The notes under the pieces: generated by a model
Told to the model about the DNA's origin: nothing
What the model saw: the letters and a program-made list of their open reading frames with translations, nothing else
Database searches by the model: none
In this document: positions 1-64,000 of the stretch, piece after piece
Layout of the letters: every line of letters begins with the position of its first letter
Position numbering within the stretch: position 1 is the first letter of the stretch
Translations under genes and position numbers: made by a program
Origin: Macrostomum lignano
Taxonomy: Eukaryota
Reading direction: 5' to 3'
NCBI GenBank assembly: GCA_002269645.1
Contig: NIVC01000225.1
Coordinates: forward strand, 124,001-188,000
Length of the DNA: 64,000 bases

Positions 1-3000
1 GAAATTGTCACGGCCGCTCTGTCTGGCTTGCCACTTTCCCCGGCTGTATCGCTTGAAGGCTTGTAAAAATGAGGCAGGGTCGAATTTGTGCAAAGCAATA
101 GCACAGAGTCCGGTCCGCATAGGACGATCGTAGCGACGATCGCATAGGAAAAGCTCCCCTATTTTTGTTTAGCAAGTCTCCGTGTTACCGTGTACCACGT
201 GAAAGTCACAGCAGTTTGCTGCGGTAATTAGCTGTCGGCCCCGATCTGCAATTGTCGATATTGACCCTTGGGGTTCTCGCGAGTGACGCCCGCGTCAAGG
301 ATGCCTGTCTGAGATTTTGAGCTGGCGAGTGCAGTACAAACTAGCGGATCAACTGGCTGCTGCGAGACCCCATAGCTAATCGAATGCAGCCTCCGGGGGG
401 CCGAGCTCTCTACCCCTGCCATGTCCCTTTTTGTGTTCGCCAAATAAATGAAATATTTAGCAATTTAATTAGCAAAAAGTCAGTCTCTCGGGAGCCTTCT
501 GATTATGCTAATTAGCTGCTTGAATCCAGCCATCGGAGCTGTTCAATTTTCGCTTTTCACGATAGGGGCTTTGCACGCCTGAGTTGGCGTGAGTGCCGCC
601 AATGCAAACTGACTGCTGCCGCATCCCCGGGGCTCTCGGGCGCTGCCGCGGCTCCTCACTTGTCATGCACGGCGCGGGTTGGGAGGGGCTTATCAGGCCA
701 TCAGGCCTGTCTACACTCTGTAGCCCTGGGGCGGCGGCGGCCCGTCGGAGTCTGCGGCATGGCTAGGATTGATGCCGGACCTGGCATCAAGTGTCTGCGA
801 CTCACCAGCTTCGGGGCGATTCGCCGCAGTGAGACAGAAAGAAATGTATAAAGGTGACACGGACATATCTTTGCTGGGATATTTCTCCCTTGCATCTTTA
901 TCTGGCCAGGGCGCAGTGTCGCGCCTGGTAGCCATGCTATTATCTCTGCGTGTGTTGCTAGTCTCCCTAATCTCCCGCTGATCCCCCGACCTTGTTTCTC
1001 GCTTCCCTGTCAACTCGCCTCTTCGTCTGTGTACATTTCTCTGTCCAGAAATGTCATGCAATTTACTGCACAGCGTGACTGAAAACAAGTTTTGTGCTCT
1101 TTCGCCTCTGAAACTTTAAATAACTTGTTGCCATGCCTAGTTGCAAGCTATAAGGTGCTAATTGATTTGGGAACTCCACTCGTGTAAACAACAAAGTGTG
1201 AGCAAATAAGAAACCTGCCTCTTTAATCTCCCAAATTGCTTTGTTTGCCTGCGTGTTTTACACTGTCTACTTTGGCTGCAAATTTAATTGCGACTTCATC
1301 GGAGATGCCATCTTGTCTTTTTGTGTGCGCCCGTCTTCGCATGCACAGCTCATCTCGGCCAAAGTGTCCCACGGGGAATATCTCAATCTGCCGAAATCAT
1401 CGCTTTTCACTCCGTTTTCCTTGAGTTCTCCTGCTATCAGTTTCTCTCTCTCTCTCGGCCTGAATTGAGCCTAAATTGAGTTGAGTGTGTGACGCATTGG
1501 ACAATGTTATATTGCTGGCGCCGTGATCTTGCTTGGCCCTGGGATGTCTTTCTGTCTGCGACTCTCGACTCCGCTAAGAGGCCGATCATTATCAAGCAAA
1601 ATTGTGTTTTTTGTGTTCTACCCCCTCCCCCTTATTCTACCCACTTCCCCTTGCTCCATTGATAGCTCGAGTGACTCATAACTGCATGAATATGGCTATG
1701 AAATGAAAATGTCTCAATTTCGTTATTTCGCTGGAGTCCCGCCCGCCTGCCACCTGTCCAAGTCCCCTACTCCCCTGTCCAATGCCCTGTCTGTCCCCTG
1801 ATGGGGAGAATTTCCCCGGAGTTCTCTCAATTCGCCATTATCCCCCTTCCGACGTTTCGCATTTATTGCAGAGCCACTTAGAAGTGATGAGGCCGGGCTG
1901 TTGTAAGATTTTTTTAGTTGTTGTTCCCCGTCCCGCTCGCTTCCCCTGATCATTTATTAACCATGCTGGATTGTCTGCGCACGCTTCATTTCACAGCTTA
2001 GCCCCCCTTAAGTCTGCTAGCGATTGCTGTCTACTTGTCAGTAGCCAGTTGCCACTGACTCAGCCCCCCCCAATCGAACGCAGTCAGCCGCTTTCTCACT
2101 CCGTTTATTCTTCGGCCCGAGCGCTCATTGCATTGCATTCTCTCCATAGCGGGCCTTGAATTATTAACCTGTCGCCTGACCGCCCGATGCCGTGTCTCGC
2201 GGCAGTGAACATTGTGTTTCGATAAACATCGCAGCCCCGCTAACATGCTGCAGTTATCCCGGTGTTTATTGCCTACCCCGATTGTCTCCGCTTGGTTGCT
2301 GAGCACGCAATTTTCATCTTGGCTGGCTCTGTTCTACCAGTATCGCTCTACCAGCATTGCTAACCTCACTGATTGACTCATTGGCTTCTTTATCCGCCTG
2401 TTTGTGACACTCGGACTCCGGGATGAATCAAAGTTAAGATGCTGAGGCAGACTCGGGGGAGCGTGAGGGCGGCCTGTAATGCACGCTGCCCACGCCCGGC
2501 TGCCCCCACTCCGCTATTCTGCATGCCTTAAAAAATAAATCAGCACCGCTTTCTTCCCAGTAAATGGCGCCTCTATTAGAGCGATTTCCCCCGGAGCCTT
2601 ATTGTGCACGGCGGGCTGGGGTGCGGGGAAAACTGCGCGAAATATAAAAGATTAAGATTTCATGCCGGTCGGACAGAGCCTTCTCAGGCTGCTCAGTTTT
2701 GATTCCGCCACCACCTTGCCGGCCTGGCCGGATGCGGATTAATAATTCACTGAAGCCGGTCCGCGGCGCGAAGTAACAAGGCGCGCTAATCACGGGTAAC
2801 TGGCGTGCGGACCGCAGCTTAAGGCTGAGAGAGAAGGGGGGAGAAATCACTGCGCCTTGCGTGATGCAGCTGAGAAGCTGAGTGCGCCTGTGCTGACTGT
2901 ATTTGAAACTCTTTTGGCAGCTTCGGGGCCTGATGCGGCCCGTCGCTTAATATCTGTCCGTCTATCCCTTCTTTCTTATGCTCTTCCTCTTCTGATTAAA

Positions 3001-4755
3001 CTGCCTAAGGGCCTGTTTAGAATTGGGGTCGAAGGCAGAATCAGAGGGGAGGCTGGCTGCCGCATCACTTATTCATCGGCGACTCCGCCAGTTTCCCGAC
3101 TGTTCTGCCCCGTGTCTGTCTGAGCAGCTTTGCAAAGGTGGAAATGTCTTGATTTTGCGTCTCCCCAACCCTCTCGCAGGCTCCCTGTGCCTCTCATGCG
3201 CCATCAATTCTCCCGGTGAATGGGGTCGTAAAGCCGCCCCTCCATCCCAGAGGTAAAGGTGAGTTGGGGTCCTCCGAGGCCAGGAATGTGAGCAGTCCAA
3301 GGCAAGGAGCGCAGGCACAGTTTAAGTATCTTCGCTTGCTCTCAAATTATCAGCGCTTGTCCGGGTCGGACTAAACTGTCCGGTTTTGTTGGCCGCTTGG
3401 GACGGGACAAATCGGGCCTGTTATGCTTGTGCGGCTGGCCATTTTGCACTGGCGCTCAGGAGTGGCTGTCCAGTTTTACAACCGCAGCTTGTGCCTTTCT
3501 TGTCCTCCGGCTTTTGTACCGGCGCAAATGGCCGTTTCGGAGCATTTAATTAACCACAGTCTGTTTACTGCCGTGTCTCGGCTAACTCTTTGAGGTGAAA
3601 CCTGCAGCTGCCCGGCCGCGTCTTGGGAAATTAGAGACCAAATCGAAGATTGAGATTGCGATTTGTGAGATCAGTCAGGAAGTGCCGCACAATGCATCTC
3701 GGGATGTAGTGGAGTCGAGCGAAAAAATATTTAAAAACATTTTGAGCTGAGTTACGTCCTCTGACTACGAGTAACCCTTGGGTTCAGCGATTAATTTTGT
3801 AACATATCGGCGCTTCTTAATTCAGCAAGGATTATTTTACGCAAAAGCCTTAGCCCAGGGCGTCTCTTCAAACCCTAAAAGTAGTTGACAAGTTGACAAA
3901 AAGTGATCCCTATTTGTTGTTTGATTATAATAGAGTCCCTTCCCAGCTCGCCTGCACTCCACCTGCAAGTATTTCTAGAACCCCATGGCAGAGCAGAAGC
4001 GAGCAGGCTGCTGTCAGGTCTAGCATTAGCAGCAGCATATGGGCTTTGCTGCATTCCATCGCAGAGGCAGGCCTGCAGCTCCTTAGTCGCCGAACTGCTG
4101 CTCCTAGAAGAACAATCGCTGCCCCAGGATGCGGACCGGTTCGCCGCACCGACTCTCCGCTGCGCGCCGCACTCGCAGGCTCTGGCAGCGGGCCGCCAAC
4201 TTCTCCAGCCAGATTGACGTGATAAATGACGCGGGGCCGGGGCAGGCCGCCATTCCGACCCGGGGATGAAGGGGAGAGGGGGGGCGGCCTCCCCGCCTGA
4301 AAGCGCCGAGGCCTCCTTGATGAAGTGGCCGCCTCCGCGCTTGGCTTCCTACAATCAATGCTCAAAGGAAACGACCTGCTTTGCGGGCCCATTGTGCCGG
4401 GCGCGCCCGCCTGCCTTCATGACCCCCCGGCTCTGCTTTCCCTGTTCCCGGCCAGGCCTGTTGGCAGCTTCCATTGTTAGGCAGAGGCCGGCCTTTTTGC
4501 AGGTCGGGCCCCTAATTAGCTTATTTTCATTTTTACATTGCATTGTAATTGTTCAGCTTTCGGTTCAGTTTGCTGTGTTGTTGCGCCCGCGAATTGCCGC
4601 GCCTTTCTGCGTTATTTTTTTAACTAACCCTGCACATTTGCTTACTATTAGTAGCGACGCTAGGATATGTTTTTATTTTATAGATAATATATAAACTGTT
4701 TGGAAATAGGCGGGGGGTAGGCCTTATCTGCCCAGCTGTGCACACCGCACTGCAG

Positions 4756-4767
4756 GCTATAAATTGG
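4756..4767 (+). promoter_or_regulatory. Candidate TATA box upstream of SHMT
   Basis: GGCTATAAATTGG followed by a pyrimidine-rich stretch, then a donor-like T|GTGAGT at 4941/4942. Position is inferred only. Confidence 0.35.
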
Positions 4768-4989
4768 CCGTCCCCGCGCAGGCTTCTCTTCGTCTGTCCG
4801 CGTCTTCCTTTACGGGAAATCTCTTCTAATTCCGCCGGAGCCTGTTTCTGAGCTTGCTAAAAAACGGTTTTTTTAACTGGCTTTCTAATAGCCGCTGATT
4901 TCTCTCATAATTTTCCGCATTTCTTTATCTGCTGAATTTATGTGAGTACACTTCACTTTACTATAACCGAACTTTTAATCAATCAATAA

Positions 4990-5362
4990 GTCAGTCAGTC
5001 AGTCAGTCAGTCAGTCAGTCAGTCAGTCAGTCAGTCAGCCAGTCAGTCAGTCAGTCAGTCAGTCAGTCAGTCAGTCAGTCAGTCAGCCAGTCAGTCAGTC
5101 AGTCAGTCAGTCAGTCAGTCAGTCAGTCAGTCAGTCAGTCAGTCAGTCAGTCAGTCAGTCAGCCAGTCAGTCAGTCAGTCAGTCAGTCAGTCAGTCAGTC
5201 AGTCAGTCAGCCAGTCAGTCAGTCAGTCAGTCAGTCAGTCAGTCAGTCAGTCAGTCAGCCAGTCAGTCAGTCAGTCAGTCAGTCAGCCAGCCAGTCAGTC
5301 AGTCAGTCAGTCAGTCAGTCAGTCAGTCAGCCAGTCAGTCAGTCAGTCAGTCAGTCAGTCAG
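4990..5362. repeat. (CAGT)n tetranucleotide microsatellite, about 90 units with occasional CAGC variants
   Basis: Directly visible. It lies between a GTGAGT donor-like site at 4942 and the SHMT acceptor at 5523, so it is probably in a 5' UTR intron. Confidence 0.97.
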
Positions 5363-5534
5363 ACTCTGCTGCAAGAGCTGCTCGTGAATGAGTGAATCAA
5401 CAGCGGATTTACTGAGGCCCGGCAGTCCCAGATAGTCCTGTTAATCACCCATTGGGCACGCGCTCCTTCTTAAAGCCCTGCAAGTCAATTCTACCTTGAC
5501 CGCCACCGCTTTTCACTGCACAGAAGCCTGGGAG

Positions 5535-8500
5535 ATGACCGCGCCGCTGTCCTCAGTTGACCCCGAGATGCACGCCATCCTGCGCCGGGAGCGCGAGCGC
5601 CAAATGAGCGGCCTGGAGATGATCGCCTCGGAGAATTTCACCAGCGCCGCGGTGCAGCAGGCCCTGGCCTCCTGCATGACCAACAAGTACAGCGAGGGCC
5701 AGGTCGGCAACCGCTACTATGGCGGCAACGAGGTCGTGGACGAGATGGAGTCCATGTGCAAATCCCGAGCTCTGCAGGTGTTCGGTTTGAAATCCGAGGA
5801 GTGGGGCGTCAATGTGCAGGTGGGCTGCTGCAGTAGTATACTGTGCTTACGGCATTGCAGTGGGATTTAAGAATTCAGCACTCCCTGTGGATTGTAGCAT
5901 TTCCTGTGGATTGCAGCATTCCCTGTGGATTGCAGCATTCCCTGTGGATTGCAGCATTCCCTGTAGATTGCATTATTCCCTGTGGATTGTAGCATTTCCT
6001 GTGGATTGCATCATTCCCTGTAGATTGCAGCATTCCCTGTAGATTGCAGCATTCCCTGTAGATTTCATCATTCCCTGTGGATTGCATCATTCCCTGTAGA
6101 TTGCATCATTCCCTGTGGATTGCATCATTCCCTGTAGATTGCAGCATTCCCTGTAGATTGCATCATTCCCTGTGGATTGCAGCATTCCCTGTAGATTGCA
6201 GCATTCCCTGTAGATTGCATCATTCCCTGTGGATTGCATCATTCCCTGTGGATTGTGTCATTCCCTGTGGATTGCATCATTCCCTGCAGATTGCATCATT
6301 CCCTGTGGATTGCAGCATTCCCTGTAGATTGCATCATTCCCTGCGGATGGCATCATTTCTTCCCTGCAGATTGCATCATTCCCTGTGGATTGTGTCATTC
6401 CCTGTGGATTGCATCATTCCCTGTGGATTGCAGCATTCCCTGTAGATTGCATCATTCCCTGCGGATGGCATCATTTCTTCCCTGCAGATTGCATCATTCC
6501 CTGTAGATTGCATCATTCCCTGTGGATTGCAGCATTTCCTGTAGATTGCACCATTCCCTGTGGATTGCAGCATTCCCTGTAGATTGCATCATTCCCTGTG
6601 GATTGTGTCATTCCCTGTGGATTGCATCATTCCCTGTGGATTGCAGCATTCCCTGTAGATTGCATCATTCCCTGCGGATGGCATCATTTCTTCCCTGCAG
6701 ATTACATCATTCCCTGTAGATTGCATCATTCCCTGTGGATTGCAGCATTCCCTGTAGATTGCATCATTCCCTGTGGATGGCATCATTTCTTCCCTGCAGA
6801 TTGCATCATTCCCTGTGGATTGCAGCATTCCCTGTAGATTGCATCATTCCCTGCGGATGGCATCATTTCTTCCCTGCAGATTACATCATTCCCTGTAGAT
6901 TGCATCATTCCCTGTGGATTGTAGCATTTCCTGTGGATTGCATCATTTCCTGTGGATTGCATCATTCCCCTGTGTACATTGCATCATTCCCTGTGGTTTA
7001 AAGCATTCCCTGTGGATGGCATCATTTCTTCCCTGCAGATTGCATCATTCCCTGTGGATTGCATCATTCCCTGTGCATTGCATCATTCCCCTGTGTACAT
7101 TGCATCATTCCCTGTGGTTTAAAGCATTCCCTGTGGATTGCATCATTCCCTGTGGATTGCATCATTCCCTGTGGATTGCATCATTCCCTGTGCATTGCAT
7201 CATTCCATGTGGATTGCGTCATTCTCTGTAGATTGCAGCATTCCTTTTGTCATCCCCTATAATACGTGTACGCAGAGCATCCCCTGTAGGCTCTCAAGAG
7301 TCGCCCCATCTTGGCTGCCGCATCCCGCAGGCCCTCTCCGGCTGCCCGGCCAACTTCGCCGTGTACACCGCGCTGGTCGGGCCGCACGGCCGCATCATGG
7401 GCCTGGACCTGCCGGACGGCGGCCACCTCAGCCACGGCTTCCAGACGCCGGCCAAGAAGGTGTCGGCCACCTCGCTCTATTTCGAGTCCATGTGCTACAA
7501 GGTGAGAAGTCCTTGACTGTTGTCTCTGGACACGGTTTGCTGCTCATTGCTGCTCACATCTAATAATGGGTACTCACAGCTGTCTTAGCTACTCGTGGGT
7601 TTCACGGTTTCTCCTGGGTATTCACAGTTTAACAGTTTCTCAGGTATTCACAGTTTGTTATAGGTATTCACAGTTTTTCAGGTATTCACAGTTTCTCAGG
7701 TATTCACAGTTTCTCAGGTATTCACAGTTTTTCAGGTATTCACAGTTTCTCATGAGCATTCGCGGTTTCTCATGAACATTCTGCACGGTTTCTCAAGGGT
7801 ATTCACAGTTTGACAGTTTCTCAGGTATTCACAGTTTCTCAGATATTCACAGTTTCTCATGAGCATTCGCGGTTTCTCATGAACATTCTGCACGGTTTCT
7901 CAAAAGTATTCACAGTTTGACAGTTTCTCAGGTATTCACAGTTTCTTAAGTATTCACAGTTTCTCAGGTATTCACAGTTTCTCAGGTATTCACAGTTTCT
8001 TATAGGTATTCACAGTTTCTTATGGCTACTCACGCTACTCACAGCTCGTCATTGCGCATCTCCCCAACCCACAGGTGGACCCGGTCACGGGGCTCATCGA
8101 TTACGACGCCCTGGCGGCCAGCGCCCGCCTGTTCCGTCCCAAGCTGATCGTGGCCGGCATGAGCTGCTACTCGCAGCACTTGGACTACGCCCGCTTCCGG
8201 CAGATCTGCGACGAAGTCGGCGCCATCCTCATGGCCGACATGGCCCACGTGTCCGGCCTGGTGGCCGCCGGGGTGGTGCCCTCGCCCTTCGAGCACAGCG
8301 ACATTGTCACCACCACCACGCACAAAAGCCTGCGCGGCCCGCGCTCCGCGCTTATCTTCTACCGCAAAGGTAAACTTGGGCAACTTGTTTTCGATACATG
8401 TCGGAATCCCAGGCGTAGTGCTGAGCGCTGAAGCTGAAGCTGAAAGCTCCTCTATTCGATTTCCCACTGCAGGCACGGTGATGCAGAAAGGCAAAGAGGT

Positions 8501-9577
8501 GCCGCTCACCTACGAGCAGCGCATCAACGAGGCCGTCTTCCCCGGACTGCAGGGCGGCCCCCACAACAACGCCATCGCCGCGGTGGCTGTGGCCCTCAAG
8601 CAGTGCATGTCGCCGGACTTCAAGGCTTATCAGCAGCAGGTGAGGCTCTGGTTCAGGTAGCTTTTTAAGCCCCCCCCCCCCCAGATACTCAGTTGCTGGG
8701 CCGCCACCCTCCCAGATCCCCAGTTGCCTTAATTCCACCCTCCCAGATCCCCAGTTGCCTTAATTCCACCCTCCCAGATCCCCAGTTGCCGGAAATCCAC
8801 CCTCCCAGATCCCCAGTTGCCGGAAATCCACCCTTCCAGATCCCCAGTTGCCGGACATCCACCCTCCCAGATCCCCAGTTGCCGGACATCCACCCTTCCA
8901 GATCCCCAGTTGCCGGACATCCACCCTCCCAGATCCCCAGTTGCCGGAAATCCACCCTTCCAGATCCCCAGTTGCCGGACATCCACCCTCCCAGATCCCC
9001 AGTTGCCGGACATCCACCCTTCCAGATCCCCAGTTGCCGGACATCCACCCTCCCAGATCCCCAGTTGCCGGGCCACATAGACAAACGCCGCCCACTTCCC
9101 CATCGCCCGCAGGTTCTGCTGAACGCCCAGGCGCTGGTGGCCCGACTGAAGGAGCTCGGCTACTCCATCGTAACTGGCGGCACCGTCAACCACCTCTGCC
9201 TCGTGGACTTCCGGCCGCAGGGCGTCGAAGGCGCCCGGGTTGAGAAGTCGCTGGACCTGGTGGGCATCACCGCCAACAAGAACACCTGCCCCGGCGACCG
9301 CAGCGCCCTGCGCCCCAGCGGCCTCCGCCTGGGCACTCCGGCGCTGACCAGCCGCGGCCTGTGCGAGGCCGACATGCGCCGCGTTGCCGACTTCATCCAC
9401 CAGGGCGTCCGGCTGGCCATCGACGCCGGAACCAAGCTGGCCGCACCCGGCCGGCTGGCCGACTTTGAGCGGCTGCTGCGCGAGGACGCCGAGCTCGGGC
9501 CGCGCACCGCCGAGCTGCGCCGCCAGGTGCACGAGTTCGCCAAGGGCTTCGCCATGCCCGGCCTGGCCGAGTTCTGA
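5535..9577 (+). CDS. SHMT: Serine hydroxymethyltransferase (PLP-dependent), about 460 aa, 5 coding exons
   Basis: Exons 5535-5819, 7331-7501, 8075-8369, 8473-8639 and 9113-9577, all GT..AG with consistent phases. Motifs: [42 protein letters not shown], the PLP lysine motif [30 protein letters not shown] and [13 protein letters not shown]. Confidence 0.97.
5880..7245. repeat. 19-bp minisatellite (ATTCCCTGTGGATTGCATC)n in SHMT intron 1
   Basis: Tandem array seen directly. It accounts for the many Cys/His-rich spurious ORFs at 5812-7262. Confidence 0.95.
7600..8025. repeat. 18-bp minisatellite (GGTATTCACAGTTTCTCA)n in SHMT intron 2, with an internal duplicated block of about 110 bp
   Basis: Tandem array seen directly. 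The TGAGCATTCGCGGTTTCTCATGAACATTCTG block occurs near 7753 and again near 7860. Confidence 0.9.
8700..9070. repeat. 31-bp minisatellite (CCACCCTCCCAGATCCCCAGTTGCCGGACAT)n in SHMT intron 4
   Basis: Tandem array between the donor at 8640 and the acceptor at 9112. Confidence 0.95.
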
Positions 9578-10524
9578 CCGCGAGCTTGAAACCCACGAAA
9601 CCGCTGCGAAATGAACTCTGCTTTGCTAGTTTCCATAGTAACGGTGAATTCCCTGCCATATCTCCAAACATTGCCCCCGGAATCCTGCGCCTGAGCACAA
9701 AGTGCCGAAGTGTCCAACAGCCTGTGGGATTCGCTGCGCCAGGCTGACTCCCCTAGCCACTGCACTGCACATGCCTCTGGTTAATTCTCTAATCTTATCC
9801 GCTTCCACTGAACTTTCCTACACAGTCTGTCTCTCTGATTCGGCGAACATTTGCTTATTGTTTTGTTAATTTCCACGAAATTTTTCGGACCTGTCAGGTG
9901 CTGCGTTCTTGCCGCGGAGATTTTCCAGCCGGTTCGAATTTGCTCCGGCTATAAATAGCTGGCCGCAGCCCCGTGCCCGATAAGCCCAGCGGAGACTCCC
10001 GCTCTGCTCTCTGCCCCCCCCCCTGCCTGCCTCCCCTGTAGCGAAAAACTTTTTCTATCTGCGCCGACGGAATTTTCCTGTGCGCTCATTGCCTTGGAAA
10101 AAATACTTAATAATGCCCAGTGCAGGCTACTATTAGTAGGTTGCGGTTAAATACTTTATCTATTCAATACTGCTTGCGAGCGAGTGCGTGTTTACAGTTT
10201 AGCCTTATCAAATAATGTCAGTTCAGCAGATCACTGCGACTTTTTCTGTTTTTTTCAAGTTGATTTCACATTCAATCTGGTTCTTTTTGGACTCTGGCAT
10301 CCTGCTTTTGCATATCGATTTGAGCTTGACAATAAAACGCCGACTCCCTTAATCGTGTCTCGTGGCAATTCAACTGCTCCGTCTGGCAAGCGGGTGATTC
10401 TTTTTTTCTACTAAAATGAACTCAAATTATTGCTTTGTTAATTAAACATAATTTTACTGTCTAGCTATATTTTTACATGCGGGCGTTTAAGAAATGCAGG
10501 AAAACAGCAGCTGACAGACCGTGT

Positions 10525-10926
10525 CTACCAAAGTCTCTCGTCCGCATCGTATCGAGTCTGGTTCTTCTGGCTGAAGTGCAGCTGAAACTCCGTGTCGTTG
10601 AGCACAAACACCACCAGAGTGCGGCCATTCAGGTACTCGATGGGCCGGATGTAGGACGAGATCAGTTCGGGAATCTCTATGAATTCAAACTGCTGCATGG
10701 TCTCCAGGCTCACGGTGCTGGCTGGCAGGCCGAACTTCTTGCCGTCTTTGTCATCATAGAAAACCAAGATCTGCTTGCTGGGCTCAATCTGGAAACGGTG
10801 ATAGATCTTGCGCTTCAGATCCACCACCAAGTCTGTGGAGTAGAGCACCAGGCGGCCTGACTGAATGTGTTTAGCGTAGTTATGAGCTATGTTCAGCTCG
10901 ATCAGGGTCACATTGATCATCGACAT
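10525..10926 (-). CDS. Small protein (about 133 aa) with a ubiquitin-like (beta-grasp) N-terminal segment
   Basis: Open frame with C/G-ending codon bias. RLVLYSTDLVVDLKRKIYHRFQIEPSKQILVFY resembles the ubiquitin-fold pattern ([25 protein letters not shown]). An acceptor-like TTTTACTAG lies upstream near 11021-11029. Family not identified. Confidence 0.45.
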   Translation of the reverse strand: MSMINVTLIELNIAHNYAKHIQSGRLVLYSTDLVVDLKRKIYHRFQIEPSKQILVFYDDKDGKKFGLPASTVSLETMQQFEFIEIPELISSYIRPIEYLNGRTLVVFVLNDTEFQLHFSQKNQTRYDADERLW

Positions 10927-11470
10927 CTTGATGGCTTTGTGTTTGACCTTTGGTCTGTACAAGGTTGCTGATGAATTGAACACATACGCAGCGGCCGTAA
11001 TTTGCAGTGCTTCATCTGTCCTAGTAAAACAATAGAATTGCAGAAGTGCTAAAATCAATTGCCAAAAGTTGTCTATGGCCATAATGGTGTGTCAAAAACG
11101 ATTCATCGTTGATAAGTATGAACTTCTATAAATTACTCGTAGGATCTGTAGCGGAGATATTCTATTCTTCGCCTACATAAGTTTTCGAAATCGAAATTCG
11201 CGCTGTGCACAAGTTGCATGAGTTGCAACGTTGAAAAAATAAAATGATGTTTTATTTAACGTTGCAGACTTGCAATTAAAATTATTCTGTTTTTAAAGGT
11301 ATCGGTATTGCATAGATTGTTCCATAAATAAACTCTAACATATCCAACACAAACACATACTCCAACTCAAATAAACTCCATAGGATGAAGGAATAAATTC
11401 ATTAATCCAGGCAGCAAACTACAGCAATCTCCCATCTAGAACCTTTTCTTGGCGGGATGTCAGTAAAAGA

Positions 11471-12327
11471 CAGTGATGGGCACCGCTAAATTTAGTTTTA
11501 GCGCCGCTAATTAGCGCTGTCGCTAACTGATAAAAGAAAATTTCCATTTTCGCTATTTCTAGCGCCGCTAATTTTGAAATGCGCTAATTAATAAATACAT
11601 TGAATATAAACTGCCGTTTCACACGTATTTAAGCGTTTTTGCACATTTTTAACTCGTATGTTTTAAATGAAAAAGCTAATAATGCTATTGCTAATAATTT
11701 GTTTTTATTATCAATCCTAATTTTAAAAATCCTCAAGCCGCTGAACTGTCAAAGAAACAGTTGGTAGAAAGATCAGTAGCCTTCTTATACTCAAGAAGGA
11801 AGGCGAGATCATCAGCTTGAAACGGTGGTACGGGATTTATTAACACCACCATCACCCTGTCGCTTATTATTAACACCAGCCTGTCGCTTCGCATCATCGC
11901 TTAGAATATCAACTGTCGAGTTGAACGTTGAATTCTTTGATTAACTGATTAAATGAAATAAAATTAATCAAAAACTTTTTGCTAACGAATTAAAAGTAGT
12001 AAGAAAACTTTTAAAAGTCAATGACAAAAACAAGATTAATTGTTGATAACGAAAGCGAAAAAAAGAAATTCAGATTTCGTTTCGCATGTCTAAGAAAATT
12101 AGAAACATATTAGCGATCTACTATGGGTGGATTTACGTATTCTTTAATTTATTACTCAAATAGGGTCTCATTTTAAGTATAAAACAGTCATTAACCGTCT
12201 AGTTTTATAGCAAAAAAAATTATTTATTAACTAATTAATTCATTAGCGATTTTCAGAAAATATTAGCGGCGCTTTGATAGCGCGCGCTAATTGGAATTCA
12301 AATTTAGAGGCGTAGTGCCAATCACTG
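11471..12327. mobile_element. Non-autonomous hAT-type TIR element (857 bp)
   Basis: TIRs CAGTGATGGGCAC / GTGCCAATCACTG. Perfect 8-bp TSD GTAAAAGA at 11463-11470 and 12328-12335. Subterminal GCGCCGCTAAT repeats. Confidence 0.9.
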
Positions 12328-14570
12328 GTAAAAGATGAACGTACATGTAATTAATTAATGGCGCGTCAATTGTACAGTAATTATAATGAAAAAGATTTTG
12401 CAACTTGTGACAGCGCGATGAATTGTATGCTATATACTAAGATATGTACTATATGGACTACATATGTATCCGGAAGGTGCATGCACTCACGTGTGAGCTA
12501 TTGAAGTTTTAGATTTCCACTGTATAGTTTGTTTAAAGACGGAAATAATCTAGACTTCGAAAAGCAACCTCTCCTCGGCAGCCACGATTTATTTTGTCTT
12601 GTAAACTACGCTTATTTTCACTATTCGAGTTTTGCTAAATTAAAAGCTACATGTACCATGACAATAGCATGCGGTTACAACAATGTATCATGACCCACTG
12701 GTACCCCCTACACAAAGATTATGATTTGCTCATTTAAAACACTATTACTTCAGCATATACAATTTCGTGTATTTTCTTATAGTTAAACCTCACCATTAGA
12801 TACCTGCAAATGCGTGTATGAGCAAAAAATTTTGACACTAACATTTTCATTAACTATCATTTAGTGTAATGGGCGATCCTCCCACCTCCCGCTGTGGTCT
12901 ACGGACCGGGACCACCCTTGAAATCATTTAAAATCATTTAATTAAAACGCAAATTTTTTATTTTCGTGAGGTATAACAATCTGATAAACAAAAGGCACTA
13001 ACATTAAAGATCGGACTGACTTTACTTACACTTAAAAATTTTTTTAGCAAAAATACCATTTTAAAAAGCTGCGTCTGTAATTATCAAATTAAAAAATTAA
13101 AAAAGATTTGTTGGGGTGTTGAGCCGAACTCAACTTACTCAAGAATCAAGATGGCAGGAAGCGGAGAAAGGGATATCATTAGCATTTTAGACCCCATTCA
13201 AGCTTAAATTTTAGAAAGTTATTTGCACTCGATGAAGCATTCACTGTTGAATAGATTATAGATATAGCCTATTTCCTATTTGCACAAATTCCTATAAAAA
13301 GTCCATCATTAGTAATTCTAAGTCTATTTATGGAGCAGTGTAAGTTTATCAGCTAGAAAATTATCATTATGCTAATAATAGGGCCCAACATATGCTGGCA
13401 TAAAGTAAGCCTACATTTGCCTTTTTGTTCTACAATTAGATTGGCCTAATTGTAATTAAAAAATAATGATAATGGAAATATAATAGTGGTATAGCTTTTT
13501 TATAATAATGAATAGATTATGTAATAGGCCTATAAAATTTTAGTAATTTTGAATAGCAATCATTTCAAGATCAAATAATCCCCTCTAGCTCTAGCCTCTA
13601 GCCCTATTAGAATAAGTGTAGAAAACCTGTAGACATGCAATATCAACATGGGGGCTAAAATTGTAACTCACAATTGCAAGGTGCCAGAACGGGTGATGGT
13701 CATTTCGTCAACTCGGTTGATGAAATGACCAAAGTGTTGGGGCGACTTTACTGGTGGTTGACGAAGTGACCAATGCCTCAGGTCTTTCCCATTTGCTTTT
13801 TGATGAAGTGACTAAAATTTCCATTATATGAATGATAGGCCTAACATATGTAGCTGATATAGCTGCATATCTTGGATTCTTGTATAGCTTACAATTATTG
13901 GAATATCGATGACTTGTTTTATTAATTGCCTTATTTTTTAAAAATGAACAAATTTTGCAATTTTGCAATACCAGACTGCATGTCCATTAGGTTAAATGTT
14001 TTGATGCAAATATTCTATGCAAATGCGTCACCCCATGCGCACGATCATACCCATATGCGTCTTGGCATTAATGAATATTGAGTATTTTTTGTGTTATGCG
14101 ACCACACGCGACTACATAACATGGGTATTTCTCCTATCAAAATGCGTCAAGGACTGCTATAAAGTCTCCTATATATGGAGTTGTGAAAATTGGTGGACTG
14201 CGTGCGCCTAATTCCCACCCCTCTACCCCGCTGTGCAGTCAACTGAAGCCCCCGCAGCGAATTTTGATATCCAGTAATGCTCTTGATCGGAGTATATAAT
14301 TACGCACAATTCACGCGCGCTCATCAATCGATCGTGCCATACATGTATTAAGGTATTTCACTCCCTGTCATGCTTAACACTAAAATTTACAATGCACTGT
14401 AAGAAGGCACAAGCAAACACGAGCAGACAGACACAAAGGCACAGGCAGACGCGCAAACCGATTGGCAATATTGGGTGCAGTACCACGGCGGCGTGCTCTT
14501 GATTCGTGCATTCCTGCTCATGTAGCTACACAAGACTTGGCCATGTGCCTAAGCCTAGTGCTTTTACGTG

Positions 14571-15125
14571 TAGGGTCAGCAAACTTTTTACCTCAAGGGC
14601 CAGATTGAGAACCTAGCGCAATGACTGCCCTTCTAGGTCCGCTTTGCTGGGCCCCTAAGCAAAATGCACCCAGGAGTCCCTGATGATTGCAAGCCAAAGG
14701 AGGGAGAGAGGATAGGGAATAGAGAAGAGAAATACGAGCTGCGTACTCGTAGAAGAAAGGAGAGGCAAAGAATAAGGATAAGAGAGTATATGATCGAGAG
14801 GAGAGATGAAATAGGAGAGGATCAATCGAGAGGAGAGGAGAGACAAAATAGAAGAGAGGAGAGAAGAGGATTGAGAGAGGAGGGAAGGAAGAAGAGAATG
14901 GAGAAGAAAAGGAAGAGGAGAGGAGAGAGGTGAGGGATGAGAGGAAAAGAGAGAGGAGAGGAGAGGACAGGTGAGAGAGAAGAGAAAGGTGAGAGAAGAG
15001 AGCTGAAAAGACACAAAAATTGAGTGGTCCAGATTTCTATTGTGAAGATTCAAAGGACCCGAGGGCCGGATAGAGAGGCTTTGCGGGCCACATGTGGCCC
15101 ACGAACTGGAGTTTGACGACCCCTG
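14571..15125. mobile_element. hAT-type MITE with purine-rich (GA-rich) interior, nested in the 13691-16426 element
   Basis: Ends TAGGGTCAGCAAAC / GTTTGACGACCCCTG. Shares CCTCAAGGGCC and ATTGTGAAGATTCAAAGGACCCGAGGGCCGGATAGAGAGGCTT with the element at 30832-31124. TSD not recognisable. Confidence 0.75.
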
Positions 15126-15689
15126 TTTTAGCTATTCAGCCCTTCTCCTTTGGCACCTCTGATCGAAATTTTGAGTCTGCCGCAATCCCAAGACTTAATT
15201 AAACTGCTACAGGCACTGCAACCAAAATCACTAAAATGCCGTCAGCTAAAAGAATAGACAGCGCCAAGAGATCCAAAAAATTACTGGTCTTGCCCTTGCA
15301 ATTTTCATTCATTTGAGATATCATGACTATATACTATAAATAAATTAGTCAAGGACCACTGAAGTCACTAAAGCGTAGTCCTTGAAATGAGTGCAGTACA
15401 GTGTTGTGCAATGTTTGAATTAGTTGAAAATTTGAGCATTTTCAGCTAGACTTTTGGCTACTCCAACACAGAATTGAATATTGGCCTGGTTAATGTCATA
15501 TTGCCACAAACTAACAGCAGGAGTTTGGGTGCCCTTAGATTAGAAGAAATTATGTGCAATGTGCCCTCCCATCATTAGCCCCCCCCCTCTGAAATATGTT
15601 CCGACACACTGGCTTGAGCTACAGTACATTTACATGGTAGTCTGGGGAGTCCTGCAGTCCAAGGCCAGCTTAATGTACAGCTGACCACT

Positions 15690-15900
15690 AGAGAGCAGCA
15701 TTGTTCAAGGCAAGGCGGTGATCGAGACCGTCCTGCTGTATACTGTCAAGACCTGGACGCTGATGAAGTCGCTCGAGCAACAGTTGTTGACGCGGCGCAT
15801 GCTGGCCTGCTGCGCGCTGCCTTCAAGATCGCCTATGCGAGTGACCAACACGGCTTTTGTATCACCACGCTGACCTGTTCTGTCCAAGCGACCTGCTGCG
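15690..15900 (+). mobile_element. RTE-clade non-LTR retrotransposon fragment (post-RT region)
   Basis: Translates as AVIETVLLYTVKTWTLMKSLEQQL..AAHAGLLRAA, matching the RTE-type VESVLLYG.ETWTLTK motif. Shares GAGTGACCAA..GGCTTTTGTATC..CCAAGCGACCTG with the copy at 53150-53520. Confidence 0.7.
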
Positions 15901-18900
15901 CAGTCATACATGACCACATTCATGTATGTAATGGCTTGATTTGGAATGCTTTCTATATGTATGTTTTGCGAATTGAGGACCCGGCCACTTCAAGCATTAT
16001 CTTTGGTCCAGGTTCTCCTCAACTACATGTACTACTTCTTAATTAACTTCTGCATTCAAAATTTAACATATACAAATGTGCACGCGGGATGTCAAACCCG
16101 TCGTGCTGCACACGTTTCAAACACATGAGCACATTATATTTTGTTAGTAAATGTACAAGCGTATATCAGAGACGCATCGATCAAAAGCCGGCAGATGTTG
16201 CAGAGGGTATGAATATTAATTAGCCTGTCGACTTAGTCATTTCAGGGTTCAGTTTTACTGTTTTGCGGCTGCGGGGGGTAGTTTTTTGGCAGTTGTTGAA
16301 GTGACCAATGTTGGAACACTTCCTGTTGGCCAGTTGACAAAGTGACCAAGGTTTGAGATTGCTTCATTGGCTAGTTGACGAAATGGCCAGTTGACAAAAC
16401 GCCAGTTGACAAAATGACTAGGACCCGCCAGAACATGTTAACTTTTGCACAGAATACAGGCATAATACTAATTAGATGATGAGGCTTTTAGCTTTAATAA
16501 GATAGTCATAGTTACTCTTGACATTTACCCAAAAACTGCACCATGCTATAATACCACTTGCCTTAACTCAAGTGGCGAGGTAACTCGCAACACTGGAAAA
16601 TTAAAAAAAATGTAAGCAATAATTGCAAGAATAGTTGCCTCCTCCCTTAGATGGAAACCAGAAACAAAATCAAAGGGGTGACCAACCATTTTTTGCCAAA
16701 ATACAGAGCCATATCCCCTCTGTCCTATCTCTATTAGTGTTAGTGATAGATCCAAATACTTGGATTCAAAATCTAGATCCAAAATTGCAAAAAATGTCTT
16801 ATTTTTTTGAAAAACAAATTTTTTTGGATTTAAAAAAAATTTCAAAATATTTTCCAAATGTATTATCAAATATGAAAAATCAAAAAACGTAAACAAATTC
16901 AGGTTTGTAAAAAATAAAACTTTTGAAATAAGAAAGTGTATTTAAAAAATCCAACATTTTATATTAGATATTGTTTATTTTTGCAATAAAATATTTGAAA
17001 TAAAGTTAAATAAAGTGAAGTTATTGAACTTTAAAACATTTGAGGCATTGAACCTAAAGTCATAAAAACATTTTTGGCAATCATTGCTTAAGTATAATCA
17101 TTAGTTTTTTTCAAAATGCAAATGCATGGACTTGTGGACTACAGTAAAGTATTCTTAGGAATATAAACATAGGCTAATGTCAGTTAGTATTAGTAATTAA
17201 AATTAGCTAGATTAGTTATATAATAATATGTACAATTCAAAATTACTTACTCTCTTCTAAGTTTTAATTCTTGCAATTTCACTTGAATTTTGCTTAAAAC
17301 TTGCAAAAATCCATATTTAGTCTATTACTGATCTCTATATTCACTATACTCTCTAATTTATTATATGGTATATTAGAAAAAGTGAACATTTATACTATAA
17401 ATAATAAATTCAAGTTTATGCCAAAAAGTTTATATCAGACATTATCAAGAAGGCATTACAATAATAAATGACTTAGTCTTATCACCATATAAATTAATGT
17501 ATATTGATTTGTTGAGCCAATTACTAACAGTAGAGTAGCGTTGCCACTACCATAATTTTGTATTACGGAATGTTGAATTTTCAGAGCTTTCTTTGAGATG
17601 AGAACTTTAGGTTGTTTTATACACCGTGGGCAAATAACTCAATATAAAGCTATGGGCTTAAGGAACAAACGAATAAATATTTTTTGTTCTTTATTATTAA
17701 GTATTAAACTATTACTATAAGCAAATTAACTATTATTTATGATAAATTTTGGAGACACTACTAGACAATGTGATCCGGTGTACTGAGTATGGAATAAATA
17801 GGTTAATGGGATTTAACTGTGGTTCTGGCACTCAATGAAGAGATACAAACAAAAACAACTAAAACTTAAAACAGCAACAAAGTGAATAACATGAGTGAGA
17901 AACATGGCATTGCATAAATAGGGGTAACATTTCATTGCCAGAGGGAGGGGCACTCATGGAAACATGTCACTCTGGGAATCCCAGGTTGGACGCTATGCAA
18001 ATAGACGAAAAAAGTAGAAAAAAGAGAAAATAACAATAGTGGGGGCAATTGCTGCGCCATGTAATGGGGAAAAAAATCTAAGGTTAGGTCAGGGGTTGGG
18101 CAACTAGGGGTGTGACATCAATCCCGCCAGTGGCATAGACAAATGATTCAGTTAAGCAAAATAATAATTATTACAAAATGTATAAAAGGTTAAACAGGTC
18201 ATGCAAAAATTAAATGGGGTAACATGCAAAAACCTAAAGGATTAGGCTAAAGTTTTAAAGAGTCATTGCACAAAGTGGTAGATACACTATGACAGCTAGT
18301 ATATTAATGGCTTTTTTAATTAAAAACAAACATTTCATTTTCTAAGAAACTGATTCAAAAACAAGTTTTACCAGTATTTAAAATATTGATTTTTTTGTTT
18401 TTGTGTTTCTTTTCAAAAAAGTTCTGGCACATGGCTTAAGCACAAACTGATTTGATAAGAATAGCTCTAGTGCATGGCACAAGAAAACTTTTTTGATAGG
18501 ATTTATTCTGGTGTATGGTGCAATCAAACTTTTTTAATAGGATTTGTTCTAGTGCAGGCATGCCAAGATCCTGACTCTGGTCCCACCTTGGGTCCTTCCC
18601 CTCCAGAATCCATTTCCCCCCAACAAATTTTTGGCTGCAATACTGTATGAGCCATAGTCTCAAAGATGGCCTATTATATGTCAAAATTTATAGCTATCCC
18701 CTAGTTTTGCAAATTTAATTTTTTTCAAAATTTAATGAAGTTTAACAAAATTTTAACAATGTTTTAACAATAGAGTTTGTTTGAATTATACTTGTTGGTT
18801 GTTGGTGCTGCAGGGTGTCTAGCCATGGTTGCTCAAGAGATTGATCACAATAAAGAAAGCAAACAAGGCAAGAAATATATCAGAATCCCAGTCTCTCTTG

Positions 18901-20179
18901 CCCCAATCCCTTCTCAAAAACAGGGAGTGATTGCATGTTTTGGCCATAGATATAGCCAATAGCTATCTTAAACTAGTAGATAGAGACATAAAATATATAT
19001 ACTACCACATCTTAAACTTGCACAAGTTAAATATTTACTTGTAGTAACTAAGGTAAGGAAGTTCTTTTTATTAAATATTTAAATGTGAAAATTTAGAAGA
19101 TTGCCAAATTTTCTTTCATACATAATGGATTAGGGAGTGGGGCTTGGTATATATTGTTGCATATCATAGTATGATCAATGCACTTAGTATTTATAGATTA
19201 GTTATAAATCAATTTTAAGTATAACAATTCATACGTGCCCAACACCTATCCAACCTGTCCAAACTAGATGGGTGAAATGGCCACTGGCCAAGGTAAGTTG
19301 CAAATTTTAAAATGCAAAAAACAAAAAATTGGGAGAAGAAAAAAGGAAAGGAAGAGAAAAAGAAAAGAAAGGAGGGAGAAAAGAGAGAGAGGGGAAAGAG
19401 AAAAGGGAAAAAGGCAATAAAAGTAATATACAAAGTGAAAATTAAGTTGCAATTGGGGGAACTAAGTCGCAATCAGGAGAAACTAAGTCGCAAAGCTGGA
19501 CAAAACACTAAGTTGCACCTGACGGGTGAAAATTTGAGGTTGGGCATATATGTAATAATTGAATATAATGGGCCTATATATTAGGCCTTGGTTGAATGTG
19601 AATTTTAGGTCATGTGTGATTCAATTTTTTTCTGTCATGATAGTATATGATTTGTGGTTGTGATTTTTAATTTTTATGTTCCATTAAAACTAAAAAACAC
19701 TTTCCTTCTAAAGAAAATCATATATACTACTGTTATAATTATAATGTTTAGAATTTGTTTGTTTGTTTAGAGTCATTCAATCTTAAAAACAGTTTCTAAT
19801 GAGTTTTTTGGCACAAGAAATATTATTTAATATATATTATAAATATAGAAGTTTTAAAATAAGTAGTATGTAGTTTAATTCATTTTGTTTATCTTGATCT
19901 CATAACTTTTTGGCATAGATATAGATTTCTCAAAGCCACTTTTTATCCTAGTATACACTTGAAATCTTTAAGACTATGGCAAAAAGGAGAGAGCAAGGTT
20001 AATTTATCCCTTTGGTAAACCTAGGTTAAAGGTATAAGGGAGACCAAGCAACCTTTTGGCGATACCCTGTGACAAATATCTGGTCCGAGAGTTTGCATGC
20101 TGACGGGCTGCTATTCAAGTAGTGATTGAAAACATAGTTAGTGGAGACCAATAACTGATAGAGCCAATTATTCTATTAT

Positions 20180-20788
20180 GGATTACTGTCGCCAAGGTCA
20201 GCTCTGGCTCCATAAGCAGTCGCTCCCTGATGTGGTTGCTAAGCACTTTCTCGACGAGCTGGTCACGCAGCATCTCCTCCTGGAAGGTCTTGAAGTCGCA
20301 GTTCGAAGTCAGGTTTCGTAGCGCGGCAACGAAGTCGCTGATCTTCTCGCCCGGTCGCTGAGCTCTCTGTTGGAATCTGTGCCTCTCAGCAACTACGTTG
20401 ACCTTAGGTCCGAAGTGCGTGTCCAGGAGCTTCAGCGTGTCATCGACTGTTGCTGGCGGATGCTCTTCTTCCTCTTGATTGCGGCTGGCCTGCAGAGACA
20501 TGTAGATGTTTTTTCCCTCTGCACCCAAGCAGTGGATGAGCAACGCTTGTTTTCTTAGCTCCAGCAGATCGATGGCTCCCGATGCTAGCAGGTAATTGCT
20601 GAACATTGCTTTCCATCGGTTCCATTCAATCAGCGGTGCTCCAGCGGCTGGCAGAAACGGCTGCGGTGGCGATATGTTGAGACTCATTCTGTTGGCTGTA
20701 TCTCTGCTTGACTGTTGGGCTGCTGCTTGTTGGGACCCTCGCTGTGGGTCGCCAATCGCACTTGCATTTGTGCCTTCTGTGCTGCTCA
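20180..20788 (-). mobile_element. Truncated Ty3/gypsy-type gag ORF
   Basis: WNRWKAMFSNYLLASG..RKQALLIHCLG..HFGPKVNVVAERHRFQQRAQRPGEKISDFVAALRNLTSNCDF..EMLRDQLV is typical retrotransposon gag. It breaks off after EPELTLATV, with no pol or LTR seen. Confidence 0.8.
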
Positions 20789-20945
20789 TGACTTGGCAGA
20801 TTTGAGTTCGCGCTTTTGCTGAGTCACGCTGGCCCAAATCAATTGATTTCTCCGTGCGACGCCTAAATGTAGTGAGCGAGAGACAAGCCAGTCAGGTTGA
20901 GCAAGGTATAATTGTACTTTTTGCCCATCCTTTCAGCTTTAAGCG

Positions 20946-23900
20946 ATGTCTGACCTGCCAGACACCTTCGACTACATTGTCTGGGGCGCCGGCCTGTCTG
21001 AGTGCATCCTGTCCGCCGCCCTCACCAGGGCTGGGCACTCTGTACTGCACCTGGACAGCTGGCAGCAGTACGGCGGTGCCTGGCAGTCGCCGACTCTGCG
21101 TGATCTCGAGTCTCAGCTGGCAGAGGTCGCGCCCGGCGCCCGCCTGGCCTGGGCTCAGCCGGCCGAGGCCGATGCCTGGCGATCGAGGTCGCGCTATTTC
21201 TGCCTGGACCTGAGTCCGCGTCTCTGCTTCTGCCGGGGCGACACCGTGTCCGCGCTGCTGCAGTCTGACGTGTCCCGCTACCTGGAGTTCCTGCCGGTGT
21301 CCGGGCTGTACACTGTCGACGAGGCCGGCTGTCTGGAGCGGGCGCCGGTACAGCGCGGGCAGCTGTTCCGCAGCGACAGGTACCTGCTAGTTAGCTAGTG
21401 CTCAGTGGACCCGTGTCTCAGTGCTCAGTGGACCCATGTCTCAGTGCTGAGTGGACCCGTGTCTCAGTGCTCAGTGGACCCGTGTCTCAGTGCTCAGTGG
21501 ACCCATGTCTCAGTGCTCAGTGGACCCGTGTCTCAGTGCTCAGTGGACCCATGTCTCAGTGCTCAGTGGACCCATGTCTCAGTGCTCAGTGGACCCGTGT
21601 CTCAGTGCTCAGTGGACCCGTGTCTCAGTGCTCAGTGGACCCATGTCTCAGTGCTCAGTGGACCCATGTCTCAGTGCTCAGTGGACCCATGTCTCAGTGC
21701 TCAGTGGACCCGTGTCTCAGTGCTCAGTGGACCCGTGTCTCAGTGCTCAGTGGACCCATGTCTCAGTGCTCAGTGGACCCATGTCTCAGTGCTCAGTGGA
21801 CCCGTGTCTCAGTGCTCAGTGGACCCATGTCTCAGTGCTCAGTGGACCCGTGTCTCAGTTCTCAGTAGACTCATGTCTCAGTGCTCAGTGGACCCATGTC
21901 TCAGTGCTCAGTGGACCCATGTCTCAGTGCTCAGTGGACCCATGTCTCAGTGCTCAGTGGACCCATGTCTCAGTGCTCAGTGGACCCATGTCTCAGTTCT
22001 CAGTGGACCCATGTCTCAGTGCTCAGTGGACCCATGTCTCAGTTCTCAGTAGACCCATGTCTCAATGCTCAGTGGACCCATGTCTCAGTGCTCAGTAGAC
22101 CCATGTCTCAGTGCTCAGTGGACCCATGTCTCAGTGCTCAGTAGACCCATGTCTCAGTGCTCAGTGGACCCATGTCTCAGTGCTCAGTAGACCCATGTCT
22201 CAGTGCTCAGTTGACCTTATGCAAGCAAGAGCCCTGCATTCTGTGTAATCCGCAACTCCGCCCCATCGCCAACTCCAGATTCTCGCTTGTGGAGAAGCTG
22301 CACTGCGGCCGCTTCGCCGAATTCTGCGTCTCCTGCCAGCCGGACCGGGACCTGGCGGACGCGGGCAGCTTCCCAGAGCTGCTGGCCCGTCACGGCCTCC
22401 GCTCTGGCCCGGCCCAGCGTCTCTTCGCCCTCGCCGTCGGCATGTCGCCTCCGGACTCACCAGCCGAGACCGTCGTGGCCGGCATTCGCCGATTCCTCGC
22501 CTCCTGCGGCGCCTACGGGCCCTCGCCTCTGCTGGTGCCGAAGTACGGCGCCTCCGAGATCTGCCAGGCCTTCAGCCGGCACGCCGCCGTCTGGGGCGCC
22601 GTCTTCCACCTGGGCGCCGATCCGGACAGGCCACCGGCCGAGGCCCGGCGCCGCCTCATCGTCAGCGACCGCTTTGCCCAGTCTGGCTGGCTCGACCTCG
22701 GCCGGAAGCGCCGCCTGTTCAGGCAGATTCTGGTCACCGACGGGTGCGTCTGCTGGTGCTGAGGCCCTTCCCGATCCTTCCGGGCACCTCTGCTGCCCTC
22801 TCTCCGATCCTTCAGGGCACCTCTGCTGCCCTCTCCGATCCTTCAGGACACCTCTGCTGCCCTCTCCGATCCTTCAGGGCACCTCTGCTGCCCTTCCCGA
22901 TCCTTCCGGGCACCTCTGCTGCCCTCTCCGATCCTTCCGGGCACCTCTGCTGCCCTTCCCGATCCTTCAGGGCACCTCTGCTGCCCTCTCCGATCCTTCG
23001 GGCACCTCTGCTGCCCTTCCCGATCCTTCAGGGCACCTCTGCTGCCCTCTCCGATCCTTCAGGGCACCTCTGCTGCCCTTCCCGATCCTTCAGGGCACCC
23101 TGACTTACCCTGCCCTCGGCCAGCAGCTGTGCCTTCTATTCAATTTGACTGATATTGATGTCACGTGATGTCGCCATGCTTTACACCTATCCGCTCGCAG
23201 TTCCTGGGCGCCCCGGTCGGAGGACCAGCAGGACGCTGACGAAGTCCGTCTAGCCGTCTGCATGCTGCCCGGCTTCACTCGGCCGCTTCTGGCGATGGAG
23301 CTGCCGCCCGAGACTGGCTGCTGCCCGACTGGCACCCGTGTTGTCCACCTGCTGCAGCCCTGCAGCCCGGGAGAGTCGCCGCCCACCGACTGCGTGCAGT
23401 GCGCGCTGGCGCCCTTCACCGACCTGCGGTTTGAGCGGCTGCCCCCCTGCTGCCAGTGCGCGTCTGAGCCGACCGCCGCGAATCTACCAACTGAGACTGC
23501 TTTGGATAAGAATCTGGGGCAGAGTGACTCAACAGGTCAACCGGCCGACTCAGCGGGTCAACCAGCCGACTCAGCGGGTCAACCAGCCGACTCAGTGGGT
23601 CAACGAGCTGACTCTATGAGTCAAACGGCCGACTCAGTGAGTCAACCAGACGACTCAGTGGGTCAACTGGCCGACTCAGCGAGACAACCAGACGACTCAG
23701 TGGGTCAACCGGCCGACTCAGCAAGTCAACCAGCCAACTCAACGGGTCAACCGGCCGACTCAGCGATTCAGCCAGCCGACTCAGCGAGTCAATCAGCCGA
23801 CTCAGCGGAACAACCAGCCGACTCATCGGGTCAACCGGCCGACTCAGCGGGTCAACCGGCCGACTCAGCAGATCAACCGGCAGCAGCCGCCGATGACCAG

Positions 23901-24281
23901 CAGCCATTCCGCAAGCCCAGCTGCATTCTGTCGGTCTGCTTTGTCCAGGACGACCTGAGCGACTGCCTGAACCCCGGCGCCCTGCCGGACAATGTGACAG
24001 TCGTTCCGAGCCTCTATTCGGACTTCGACTTCGACGTGGCTTTCCAGCGGGCCAAGGAGCTGTTCGACGAGCTCTGCCCCGGCCAGGAGTTCCTGCCGCG
24101 GCCGCCGGACCAGGAGGACCTGGTGTTCGATCAGCCCGCCTCCGAGGCGCCGACAGTCAACGGCGACTGTGGCGAGGGCGAGAACGAGGGCGCGGCGGAG
24201 GCAGCCCCGCCTGCGACGCCTGCTGCCGAGGTAACCCCCAACGGCGACTCCAGCGAAAGCCAGCCTGAGAACGCGCGCTGA
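20946..24281 (+). CDS. CHM: Rab escort protein (REP/choroideremia, GDI family), about 659 aa, 3 exons
   Basis: Exons 20946-21379, 22279-22743 and 23201-24281, phases consistent. Motifs: FDYIVWGAGLSECILSAAL..G.SVLHLD...YGG.W, FCLDLSPRL, LLQSDVSRYLEF, SPLLVPKYGASEICQAFSR.AAVWGAVF. The REP-specific C-terminus AKELFDELCPGQEFLPRPPDQEDLVFD separates it from GDI. Confidence 0.92.
21397..22211. repeat. 23-bp minisatellite (GTGCTCAGTGGACCCATGTCTCA)n in CHM intron 1
   Basis: About 35 tandem units between the donor at 21380 and the acceptor at 22278. Confidence 0.96.
22764..23100. repeat. 31-bp minisatellite (GGGCACCTCTGCTGCCCTCTCCGATCCTTCA)n in CHM intron 2
   Basis: Tandem array between the donor at 22744 and the acceptor at 23200. 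Confidence 0.95.
23520..23880 (+). repeat. 21-bp coding minisatellite (GGTCAACCGGCCGACTCAGCG)n encoding (GQPADSA)n inside CHM exon 3
   Basis: About 17 units. The frame stays open from the upstream REP motif (RVVHLL) to the downstream motif (ILSVCF). Confidence 0.9.
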
Positions 24282-24540
24282 TTGTCATCGAGTTAATGCG
24301 AACAAATCATTGTACTAATGAGCCAATTATTCTGTAATATTAGCATCCATTTTCTCTATCCAGCCTTTGCAATTGTCGAATGCTTATATTGATATGTACT
24401 GGTTGGTGATTGGGCTGGAGTCCTGGCGCACAGTCGTGATAATCAATGATTTTGCTATTCAGACTTATTTATGATGCCTTCGATTTCAGATCTATTCGGA
24501 CTCGAGATGGCTTGTGAGCTAATTATTTTGAAAATGTATT

Positions 24541-24546
24541 AATAAA
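24541..24546 (+). terminator. Polyadenylation signal AATAAA of CHM
   Basis: Canonical hexamer about 260 nt after the stop, followed by a U-rich stretch. Confidence 0.6.
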
Positions 24547-24635
24547 ACCAAATGCGTCGGTCTGTCTTTATTTGCGCTATCGGATTCCATCATTTCTGAT
24601 TTGCTTGCTATGGGAGCTGTGGAGACTTTGGTTGT

Positions 24636-25372
24636 GAATCTCCCTGCTTTGGATCAGTGAATCTCCTTGCTTTGGATCAGCGAATCTCCTTGCTTTGGAT
24701 CAGTGAATCTCCTTGCTTTGGATCAGTGAATCTCCTTGCTTTGGATCAGTGAATCTCCTTGCTTTGGATCAGCGAGTCTCCTTGCTTTGGATCAGTGAAT
24801 CTCCTTGCTTTGGATCAGTGAATCTCCTTGCTTTGGATCAGTGAATCTCCTTGCTTTGGATCAGTGAATCTCCTTGCTTTGGAGCAGCGAATCTCCTTGC
24901 TTTGGATCAGTGAATCTCCTTGCTTTGGATCAGTGAGTCTCCTTGCTTTGGATCAGTGAGTCTCCTTGCTTTGGATCAGCGAATGTCCTTGCTTTGGATC
25001 AGTGAGTCTCCTTGCTTTGGATCAGTGAGTCTCCTTGCTTTGGATCAGCGAGTCTCCTTGCTTTGGATCAGTGAGTCTCCTTGCTTTGAATCAGTGAGTC
25101 TCCTTGCTTTGGATCAGTGAATCTCCTTGCTTTGGATCAGTGAATCTCCTTGCTTTGAATCAGTGAGTCTCCTTGCTTTGGATCAGCGAATCTCCTTGCT
25201 TTGGATCAGTGAGTCTCCTTGCTTTGGATCAGCGAATCTCCTTGCTTTGGATCAGCGAATGTCCTTCTTTGGATCAGTGAGTCTCCTTGCTTTGGATCAG
25301 CGAATGTCCTTGTTTTGGATCAGCGAGTCTCCTTGCTTTGGATCAGCGAGTCTCCTTGCTTTGGATCAGTCA
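24636..25372. repeat. 23-bp minisatellite (TCTCCTTGCTTTGGATCAGTGAA)n between CHM and GSTCD
   Basis: Tandem array filling most of the intergenic spacer. Confidence 0.96.
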
Positions 25373-25485
25373 GCCAATTGCTATGCTAGTAGTGCAAGAA
25401 ACAGTTTTCAAAGAACAAAATTGGTTGCAAGGTTAAAAAGGGCCGACCTCATTTTTCACCTGCTGCGAGCCACCGCCAGAGCCGC

Positions 25486-27927
25486 ATGGCAACTGCGTCA
25501 TTGGCAACGTCGCTAACCTCCGTGGTTGCCATGGCGACACCCGGCGGCAGCAATGCGGAGTCTGCAGAGCGGCTGCTAGCCAAACTGAGCCTGGAGACTC
25601 CCGAGCAGCCCGATAGTTCCACTGCAGCACCACCACCAGTCGCTAAGGACGCCGATTCGGTTCCTACGGACGCCGATTTGGTTCCTACGGACGCCGCTGT
25701 GCCGCTCGATCTCTACCTGGAATCTGACGAGTCCGGCCGCGCCCTGACTCTGCAGTCCAAAGCGGCGCTACTGATGGCGCTGTACCCGGAGCCCCGGCCC
25801 TGCCGAGTCCACCTGACTGGCGGCTCTGCTGATGAGGCTGAGGAGAAGCTGGCTGGCGAAGTCGTGCTCGTCCACGGCGGTGCCCGCAACCCCGGCACGG
25901 AGCTGCCGGCCCTGGCCTGTCCGGCCGTGCTGTACGCCGGCCTGCCTTCCGTTGTACGCGCCCTGGCAGAGCGGGGCGGCGCCGTCTGTCAGGCGCTGCT
26001 GGGGCCGCACAGCGTCTGCCTAAAGGCCTGCAAGGAGCGGTCGCGGTGGACCCGCCTATGCGAGCTGACCTGTCCCGGCCAGCTGGGCACCTGGGCGCTG
26101 CCGGGCTCCGACGATGCGCAGCCGCCCGCCTGCCTGGCGGACCTGGAGCTGGCGTTGGAGCGGCCGCGCTACAAGCCGAGGCCTTTTCTGGAGGGCAAGC
26201 GGCCTACTCTGGTGAGAATTCTGGAGTTATTTCCTACTCAAAGTAGTAAAGTACTCGTAGTTCAACGGTATCGCATCTGTCTCGTGCTGGAGTCGTTCTG
26301 GAGACCAAACCTCAAGGCTCAGAGTTGAAGCCTGCGTACGGATTGCTCGCATGCTCAGGGGCAGCCGCGCAGGGTATACAGCGGCCCTGACTTTATCACC
26401 GTCAGTTATGCTGCATCAGTCCCCTACTTTATTCTCCATTATCACCTTTGTCTTCGGGGGCCGTAGCCCAGTGGTCCAGCGAAAGTCGCGCGAGTTACCA
26501 CTAAGAACCACTGAGTAGTCCTTGGTGGTTACCGCTGAGCTCCTCTGCCTCTCGTTCTCTGTATTGCGCTCAATAAGCGGTGTCAATTAAAATTTCCCAA
26601 AACTGTCCAATCCTAGGTGGACATTCTCATTGTCTGCTACTTGCGCGACGTTGCCCGCAAGGCCAACCGGCCGCCGCTGCCGCTGGGGCATCGAACCGCG
26701 GACCTGCTGGCCAGACTGAGCGCCGATCCGGCCTTCGCCGCCGCCGCCGCCGTAACCGACAAGTTCGAAACCGAGTACCGACCGGCCGCCGGGGACGCGC
26801 CGCGGCTCACCGACAAGCGGGCTCAGGTTGGGGTTTGCGTACTCGAATGCTTTTAAACATGCGTTTAAATTTTATGCACCAATATTTTTGCAGACTAATT
26901 CGCTTCAAAGGATAGTGCTATCGCTACTAGTTAGTAGGCTGTAATGTGCATATAAAGTCGACAATTTTCAAAATTGGTGCATTTGTGAGGAAATCCTTTT
27001 TATAAAAATTCTTACATTTTTTCCGCATCTTTAGCATACCCAGATCGCCTACTGAAAAGTAGCAAGTAAAGAATGTGAAACTAATCTCTTATGGCGTGTA
27101 CCTCTCACATGTATTGTTTCTTAACCCCCGAAACCCCACAGGTGCCCGGTCTGTGCACCGAGTCGCTGCGCCAGCTGCTGGACCGCCTGGAGCCGGCCGT
27201 GTCGCTGCCCTGGCAGCCGGAGGCCGAGGCTTCCCCGCTGCCGCCCCTGCCCGACTGGCTGGCCGCCGAGGTGCCGCCGGAGCGGGCGGCTCGCAAGCGG
27301 CAGCAGCTGGCCAGCCTGGCCGCTGACGTCCTGCCGTTGGCCCGGCCCGGTCACGTGATCGTAGACTTCTGCAGCGGCTCCGGTTACCTGGGCCTCCTGC
27401 TGGCGCACCTGCTGCCGCAGTGCCGCATCGTGCTGGTGGAGAACAAGCTCGAGTCCCTGCAGTTCGCTCTGGACCGGCTGGGCCAGCTCGGGCTCCCCAA
27501 CGTGCGCATCGTGCAGAGCAACCTCTGCAACTTCCGGGCCGCCTTCGACATCGGCGTTGCCCTGCACGCCTGCGGCTCCGCCTCCGACCTGGTGCTGGAG
27601 GCCTGCGTCCGCGCCCGCGCCGCCTGCGTGCTGTCGCCCTGCTGCCACGGCGCCACCAAGCCCGGCCCGGGCCTCGCCTATCCGCGCAGCTCCGCCGCCT
27701 CGGCAGCCGGCCTGGCCAGCCTGGAGCACGCGCAGCTGTGCCACGCCGCTGACCGAATCACCGGCCGGCAGTCCCGCCAGCTCTTGGCTAAGCGGGCCCT
27801 GCGGCTGCTGGACAGCGACCGGGCCCTGGCCATGCGGGAGGCCGGCTACGGCCGGGTGCGGCTGGCTCTGATGCGGCCGGACACCTGCTCGCCTAAGAAC
27901 TCAATCCTGGTGGCCTGTCCGAGCTGA
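25486..27927 (+). CDS. GSTCD: Glutathione S-transferase C-terminal domain-containing protein with class I SAM methyltransferase domain, about 573 aa, 3 exons
   Basis: Exons 25486-26211, 26617-26826 and 27142-27927, all phase 0. RAARKRQQL..L...ARPGHVIVDFCSGSGYLGLLLAHLLPQC.IVLVENK, FDIGVALHACG.ASDLV, SPCC.G and CSPKNSILV match GSTCD closely. Confidence 0.93.
26456..26560 (+). mobile_element. Possible tRNA-derived SINE head fragment in GSTCD intron 1
   Basis: GGGGCCGTAGCCCAGTGGT contains a Pol III A box. There is no B box or cloverleaf, so it is not a tRNA. Confidence 0.3.
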
Positions 27928-28289
27928 GGTCCCGCCTGCTGCCAGCCGGGATCAGGGCACCATTAGACATAGAAAAGTGCAGAGTTGAATTTTTTGTTTT
28001 AAAATGTGCTGCGTATCGGGCACCGTGCCAAATGATTGTCTGCTGTAGTCATTGGGTTTTGCATAACAAGTTCTGGTCTGCAACACATTCAACTGTTCCC
28101 AGCTGTTTTAACTTTGACTTTGGATTACATTGGCGATTCTGCGACATATTTGTTTCAATAGATTTGCTGCTCACGCTGCACTTCATGTGTACTTTGCTTG
28201 TTTTGATAATCATTTTCAAAGTTGCTGCCTTTTTACAGTAGTACACGGTGCGGTAGACAGATGCGCAATAGCTAGATCTATTTAGTAGG

Positions 28290-28620
28290 TAGATGCGCAC
28301 TAGGTAGATCTATTCTTTATATAGATGCATAGTTGGTAAATCTTTTTCTTAGATAGATGCGTGGTAGGTAGATCTATTCAATAGATAGATGCACAGTGGG
28401 TAAATCTGTTCAGTAGATAGATTCACAGTGGGTAGATCTGTTCAGTAGATAGATTCACAGTGGGTAGATCTGTTCAGTAGATAGATTCACAGTGGGTAGA
28501 TCTGTTCAGTAGATAGATTCACAGTGGGTAGATCTGTTCAGTAGATAGATTCACAGTGGGTAGATCTGTTCAGTAGATAGATTCACAGTGGGTAGATCTA
28601 TTCAGTAGATAGATGTGCAG
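28290..28620. repeat. 32-bp minisatellite (TAGATAGATTCACAGTGGGTAGATCTGTTCAG)n upstream of the TMEM126 coding exon
   Basis: Tandem array with degenerate units at its 5' side. Confidence 0.92.
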
Positions 28621-28701
28621 TGGATAGACAGATTGAATTGCACTGCTGAACTACCTGACGTTCTGCTGGCGTCGGCACCTGACCGGACGGCGACCGCGCA
28701 G

Positions 28702-29978
28702 CGGCAAAACATTCAAGGCTCCCCTGGCTACGTGGTGTACTACCACCACAGCCAGCGGGGCTCCCTGCCGCCCGGCGCGGTGCCGCTGAACCCCCAAGAG
28801 GTGCTGGATCGTCGACACCACGCGGCAAATGCCTGGCGGCCCCGCGAGCAGGTCTGGTCGCTGCCGCTGCACGACTACGTCTGCACCTACCCCACCCTGG
28901 TCAGCTCCGCCCTCATCGCCGGCAACCACCGGCTGATGCTGAGCCTGGGCGTGGCCAGGATGTCCTACTCGATGGCCTGCTGCATTTTCCCGACTTACAT
29001 GCAGGTCTGCGGCTCGTGCTGATCCCCGAGACTCTGCCCGTCTTCCAGTGACCCCTGCCACTCTGCCCGTCACCCAGTGACCCCTGCCACTCTGCCCGTC
29101 ACCCAGTGACCCCTGCCACTCTTCCCGTCACTTAGTGACCTGCCACTGTCCGTCACCCAGTGACCCCTGCCACTCTGCCCGTCACCCAGTGACCCCTGCC
29201 ACTCTGCCCGTCACCCAGTCACCCCTGCCACTCTTCCCGTCACTTAGTGACCTGCCACTGTCCGTCACCCAGTGACCCCTGCCACTCTGCCCGTCACCCA
29301 GTGACCCCTGCCACTCTGCCCGTCACCCAGTGACCCCTGCCACTCTGCCCGTCACCCAGTCACCCCTGCCACTCTTCCCGTCACTTAGTGACCTGCCACT
29401 GTCCGTCACCCAGTGACCCCTGCCACTCTTCCCATCACCCAGTGACCCCTGCCACTGCCCGTCTCCCAGTGACCCCTGCCACTCTGCTCGTCACTTTTGT
29501 CACTCAACGGCACGGCACAGCACCTGACTCCAACGAATTGAGTCTCCATCCCCATCAACCCCAACCCGACCAGGTGATGGCGTCCAAGCAGATGCTGCTG
29601 AACAGCCTGCTGACGAACCCAATCCAGTGCCCGCCCTGCGTGATGCTGCGTGGCGCCGGCCTCGGCCTGGCCTTCGGCATCCTGATGCCCTACGTGTACA
29701 GCTTCTTCCTGCACTCCACTGCCGCGCGCATTCTGCAATCCGCGCCGGTGCCCGCGAACCTGACCGACTGGCGCCAGCAGTTTGCGCTGTTGCGCCGCCT
29801 GGTCACCGGGGAGAAGCGCCTGCTAGCCGTGCTGGCGCCCGCGGTGTCCATCTACGGCGCGTGGCTGGCCGACCGGATGCGGCGGCACAGCATCTTCCTG
29901 AACGACGCCAGCAGGCGGGCTCTGCAAGACCTGCCAAATCAGCGGGGCGGCGGCTCGCAGGCGGAGGAGGCGGGCTGA
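28702..29978 (+). CDS. TMEM126: TMEM126-family (DUF1370) mitochondrial inner-membrane protein, 2 main exons, 5' end lacks a genomic ATG
   Basis: Exon ending 29004 (CAG|GTCTGC) joins in phase 0 to exon 29574-29978. NSLLTNPIQCPPCVMLRGAGLGLAFGILMP...LHSTAARILQSAPVP matches the TMEM126 PL.TGDL.CxxC...R.GL.GL..G..YP...LAARYQS..LP region recalled from the family. The 5' boundary is uncertain (28632 or 28702). Confidence 0.78.
29025..29480. repeat. 29-bp minisatellite (CAGTGACCCCTGCCACTCTGCCCGTCACC)n in the TMEM126 intron
   Basis: Tandem array with a recurring variant unit. Each unit contains a GTGAC..GTCAC inverted pair. Confidence 0.93.
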
Positions 29979-30000
29979 GAGTGCGGGCCATGGATGAAGG

Positions 30001-30006
30001 AATAAA
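30001..30006 (+). terminator. Polyadenylation signal AATAAA of TMEM126
   Basis: Canonical hexamer about 20 nt after the stop. A second one lies near 30076. Confidence 0.55.
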
Positions 30007-30831
30007 GATGAATTGCTAATCTGAGCCGGTTATTGCTGTCTTGCGGGAATGTCATCCCTTCTGAAAATGAGTTGCAATAAAATGCATTTGAATGAGATGG
30101 AGTCAATGACAGGTTGCGCAAAACAAAAATAACCGCTCAGAACGGAACTCAGTGCATTTTATTTCTTCCTCCATTGGCTGGGGGGCTTCAAAGACAATCT
30201 TGCTCGATGCACACCAGCCGGCTGCCGATGGCGCCTCGGGCTTCCCCCTCCCCCCAGGGCGCAGCATTTGTTCCCCATTAGTTTGTATTCTATTTTAGCG
30301 TTGAACCTTGATTTTAGGTTTTGTTCTGTTAGAAGTGCGCTGGAATCAAGTTACGTCACAAAGGTCAACTCCAAAGTCCACTGGGTATTAAGAGGCTATA
30401 CAACGCATTTTAATACCAGTGGTCATTGGTCAGCTATTTGTGTCGGCTGCAGTAGTTTCATAGTTCATAGTAGCTTCATCTACTTTCTTATTGTGCATGC
30501 CAGCTCAGCCTGTGTTGCAAAATCATTTTGTTTCTGGCCGGTGCGTGCCGGCAAACAGAGCTGCTGCTTTGTCGGCTTTGATCAGATTTTTGCCGTTTAG
30601 CCATTAATAAACTTGTTACTGTTGTCTTCTTGAGTTGCCTTCATCTGAGGCTGCGTTCGAGTAGCTTAAAATGGCCTATGGTGACTTAAAATGACTTGTA
30701 ATAATTATTTTACGTGTCTTTTGGCGTACTCCGTAATACAAAACTACTGACAATAATTTAGATAACAAACTCCGCATGTGTTTGTAACCAGCATTTTGGA
30801 GACAATAAAGAGCTGTTTAAATATTTTAGGC

Positions 30832-30889
30832 CAGGCGCTGGCAAAATTTTTTCCTCAAGGGCCGGATGAAGAATCCAGCTCAAGCTCAT

Positions 30890-30967
<78 letters not shown>

Positions 30968-31124
30968 GGGGGGTAGAAAGAAGACAAGGGGAGAAAAGAG
31001 GGAGGAGACGAGAGAAGGGAGAGAGGAGACGCAAACCTTGGCAGGCCAGATTGCTATTGTGAAGATTCAAAGGACCCGAGGGCCGGATAGAGAGGCTTGA
31101 TGGGCCGCAGTGTGCCGATCCCTA
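30832..31124. mobile_element. hAT-type MITE with internal (GA)n microsatellite
   Basis: 8-bp TSD TTTTAGGC at 30824-30831 and 31125-31132. Imperfect TIRs CAGGCGCTGGCA / TGCCGATCCCTA. Same family as 14571-15125. Confidence 0.85.
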
Positions 31125-31549
31125 TTTTAGGCTAATACTAATAAGATAGTCAGTCTAAACCGGTTTTCCACTATGAATGTTTGAGAACGAAAAAAAAATA
31201 AATTGATAAGTGAAAAATGATAAATAGTTTGACGCATACGGACATATATTCGGCAGTAGTGAATACTAACGAACACTTGGTTACTGGTCAGATCGGTGAC
31301 AGCCTCAATCGACTCGGTAACATCGCCGTAAATTGTATGTTTTGTTTTTCTCATTAAAACCAATTAAATAGATTTTGACTATGTACATTGCGAGGGTGTG
31401 CAATCCGGATGCACAGTGGGAAGGTGATCTACACGATTTGGCATTATGTACATTGTGATTATATTCGTGCAATTTCAGACACATTCACTCTATGAAGCCT
31501 GTGCTGCGCACATGAAAAATTAGCATGCCCCCCTAACACAGAAATCACA

Positions 31550-32300
31550 ATGGAGCTCAACAGAGGCCATTGCATGGAGAACAATGATTTACATGGCTAC
31601 AAAAGTGGTCTAAGGCAGCGGGAGAGTGAGTGGCTTTCAGCAATGAATGACCTTCCAGGACCACGATTTCTAAGCAGTTTGCCCGATTTCGACGTGGCCG
31701 ACGGAGTCTGGAGATTAAGATGAAGAGTGCAGCGGCGGGCCCACCTCTGAAGCAAGCGAAGAGAATGTTGCTAGCTACCATTCGGGCCATGATTGAGAAT
31801 GATGCCAGGGTAACTGTGGCCCAGGTTTCTGCACGCTGGGTGTTGATCATCACCTGACGGAGGAGGAGCAAAAGGAGGCTCGGGTGGCGATCGTGCCATG
31901 CTATGCCATGCTCGACAGATTCGATGGTGGCCGCTCAGACTCTGTCTGGGAAATCGTCAGTGGCGACGAATCCTGGATCAGCGCAGCGTGGCAAAGCAGA
32001 TGTTGGCCGTCTCTGTGACCAAAGCTGGTCATCCAGCGACCGTGCCACTTGCAGGCAGGCTGAGAACCATGCAGGCTGAGAACCATGCAGGCTGTCTCAG
32101 TGCGCCTTTGGGCCTGGAATCTCGCTTCATTCAAGAACAGAAATCGAACAGACTTAACTACGCCGAATCATCTTGGGGATTCCGTGTAGAGTCACCCCAC
32201 TGCTTTGTGACCGGGATCTACATGCATGCCCACTTCAAAAAGCTACGAGCTAATAATACTTACGAGTATTTACGAAGGGTTCCATCCTTTCCACTTATAG
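31550..32300 (+). mobile_element. Degenerate, internally deleted mariner transposase remnant
   Basis: Fragments RTTISKQFARFRRGRRSL, HHLTEEEQKEARV, MLDRFDGGRSDSVWEIVSGDESWI and RSVAKQMLAV...KAGHPATVPL match mariner transposase (first catalytic D in GDESW). Confidence 0.8.
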
Positions 32301-33568
32301 TAGGCAGTTGCGGATCGACATTTTGTTACCTGGGAAAGGCATATCATGCAATTGGTGCCAGTAACTAGCTGGTCTCCGGTCGTGAGTGCCGCGAGTCCGT
32401 CATTGCCTGGAGCAACGCCGCGTCCTCTGGAAGGGCCGCCCGCCTCGGACTGCCGGACCGGCCTCACAGAGCGAAAGGCGGGCGAGCCTAGCGGATGTCA
32501 GGAACCAAACTGCCTAGGTTGGACTGACTGCTGACATCGCGGAAGCTCCGTCGCAGGCTGTCGACAGAAATTTCTTGGCTCAAGTGTTCTCAATTTGAGA
32601 CTGAACATTTAAGCTGGCTTTCTCCAACCAGATGCTTAGAAATTTCGGGGTCGCAGATTACACCTGCTACTTGCAGTAGAGTTCTGGATAGCTATTAGCC
32701 TTATCGTCCCGCCAGCTTTGCTCCAGGAGCCATGTGCGGCGGCCGCGGTGTTTGCCCCACTCGAGCCTTGTTTTCTTCAAGCCGTGCTTTTTGAAAAGCC
32801 AAGTCTGCCGTGCAGTTTGCTCAAGCCGGGGGGGGGGCTGAACTCGCCAAGTTCGCTTGTTGATGGTAGGTAGGTAAGTGGCGTGTGATTAAGAGCGGAT
32901 TATTGAGTAATCAGAGCTGGGAACTCCGGCCACCTGTGCCGGACCCGGCCAGCCTTATCGCGGGAGCTGCGGCCGCTGTTGGCCACCTCGAGTCCGCGGC
33001 CACTACATCAATCAAGCCTGCAGTGGGAGCTGGCCCGGCTCAGTGGGGAAATTTTTATTAAATTTATTCCCAGCAGATGACGCTAAGAGGGCCTTCTGAG
33101 CGCTGATTGCGGCTTCCCGATCTTCAGATTGAATTAGTCGGCGCTCTCAGGTGCTGCTAGCGACCTGCACGGGCAGCAGCTGATTGCCTCACCTGCTAAG
33201 TGCTGATTTGATTTGGCCCCAAACAATGGCGCCCGAATAGCGCCATCCGCACCTGATTGCGCGAGCTGAGCTCGGGCGAGCGCGCGTGAAATCCCCGCCT
33301 TGCCTGGAGATTCGACTTTGACTAATTGAAAATTGAGGCTTGAGGCTTGAGGCTTGAGCTGCCCGGTGCAGCGCTCGGCTCCAACCCAGCTCAGCTCGCT
33401 GCCCCAGCGGCGGCAGTCGCCAGCCAATGGGGAGGCGAGCTCGGGTTTGTCTCCAACTCTCAGGCCCTCTTTAATTCTCCGGCGATAAGCAAGTGGCGAG
33501 CGCCCCAGAACTGCTCAGCTGAAGTCTAATTGTCAGTCGGGGCCGAGTTCGGTTGCGCCACACCAGCA

Positions 33569-38645
<5,077 letters not shown>

Positions 38646-38734
38646 CGGGGACTTTTAAATTGCAATGCCGATGGAGGCACTCCAGAGCCATGAGGTGTTT
38701 TTGAAGGCCGACTATTCAGTCACACGCAAATTTT

Positions 38735-39166
38735 GCTTGGCTGCATGTACAGCTTGACTGCATCTACAGCTTGGTTGGATGTACAGCTTGGCTGCATGCA
38801 CAGCTGGTACACTGCATGTACAGCATGTACAGCTTGCTGCATGTACAGCTTGGCTGCATGTACAGCTTGGCTGCATGTACAGCTTGGCTGCATGTACAGC
38901 TTGGCTGCATGTACAGCTTGGCTGCATGTACAGCTTGGCTGCATGTACAGCTTGGCTGCATGTACAGCTTGGCTGCATGTACAGCTTGGCTGCATGTACA
39001 GCTTGGCTGCATGTACAGCTTGACTGCATGTACAGCTTGGCTGCATGTACATCTACAGCTTGGTTGGATGTACAGCTTGACTGCATGTACAGCTTGACTG
39101 CATGTACAGCTTGGCTGCATGTACAGCTTGGCTGCATGTACAGCTTGGCTGCATGTACAGCTTGGC
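38735..39166. repeat. 17-bp minisatellite (GCTTGGCTGCATGTACA)n downstream of the Mnx stop codon
   Basis: About 24 units between the stop (38645) and AATAAA (39605). Confidence 0.95.
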
Positions 39167-39604
39167 TTAGTTACATGACCGATTTAGTATTGAAATCGAT
39201 AAAAAGATATTAAAAATTAAACCCTCAGATCCCTGATCAAATTCAACTCAACCAATGCAAACTGGACTCCTGCAGGTACATGCAATCAATCAAATTACCC
39301 AGGTGACTCGATGAAAGTAGGCCTTCAAAAATCGTTTTGAGTATTTAATTATGATGTCCCTGAGCCTCCAAGGACATGGCCGAACTCTAGTAAAGAATCA
39401 ACAGCAGCCTCTTGTACATAGCTGATATAAACCTGGCTGGCATGGCAACTGGCAACACTCTGTACATAGTACTTGTCCGCTCCAATGCATGAATCTGCTA
39501 ACCCGCAATTCCGCTTCAATAACCCGCTTATTAACAGTCTGTGGCCCCGGCCGCCCTGCTAGTCCTCGCGCAGCGGTTTGTTATGAATTTCAATTTCTGA
39601 TGAA

Positions 39605-39610
39605 AATAAA
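39605..39610 (+). terminator. Polyadenylation signal AATAAA of Mnx (alternative at 39715-39720)
   Basis: Canonical hexamers downstream of the stop. Confidence 0.5.
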
Positions 39611-39957
39611 AGCACTGCAATAACTGAGACATCAATCGAGTGAGTTGCGTTTTCATCAAACCGAGCACCTGAGACAGGTGCCAATAGTACAGTCAAATCA
39701 TTTTATTTATCAACAATAAATTTGCTGCTTGCAAGTTAAACAATTACTGAACGAAACAGTCAAAAAATGCCACATAAAAAACGCCAGGCAGTTTCAAGCA
39801 GCACTACTGGAAGTAGCATGCGGTGCGCACTCAGCCAGCAATTTTCTTCAAATTGTTAAATACAGCGTTCGAGAGGGGAAAGCTGATTCACAACTCAGCT
39901 AACAATTATATGGCAAACTGTACAAACCGCATTTAGTGATAGGAAAACATTTGTGCA

Positions 39958-40158
39958 TGATCCCCAATCTGGATCCCCAATCTATCCCCCACAACACACC
40001 CAGGATCCCCAATCTACCCCCACAACACACCCAGGATCCCCAATCTACCCCACAACACACCCAGGATCCCCAATCTACCCCACAACACACCCAGGATCCC
40101 CAATCTACCCCACAACACACCCAGGATCCCCAATCTACCCCACAACACACCCAGGATT
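39958..40158. repeat. 30-bp minisatellite (CCCCACAACACACCCAGGATCCCCAATCTA)n just 3' of the PCGF stop
   Basis: About 6.5 units, G-rich on the PCGF sense (minus) strand. Confidence 0.95.
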
Positions 40159-40186
40159 CCCAGCAGATGTTATCGTCAAGTTTCAG

Positions 40187-40816
40187 TCAGGAGTCGCGCG
40201 AGCTCCTGGCCGCAGCGGAGTCGCGGTCCGCGATCACGTAGGTGAGGGCGATGGGGTCCCGCCAGTCGGCCTGGCCGTCCGTCTCCCTGCAGCGCAGTTT
40301 CTGCAGCTCGGCGAGGCTCCAGTAGGCCGGCAGGCGGGTGTTGCGCCTGTAGATATCCACCGTGCCGGTGGCGGACAGGCGGTGCTGGTCGCAGAGGAAG
40401 CCGGCGACGTGGCCGATGGTGGCCTGCATTGCCAGCAGCAGGAAGATCTGGCGCTGGCCTCCGCGCGGGCTCAGCGCGATCTGCACCGGAGTGGCCAGCT
40501 CCAGCGGCAGCGACTTCTCCAGCTCCAGGCTGAAGTCCAGCCGGCGATGCACCTCGCTGGCCCGCAGGCCGGGCACCAGCTTGTACACCAGGTCCTGCAG
40601 CACCCGGTCCTGGCGCAGACAGCCCTCCTCCTCCAGCTTGAGCTCCTGGCCGCACTCCGGACAGCGGCTTGGCCGGACAGTCTGCAGGTGGCCGACAATA
40701 CAAGACTTGCAGAACACGTGGAAACAGTCGGTGAGGCGGGTGGCGTCAATCAGGTAGCCAGCGCAGAGGCTACACACTAGGATGTTGTTGAGCTGCCTGA
40801 GCTGCGGCCTGCCAGA
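40187..40816 (-). CDS. PCGF: Polycomb group RING finger protein (PCGF/BMI1 family; C3HC4 RING plus RAWUL-like C-terminus), single genomic coding exon without an ATG
   Basis: SGRPQLRQLNNILVCSLCAGYLIDATRLTDCFHVFCKSCIV...RCPECG...QDRVLQDLVYKLVPGL contains the PCGF signature D+.LQD+VYKLVPGL. The exon starts at acceptor CCTCAATCCCGCAG with a CTGAC branch motif upstream. Subfamily not resolved. Confidence 0.9.
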   Translation of the reverse strand, partial: SGRPQLRQLNNILVCSLCAGYLIDATRLTDCFHVFCKSCIVGHLQTVRPSRCPECGQELKLEEEGCLRQDRVLQDLVYKLVPGLRASEVHRRLDFSLELEKSLPLELATPVQIALSPRGGQRQIFLLLAMQATIGHVAGFLCDQHRLSATGTVDIYRRNTRLPAYWSLAELQKLRCRETDGQADWRDPIALTYVIADRDSAAARSSRDS

Positions 40817-43800
40817 CTGCGGGATTGAGGTGAGCAGTCAGCACTCAGCTTGAGCAGTCAGTCTGGGCACGACATTAAAGCTGCTAATCTAGATGACGTA
40901 GTGACTTCAATTGGAATATATAGAAGCATTATAAAATAATTAAAAATTCTTTGTAAGGCTGAGGTCATACACCTGAACACATAAATAAAAGACCTCTAAA
41001 GCAATGCTATATGGTTTTTGGTGCTCGATTAGTTTGTCCATTTTTTAAATGTTTCTAAAAAATGGAACTGCCCGAGGACGCGCGGCGTTATTAAAGACAG
41101 ACGCCTATGTTTTCGTATGTCTATGTCCGAAACCCATAGAATTGAAAAGAGGGACGCAAAAGCGAGAGAAGACACAGCATCAAAGGAGTTCTAACTGACG
41201 CGTTTATCACGTACTGGACATGAACCTGGGGTAAAGTGGAAGTGGTCCTACAACTGCCAGTCTGTCTTCTGCTAAACAAGGGACTCCTAAAATAGCATTA
41301 GAGTGCTAGCTCTAGAAGTCCCTGGCTAAGCCCTGATTTACCCTAAAAGTTATTCTATAAGCTGTGCTACTTGTTTGGCATTACGAGGCCATAGTCAATG
41401 AATTCCAAATATATAAACAACTTCAGTGTCACTGGGGTGAGTTTGGGCCATAGACAGCTTGCAAAAGTAGTCCCTGCAGCAGGTTTGTAGAGCTACAGAA
41501 TCAGAGAGCAACCAGCTAAGCCAAAATGGAGTTCGCCTTGGCTTTGGTGGGTGCCAGCAGCACAAGTGTATATCAGGTGTTGCAGACCCATGGACCAACT
41601 GCAGGGAATCAGTGAGATGTTTGCAAATATGGTAATTCCAAGTTCTGCAAGATATTGATTGCCATTTGACATGCAAAGAGATGGCTAGTACTCTCTTTTA
41701 AGTGTACATCCTCATTCAAGATCTTGGACTTGGGAATGTCACAGCCAGCCCTGGCAGAAGCACCCACAGAGTATGTCACTGGGTCTTATTCATGATGTAT
41801 GACAATACCAGTTTATACACTGCCATAGGACTATTAGTAGAAAATGCTGCCTTTTTTCACCAAATTCCTCTGACAAGGATAGTTGTATTTGAAAATAATT
41901 GTGCAATTAATTATATAACTCACAATCATATATCCAGAAACTATCATTTCAAACCATTGGGAATATATAATTCAAGCCAATCAATTTAATTAACTAAAGT
42001 AGCATTCATTTTATAATATTTCTAGCATTGCAAATATGTTCTAAGAATTATCTATTAGGCCTAACTTTGATATCTAAATAAATATAGATATGACAAGTGA
42101 TAACAAAATTAAAAACAAAATATTAGCAAGATTAGGCAGTAGGTTGAATGATTAAGACTAAAAATGCAACTGTTATTTAATATCTTGTTTTTTGCTATAC
42201 TAAAACATTCTGCCTTAAATAATACATTTGTACTTTTATAATGTTATGTTTCTAAAAAGAGTATTGACTTATATTTATAACTATGGCTATGTTATTGACA
42301 AAATTTTATATTTAAGGCTCCTTCTTTAAGCTAGTGATAATTGGCATAGGTGCACTCCCAGGGGGAAGAAGGGATAGTCACCTCTTTTAGCAAAGACCTA
42401 AACAGAAAATAAAATAAAAGGAAAGATTAAACAAGTGAATTTTTATAAAAATATAGTCTAGGTAGAGCCATTCTATCTAGGTCTTTACTATCTAGAATTG
42501 CCATTCTTCAAAAAATTCAGGTTGCACCATTGATTTGGCAGATCAAATAGAAGGCAAGCCAAAACAAGAACCATGCCCCTGCCCTGCCCTGGCCCAATGC
42601 CAAGTGGCCAAGCCATATGATTATGAAAATAATTAATTGGTAAATTTATTGAAGAAATAACCCGTAATATAAGGTATAAGTTTTTGTGCAATCATTATAT
42701 AATTTACCCCTAGCCTAAAAATTGCTGAAACTGGGCTAAAACCTATATGGCTTGCCCTGTTGGTTAAAAAGTAAATATTTTTTATAAAACTTGTACTGTA
42801 GCAGTCTAGTAGTAGTGTCAATGTGCTAAATCAGAGTGGTTGGTGGTTGTTGCACATAATGTAAAAAAATAGCAATTCTTTGTTTGAAACTGGAAATGAT
42901 TAATCAAGTATGCATCGTTGACTCTTTAGATTCGACTTGATTGCAGCTGCATAACATAAATAACCACTGACGATTGATCCATGCAGTTTTTGACTAATAT
43001 TACATATCGGATTTAATTTCTGTGATCTTTGATTCTAGGAATTTTACGGGCTTATGCCTGTAAAAATATGTATTAATATAGCTAGAAATTGTGTATTTAT
43101 TATTGTTCACTGTTACAGTTTATTTCGTCACACTTCCGAATTGATTCTCAAAATCTCAATAAAAAATCTTCTTGGCTTGCTATGGGCAAACTAGGTCGCA
43201 GTTTTGGCAAAATTGATTGCAGTTTTCAAAGAGTTGTCTGTGGCTGAAACTTGTCATGACTGAGCAGACTTGGCCTAGACAGCAAAATTATAAGTGATAT
43301 TTTTCCGCGGGCAAAATTGATTGCAGTTTTGGCAAACTAGATCGCAAAAAGGTATATTTATATATGTCTAGCTCGTATATACTTAACTACATTCGAATTT
43401 GCGCATACTTGGTCTTTTGTTGAATTTTGAATGGAAAGTCTGGCTTCTACATGTACATGTATGAGCATTAGTATGTTTTAAGATTAAATGAACCGCATGC
43501 TTTGCATTCAATTGCTTCATACCTGTACATCCGCGCCTGTCCCCACTGGTTCACACGACCTCGAAACGACATCGAATCAAGCAGTATACCTCGATTTGAC
43601 TATATTCTGGTTTTTCCAACAATTTGTTTATATAAACCATCCCCGTGGTGTCGAATGTATTAAAAAACATAGATTTTTTAAAAATTAAAATGAAAAAGTA
43701 TGACGTAATGACATCGTATCCATGCCGTAAAGTAGGACCTCGTTTGTACGATAAAACTTCGATAAGAAGTTGATAGTTCAAATTTTTGACAACAAAAAAC

Positions 43801-44504
43801 ATGTATTAAAATGAAAGTACCACTGTTAATTCAAAGATTTTTATAATCATTTTTTACCAGTTATGTTTTAGCATTAACGAACAATAAAGAGTATTTTTTT
43901 CATTTGTTATAGTACGTTTATTAAATATGGACAAACTAGTCTATCTGCGGTTTTAAATTATTTCCCAGACCTACAACGGCCTAGACTTACGATCTTTTAC
44001 AATAACTCAGCAAATCGTCGTCAAACCGTCTTTATAAACTTCTATATTCGAAAATTCCAAATACATAGCTCTATAATATATTGGCCAAACAGGCTAATTG
44101 CCTGAGCCAAATTCTCTTACTACTACTACTACACGGCCCTCTATACACGTGCTATGGTATAGAGTATAGTCTACAAATGATTATCTTTGCTGCGCTAGAA
44201 TTGTTATTGAAAGATAAAGTTAAAAAGTAATATACACTGCGTTTCAAATAAGCTTGTCTATTATAGTTCATAATAAACTTTCATTCTTTATTTTTCATTT
44301 TTTTTAAATATTTGAAAAAAATGAATGTTTCAAAAACATTCATTTTTGAATTCATTGCTTATATTCAAATTCATTTATATTATAGTTATACTTAATTTTA
44401 TGTTCATAATTTGAGTAAGATACTGTGTCTAACTCTATATTTTAATAAAAGTTTAATTTCCTCTTACTGGAGACTCCAAGCCTAGTAGATTCTGAAAGCA
44501 TGGG

Positions 44505-44686
44505 CAGCAGGCAGTGGAGCTTGTGACACCGGGGGCACATGCCCACCTCCCCTAGAAAATAAGTCCATATGGAAATTTTAGTGCTTTTTCTTATTTTAGC
44601 CTTTAATTAGCAGCTTATAAAGGTACATGTGGCCCACTTTCTTTGTGCCCAATGCCCCCCTTAAATATTAGGCTCCACTGCCCCTG
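44505..44686. mobile_element. Small hAT-like MITE inside the CMC element
   Basis: Imperfect TIRs CAG..GGCAGTGGAGC / GCTCCACTGCCCCTG. TSD not recognisable. Confidence 0.45.
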
Positions 44687-47184
44687 GCCTGTCTGAATGT
44701 TAAAAAATTCAAAGTTTTGTAATATAAATTTTAATTTTTGTCAAGATTAATAAATATACTGCTTATTTAAACTTCTATTTTTAGTGAGTGAACATTTACT
44801 TTATTGCTTAACATAGTTTTTTTAAAAGAATTTTCATAGAGCAAAACAAGTTTCTTTATGTAAAATATATATTAAATGAAAGTAGTGCATTCAAGTATTT
44901 TTCAATTCCACATAGCTGGCCTATATAGACAAGTTTTGGCCAACAATTCGGTTTTTATATTTTATTATATGACACATTCTATGAATGTTTTATGTTTACT
45001 ATACAAATTATCTTTTATTTTAATTTTATTTAGGCATCATAATATCAATCATATATTTCATGTATATGATATTAACTAGTATTTTTTATATCTATGAATA
45101 ACTTGTAGCATCCAAGTGTTTTAGTTATTAGGCCTAGTAGAAATAAGGGCATTCTTTCGTTTTACGATCCCTGAGCAGGTCAAGTTTTATCTTATGATCC
45201 CCAAAAAAAAGAGTTGAAAAGACACTCTAGTTTATCAAAAAGTACATTTCACATTTATTTTTCAAGAAAAAATCACTGCAACTCACTTTCTAGTCAACTT
45301 AAATCATCACTGCAACTTACTTTTCAGTCAACTTGAGGATTGTGGGTGTAGCATAGTTATGAAAGCATATAGCTTATATTCACTTTGTCATACAATCATT
45401 TAAATGGTGAAATTATATGTAGAATGATCGCAGGACAAAACCAAAAGAGCTTGTAGGTTTTGAATTATGATCACCGCATTAGTAGAATTGTATTGAAGGG
45501 ATTGTATGATGAAAGTGAATGGATTGCTATGTCCTAAATTGCTATATTAACTGATCATTGTCACTCTATGGACTGTATCTTAAAACTGTATTTGTTATAA
45601 AATTTGCATGCGTTGGCGTACACTGCCCCCCTCACTTTTGTTATACAATCACCCCTTGGTATAACACATAGGTCCAATGAACTGGGGGATCGTTAGACAA
45701 AAGTTAGGGGGTACCCAAAAAGGGTGCAATATAGTTTATTTAGTAAAAAATGCTTCTTATGTGCGCCACAGGGACTTGGCTTTCTATTTACAGACATATT
45801 GTAGAGAGGCTAGCTGCAATTGATTGTTTAGTTAAAACGTCTATTATAGCAACAATTTCCTACCATTTTGTCATACAATCCCTCCAATACAATTTTAACA
45901 TTAATGTGATCATAATTCAAAACCTACAAGCTTTTTCAGTTTTGTCTTGCAATCATCTACATATAATTTCACTATTTAAATGATCATATGATGAAAGCAA
46001 ATATAAGGACACTTCTAACTTCTATAGGACACAAGATTTTATATTAAAATGATATGCTTAGAAGTGGTCCTATTTTAAACTTTGATTTGTCTTCTGTGGG
46101 GGATTGTATAACAAAAATCCCAACTCCCATAGGGACAGTGCTGGGTCAAAACAAAAGAATGCCAAAATAAGAAATAAAGGCCTAGCTAAAATGTGTTATA
46201 CAATTCAATGACAATGAGTTGATCTATTTTAAGATGTGCATAGTTACTTATCCCATTTATCTAATTAATTTTAATAAAATTTTAACAGAGGCAGAAGGCT
46301 TTTTATTTCAATGGATAGAATGGCAGCAAAGAGTTTATGCTTCTTTGTGGGTATATTTATATTTACACAAACTGCGCAAGATTAAGGGGCCTAGAGAGAT
46401 TTGAAAAAAGGTGGCATGGCATAATAAGCTATGCTAACCCCCCAGCTTAGTGAGCTGGCTAGCCTGGTGCATAACCAGTTTTACAACATGCCAATTTTAG
46501 TGAGCAACAAAGACTAGGCAAAGCCTCTATATGGAATCAAGATAATAGAATAAGATAAGATAATAGAAAGTTAAAACCCATGCTGCCATTGTCAATAACC
46601 TGAATACAAAAAATGCTTTAGTTTTATAACACAATATATTGACCTAAATATTTTAATGAGAAAGTTTTAAATAATAATTTATTGTAAGATATATGACAAT
46701 AATATAATAATACCTTTAAAAACAAGTTTGTTTCATTTCAATGGCCATGGCATAATTTCAACTCATATTAAACATGATTACATGAAATTGATTGTTAATA
46801 CACATTATTTGAGCCTGATGTGAAAAAGTGAGATCCCCAAAATGCCAAAACAAGCTGAAATTTAATTCATTGAATTCAACTATGCTGTTTAGCTTGCAAT
46901 ATTTTTCCTTTATCACTTGGGTATTATAAAAAGCAGACATATAGTTTAACAAATATTTAATGTTTTAAACAAAAACCTTTTTTGTTCTATTTAGCTATCT
47001 AAAATTGGAATAAGGTGTAAAAAATAAGCTGTTGAGCTTTTATTAGAACGAATATTGGTAAGATAATCTTAATAAAAATCTAGCTAAGAGAATCTTAGTA
47101 CTCTTGGAAAATCATTTACTTAAATAATTTTAGTATAAAATTTTATCATACCCTCAAAACAATCATTTTTTTAACTTTTCAGAA

Positions 47185-49147
47185 ATGGCTTCTAGACAAA
47201 CAGCAAATCGCTACATCCGTGAATATCTGTTGACTCTGATGTCAGCAGACAGCACTGCTAATTGTGTAGAGGATGAGAGTTTGTCTGAAGTTTCTGCTTC
47301 ATTTCAACTTTCTGAAGCTGAAGAGTTTGCGAATCCGCACGTGTGGAAAGACCTGGCTCCAGATGCTGGTGAAGACAATTCGGAAATCCCATATTGCTAC
47401 TCGCACGAAAGTAGTGGTGAATCTTCTGATACAAGCGATGACGAGTCAGGTTCTGCAACAAGCAATCCGCAAACAAGCCGCCCTTCGCTGCCGGCGAAGC
47501 TTCTGACTTTCATGCTGATATTTTCTGTTAGCAAAAGAGCTATGCAACACCTTTTAGTAATTCTGAACGAGGAGGGTTGCAATGTACCGAAGTCGGTCAG
47601 CACTTTGAAACGCTATTGTCAACCTATTTCACATGACCTTTTATCTGTCGCATGTGGTGGCCAATTCGCCTACTTCGGTATTATGAACAATATTCGTTTT
47701 TGCTTCGAACGCCAGCTTTTAAAGCTCAATGATCACTTCCAGAAGTTGACAATATTAGTCAACTTTGATGGGGTTCCCGTGTACAAGAGCTCGAAAATGT
47801 GTCTATGGCCCATTTTGCTTGCCATTAAAGGTGTTGATTTATCTGTCCCTTTACCAATCGGAGTTTTTTGCGGCATCAACAGGCCACCATTGAGTACGTA
47901 TCTTGAGAGTTTTGCTCAAGAGTTGCGCTCTTTAATGGAAACTTACGTTTCCATTGCTAATAAAGCTATAAAAATCGAACGCTGCATTATTATTGCTGAC
48001 GCACCTGCCCGTGCGTTCATTCAAGGAATTTACAGCCATTCGGCTAGACTCGCATGTGGATATTGCAAAATTGAAGGCTCTCGTATTGAAAACCGTATGT
48101 GCTTTCCTTATAATCAATATGAGCCACGTACCAACGACGCTTACATGTCCATGCGTGAAAGTAACCAACTTGTATCTTCTCCATTACTCGGCATTGTCAA
48201 TTTCGTGGAAGATCTCCCCCTGAATACATGCATTCGGTGTGTCTAGGTGTTGTGAAGCGTTTGTTTTCTTTATATGTTTCTTCTATTAAGGGTATTAAGT
48301 TACCGTGCCGATTGTCTGCTGTTCAGAGAATTCATCTTTCGCAGCTAATGATTCAAGTTTCTAAGTGCTTGCCCCGTGAGTTTCACAGAAAGCTCAGAAG
48401 CCTCGACGAATTCGAGCACTTCAAGGCGTGTGAGTTTAGGACTTTAATTGTGTACCTTGCTCCCGTTTTGTTTCGTAAGTTTCTACCAGCTCCTTATTTT
48501 GACCACCTGATGCTATTGCATGTAGCAATCTTTTGCTTTGTTTCACAAGAGCTTTCTACTTCTCTGTTTCATCAAGCATCTTCTTGTATTACACTTTTTT
48601 GCCAGAGAGCTCCAGGATTATACAAAGGTGCTCTGCAATCTTTTAATGCGCATCTGTTATCCCACATGCCTCATTTTGTAGAATCACTCGGTCCATTGGA
48701 TCAGTGGTCTGCATTTTTTTCGAAAACTACAACGGAGTTTTGAAGCGTCGCTTAAGGTGCACATCAAATATTTTCATGCACACCATAAATACTATGTCTC
48801 ACATTCGAAACGCTTTTGTTACTACTACTTCTCGCCCGCTATACTTTTCCTGCGCGTCGCCGGACAATTGTTGTATTACTCAATGTGGTCATGTACTTGC
48901 TATTTCAGCTCTATCTATCGAGTATGGGCGCACAAAAGTTATTGGTAAAATTATTCAATTTGTTAGAGACATGTACTCTTTTCCATATAGCTCTTCATCA
49001 ATAGGCATTGGTATATATAAACTGACAAACAATAGCGTTTATGATGCCACGGCAAAGTCCAAATGTATTCTGATACCACGTGAGAGCAATGAGTATTTCG
49101 TTATTCCTCTCGCCAATCCTGATTTGGCTCTCTTTTCGCCATCCTAA
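47185..49147 (+). CDS. CMC/EnSpm-type DDE transposase (about 654 aa if two single-base homopolymer deletions are corrected)
   Basis: LVNFDGVPVYKSSKMCLWPILLAI, IIADAPARAFIQG..SHS..ACGYC, (P)EYMHSVCLGVVKRL, FKACEFRT...Y, H.LSH.PHFV..LGPL..WSAF.FENYNG.LKR. Frameshifts at the C5 run 48216-48220 and the T7 run 48714-48720. Confidence 0.85.
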
Positions 49148-50021
49148 TCCTATTTTGACTCCATTCTACTTCGGGTGTGTCATAAGTAATGCCACTGCAT
49201 CCTTCTGTCTAAAGTATGTAGGCATATGCACTTAAGGGTGGTCCAGCTGCAACGTATAATTCACCATAAATCTCAGCAAGACGCCTGCGCCAAGCAGATT
49301 CGCATGGACTTTTCCAAAAGGAGTTTTCGCAAAGTATGAAGATGTCAACAGGCCGTGTTGCACTGGTTCCGGCAGCTGGAGGAAAAACTGGAGGAAGGCT
49401 GAGGTGGAGAAGCTGTATGAGCACTGCCAGGGGTCGATTGATATTGGGGGGACACTGTGTTGTTGATTGATACGGTTTTGTTCATCTGCGGTTGTAAGTT
49501 TGTCTGTTTTCACATCACTCAGTGACATTTCTTATGACACACCCGAAGTGTATCGGTATTTTGCGTCTTTGTTTCGTGTTTTACGGTTTAAATTCTCACA
49601 AAAGTCTTATGCATTATTGGCTTGTGTAAACATTGGGACTTTTAATTAATGCTCTTGAAGAATGAGCTCCAGTTTGACTTTAACTTCTTTATTTTTTATT
49701 TGCACTTTGGATATTATAAGTATAAAAAGATACTTAACTGCTTGTAATCTTCAAGTTTTGTTCATATTTTTAGATAATGAACCGCCGTTATTTTAAATTA
49801 CTAGTCCACCCAATCTGCATGCTGCCCTATACTTTCTTTTTATATCTAGTTAGCTTGTATCGACTATGGGGAGCTAGAATACTGCCTAGAACTTGTTCGC
49901 CTGCCAAATTCCTTTACCGAGGATCGCTTACTAAAAGTAAAATTATTGAACAAATGCTAAAATTCTGATAATTTTCTCAAAACTAATTAAATAGCCAGTC
50001 CATTTGTTTAAAATTGCAGAA

Positions 50022-51931
50022 ATGTCGCAAGCAGGCGAGTCAACTGCATTTATGCTGTTTTTTCGGACTTTTAATCAATTCCGCGTAATTGCTGGTGATT
50101 TCATAGATTTGCCGCACCGCAATTGGACAGAGGAAGACTGGATGGACACTGGGTACGCAGAAGTCGCTGTTGACTTGCAGGACGAAAATGGATCAAGTAC
50201 AGGCATTGTAGTCCAAGTGGCTACATCTATTACCGATCTAAATGAGACATTTAAAAAGGCAAAGGATCTTCGCTACAAAAAAAACTTCTCGTTGGCCAAA
50301 ATCCTGACGTTCTTTCGCCGTTTTAAGTCCGGTCGGGATCACGTGCCGCCTATGAGAAACCTAACTACCGAAGATGAGCAAACCGATGCAGATTTAGATG
50401 CTGCAGCAGTACGAGTGAAGGCTTTACCTGCACAGCATCAACAACAGCAAGAGATTCAGCTGCCATCAATGCCTGCCAAAAATGCACCATTAACTACACG
50501 TACAATTTCGAATGAGTCAGCGGTTGAGACTACTGTTGTTTCGACAGGCGTGTCTACGAATTTGGTTAGTCATGCATCAGCATCGTTTGCCCCTCAGCCC
50601 CGCGGTGGTGGAAGGTTTCAGTCAAATCTACGACCGTACATTCAGTCGCTGCAGGCGCAGGGTATTGACCCCTTCTCTCCGGACGGTCATACTCATCTGC
50701 TGCTCCTTGTCCTTACGGAAGTGACTAAACTAAAACAAACGATTGCAGAAATCAGACCTGCTGCGTCAATGGCCAACACCAACACGGCAATTGATTTGGG
50801 CCTTCCTATCAAGGACCGTGAAGAATACGCCGCTTTCTCGAACCGCGTCAAGGAGAAAAATTTCCGACAAAGTATTGTGAGTCTGACCGCATGTTTATTT
50901 TTCTGAGTGCATATTATACAGACAATCATTTATGGCATGTTTGGATTGAGTAATTTCCCTATCCTGTATACTTCGCATATCGAATGTCATGGTCAACAAT
51001 TTCAAAGTCAAAAGCTAAGACTTAGTGGATATTTTTGATTTAATCAAATAACTATAATATTTGAAGCAGGTGCTTCTGATTGCATTTTTACCTAAGTCTG
51101 ATGTCATTGACATCATTGTAGGTTGCTTATCTCCGCCGGCTGGGCGGCCAGTCAGTTGACAGAATGATTACGTCAATGGTGGATGCACTACTGGCAACTG
51201 ATTTTCAACGCCAGTTTAATTTGACTGGGAAGGATTACAGCCAGCAGGGGCGGCCGAGATCGAAGATATCGTTTCGTGAATCTATTGAGCCCATTATCAG
51301 CGGTAAGTCACATACTCTGTGAAGCGTAGTTTTGCAGGAGAATCATAATCCGATTTATTATTTAGTAGTGGCTATTGTTTTTAAAACAAGAGTAAATTTA
51401 CTAAGTTTTCTTAATTCCTACATAAAATATAGGAGAATAGAATTAATTACTGTAGAGAACCAAAATTTATCGTAAAGGGAAGGAAATTAGATCGTATACC
51501 AATGCAGTGCGTTATCAGACTAAATACTATACAGTATGCTGCAGTTGTTGTTTAGAAACTTTCATAACTTCAGGGTCATATCAGTTATTTTCAGCTATTA
51601 TGCCTATCTACTTACGCAATATAGCTTTATTCAGATGTTAGCTCTAATATATTGGCCTATTGATGGTATTTTAAGTATGCAAATTTAATCTTTTTTTCCA
51701 GAAGCAATGGCCACGTGCAAGCCGCCAGTCACGTCGGCTGAGGTCACCCGGCGCATTAGTCGCTATCTGCAGGATGTTGGCCAGCGTTGTAAAGCCCTAA
51801 CGCGCTTAAACCCTCAGCCTGACGGCAATGAGGAAAGCCAAACCGAGGGACGCGATTCTGCCGACTGCGACAGCGAGGATGAAGATTTTGAACCACTTCA
51901 CAAGAGAGTGGCAAGGCAAAGGGAGACCTAA
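50022..51931 (+). CDS. Transposon accessory protein (DUF4806-like C-terminus), about 421 aa, 3 exons
   Basis: Exons 50022-50876, 51122-51302 and 51702-51931 with GT..AG and phases 0 and 1, giving an uninterrupted ORF. LPIKDREEY..F...V.EKNFRQSIVAYLRRLGG.SVDRMI..MVDALL..DFQRQFNLTG..K.SF resembles DUF4806 proteins seen beside such transposases. Confidence 0.72.
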
Positions 51932-53149
51932 TTTTGATGCTGTACGACGCACGCCATCTATGAAACAGTTCATGAATTTCTTACTCAGCACATTTTTTGT
52001 TTTGCTTTCCTTGTTTTTCTTGTTTCTTGAGTATTATGCAAACTATGGTACAAGCAAATTATATTAAAGAAAAACTGGGATATGAAAAGCAAAAACAATT
52101 TTGCTGTCGACAATCGGTTACGAGGGAAAACTAGCAAAGCATAAGAATGGGTCAAACTTGTGAAATATAAGAGATAATAACTACATGTAACATACGCTCG
52201 AAGTTGTTATAGTAGTGGTAAGATCACCAGGGGAAACAGATAACTGTAAAAATTTTCTCATGTTACTTTTCCTATTTTTTAAAAGCAGAATAAAATTTCG
52301 TTTTTGTTGCATGTACGATTTTTTGTTTCATCCTTTATTTTTTGTTTCTTATTCTTTTCCGCTTTGCATTCGTTTTCTTTTCGTGTGTTTCGATTGCTTG
52401 TCGGCCAGTGTTTAACGTTTTTTAGAAAAACAAATATATCAAATAAAGTGCAGACAATCCCCCTAAAATATTATAATGCTGTTCGATATAAATTGTACGT
52501 TTCAATTGCATATCAGCTAGTTGTTTTCTCATCATTGGTTATTTAAAAATGCGTCCATGCAGCCAAAAAGCAAGTTTAATTGCAATTCCGTATTTAAATC
52601 TATGTACAGTACTAAATATACGCGATCTCGTTTTCACCTCGTTTTTATGACTCTGTCACGAGGTCGAATCAACGAGGTCGTTACGCCGGAACATTTAGTA
52701 TACTCGTTACGAGATGCCAAAATGAGGTCGATTCGAGGTCGCATTGACCAGTGGGGATCTGTGCCTTACATGTGTGTTATTGAAATACCAGAAAACTGTG
52801 TGTTATTGAATCGTTAGTTCAATATTATATGTTGTTTTGAGAAATAATTAATTAGTTATTATAAATTATTAATATTAATTATTTAATTAATTAATCGGTC
52901 AACAATAGTTGAACATACCTTGAAAATGTATTTTATCAGTTAAAATACTGAATATTGCACAGTTTAGCGGACAGTATGCAGTTAAATAACGTGCTTTCTA
53001 AACTTCTATAACTATAATTCATTATCCCAATATCTCCCGTAGTTACAGATATTCTGTGGTTACATGTATAGACATTTAAACCAGCCCAGATAAGCAAGCT
53101 TGAATTAAATGTATGGATCACGACCTAGGAGTACATGTACACTGTATGA

Positions 53150-53520
53150 TGCATGTATTTAGTTACTGCAAAACGTATACGACTCCGGGGCGCCGGCGTC
53201 AGCCAGCAGGCAGTAGACGACAACGCCGAGTGCGCCCCCCGCCGGTAGGGTGCCTGCAGCGTTAACAGCAGTACCTCCTGCACCGGCCATGGGCAGTACG
53301 ACTGGGTGTGGATGATGTGGCTTTCCAGCTGGAGTTGCCGACGGTGCAACAGGTCGCTTGGACGGACCAGGCTGGCGCGGTAGATACAAAGCCGCATTGG
53401 TCACTCGATCGCTCGTATCTGTAGGTTTGGACTCGAATGATGGAGCAGAGCAGCAACTGCGACAGCCTTCAACGACTATAAGACACATGCGGCACCGACT
53501 TCAACGCCGGTCTGAAATCG
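53150..53520 (-). mobile_element. RTE-clade LINE 3' fragment
   Basis: DRVTNAALY..A.LVRPSDLLHRRQLQL..HII...YCP.PVQEVLLLTLQAPYRRG. Nucleotide similarity to 15830-15900. Confidence 0.65.
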
Positions 53521-54779
53521 ACGATGGCACCAGCGATGGCGGCATTTTCCCGCATCATTATCCACACCCGCTGCCGCTGCAGCCAGCTCCTGTCGCGGCG
53601 ATCAACTGACTGTCAATAGCATCGTCTTGCCAACGCCGGAGCCGATGCTGTGGCCATTTCAACAATCGTTGTATCGCCACAGCCTGCAGTTGCACCAAAT
53701 GCGCTGTCGAAATGTGCAAAAAGTTTTCCTGTGCCGCCAACTCCGTCCGAGGCCAGGCGGATACCAAAAAGTGTCGTCTATCTGTATCACCCTTCTGGTG
53801 TCGGCAAGACGCACTCCGTGCACAGGCATCACTGAAATAATCAAGTTATCAATATATATCCGAACCGGGCTAGGGCAAAGTTGTTTATGGCCGTTTGGAC
53901 ACGTCGGTTCACACCGTGATGTACAATGCGTAAACCATCTATGCCTGGCATTATTTGACGATAAATCGGACGCGAGAGTAGGCACATAGGCGGTCGTCCT
54001 GTGGTAGTCATCCACGTTGGAAATTCCATGCACCGGATTACGCTGGATTACGCATGCGACGGTAGCTGCGCGCCGCACAGGGACTTCTACGGCAATCATA
54101 TGATTGGCTGGACTTGTGCAACTGTACAAAGACTATACATTGTCCTCGTCAGACACGTTCTTTTGAGCTGCAAAGCCACAGCGAGCGACGTGGCACAGAG
54201 GGCGGCGCGCAGGTAAATAAGCGGGTGAGCAAACCCCCACCCCACGGAGGGGTAGAGAGGACGGCGCACAAAGGCGCGGCACAAAGAACAGTGCGAGGAG
54301 GGGTGAATGGCTAACACCCATTTCACCCCAGGCTCACAAAGGAGCCCTAAGAGAAATGGCGGCAATAGCGTTTTGGGAATTGTTCGCTGTTTGCTTACTG
54401 TCATCAGTAGTATGCATGCCTTCATAGACGCACTCTGTGCAGGTGTTTTTATTTTTTTACTGCGTCGATTTTTTTAGTTTGTGTTTGGTTCAATTTTTCC
54501 GTCCCTAATTCAGAGTACTTGCTGCTGAATAGTTTGCCAAGATTCATATAATTGAACTTTATACATGTCCCGAATATTTTGATCTTTAATGTTTTTTACA
54601 TGACTCGTTGCAAAGCGCGAAAAAGGTGTACATATTATAGCTAAAACAAGTCAACTCGTTAAAGGAGTCCAAAATCCATGGCACTGATTTAAACAAAGTT
54701 CCCGCAAATAGTCTTTATGCCAATGATACGCTGGTACAACCGAATGGAAATTAGAAATTATACTCTTCTATACCATAAC

Positions 54780-57080
54780 AGCCACATCAAAGCACTCGGT
54801 CGGTCAAGACCACACGTCACGGCGTCACGGGAAACACCTCAGGGACTGGGAGCGAATGAATACCGCGATACCGACAGAATCCAGGGCCGAGTCCTCGCCG
54901 GCAACGGGGCAATGTGCCCAAATCTGGCGTCGCGCTACTATCATTCCCCTCCTCAAAAAAGCAAACCGGCCAGCTTGACCGCCTCCTACCGCCCAGTGAG
55001 CCTGACCTCCAGCGTTGTTCCAACCGCCTTTACTTCCTCGCTGATTCGCGAGACTGGCTATGCTACCAACAGGCTGTCTTTCGCAAACATCATAGCTGTG
55101 AGGACCTCATCCTCAGCGCCGTCCAAGCCATCAGTGACGGCTTCCAGACCTCACTATACTCAGGTCCCTCGTGGCGCTCTTCGACTTTTCTCAACTTTTC
55201 GACCGTGTCTGGCGGCAGCATCTGCTGCAGGCATCCTTCTCGATCTAGGCACCTCACTCCAGCTGGTCCGCTGGCTGTTCGCTTTTCTTTAAAATCGTGA
55301 GGCTCGCGTGCACTTCCAAGGTGGCACCAGCCGCTACCATCGCCTCCAGCAGGGCCTTCCCCAGGGATCGGTCCTCTCGTCTCTCCTCTTTATAATCTAC
55401 ATCAACTCCATTTCGTTACGCATCCCCGGAGATCCAACTCCTCATGTATGCTGAGGATGTCGCCATCCGTACGCAGCATCGCGACAAAGCTGTCGCTGAA
55501 GCTTCGCTCCAACGCGCGGCGACTGCTATTTCTGACTGGGGTCGCGGGCACAAGATGTGCATCAACCCAGTCAAGAGCGAAGTCTCTTTCTTCTCGACTG
55601 ACGTTCACGAGGCACACTGGCAACCTCATATCACGGCCAACGATGTTGCCCTCCCTTCAACGCCACTCCTCGATTTCTCGACGTGTATCTAGATCGCACC
55701 CTAGATCGCCTTCACGAAGCAAGTCGCAGAGGTCTGCCACACCGTCGTCTCCCACTCCCGCATTCTCATGTGCCTTGCTGCAAAGGACTGGGGCTGGCAC
55801 AAGGACAGTCTGAGGACGGTCTGAGGAGGGTTGCAGCGCAGCGTGCTTCACTGTGCAGCCCACGCGTGGCGTGACACCCGTAGCTCTCGTGCACCTCCAC
55901 CGAGCGCCTTCAACGCGCTCAGAACCAGGCCCTCGCTGCATCACTGGCCAGCACCGCAGCACGCCAACTGAGGCTCTGCACTGGAAGCTGGAGTCTGCAC
56001 CTTTACCACCAGTCGCCAACTCAGCCTCCTGGCCTACGAGAAAGCCCTCCGCTTGTCAGCCTCGTACCCACGCTACCTCGCCGCTACTGCCACGGTCCGG
56101 CATCGCACCACTCCCAACAGCTTGAGGCATCTCGGCGCTCAGCTTGCCGCCCAACTGCCGGCTGAGTTTCACCACAGCAAGCCACTTCCGGCCCTGCCGC
56201 TCTGTCTCTGGACAGCTCACATTGACTGCTCCTTCCAGTTGAACATTGACGGCAACCTGACAAAGGCCGACGACCCAGGTATGTTTTACGAAAACGCCCT
56301 TCAGGCTATTCACCGCATTAATGCGGACGTGATAATCTACGCGGACGGATCCACCGCAGGTGGCTGCGAATTCGGTGGTGCAGCAGCGGTGGTGACTACG
56401 GGTGACCCCGGTGCTCCCTTCATCCTCCACACGGCTCTTACCCGTGGTCGCTGCTAAAGTCCTCATTTGAAGAAGAACAATCGACCTTCCGCCTTGCCTG
56501 CTGCTGGGCTGCGGAAGACGCGAACTCTGGAAGTGTCGCCGTCTGCTCCGACAGCTAGTCCCTGATCTCTGCTCTCGCCTGCGGACGTCGCCGCGAGCTC
56601 TCCATGGTTATTCCTTCTAACATCTGCGCCTTTCAGTAGATCCCCAGCCACTGCAACATCTCGGGCAACGAGGTGGCGCAGACGCTGCGGCAAACTCGAA
56701 CATCGGGCCGCATGCTCATCTGGACGTGCCCCCTCGCCGTGCCCCCATTTCCTGGGCCTCCGCATGTGCTTTCATCTTCCGTCTCCTCACCGATCCGCCA
56801 TCCGTCACCGAGCACCACCACACACGGCCTGTGTTTATAACGCTCTCTCGCATTGGCGGGACAGAGAACAACTCCCCACCAGACAGGATACGGTGCTTCT
56901 GGGCCTCCCTCGTTCCGGCTACTGCTGGATCCTACAAGCCTACAGGGCTCTTCTTAATCCAAGCATCGACCCCGGTTGCCCCCGCTGTGGCGTGGAGGCC
57001 GACACGCTTGAGCATTGGGTCTCTGTTGAGCGCCTGGGCTCCTTTGCCTTCAACAACAACGACAACAACAACAACAAAAG
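54780..57080 (+). mobile_element. Degenerate non-LTR retrotransposon with RT, RNase H and C-terminal CCHC (I-group-like), (CAA)n tail
   Basis: IWRRATIIPLLKK.KPAS..ASYRPVSLTS, QQAVFRKHHSCEDL, QGLPQGSVLS.LLF.IYIN, MYAEDVAI (YADD), IIYADGS (RNase H), CPRCGVEADTLEHW, then CAACAACAAC at 57052-57080. Many frameshifts. Confidence 0.88.
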
Positions 57081-60000
57081 CGTCAGCAGCAGTGTACGTG
57101 TTCTGGGATGCAGCTCTGTACGATCCTCCTCAACTTCCTGCGGGGTGCTGCAGTGAGGGCACTTTGCCTACCGAACCATGTCAAGTCTGCACATCAGCAG
57201 CGGAGGAAGCGAGCTTCAGGTTCAGAAGCAGATATTCAGTTTGCGATCTACAGAAAGCGGATTGGAAAAGATGGCGAGGTAATGTGCACTTGGGGTGTCT
57301 GAAAAGGAAATTCCATTCAGTGTCAGTGTCTGGCCACGGAAAGTACGTTCTGCAGGACATGATTGCGAAATCCAGCAAAGTGAATAAGGATCAGGAGCTC
57401 TGGGAGAAGTTCCGGCGGAAACCCGGCAAGACTAAAAGGAGAAGTTGATAGCAGTGGCGCAGAGCTGATGATGGCCTGCCAGCTTGATTCCCCGATGGCG
57501 CTACAAGGCGAGAGATGGAGTACAGCGTTGGCAATTCTCGCTGGTTATTTAATGAGTTAAAAAGCAGCCCATTGATTCATTCGAATTTTCTCGATCGCTG
57601 GAGCCACTGCGGTGCGCAGTCGTTGAAACAATGAGCTGCGCATCTGCTCCTAACATCCCATTGCGCTATCTGCACTAATACTCTTCCCGGGAATTTGAGA
57701 TAAGTCCCAAAGCTCAGAGTCACGAGACAGTCTGATTGCCAACTGATCTCATTCTTGAGCTCTTCCGTGATCCCATAAGCTTCCTTCTGTTCGGGACATG
57801 CACTTTGAGAGGCTTAGCCTGTCTGCATCTGATCTTTCTGTAGGGGCTTCTAAGGATAGAGATAGGGATATCTCTGCCTACCGCAGCATTGAGAGACAAT
57901 AGTTGACGCTGCGGGCGTCACTGCTGTACAAGACGGATGCAACTTGCATCAAAACTGTGCCAACGGTCTGCTCCCTACTTGGTGTACAAATAATTCCGGC
58001 CAAATTTCGTGACATTTTGTTTGAACCTTCGATTCCATTTACGAGTAATAACAGCGCTTTCGAGCTGGAATAGAAGCAAATCTAAATTTGGCGAAAGCCG
58101 ACAGCCATCCAATGCAATTAGCCCGATTAATAGACAGAATTCTGGCAACAGCGGCTTTGATGGGAGACTGACAGTTGCGTGATTCAATTATCAATAACCT
58201 CCTGTAGGCAACAACCGCTTGCGTGCGATATGCCTTCGGATGCGTCATCACTGATTAACCGATTCTTGAGTCTTCCGACTGCTGAGCACGATTTTGCCCG
58301 TATAAAAATTTGAGCCTCATTTCAGGCAGCAATATTTGCGATATTTCTGCGCATGATTTTCAAGGAACTGAGCACAGCCTATAGCATTCATTAATTTAGA
58401 GTGCAAATCTCTATATTCATAGGAGGAGGCGATGCACATTCAAGACAAATTCTTGACAATTCAGCACCTTAGAAATGCTCAAAAGTCATAAGGATTTTTT
58501 AACGTCTGGAGTCTGGAGTGACTCATAGGTAACATGAAACTTGCTGTAGATGTGCGGCATCACAGTTTAGTACTTTGTGAACTTTTGATTTTCTGTGTTG
58601 CCCCTTTGTCAGAGTGGGGAACTGAGGCTAAAAATAGCTTTAAAATTGTCCTATCTAAACTGTTACTCCGAACAGCTGTTGACAGTGTGCTGCAGATGGA
58701 AACTCGCCATCACAGCTTGAGAATTCAACCCAGACTGAGCCTTCGCCACAAATTAAAAGCGAAAAGCGAGAAGAACGCCAGATGTCTCTTTCGCTCGCTT
58801 TGGATTTAAATATTCATAAGGCCGGACTCTGCTTATCCGGAGCAATTTGCAAGCAAATTTAGTTGGCGGCTCCGAAGGTACTCCGCTGCTGCAAGCGGCC
58901 TCCCGAGAGGCTGCCCCTCTTCCCCTCTCTCTCTGGCCTGAGCGTGCTCAGCTCTGCCAGTCCTCTGCCTTCTTTGGGGAGAAGTTTATTTAAATAATGA
59001 ATTAGTTGAGCCACATTTTGCCCTCTTTAGGAAACAGCAGCAGGTCGCGGGGATGGCCGCGCCTGCTGTCATGCTTTTTCACTTTTTTGCAGATCGCTTT
59101 CCCCACAGGGGCAGGCGAGCTCGGGGGGGGGGGGGCTTCACGTGAAACTGCCGGGGAGCTTGGATTGTCCGTCAGCCCCGAATTTGCGGCTCGCTCCGGC
59201 CGCATGAACAGCGGGAAATTTATGTCCCCCCCTTGACGGGCTCTGCTTTCGCGGAAGAGGGGAGGGGATCCGTAGCGGAATAGAAAGGTGAGCGCAGCTT
59301 GAAGAAAGAGAATCCGGAGAGGCGATCCGCTGCCAGGGGAAGAAGGGAGGGAAGTGCGGAACCGAATGGAGAGCTCAGGAGGGCCGGTAGCCGGCTTGAG
59401 CTGCCCCGGCAGTCCTGGAGTAGCCACTCGAATCACTGCAGCTCTCTCTTCTCGGCCATCCGGCCGGGTTGCTCACTCACTCGGCCGGGCCAAGAGTGAG
59501 CGGCCATTGCAGCAGTCGGAGAGGCTGAGCTGACAACTTGAAGCAGCCCCTGCGCTGCGGCAGCCCTGCTGCTGTTACTGATTTCGCACTCACAGCATGC
59601 AACTTCCGGCTCCTGAGCTCTCTGCCCCGACACCTGGCCTGCAGGGCCTGTGGGTTTGCTGTCCGATGAGCAGCTTCCAGTCTGTGTGAGCAGCCGCAGC
59701 AATCAGCTGGCGGCCCTCCAAAGCTGCCGCATTGTTTTCATTAGCCAAGGGCCGCCCGCCTGCACTATTAATAAATGCGCGCCGGCAGTCAATCGGCTGA
59801 TTGCGGCTGGAGATTCGCGGCTTAGCAGGGCAGCCCAGGGACAATTTGTTGATTGGAAATCCTTCATCGACCCTGCAGCCGAGAGACTGGAGCGGGGCTG
59901 ACCAAGCTGTTAATGCTGCGGAGTGCATAATCCATGCACGAATCGGGGAAGCTGAGCACTTGATGAATCGAAGTACGAGCTTGAGCCGAAAGTTAATGGA

Positions 60001-60214
60001 CAATTTTTAGACTCCCCCGCCACCCCCCCCCCCCCTGCATCCGGTCGCCCCGGCAACGAGCTGGGCGATTGACTAGCCTTTCCAGCCCGCCTGCCCATGG
60101 CCCCACCCCCGCCGTCGTGATCCCACCCATTAACCACAGTGGGTGACATCCGAGCACAGGGAGAGGTGGCAGTCCCGCGCTGCTGTTCCCCCATCCTCAC
60201 CTGACCTCCGCAGT

Positions 60215-60631
60215 TCTCTTCTTGGACTCTTGGATATCAAGGCGGTCACCATGGCCCTCTCAAGTCAATAGCAGCTTTGTTAGGCATGGCTACCCCAGGA
60301 GAAAGCCGCAGTGAGGATACCTATTCTGCCTCTCCGGTGTCCGGCGTTGAGATTGCGGAGCTCTTGATCTATGAATGCCGCGCCTTTACTCACGACTGGC
60401 TCACCTACCTCGGCCCAGATCTCTCCCAGACGTTTACAAGCCCGAGAATTTCTACCAGCTCGTCCGCTACCTAGGGGCTACCTGGCGAGCGACCGTCCAC
60501 CTCTGGGACTTCCCGTGGGGCACCGCGCTGCGGACGCGGCACTACCGGAGCATCAACTGCCCCTGGTCGACAGGGGTTAGCGGAATGGGCGGGATGTCCG
60601 GAACCCCCTGCAGCCAAGTCAAGTCAAGTCG
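60215..60631 (+). mobile_element. 5'-truncated LINE 3' end (C-terminal zinc-knuckle region, 3' stem-loop, (CAAGT)n tail)
   Basis: Joining frames 60277 and 60375 across a -1 in a C run at 60425-60427 gives GVEIAELLIYECRAFTHDWLTYLGPDLSPDVYKPENFYQLVRYLGAT, resembling the LINE ETxEHL+xEC...R...LG....+.F+..TG terminus. It ends in CAAGTCAAGTCAAGTC. Confidence 0.65.
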
Positions 60632-61539
60632 TGCAGCTAAAAGTTTGCCAGCATTTGAGTCTGTCAAGAGTCTCCGCGGCTTTCAGGCTTTCGCCAGTTA
60701 ATTACCATTGCGCAGATAATCAAAATGACTCTATTAAACGATTTCACGGAGCTGTCTCAGTAGATGTCTCTCATTCAGGCTCACAAAGCCGTGGCTAATC
60801 CAGTCTCCCATTACTCCGGACTCGTGCGGAAGGAGAAGCGACCGGTCGAGGCGGCAGCGGGGAGGATCTGCGAGCAGGGAATTTGATGCAGGGATTCGAT
60901 AAAATCAATCTCGGCAGCATCTTCCCACGCACCGGGACGCAATTATGGCCGGGCCACCTGCCTCCCAGCTGCAGAATCCTTCATCTCTTTCCTATCACGC
61001 CGAGAGCCGTAACTCACGGGAAGGAGCTGGCAGGGCATTCAGTCAGAGAGGATGTGTTGGGCATCACTGGGACTGTGCCGCGCGCTCGCACAGACAGAGC
61101 CACCGAGGTAAGGGGAGGATTATCCCATCGGACCTGCGTTAGCTGAGAGGCCGGCGGCTTAGGGGAAGGGGGGGCAGAGAGGAGCGGCGAGGACAAAATG
61201 AGGAGTGGCGGGCGGTTTGGCGGAGCGGGCGGCCGGGCGCTCCGGCCAGTTTGGCAAACTGAATAATGCATCGCAAATGCGGCTGATACACGCCGGCGCA
61301 AACACTGCAGCGCCAAGTCGTCTCCCTTCTCCTCTCTATCATCGCCTGACCCGCCATTGGCTCTGCCGCTCTGTTGAGCTGCCCAGCCGGGATTGGGGAG
61401 CCGCCCGGCCTCAAGAGGAGCCTCTCGCGCCGGCCCCTTCGTCCGTGTTGCTGCGCGAAGCAGGGGAGTCGTGCCGAACAATTTCCCGAGAGAATCCGCG
61501 CGCGACCCGAGCTCGGCAGGCCGGCACCCTCGAGCGAAC

Positions 61540-61659
61540 ATGCCGGCGCCGATGCCGCCTGACGGTCACGTGACCCTGCGAGGTGACAAGACGCGGCAGC
61601 AGTTGCCGCCTCAGCGACAGTCGATCCTGCGCAGACTACCGAGGCTCAGCCTGTTCAAG
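61540..61659 (+). CDS. Possible first coding exon of a gene continuing beyond the window
   Basis: 40 codons (MPAPMPPDGHVTLRGDKTRQQLPPQRQSILRRLPRLSLFK) with GC3 bias, ending at a strong phase-0 donor AAG|GTGAGA. No downstream exon or homology recognised. Confidence 0.3.
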
Positions 61660-63804
61660 GTGAGAGCCTCTGGCTGTGGAATGCGGCATTGCGGGAAAGA
61701 TTGGCCCCGCAGATTGGGGCGCGAACTGCGCGGCAGTTCAGCTGTCAGTCCGGAATCGCGACACGAAGCCCGCAATCGGCCGCTCCAGGAAAAGTGCAGC
61801 GATCGAATCCCCGCATCCCTTCTTCTCGGGTCCCCGGCTCGTCCCTATTCTGCCTCTCCCCACTTCCCTACGCCCTCAACTGAAGCTGCCCTCTCGTCTC
61901 TTCAGTCTCCCCCCACTCTTTCGTCGCCTCTTCAATCGAATGCTCGAGTAAACCCACTCTGGAGTGGCTGGATAAGACAAAAAATTCGCCACAGTTCGAA
62001 CTCGGGAGCCATCATCGCCCGCCACCCCCGATCGGGCGGGGGTGGCACCCCCGACTGGCAGTTCCCGTTCGCGCCACAGTTCAGAGAACTGCCAGTGAGC
62101 TGATATTTGCCAGTAGGAAAACTGTCTGAGACACCCTCAGACAGCTGAGATCTCTGTCAGCGAATGCAGCTGCACTGCGGCAGGCTGGGTGACTTTTTGA
62201 GCCTGCAGCCTCAGGTGATCCCCAGCCCCGGCGCCGCTTCCCCATCAATCTCGGGATTTCTCGCACCCAGGAGGGCTCTAGCCGCTGTCACTCTTCCCTC
62301 TTCACCGACCAATATTCCCACTTTTCATTTCCACCCTTCCATTCTTGCTTCCTCTCTCTGCCTGCCACTCGCTGGGAAGTTTTATCCCGTGTCCCAGCAT
62401 CTCTGCCTCATCACCCCAGGCGCCCTGGCATTGTTTGTATTATCGATCCCAACCTAAGACTTCTCCTTTCCCTTCAGCTCACCCATTTTGCTCCCCCAAT
62501 TCTAAGAATTTGCCACTCTAGGCAACAGACCAATGCAGCAGATGTGAGCAGACCCCCCTGCTTTTTGCTCCCGGCCTCGGGCTCTCGAGAAATTAACAGG
62601 CACTCATCATGTGCGCCTTCTTGCTCCCGCGCGCAGCTGCTGCTGGGCAGGTGCAGCCTCTAGCAGCAGATATCCACCTCATCCTTATCCGGGATCGCCC
62701 ACACCATGCTTCTCTGTCCAGCTCAGGCCGCGGTGCCTAATCAGCCGTGAATTTCGCTGCCCGCCGGGCCTCGGTCCTCTTTTGCACTCAAAGCGATGCT
62801 GAGGATTCCGCAAATGGCATCCATAGTGAGGCTGGGAATCGGTTCCCTGTAATGCTTTTTGCCCCCCCCCGGGGCTGAAAATAGAATCCCGAGCTAGCAA
62901 AATTCCTGCTTGTGCACTTCTCACTCTTCTCACTACACCGCTATTTCTTACTGAAGCCGCGGGCTTCCCGGCCTGCCCGCCACCAAGTTTGTTCCCAATT
63001 TTACCCCCCCCCTCAATTTAATATTTAGTCTCCCAGTCAGTTTTCTGACACATTTATTATCCCTCCTCGCCTTTATCTCCGCCCGGCCAGCCCAGCTGAT
63101 CCTACAGGCGGATTAGCTGCCTGTGCAGACCAGCCTCCCGAACTGCCGGGCAGAAAGTGATGAAGCAGCCGCGGGGAGGCTGGGCGGGGCTGAATAATAA
63201 TTTAATAAGCGCCGCCGCGAGCATGAAAGGGGCCGGCCGGGGCCGTAGGTCCGCGCCCGCCCCCCTCGCCTGACTTTTAATCGCCTCTCCCGACTCGCGG
63301 TAGGGGGGGGGGCGAATCAATTTTTCTGCCTGGAGACTCGGGACAGGCGGAGTCGAGGAGGCCGCCGAGCTCGGATTCCGCCTGCCAGTCTGAATCGATT
63401 GCGCAGCTGCCGCGCGAAGGAGATTGAGCACACAGTCTTCGCGTGCTCAAGTCAGGCAGCCTTTTGGAGACAGGGCGGGCGATTGACATGAGTGGGAGTC
63501 TCCCGACGGGGTTCAGCACTCTTCTTTGCCCCCTGACCCTCCGCAGCCGCTGCTGGTCCCAGAAATTCCCTGTCTCAGAAACGACAGACGAATGCTTGCA
63601 GTCCCTCTGTGCAAACATTTGAATTCGCGAATATATTAATTTTGCCCCACTGTGTATGCACAGCTGCGCTACTGACTACTTAGACCAGTAGATAGCGAGT
63701 GCGTGCTGATTCTGAAAAAAATTATCTTTATTTCTTAGAGAAACTACAAGCAGTTTAGATCTGCAGATGCATGTACACTCTCGCACATGAAATATATTGG
63801 CAGC

Positions 63805-64000
63805 TAGATTAGCTATTTGGCTGCTTCATCATCCTAGATTGGCACTCAATTTGGTTCCTTCATCATCCTAGATTAGCTATCCATTTGGCTGCTTCATTAT
63901 CCTAGATTAGCAATCCATTTGGCTGCTTCATCATCCTAGATTAGCAATCCATTTGGCTGCTTCATCATCCTAGATTAGCAATCAATTTGGTTCCTTCATC
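63805..64000. repeat. 34-bp minisatellite (TTGGCTGCTTCATCATCCTAGATTAGCAATCCAT)n running off the window end
   Basis: Tandem units seen directly. Confidence 0.9.

What the first reader, a model, noticed from the sequence alone, without database searches (positions are those of the whole stretch)
28225..29004. TMEM126 also lacks a genomic ATG; possible SL-AUG plus micro-exon
Seen: the frame open from 28615 has no ATG until 28936, which is inside the conserved first hydrophobic segment. A strong acceptor (GCCTTTTTACAG-TAG, 28238/28241) is followed by TACACG|GTGCGG or TACACGGTGCG|GTAGAC, and the 32-bp minisatellite starts shortly after, as it does inside other introns here. With an SL AUG at 28242, a 6-nt micro-exon joined to acceptor 28701 (phase 0) gives MYT-RQNIQGSPGY. 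An 11-nt micro-exon joined to acceptor 28631 (phase 2) gives MYTVRLNCTAELPD. Direct trans-splicing at 28701 gives MRQNIQG. Using the first AG (28238) instead gives AUG-UAG, so NAGNAG choice would act as an on/off switch. These models are inference.
Basis: partly seen in the sequence, partly recalled or inferred. Interest (0 to 1): 0.7.

Follow-up and report, generated by a model that had tools for sequence, protein, structure and literature searches.

The report
TMEM126 gene lacking its own start codon
An ordinary-looking TMEM126 (mitochondrial membrane protein) gene has no usable ATG in the genome, so its start codon most likely comes from the AUG at the end of a trans-spliced leader RNA, a mechanism already known in flatworms; the more elaborate micro-exon and on/off-switch ideas are not supported.

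Summary
This is a two-exon TMEM126 orthologue (about 28702-29004 and 29574-29978). Its reading frame opens at 28609. The first in-frame ATG is 28936, which lies 56 residues after the family's invariant Pro and also after the conserved Ala, Trp and Arg, so it cannot be the native start.

Codon usage changes from non-coding-like to coding-like at the phase-0 acceptor GCGCAG|CGG (AG 28700-28701). A start there leaves 23 residues before the invariant Pro. In 22 homologues this stretch is 9-53 residues, median 19.5.

A second gene in the window, a BMI1/PCGF-like RING gene on the minus strand, shows the same anatomy.

The best reading is direct trans-splicing of an AUG-terminated spliced leader to 28701, giving MRQNIQGSPGY... 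(236 aa). The gene is probably the downstream member of a three-gene operon.

This is inference. The source organism is absent from the databases and I saw no transcripts. A Macrostomum-like flatworm fits, but that was not shown.

The 11-nt micro-exon model is disfavoured. The 6-nt micro-exon and the NAGNAG switch have no specific support.

The mechanism is known (Cheng et al. 2006), so interest is modest.

The parts
27141..27927 (+). Last exon and stop codon (TGA 27925-27927) of the upstream same-strand gene, a Methyltransf_32 (GSTCD-like) methyltransferase. Its exons are 25486-26211, 26618-26826 and 27141-27927.
   Evidence: Pfam PF13679, E = 1e-11. Exon borders read from the sequence.
28157..28205 (+). 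Putative 3'-end signals of the upstream gene: the AATAGA hexamer variant (28157-28162) and a GU/U-rich stretch TGTGTACTTTGCTTGTTTTG (28186-28205). There is no canonical AATAAA in 27928-28252.
   Evidence: Coordinates verified. Function is inferred from general knowledge of poly(A) signals and was not tested.
28229..28241 (+). T-rich tandem acceptor CTTTTTACAG|TAG| (AGs ending at 28238 and 28241). It is the only match to the published M. lignano trans-acceptor motif [T/C]TNCAG in 27900-28760.
   Evidence: motif from PMC8629364. Chance expectation is about one motif per 325 bp. The T-run version has P about 0.05.
28242..28252 (+).
   Evidence: The sequence is present. There is no evidence that it is used. 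GTAGAC is the start of repeat unit 1.
28253..28628 (+). 32-bp minisatellite, 11.8 copies. It lies either in the outron/intercistronic spacer (favoured) or in a 5' intron.
   Evidence: TRF; printed in register.
28679..28683 (+). CTGAC branch-point-like motif. Its A (28682) is 19 nt upstream of the G of the AG at 28701.
   Evidence: The PCGF-like gene has an analogous CTGAC 21 nt before its acceptor. Weak evidence.
28700..28701 (+). Phase-0 acceptor AG (GACCGCGCAG|CGG). This is the favoured junction with the spliced leader, so that the SL's terminal AUG becomes codon 1.
   Evidence: Phase. Codon-usage change point: the 31 codons upstream score -3.1 and the 31 downstream score +18.7. N-terminal length fits homologues.
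28702..29004 (+). TMEM126 coding exon 1 (RQNIQGSPGY...PTYMQ). It holds the family's invariant Pro and Arg and near-invariant Ala and Trp.
28829..28936 (+). The first genomic ATG downstream of the acceptor is out of frame (28829). Its 35-codon ORF ends in TGA 28934-28936, which overlaps the in-frame ATG (TGATG).
28936..28938 (+). First in-frame genomic ATG (ORF residue 108). It lies 56 residues after the invariant Pro and after the invariant Arg106.
29005..29573 (+). Phase-0 intron 1 (GTCTGC...CCAG), filled by a 29-bp minisatellite at 29031-29494.
   Evidence: The exon junction aligns without a gap to homologues.
29574..29978 (+). TMEM126 coding exon 2, including the stop TGA 29976-29978. AATAAA signals follow at 30001-30006 and 30076-30081.
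40190..40837 (-). Second gene without a genomic start: a BMI1/PCGF-like RING-finger exon. Its phase-0 acceptor is AATCCCGCAG|TCT (AG at 40818-40817, exon from 40816). An SL AUG would give MSGRPQLRQLNNILVCSLC.
   Evidence: ORF residue 9 aligns to BMI-1 residue 5. The first in-frame Met is about residue 136.

Best explanation
This is a functional two-exon TMEM126 orthologue whose initiator codon is not encoded at the locus. It lies about 0.4 kb (after subtracting the repeat) behind a same-strand methyltransferase gene, which itself follows a Rab-escort/GDI gene. It is most likely the downstream member of a polycistronic unit.

In the proposed mechanism, the pre-mRNA is resolved by spliced-leader trans-splicing. 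The leader ends in AUG, as in all flatworm leaders reported in the papers read here; the Macrostomum lignano leader ends ...TTGCATG. It is joined directly to the phase-0 acceptor GCGCAG|CGG (AG 28700-28701). The intergenic spacer, including the 32-bp minisatellite, is discarded as outron. The leader's AUG becomes codon 1 of a 236-residue protein, M-RQNIQGSPGYVVYYHHSQRGSLPPGAV....

Shown here:
- the gene's identity;
- the absence of a usable genomic ATG;
- the phase of the acceptor;
- the codon-usage change point at the acceptor;
- the fit of the N-terminal length to homologues;
- a second gene in the window with the same anatomy.

Inferred: that the organism is a flatworm with an AUG-terminated leader, that this mRNA is trans-spliced, and which AG is used.
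For: 1. In-frame ATG 28936 lies after invariant P52 and R106 and near-invariant A55 and W74 of the family alignment. It therefore cannot be the native start.
2. No other in-frame ATG exists from 28609 on. The first ATG a scanning ribosome would meet after 28701 is out of frame, at 28829.
3. Leave-one-out codon-usage LLR for 31-codon windows is 19.9 +/- 11.1 in true coding sequence and -21.4 +/- 9.1 off frame. The window 28609-28701 scores -3.1 (3.6th percentile of coding). The window 28702-28794 scores +18.7.
4. A start at 28701 leaves 23 residues before the invariant Pro. Twenty-two homologues have 9-53 (median 19.5), and the two closest have 26 and 19. The 236-aa length compares with a median of 228.5.
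5. The BMI1/PCGF-like gene at 40816 (minus strand) also lacks a genomic ATG. A phase-0 GCAG acceptor places an SL-Met within two residues of BMI-1 Met1.
6. The second-best TMEM126 hit is from the flatworm Trichobilharzia. Exon and intron sizes and GC-rich exons fit published M. lignano figures.
7. Literature:
   - The M. lignano SL ends in ATG. About 30-39% of its genes are trans-spliced and 15% are in operons, with repeat-adjusted spacers under 1 kb.
   - The flatworm SL AUG is used as initiator, and is required for a subset of conserved genes.
8. Repeat-adjusted spacers here are about 468 bp (Rab-escort/GDI gene to methyltransferase gene) and about 398 bp (methyltransferase gene to 28701).
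Against: - No transcript, SL read or SL RNA gene was seen. The M. lignano SL is not in the window and Rfam finds nothing.
- The source organism could not be identified. It is absent from the protein collections.
- The 28701 acceptor does not match the [T/C]TNCAG trans-acceptor motif, whereas 28238 does. The motif is reported at only 44% of M. lignano SL sites.
- One of four control genes (the methyltransferase) also has a poor codon score over its first 31 codons (-5.6), so the change-point argument is not absolute.
- Any Gln, Lys or Glu codon ending in AG gives a phase-0 AG, so being in frame is weak evidence on its own.
- 125 formal models with a genomic ATG and a GT...AG intron exist.
Confidence: 0.5

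Rival explanations
1. The leader is trans-spliced to the T-rich acceptor at 28241. A 6-nt exon (TACACG) is then cis-spliced from GT 28248 to acceptor 28701, removing the minisatellite as an intron. The product is M-YT-RQNIQG.... Use of AG 28238 instead would give AUG-UAG.
For: - TTTTTACAG matches the M. lignano trans-acceptor motif perfectly, and it is the only match in the spacer.
- It lies about 55 nt after a plausible AATAGA plus GU-rich 3'-end signal of the upstream gene. That is the classical operon spacing (about 100 bp).
- GTGCGG has G at +5, like 6 of 7 verified donors in the window.
- Flatworm cis and trans splicing share acceptors.
- It uses the same acceptor, 28701, that the coding signal favours.
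Against: - The motif is expected about once by chance in the spacer. The T-run version has P about 0.05.
- A 6-nt exon between a 3' and a 5' splice site is sterically unfavourable (established knowledge on minimal exon size; not tested here).
- The repeat array starts 5 nt after this donor, whereas in four verified introns it starts 19-61 nt after the donor.
- With two AGs, several GTs and acceptors in all three phases, an in-frame solution was guaranteed.
- Minisatellites also sit in an intergenic spacer here (24634-25370).
Confidence: 0.08
2. The gene is conventional. A short upstream exon with its own genomic ATG, somewhere in 27930-28400, is cis-spliced to 28701 or another acceptor. The best candidate is ATG 28032 (A at -3), ATGATT|GTCTGC joined to 28701, giving M-I-RQNIQG....
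For: - 125 frame-compatible models exist.
- The 28038 donor hexamer GTCTGC is identical to the verified intron-1 donor at 29005.
- The SHMT gene in this window shows the same architecture: a 5' exon, a repeat-filled intron, then an acceptor just before the coding sequence.
Against: - None of the candidate donors matches GT[G/A]AG.
- All candidate first exons lie in AT-rich, non-coding-like sequence within about 100-300 bp of the upstream gene's stop codon. That leaves no room for that gene's 3' UTR plus a promoter.
- Finding one acceptable-looking combination among 125 is expected by chance.
- This model does not explain the second ATG-less gene.
Confidence: 0.15
3. The leader AUG is used but with a longer N-terminus. 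Either there is direct trans-splicing to the in-frame AGs at 28608 or 28620 (M-IDVQWIDRLNC... or M-WIDRLNC...), or the reader's 11-nt micro-exon is joined to 28631 (MYTVR-LNCTAELPD...).
For: - The frame is open from 28609, and both 28608 and 28620 are phase 0.
- GC content, and GC3 in this frame, rise from about 28660.
Against: - The extra 27-31 codons score as non-coding (-3.1).
- The N-terminal stretch of about 50 residues exceeds 21 of 22 homologues, and the total length of about 263 aa exceeds all 22.
- The acceptors are part of the last repeat unit.
- GTAGAC, the donor of the 11-nt model, is the repeat-unit start and lacks G at +5.
Confidence: 0.07
4. No AUG is supplied at all. Translation starts at a near-cognate codon (for example CTG 28663 or 28666), or at ATG 28936 to give a truncated protein. 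Alternatively this copy is a decaying duplicate, or the assembly is wrong at the repeat.
For: - In-frame CTG, GTG and ACG codons exist upstream.
- The out-of-frame ORF starting at 28829 ends in TGATG, overlapping ATG 28936, which would allow termination-reinitiation.
- M. lignano-type genomes carry many duplicated genes.
Against: - Both exons are intact, strongly codon-biased, and keep every invariant or near-invariant family residue.
- A start at 28936 deletes four of those residues.
- Non-AUG initiation of a housekeeping gene is rare (general knowledge).
- The same 'defect' in an unrelated conserved gene 12 kb away argues for a shared mechanism rather than decay.
Confidence: 0.08

Closest known systems
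[quoted passage not shown]
   Same: A conserved ORF has no in-frame genomic AUG before its conserved N-terminus. A phase-0 acceptor sits where orthologues begin, so an AUG-terminated leader would restore a full-length protein.
   Different: Here nothing was observed at the RNA level. The organism is unidentified and no SL gene is in the window. TMEM126 is not among the examples I could read. The flatworm relative Trichobilharzia has a genomic ATG in its gene model.
Macrostomum lignano SL trans-splicing and operons (Ustyantsev and Berezikov 2021, PMC8629364; Wudarski et al. 2017, PMC5730564)
   Same: - Three same-strand genes with repeat-adjusted spacers under 1 kb.
- Repeats inside the spacers.
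- GC-rich exons of about 300-800 bp and introns of about 0.6-0.8 kb.
- A leader ending in ATG would fit both ATG-less genes.
   Different: The favoured acceptor (GCGCAG) lacks the enriched [T/C]TNCAG motif. Species identity is inferred, not shown.
slORFs: reading frames created by leader-borne start codons (slORFfinder, PMC9851317)
   Same: The start codon would be contributed by the leader rather than by the gene.
   Different: Many slORFs described in nematodes, Oikopleura and trypanosomes differ from the annotated ORFs in frame or in length. Here the leader AUG would be the only way to make the canonical, conserved protein.
TMEM126A / TMEM126B (Pfam PF07114), mitochondrial inner-membrane proteins of animals
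   Same: - The Pfam match is above the gathering score.
- The P-x-G-A, W-x-P, R and C-x-x-C positions are conserved.
- There are several hydrophobic segments.
- Length is about 230 aa.
   Different: Identity to the nearest relatives found is only 29-31%. Function was not tested.
NAGNAG tandem acceptors (own knowledge; for example Hiller et al. 2004)
   Same: CAGTAG at 28236-28241 has the sequence form.
   Different: Known NAGNAG sites add or remove one codon inside coding exons. A role as a translational switch next to a leader AUG is undocumented and untested.

Membership tests
TMEM126 (PF07114) | Profile match above Pfam's gathering score | tested here: met
   28.0 bits against a cut-off of 25, E = 1.6e-6, profile positions 44-134 of 181.
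TMEM126 (PF07114) | Sequence-search hits to named family members and conservation of family-invariant residues | tested here: met
   31 phmmer hits, best E = 1.4e-12. They include 'transmembrane protein 126' (Tachypleus) and 'TMEM126A' (Sepia). P52, R106, C149 and C152 are invariant; A55, W74, P126, P169 and P190 are near-invariant.
TMEM126 (PF07114) | Multi-pass membrane protein of about 200-250 aa | tested here: met
   The 236-aa model has hydrophobic stretches at model residues about 80-97, 122-150 and 184-202, plus a weaker one at 63-76. Homologues are 211-258 aa.
SL-AUG-initiated flatworm mRNA | The organism has an SL RNA whose exon ends in AUG | not testable with these tools
   There is no SL gene in the window. 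The organism is absent from the collections. Flatworm affinity is only suggested.
SL-AUG-initiated flatworm mRNA | mRNA carries the leader joined at an acceptor in frame with the ORF | not testable with these tools
   No transcript data were reachable. Only the genomic phase could be checked: AG 28701 is phase 0.
SL-AUG-initiated flatworm mRNA | No in-frame genomic AUG that could give the conserved N-terminus | tested here: met
   The frame runs 28609-28935 without an ATG. ATG 28936 lies after four conserved family positions.
SL-AUG-initiated flatworm mRNA | The leader-Met N-terminus corresponds to those of orthologues | tested here: met
   23 residues before the invariant Pro, against 9-53 (median 19.5) in homologues. 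For the PCGF-like gene, the leader-Met falls within 2 residues of BMI-1 Met1.
Downstream gene of an SL-resolved operon (M. lignano criterion) | Same-strand upstream neighbour at a repeat-adjusted distance under 1 kb | tested here: met
   From stop 27927 to AG 28701 is 774 bp. Subtracting the 376-bp minisatellite leaves about 398 bp. Criterion from PMC8629364.
Downstream gene of an SL-resolved operon (M. lignano criterion) | SL reads at the downstream gene's 5' end | not testable with these tools
   No RNA data.
   However, frame compatibility was guaranteed by the number of available sites.
   The acceptor has P about 0.05 by chance. The 11-nt variant is disfavoured by codon score and length. 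The 6-nt variant is neither supported nor excluded.

The most novel reading that the evidence does not exclude
The T-rich tandem acceptor, about 55 nt after the upstream gene's 3'-end signals, is the real leader-addition site. A 6-nt exon carries the leader AUG's frame across a minisatellite intron into 28702. The choice between the two AGs three bases apart (28238 or 28241) then decides between AUG-UAG (dead) and a productive TMEM126 mRNA. That would be a splice-site-level translational switch in an operon gene.
Probability: 0.04. Interest if true: 0.6.

Novelty: new member of a known kind. Interest (0 to 1): 0.25.

Why it matters
If confirmed, this locus and the BMI1/PCGF-like gene 12 kb away are clean examples of conserved genes that depend entirely on the leader's AUG. 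This has three practical consequences.

- Standard gene finders will mis-annotate such genes, either truncating them at the first internal Met or missing them.
- Operon and trans-splicing status becomes essential for their expression.
- Transgene or knock-in designs in such organisms must supply a start codon.

It adds no new mechanism. SL-donated initiator codons were demonstrated in flatworms in 2006.

Tried and rejected
- **Finding the organism or its transcripts.**
  - The search for homologous proteins with TMEM126 gave no hit.
  - An exact look-up of the upstream ORF found nothing.
  - The SHMT exon gave at most 77-78% identity.
  - I concluded that the source and its close relatives are absent from the collections, and gave up on Logan or ENA transcript contigs.
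- **Looking for an SL RNA gene.** Rfam found nothing. Searches with the M. lignano SL and with its donor junction, allowing 3 mismatches, also found nothing.
- **Literature and supplement look-ups** for TMEM126, PCGF, GSTCD or SHMT in Macrostomum papers returned nothing.
- **First codon-usage run.** It used some mis-framed training exons. I discarded it and redid the analysis.
- **A +1-frame codon-usage blip at 28634-28660** reaches at most 7.7 bits per 10 codons. It has no ATG and is closed by stops on both sides, so I treat it as noise.
- **Is the 28238 acceptor the degenerate left edge of the minisatellite?** In-register identity is about 28%, so I rejected this. Only GTAGAC at 28253 belongs to the repeat.
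- **Initiation at ATG 28936.** Rejected on conservation.
- **Pfam scan of ORFs in 54-64 kb and 1-4.4 kb.** It gave nothing useful for further examples.
Full report
**What is there**

The window is animal DNA with GC-rich exons (GC3 about 0.8-0.9), AT-rich spacers and introns filled with minisatellites.

Around the finding, three genes lie head to tail on the + strand:
- a Rab-escort/GDI gene, ATG at 20946, ending near 24281;
- a Methyltransf_32 (GSTCD-like) gene, exons 25486-26211, 26618-26826 and 27141-27927;
- the gene in question.

The gene in question has two coding exons, about 28702-29004 and 29574-29978. They are separated by a phase-0 intron (GTCTGC...CCAG) that holds a 29-bp minisatellite.

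It is a TMEM126 family member:
- Pfam PF07114 scores 28 bits against a cut-off of 25.
- An exhaustive phmmer search of 1.84 billion representatives gives 31 homologues, best E = 1.4e-12 at 29-31% identity.
- The hits include proteins named 'transmembrane protein 126' and 'TMEM126A', and a Trichobilharzia (flatworm) protein as second-best hit.

**Checking the observation**

Every coordinate statement reproduces.
- The frame opens at 28609, after TAG 28606-28608.
- The first in-frame ATG is 28936.
- CTTTTTACAG-TAG gives AGs ending at 28238 and 28241.
- GT dinucleotides follow at 28248 (GTGCGG) and 28253 (GTAGAC).
- The 32-bp minisatellite spans 28253-28628.

In the alignment of 22 homologues, P52, R106, C149 and C152 are invariant, and A55, W74 and others are nearly so (numbering from V1 = 28615). 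ATG 28936 is residue 108. A start there would delete P52, A55, W74 and R106, so it is not the native start.

The absence of Met over 109 codons is not remarkable in itself (P = 0.115). The real anomaly is the absence of any start before the conserved N-terminus.

**Where the coding sequence begins**

I trained a codon-usage log-likelihood ratio (in-frame against off-frame) on 1,526 codons of homology-supported exons from this window.
- Leave-one-out 31-codon windows score 19.9 +/- 11.1 in frame, with a 5th percentile of -1.0.
- Off-frame windows score -21.4 +/- 9.1.
- The 31 codons upstream of AG 28701 score -3.1, which is the 3.6th percentile of coding windows.
- The 31 codons downstream score +18.7.

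One caveat: the first 31 codons of the methyltransferase gene also score poorly (-5.6).

Homologues carry 9-53 residues before the invariant Pro (median 19.5; the two closest have 26 and 19). A start at 28701 gives 23. Models that start at 28608, 28620 or 28631 give about 50. Both lines of evidence place the start of the coding sequence at or very near the phase-0 acceptor GACCGCGCAG|CGG. A CTGAC branch-like motif lies 19 nt upstream of it.

**Where the AUG comes from**

From 28702 on, the first genomic ATG is out of frame (28829). Its ORF ends in TGATG, overlapping ATG 28936. An mRNA that begins near 28702 without an added AUG would therefore be unproductive.

I enumerated every genomic ATG in 27928-28700 combined with a GT donor and a frame-compatible AG. 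There are 125 formal models, and none has a GT[G/A]AG donor. The most presentable is ATG 28032, ATGATT|GTCTGC joined to 28701. It lies only about 100 bp after the upstream gene's stop codon, and finding one such case among 125 is expected by chance.

A second conserved gene in the window shows the same defect. The BMI1/PCGF-like RING exon on the minus strand (40837-40190) has no in-frame ATG before about residue 136. It has a phase-0 acceptor AATCCCGCAG|TCT, with the exon starting at 40816. A Met added there gives MSGRPQLRQLNNILVCSLC. Its residue 9 aligns to BMI-1 residue 5, so the added Met falls within two residues of BMI-1 Met1. Two unrelated conserved genes with the same anatomy argue for a shared mechanism that supplies the AUG.

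**The known mechanism that fits**

All flatworm spliced leaders reported in the papers I read end in AUG. That AUG can serve, and for some conserved genes must serve, as the initiator. This is Cheng et al. 2006, as cited and extended in PMC9851317, PMC12582326, PMC5832876 and PMC3510090.

In Macrostomum lignano:
- the leader is CGGTCTCTTACTGCGAAGACTCAATTTATTGCATG;
- 30-39% of genes are trans-spliced;
- 15% lie in operons with repeat-adjusted spacers under 1 kb;
- repeats commonly inflate those spacers.

Here the repeat-adjusted spacers are about 468 and about 398 bp. Exon and intron sizes and GC-rich exons match what is published for M. lignano. The nearest identifiable TMEM126 relative is from a flatworm.

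The species itself could not be established. It is missing from the searchable collections, and no SL gene lies in the window. The trans-splicing step is therefore inference.

- The upstream acceptor matches the M. lignano motif [T/C]TNCAG. That motif occurs 3.1 times per kb per strand, so one is expected in the spacer. The T-run version has P about 0.05.
- In its favour, it lies about 55 nt after a plausible AATAGA plus GU-rich 3'-end signal of the upstream gene (inference).
- GTAGAC at 28253 is merely the start of repeat unit 1.
- The repeat array starts 0-5 nt after the proposed donors, against 19-61 nt in four verified introns.
- The argument that minisatellites mark introns fails, because the spacer between the Rab-escort/GDI gene and the methyltransferase gene also contains one (24634-25370).
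- Acceptors exist in all three phases, so some in-frame micro-exon solution was inevitable.
- The 11-nt model is disfavoured by codon score and length.
- The 6-nt model uses the favoured acceptor and cannot be excluded, but it requires an unusually small exon.
- The NAGNAG on/off idea has no support beyond the presence of CAGTAG.

**Verdict**

| Reading | Probability |
|---|---|
| Direct trans-splicing of an AUG-terminated leader to AG 28701, giving a 236-aa TMEM126 that starts MRQNIQGSPGY | about 0.5 |
| Any leader-supplied AUG, all acceptor variants together | about 0.65 |
| A cis-spliced exon bearing a genomic ATG | about 0.15 |
| The 6-nt micro-exon variant | about 0.08 |
| Longer-N-terminus variants | about 0.07 |
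| Non-AUG start, truncation or decay of this copy | about 0.08 |

This would be a new example of a mechanism described in 2006. It is useful mainly as an annotation lesson, so interest is modest. Mapping leader-containing reads, or SL-primed 5' RACE, would settle it at once.

Noticed in passing
window 40190-40837 (minus strand), acceptor AG 40818-40817: A BMI1/PCGF-like RING-finger gene also lacks a genomic start codon. A phase-0 GCAG acceptor sits exactly where BMI-1's N-terminus begins, and an added Met would give MSGRPQLRQLNNILVCSLC. A CTGAC motif lies 21 nt upstream of the AG.
   Followed up: partly
window 20946-29978 (+ strand): Three same-strand genes (Rab-escort/GDI, Methyltransf_32/GSTCD-like, TMEM126) have short spacers, about 468 and 398 bp after subtracting minisatellites 24634-25370 and 28253-28628. 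This looks like an SL-resolved operon.
   Followed up: partly
window 28829-28938: An out-of-frame ATG at 28829 opens a 35-codon ORF. Its stop TGA (28934-28936) overlaps the first in-frame ATG (TGATG), a termination-reinitiation-like arrangement. It is probably coincidental.
   Followed up: no
window 4989-5362, 5882-7244, 21397-22216, 22764-23099, 29031-29494 and others: Nearly every intron examined carries a long micro- or minisatellite, with periods of 4 to 31 bp and up to 93 copies. In the four introns checked it starts 19-61 nt after the donor. The repeat units themselves contain splice-site-like AG and GT motifs.
   Followed up: partly
window 4758-5535: The SHMT gene has a TATAAAT box (about 4758), a non-coding 5' exon, a 5'-UTR intron filled with (AGTC)93, and a genomic ATG at 5535 twelve bases after the acceptor. 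It is a conventionally started gene, in contrast with TMEM126.
   Followed up: partly
window 20115-20837 (minus strand): An ORF with a PNMA (retroelement Gag-like) domain (E = 5.5e-7) lies directly upstream of the Rab-escort/GDI gene. It is probably a retrotransposon remnant.
   Followed up: no
window 20934-20948: The Rab-escort/GDI gene's ATG (20946) follows a motif-perfect acceptor CCTTTCAG|CTTTAAGCGATG. A leader AUG joined there would read AUG-CUU-UAA and stop 4 nt before the genomic AUG.
   Followed up: no
window 28634-28660: There is a weak codon-usage signal in the +1 frame (LLNYLTFCW, up to 7.7 bits per 10 codons) just upstream of the favoured acceptor. That frame has no ATG and is closed by stops on both sides, so I judged it to be noise.
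   Followed up: partly
window 33569-34003 and 38265-38642 (+ strand): A homeobox gene with a genomic ATG lies in a GC-rich region. The AT-rich blocks at 10-20 kb and 42-53 kb contain long ORFs (for example 47185-48246) with no clear family. These may be transposons.
   Followed up: no

What the first reader, a model, noticed from the sequence alone, without database searches (positions are those of the whole stretch)
40187..40880. PCGF gene with no genomic start codon: frame begins exactly at a splice acceptor (spliced-leader-donated AUG)
Seen: the minus-strand RING ORF has no in-frame ATG before the RING. Directly upstream is a branch motif (GCTGAC) and acceptor (CCTCAATCCCGCAG, plus-strand 40817-40830), after which the frame starts in phase 0 as TCT GGC AGG CCG. 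Adding one AUG gives MSGRPQLRQLNNILVC, 15 residues before the first RING Cys, close to the N-terminal length of PCGF3/BMI1 proteins. The nearest upstream ATG (about 40875) runs into TGA before the acceptor, and splicing it at the adjacent GT gives the wrong frame. Established: flatworm spliced leaders end in AUG, and that AUG can act as the initiator Met. Inference: this Polycomb gene is only translatable after SL trans-splicing, which would make the SL machinery an obligatory gate on a PRC1 subunit.
Basis: partly seen in the sequence, partly recalled or inferred. Interest (0 to 1): 0.8.

Follow-up and report, generated by a model that had tools for sequence, protein, structure and literature searches.

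The report
Flatworm Polycomb gene lacking start codon
A small Polycomb-type RING gene of the flatworm Macrostomum lignano has no start codon of its own and most likely borrows the AUG at the end of the spliced leader, a mechanism known in flatworms since 2006, so the case is real but ordinary.

Summary
The minus-strand ORF 40816..40187 (209 codons plus stop) encodes a complete PCGF-type protein: a RING with all eight zinc ligands plus a RAWUL/ubiquitin-like domain. Its first in-frame ATG is at codon 130, and an in-frame TGA lies 21 nt upstream of an acceptor-like CCTCAATCCCGCAG. This is true in all four copies in the assembly. The window is Macrostomum lignano Mlig_3_7 (NIVC01000225.1:124001-188000). 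This flatworm's 35-nt spliced leader ends in ATG, and 30-39% of its genes are trans-spliced. The ORF looks functional: GC3 is 0.90, and against the divergent copy it shows 3 substitutions, all synonymous, and no indels. The three public transcript-based CDS records are all 5'-partial. They start 3-12 nt downstream of the acceptor, and none has an upstream coding exon. SL trans-splicing at 40817|40816 giving M-SGRPQLRQLN... is the best explanation (about 0.6), but I could see no SL-containing read. A cis-spliced mini-exon (ATGATT|GTGAGT at 41929) cannot be excluded from sequence. SL-donated initiator AUGs are established (Cheng et al. 2006; more than 40 Schistosoma cDNAs) and are already allowed for in Macrostomum annotation. 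This is therefore a new member of a known kind. The "obligatory gate on PRC1" reading is unsupported.

The parts
40187..40816 (-). Open reading frame of the PCGF-like gene: 209 sense codons (SGRPQLRQLNNILVC...RDS) plus TGA at 40189-40187. Single exon, no in-frame ATG before codon 130.
   Evidence: GC3 is 0.90 against 0.42 GC upstream. Against copy L003 there are 3 substitutions, all synonymous, and 0 indels.
40652..40774 (-). C3HC4 RING finger (ORF residues 15-55) with all eight zinc ligands present.
   Evidence: Pfam zf-C3HC4 2.3e-8. phmmer to BMI1/PCGF1/PCGF5 RING chains, 1e-20 to 1e-29. Foldseek to BMI1/PCGF5 RING, TM 0.75-0.82.
40226..40489 (-). C-terminal ubiquitin-like (RAWUL/ULD) domain, ORF residues about 110-197.
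   Evidence: Pfam RAWUL is only faint (0.071). The AlphaFold2 model has pLDDT above 87 here with a beta-grasp topology. Foldseek matches the polycomb ULD 5fr6 and the PRC1.1 core 5jh5_C, TM 0.78-0.79.
40817..40830 (-). Candidate 3' splice (trans-splice) acceptor CCTCAATCCCGCAG. The junction lies between 40817 and 40816, phase 0.
   Evidence: The hexamer CCGCAG differs from the published trans-splice motif [T/C]TNCAG by one pyrimidine. The same hexamer forms the homeobox intron acceptor at 38382-38387. The C-tract length differs between copies.
40837..40842 (-). Branch-point-like GCTGAC, with the A at 40838, 21 nt from the AG. It contains the in-frame stop TGA 40840-40838.
   Evidence: It is part of the 10-nt direct repeat TGACTGCTCA (40860-40851 and 40840-40831).
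40792..40810 (-). Further AG acceptors just inside the ORF. GGCAG|G (exon from 40808) would put the SL AUG out of frame. CCGCAG|CTC (from 40801) is in frame. CTCAG|G (from 40796) is out of frame. GGCAG|CTC (from 40792) is in frame.
   Evidence: None has a pyrimidine tract.
40858..40875 (-). Nearest upstream ATG with a 5-codon uORF (MSCPD, then TGA). It is out of frame in the window and L005. In L002 and L003 it is in frame but still terminated by the TGA.
40817..41416 (-). Presumed outron and proximal promoter. It carries nine ATGs, all followed by early stops, and no GT[G/A]AG donor. It is less diverged between copies than sequence further upstream.
   Evidence: uORFs of 3-36 codons. (no GTRAG in the 1,100 nt upstream; 1.6 expected, P(0)=0.2). 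(1.5% mismatches here against about 3.7% at -600 to -2000).
41918..41929 (-). Rival first exon: ATG ATT followed by the consensus donor GTGAGT. It is the only GTRAG donor within 3 kb upstream and is phase-compatible with the 40817 acceptor (1,107-nt intron).
   Evidence: ATGATT|GTGAGT is conserved in all four copies. It is AT-rich and is absent from the public CDS records.
39971..40162 (.). 30-bp tandem repeat (6.3 copies) starting 25 nt 3' of the stop codon, probably in the 3' UTR.
   Evidence: Copy number differs between genome copies.

Best explanation
This is an intronless PCGF-type (RING plus RAWUL) gene of Macrostomum lignano. Its mRNA most likely acquires both its 5' end and its initiator codon by spliced-leader trans-splicing. 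A promoter within the few hundred bases upstream makes a pre-mRNA whose 5' part (the outron) is full of short uORFs and has no in-frame AUG. The spliceosome joins the 35-nt SL (...UUAUUGCAUG) to the acceptor CCCGCAG at 40817|40816. The SL's terminal AUG then sits directly in frame with UCU GGC AGG CCG, giving M-SGRPQLRQLNNILVC..., a 210-residue protein. Its N-terminus has the same length as short PCGF homologues. Shown here: the missing genomic ATG in all copies, the acceptor anatomy, the organism and its SL sequence, the protein family, the signs of constraint, and the 5'-partial public CDS records. Inferred: that trans-splicing happens at this site and that the SL AUG is the codon used.
For: (1) The window is M. 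lignano Mlig_3_7. Its SL ends in ATG, and 30-39% of all genes and 45% of human-conserved genes are trans-spliced. (2) No copy has an in-frame ATG between the upstream stop and the RING. (3) The ORF behaves as a functional gene. GC3 is 0.90. Against L003 it has 3/630 differences, all synonymous (P about 0.016 if neutral), and no indels, while the 2 kb upstream has 60 mismatches and 23 gaps. It has an intact RING and a confident two-domain PCGF fold. (4) The sequence immediately 5' of CAG is not constrained to a frame, because the C3/C4 tract length differs between copies. (5) The acceptor is near-consensus with a pyrimidine-rich tract and a CTGAC 21 nt upstream. No GTRAG donor lies within 1.1 kb upstream, which is the condition for an outron cited (Conrad et al. 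1993). (6) The GenBank annotation was built from RNA-seq-guided transcripts with TransDecoder. Its three CDS records for this gene start at GRPQ, PQLR and QLRQ, without a Met and without an upstream exon. This implies annotated transcript 5' ends within 12 nt 3' of the acceptor. (7) With the SL Met, the first Cys is residue 16, as in short PCGFs such as P0012, METSIKLSDLNEFISC. Homology to BMI1 begins at residue 4. (8) Use of the flatworm SL AUG as initiator is experimentally established (Cheng et al. 2006, as cited). Macrostomum annotators keep the SL ATG on reads as a start codon.
Against: I could obtain no SL-containing read, cDNA or protein record for this junction. An exact look-up of MSGRPQ... 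and nine alternative N-termini found nothing, and supplement searches for PCGF/BMI1 found nothing. None of the three public CDS records starts exactly at TCT, as an exact cut at 40816 would give. The window's record (PQLRQ...) would also fit a 5' end at 40808, which lies after GGCAG| and where the SL AUG would be out of frame. The acceptor misses the consensus T at -5. The four copies are too similar (99.5-100% in the CDS) to show long-term conservation, and no orthologue from another Macrostomum species was retrievable. The inference from 5'-partial CDS records is partly conditioned: a transcript extending past the in-frame stop would have had no CDS called at all, and copy L005 indeed has none.
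Confidence: 0.6

Rival explanations
1. An ordinary cis-spliced gene whose first, very short coding exon lies upstream. The best candidate is ATG ATT|GTGAGT at 41929-41918, spliced over a 1,107-nt intron to the same acceptor, giving MI-SGRPQ....
For: It is the only consensus GT[G/A]AG donor within 3 kb upstream, it is phase-compatible, and it is conserved in all four copies. The intron length equals the species mean of about 1.1 kb.
Against: Candidates of this kind are expected by chance: 12 ATG..GTRAG combinations in 10 kb, and roughly 0.2-0.3 per donor. The surrounding sequence is AT-rich and is as diverged as neutral flank (3.3% against L003), and the longer 8-codon version is broken by an indel in L005. 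Conservation between copies rises towards the acceptor rather than around this exon. All three transcript-based public CDS records are 5'-partial, whereas a spliced first exon would have given a complete ORF.
Confidence: 0.17
2. A start codon split by a 65-nt intron. AT|GTCGTG (donor at 40873) is joined to GGCAG|G (exon from 40808), rebuilding ATG CCG CAG and giving MPQLRQLN....
For: The junction is in frame (sequence). The window's public CDS begins exactly at PQLRQ.
Against: The donor GTCGT does not fit the species consensus GT[G/A]AG. The acceptor has no pyrimidine tract. The public record lacks the Met that such a splice would give, the other two records start at other codons, and the exact sequence MPQLRQ... 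is not in the collection.
Confidence: 0.03
3. The mRNA is not given an AUG at all. Either the RING frame starts at a near-cognate codon (CTG directly after the in-frame TGA, or GTG at 40777), or the locus is transcribed but yields no PCGF protein, that is, a young non-functional duplicate.
For: An in-frame CTG follows the TGA in both the C3 and C4 versions because the TGACTGCTCA motif is duplicated. No protein-level evidence exists. The gene is divergent (about 50% identity in the RING only) and intronless.
Against: Both CTGs have poor context (T at -3, C at +4) and lie behind nine upstream AUGs. The two versions would give different N-terminal extensions. A GTG start would remove the conserved N-terminal helix. 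Three of three synonymous changes, no indels, GC3 of 0.90 and a confident fold all argue against decay.
Confidence: 0.1
4. SL trans-splicing occurs, but mainly at another nearby acceptor. The sites at 40801 or 40792 are in frame and would give MLRQLN... or MLNNILVC.... The site at 40808 is out of frame and would give a 13-codon ORF and no PCGF.
For: Five AGs lie within 40 nt, and CCGCAG recurs at 40807-40802. The ragged starts of the public CDS records do not pin the junction down.
Against: Only the 40817 site has a pyrimidine tract and a branch-like CTGAC at a suitable distance. The downstream sites follow purine-rich sequence.
Confidence: 0.1

Closest known systems
Flatworm mRNAs that take their initiator Met from the 3'-terminal AUG of the spliced leader (Cheng, Cohen, Ndegwa and Davis, J Biol Chem 2006; called 'slORFs' in PMC9851317)
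   Same: The organism's SL ends in AUG. The ORF has no genomic AUG. An AG acceptor lies in phase 0 immediately before the conserved coding sequence. The outron carries out-of-frame uAUGs that trans-splicing would remove.
   Different: There is no cDNA or SL-read evidence for this gene. The species (M. lignano, a free-living macrostomid) and the gene (a PCGF) are not among the published examples I could find.
PCGF family (PCGF1/3/5, BMI1), the RING1A/B partners in PRC1
   Same: PCGF-type C3HC4 RING preceded by the short N-terminal helix, the VYKLVPGL motif, and a C-terminal RAWUL/ULD fold.
   Different: It is shorter (210 aa), with a very short RING-RAWUL linker. The RAWUL is barely detectable by sequence (Pfam 0.071). 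It is only about 50% identical to the nearest homologues, and only over the RING. It is intronless with GC3 of 0.90. Its assignment to a particular PCGF subgroup and its binding to RING1 are untested.
Neighbouring trans-splice-type 5' end in the same window (413-aa gene, 50046-51931 +)
   Same: Its public CDS is also 5'-partial and begins a few nucleotides 3' of a consensus TTGCAG acceptor.
   Different: That gene has its own in-frame ATG (50022) 3 nt after the acceptor, so the SL AUG would be out of frame and is not needed.

Membership tests
SL-AUG-dependent flatworm mRNAs | The organism performs SL trans-splicing with an SL that ends in AUG. | tested here: met
   The window is NIVC01000225.1 of M. 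lignano. The SL is CGGTCTCTTACTGCGAAGACTCAATTTATTGCATG (PMC8629364).
SL-AUG-dependent flatworm mRNAs | No in-frame genomic AUG between the upstream in-frame stop and the conserved coding sequence. | tested here: met
   Searches show this in all four genomic copies.
SL-AUG-dependent flatworm mRNAs | A 3' splice acceptor in phase 0, located between the in-frame stop and the conserved domain, with no cis donor nearby upstream. | tested here: met
   CCCGCAG|TCT at 40817|40816. There is no GTRAG donor within 1.1 kb, although one lies at 41923.
SL-AUG-dependent flatworm mRNAs | SL sequence found on the mature mRNA at that junction. | not testable with these tools
   No read-level data were accessible. 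The only indirect support is the 5'-partial transcript-based CDS records. Exact look-ups were negative.
SL-AUG-dependent flatworm mRNAs | Translation starts at the SL AUG. | not testable with these tools
   This needs Ribo-seq, N-terminal proteomics or a reporter.
PCGF (Polycomb group RING finger) proteins | N-terminal C3HC4 RING of PCGF type. | tested here: met
   Of 48 PDB matches, the twelve best are all BMI1/PCGF1/5/6 chains. The profile search returns PCGF1/3/5.
PCGF (Polycomb group RING finger) proteins | C-terminal RAWUL (ubiquitin-like) domain. | tested here: met
   Sequence support is weak (Pfam 0.071). The model is confident and matches polycomb ULD structures.
PCGF (Polycomb group RING finger) proteins | Heterodimerises with RING1A/B and assembles into PRC1. 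| not testable with these tools
   Not addressed here.
Downstream gene of an SL-resolved operon | A same-strand upstream gene within about 1 kb (repeat-adjusted). | tested here: not met
   No called gene on the minus strand lies within 10 kb upstream, and the neighbours at 47185 and 50046 are on the + strand. The upstream region is AT-rich.

The most novel reading that the evidence does not exclude
The cluster of acceptors makes translation of this PCGF paralogue switchable. Trans-splicing at 40816 (or 40801/40792) puts the SL AUG in frame, while use of 40808 or 40796, or failure to trans-splice, yields an mRNA with no usable start. Acceptor choice or SL availability, for instance in neoblasts where 85% of enriched genes are trans-spliced, would then set the level of a PRC1 subunit after transcription.
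Probability: 0.08. Interest if true: 0.55.

Novelty: new member of a known kind. Interest (0 to 1): 0.2.

Why it matters
If confirmed, this adds one well-defined example, a chromatin regulator in a transgenesis-capable flatworm, to the known class of genes that can be translated only after SL trans-splicing. Its practical value is for annotation. The public records for this gene are 5'-partial and could be completed by adding the SL Met. Gene finders that demand a genomic ATG will miss or truncate such genes. It does not open a new question about Polycomb or about trans-splicing unless acceptor choice or trans-splicing efficiency proves to be regulated.

Tried and rejected
(1) Retroposed SL relic. 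The sequence upstream of the acceptor shares ACTGC...CTCAAT...GCA with the SL. However, the local alignment score (16) is reached by 9-11% of random or CAG-ending 45-mers of the window, so I rejected this. (2) There is no SL RNA gene in the window.

(3) I searched the supplements of Wudarski 2017, Grudniewska 2016 and Grudniewska 2018 for PCGF, BMI1 and polycomb and found no hits. A full-text search for Macrostomum plus PCGF returned only one irrelevant review. (4) An exact look-up of ten modelled N-terminal variants in the 15-billion-protein collection found none. This is uninformative rather than negative.

(5) A first exon ATG(41041)...CAG|GTGTAT of 23 codons, in phase, is rejected. GC3 is 0.39, the donor is off-consensus, and a 4-nt deletion in L003 breaks the frame. 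(6) My first argument was that the C-tract indel abolishes the in-frame CTG start. I corrected this: in the CCCC copies the duplicated motif supplies another in-frame TGA-CTG. Non-AUG initiation is still disfavoured on context.

(7) A profile search for M. lignano paralogues or flatworm orthologues returned only distant PCGF1/3/5 sequences, mostly vertebrate. (8) A look-up of the methyltransferase-like ORF, meant to list more annotated genes, found nothing on record.
Full report
What is there. On the minus strand a single open reading frame runs from TCT at 40816 to TGA at 40189-40187, 209 sense codons in all. Upstream in the same frame lie CAG, CCG, ATC, TCA, ACC, CTC, CTG and then TGA at 40840-40838. 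The first in-frame ATG is codon 130. The nearest upstream ATG (40875) reads MSCPD and stops.

Which organism. The encoded protein is on record on contig NIVC01000225.1 of assembly GCA_002269645.1. The window is bases 124001-188000 of that contig. [quoted passage not shown] The species has one 35-nt spliced leader, CGGTCTCTTACTGCGAAGACTCAATTTATTGCATG, which ends in ATG. About 30-39% of its genes are trans-spliced. The enriched motif at trans-splice acceptors is [T/C]TNCAG, and at cis donors it is GT[G/A]AG (PMC8629364; PMC5730564).

What the gene is. Pfam finds a C3HC4 RING (2e-8) and only a faint RAWUL. The best matches among solved structures are BMI1, PCGF1, PCGF5 and PCGF6 RING domains (1e-14 to 1e-29), with homology starting at ORF residue 3. 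An AlphaFold2 model built on 12 sequences is confident (mean pLDDT 86). It shows a RING domain followed by a beta-grasp domain. Foldseek matches the first domain to BMI1/PCGF5 RINGs and the second to the polycomb ULD/RAWUL structures 5fr6 and 5jh5. All eight zinc ligands are present. It is a PCGF-type protein, though a divergent one. The nearest database homologues are sponge, arthropod and annelid PCGFs, about 50% identical over the RING only.

Is it a live gene? The assembly holds four copies: the window, L002, L003 and L005. Three have identical coding sequence. L003 differs at 3 of 630 positions, all at third positions and all synonymous, which has a probability of about 0.016 under neutrality. 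There are no indels in the CDS. In contrast, the 2 kb upstream of the two loci differ by 60 mismatches and 23 gaps. GC3 of the ORF is 0.90 against 0.42 GC just upstream. This argues for a functional coding sequence, although gene conversion between young duplicates cannot be excluded.

The missing start in all copies. All four copies lack an in-frame ATG. Two copies carry CCCC and two carry CCC just before GCAG. The frame is therefore not preserved across the 5' side of the acceptor, whereas the 630-nt ORF has no indel at all. Because the motif TGACTGCTCA is duplicated 20 nt apart, one or the other TGA closes the frame in each version.

How the mRNA could get an AUG. (a) SL trans-splicing at 40817|40816 puts the SL's AUG directly in frame, giving MSGRPQLRQLNNILVC. 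(b) Cis-splicing could join an upstream exon. A scan of 10 kb upstream for ATG...GT[G/A]AG first exons in a compatible phase gave 12 combinations on five donors. Only ATGATT|GTGAGT at 41929-41918 lies within 3 kb, and it is conserved in all copies. However, it sits in AT-rich sequence that is as diverged as neutral flank, and hits of this kind are expected by chance. A closer candidate, ATG 41041...CAG|GTGTAT, is broken by a 4-nt deletion in L003. (d) Near-cognate initiation at the CTG after the TGA has poor context and lies behind nine upstream AUGs.

Transcript-level evidence. The only evidence I could reach is indirect. The GenBank annotation of Mlig_3_7 consists of TransDecoder ORFs on RNA-seq-guided transcripts, cut at SL and poly(A) signals where such signals were available. 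The three public protein records for this gene begin GRPQL..., PQLRQ... and QLRQL..., with no Met and no upstream exon. A 5'-partial ORF call requires the transcript to begin 3' of the in-frame stop. The annotated transcripts therefore start within about 12 nt 3' of the acceptor. This is what an SL junction looks like when reads are mapped end to end. The neighbouring 413-aa gene shows the same pattern: its CDS starts 24 nt after a consensus TTGCAG acceptor, even though an in-frame ATG lies in between.

There are caveats to this inference. No record starts exactly at TCT. The window's record would also fit a 5' end at 40808, where the SL AUG would be out of frame. Copy L005 has no call at all. 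Exact look-ups of ten modelled N-termini found nothing, and the supplements searched do not mention the gene.

Acceptor quality. CCGCAG differs from [T/C]TNCAG by C for T at position -5. It is preceded by a pyrimidine-rich tract and by a CTGAC 21 nt upstream. The same hexamer is the acceptor of the homology-defined intron in the MNX-type homeobox 2.4 kb away, whose donor is GTAAGA. No GT[G/A]AG donor lies in the 1.1 kb upstream, but this is not significant (P about 0.2). Divergence between copies falls towards the acceptor, from 3.7% to 1.5%. This fits a proximal promoter and outron better than an intron.

Comparison with what is known. That the 3'-terminal AUG of flatworm SLs can be the initiator Met was shown by Cheng et al. 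in 2006. In Schistosoma mansoni the SL AUG is in frame in 28% of trans-spliced transcripts, and more than 40 cDNAs need it (as summarised in PMC9851317). The feature is described as conserved across flatworm SLs. Macrostomum annotators deliberately leave the ATG on SL-trimmed reads because it is a start codon (PMC10468722). The present case is thus a plausible new example of a known mechanism.

Nothing here indicates that trans-splicing is regulatory for this gene. It is not the downstream gene of an operon, since no same-strand gene lies within 10 kb. I could not establish whether M. lignano has other PCGF genes with ordinary starts.

Verdict. The main rival is a cis-spliced mini-exon (about 0.17). 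Novelty is low: this is a new member of a known kind, with interest about 0.2.

Noticed in passing
window 37971-38460 (+): An MNX/HB9-type homeobox. The homeodomain (Pfam 1e-23) is split TETQ|VKIWFQNRR by a 288-nt intron, 38100-38387, with donor GTAAGA and acceptor CCGCAG. No gene is called here in the public annotation list. The ORF leading into the homeodomain runs through a 30-bp satellite read as [10 protein letters not shown] repeats.
   Followed up: partly
window 37278-37890 and 39971-40162: Two related 30-bp tandem arrays (20.5 and 6.3 copies) that share CCAATC(C/T)A(A)CCCCACA. One lies inside the homeobox upstream ORF and the other just 3' of the PCGF stop codon. Copy number differs between genome copies.
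   Followed up: partly
window 38735-39167: A 17-bp tandem repeat (GCTTGGCTGCATGTACA, 25.5 copies) between the two convergent genes. It produces long spurious ORFs in several frames.
   Followed up: no
window 50014-50060 (+): The neighbouring 413-aa gene (50046-51931) is annotated as 5'-partial, although an in-frame ATG at 50022 lies 3 nt after a consensus TTGCAG acceptor. If trans-spliced there, the SL AUG would be out of frame and would open a 23-codon overlapping ORF.
   Followed up: partly
window 47185-48246 (+): An intronless 353-aa ORF with only a weak DUF1258 match. It is duplicated with its neighbour on NIVC01001059 and may be transposon-derived.
   Followed up: no
window 40831-40860 (-): A 10-nt direct repeat, TGACTGCTCA, occurs twice 20 nt apart in the outron. 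Combined with a C3/C4 tract polymorphism between copies, it means a different TGA closes the frame in different copies, and in the CCCC copies the 40875 ATG is in frame but stopped after five codons.
   Followed up: yes
window 8693-9577 (+); 20115-20837 (-); 27091-27927 (+): Other coding pieces in the window: a serine hydroxymethyltransferase C-terminal exon (Pfam 4.5e-35), a PNMA/gag-like ORF (5.5e-7) and a methyltransferase-like ORF (1e-11). The last, as read from ATG to stop, is not a recorded gene product.
   Followed up: no
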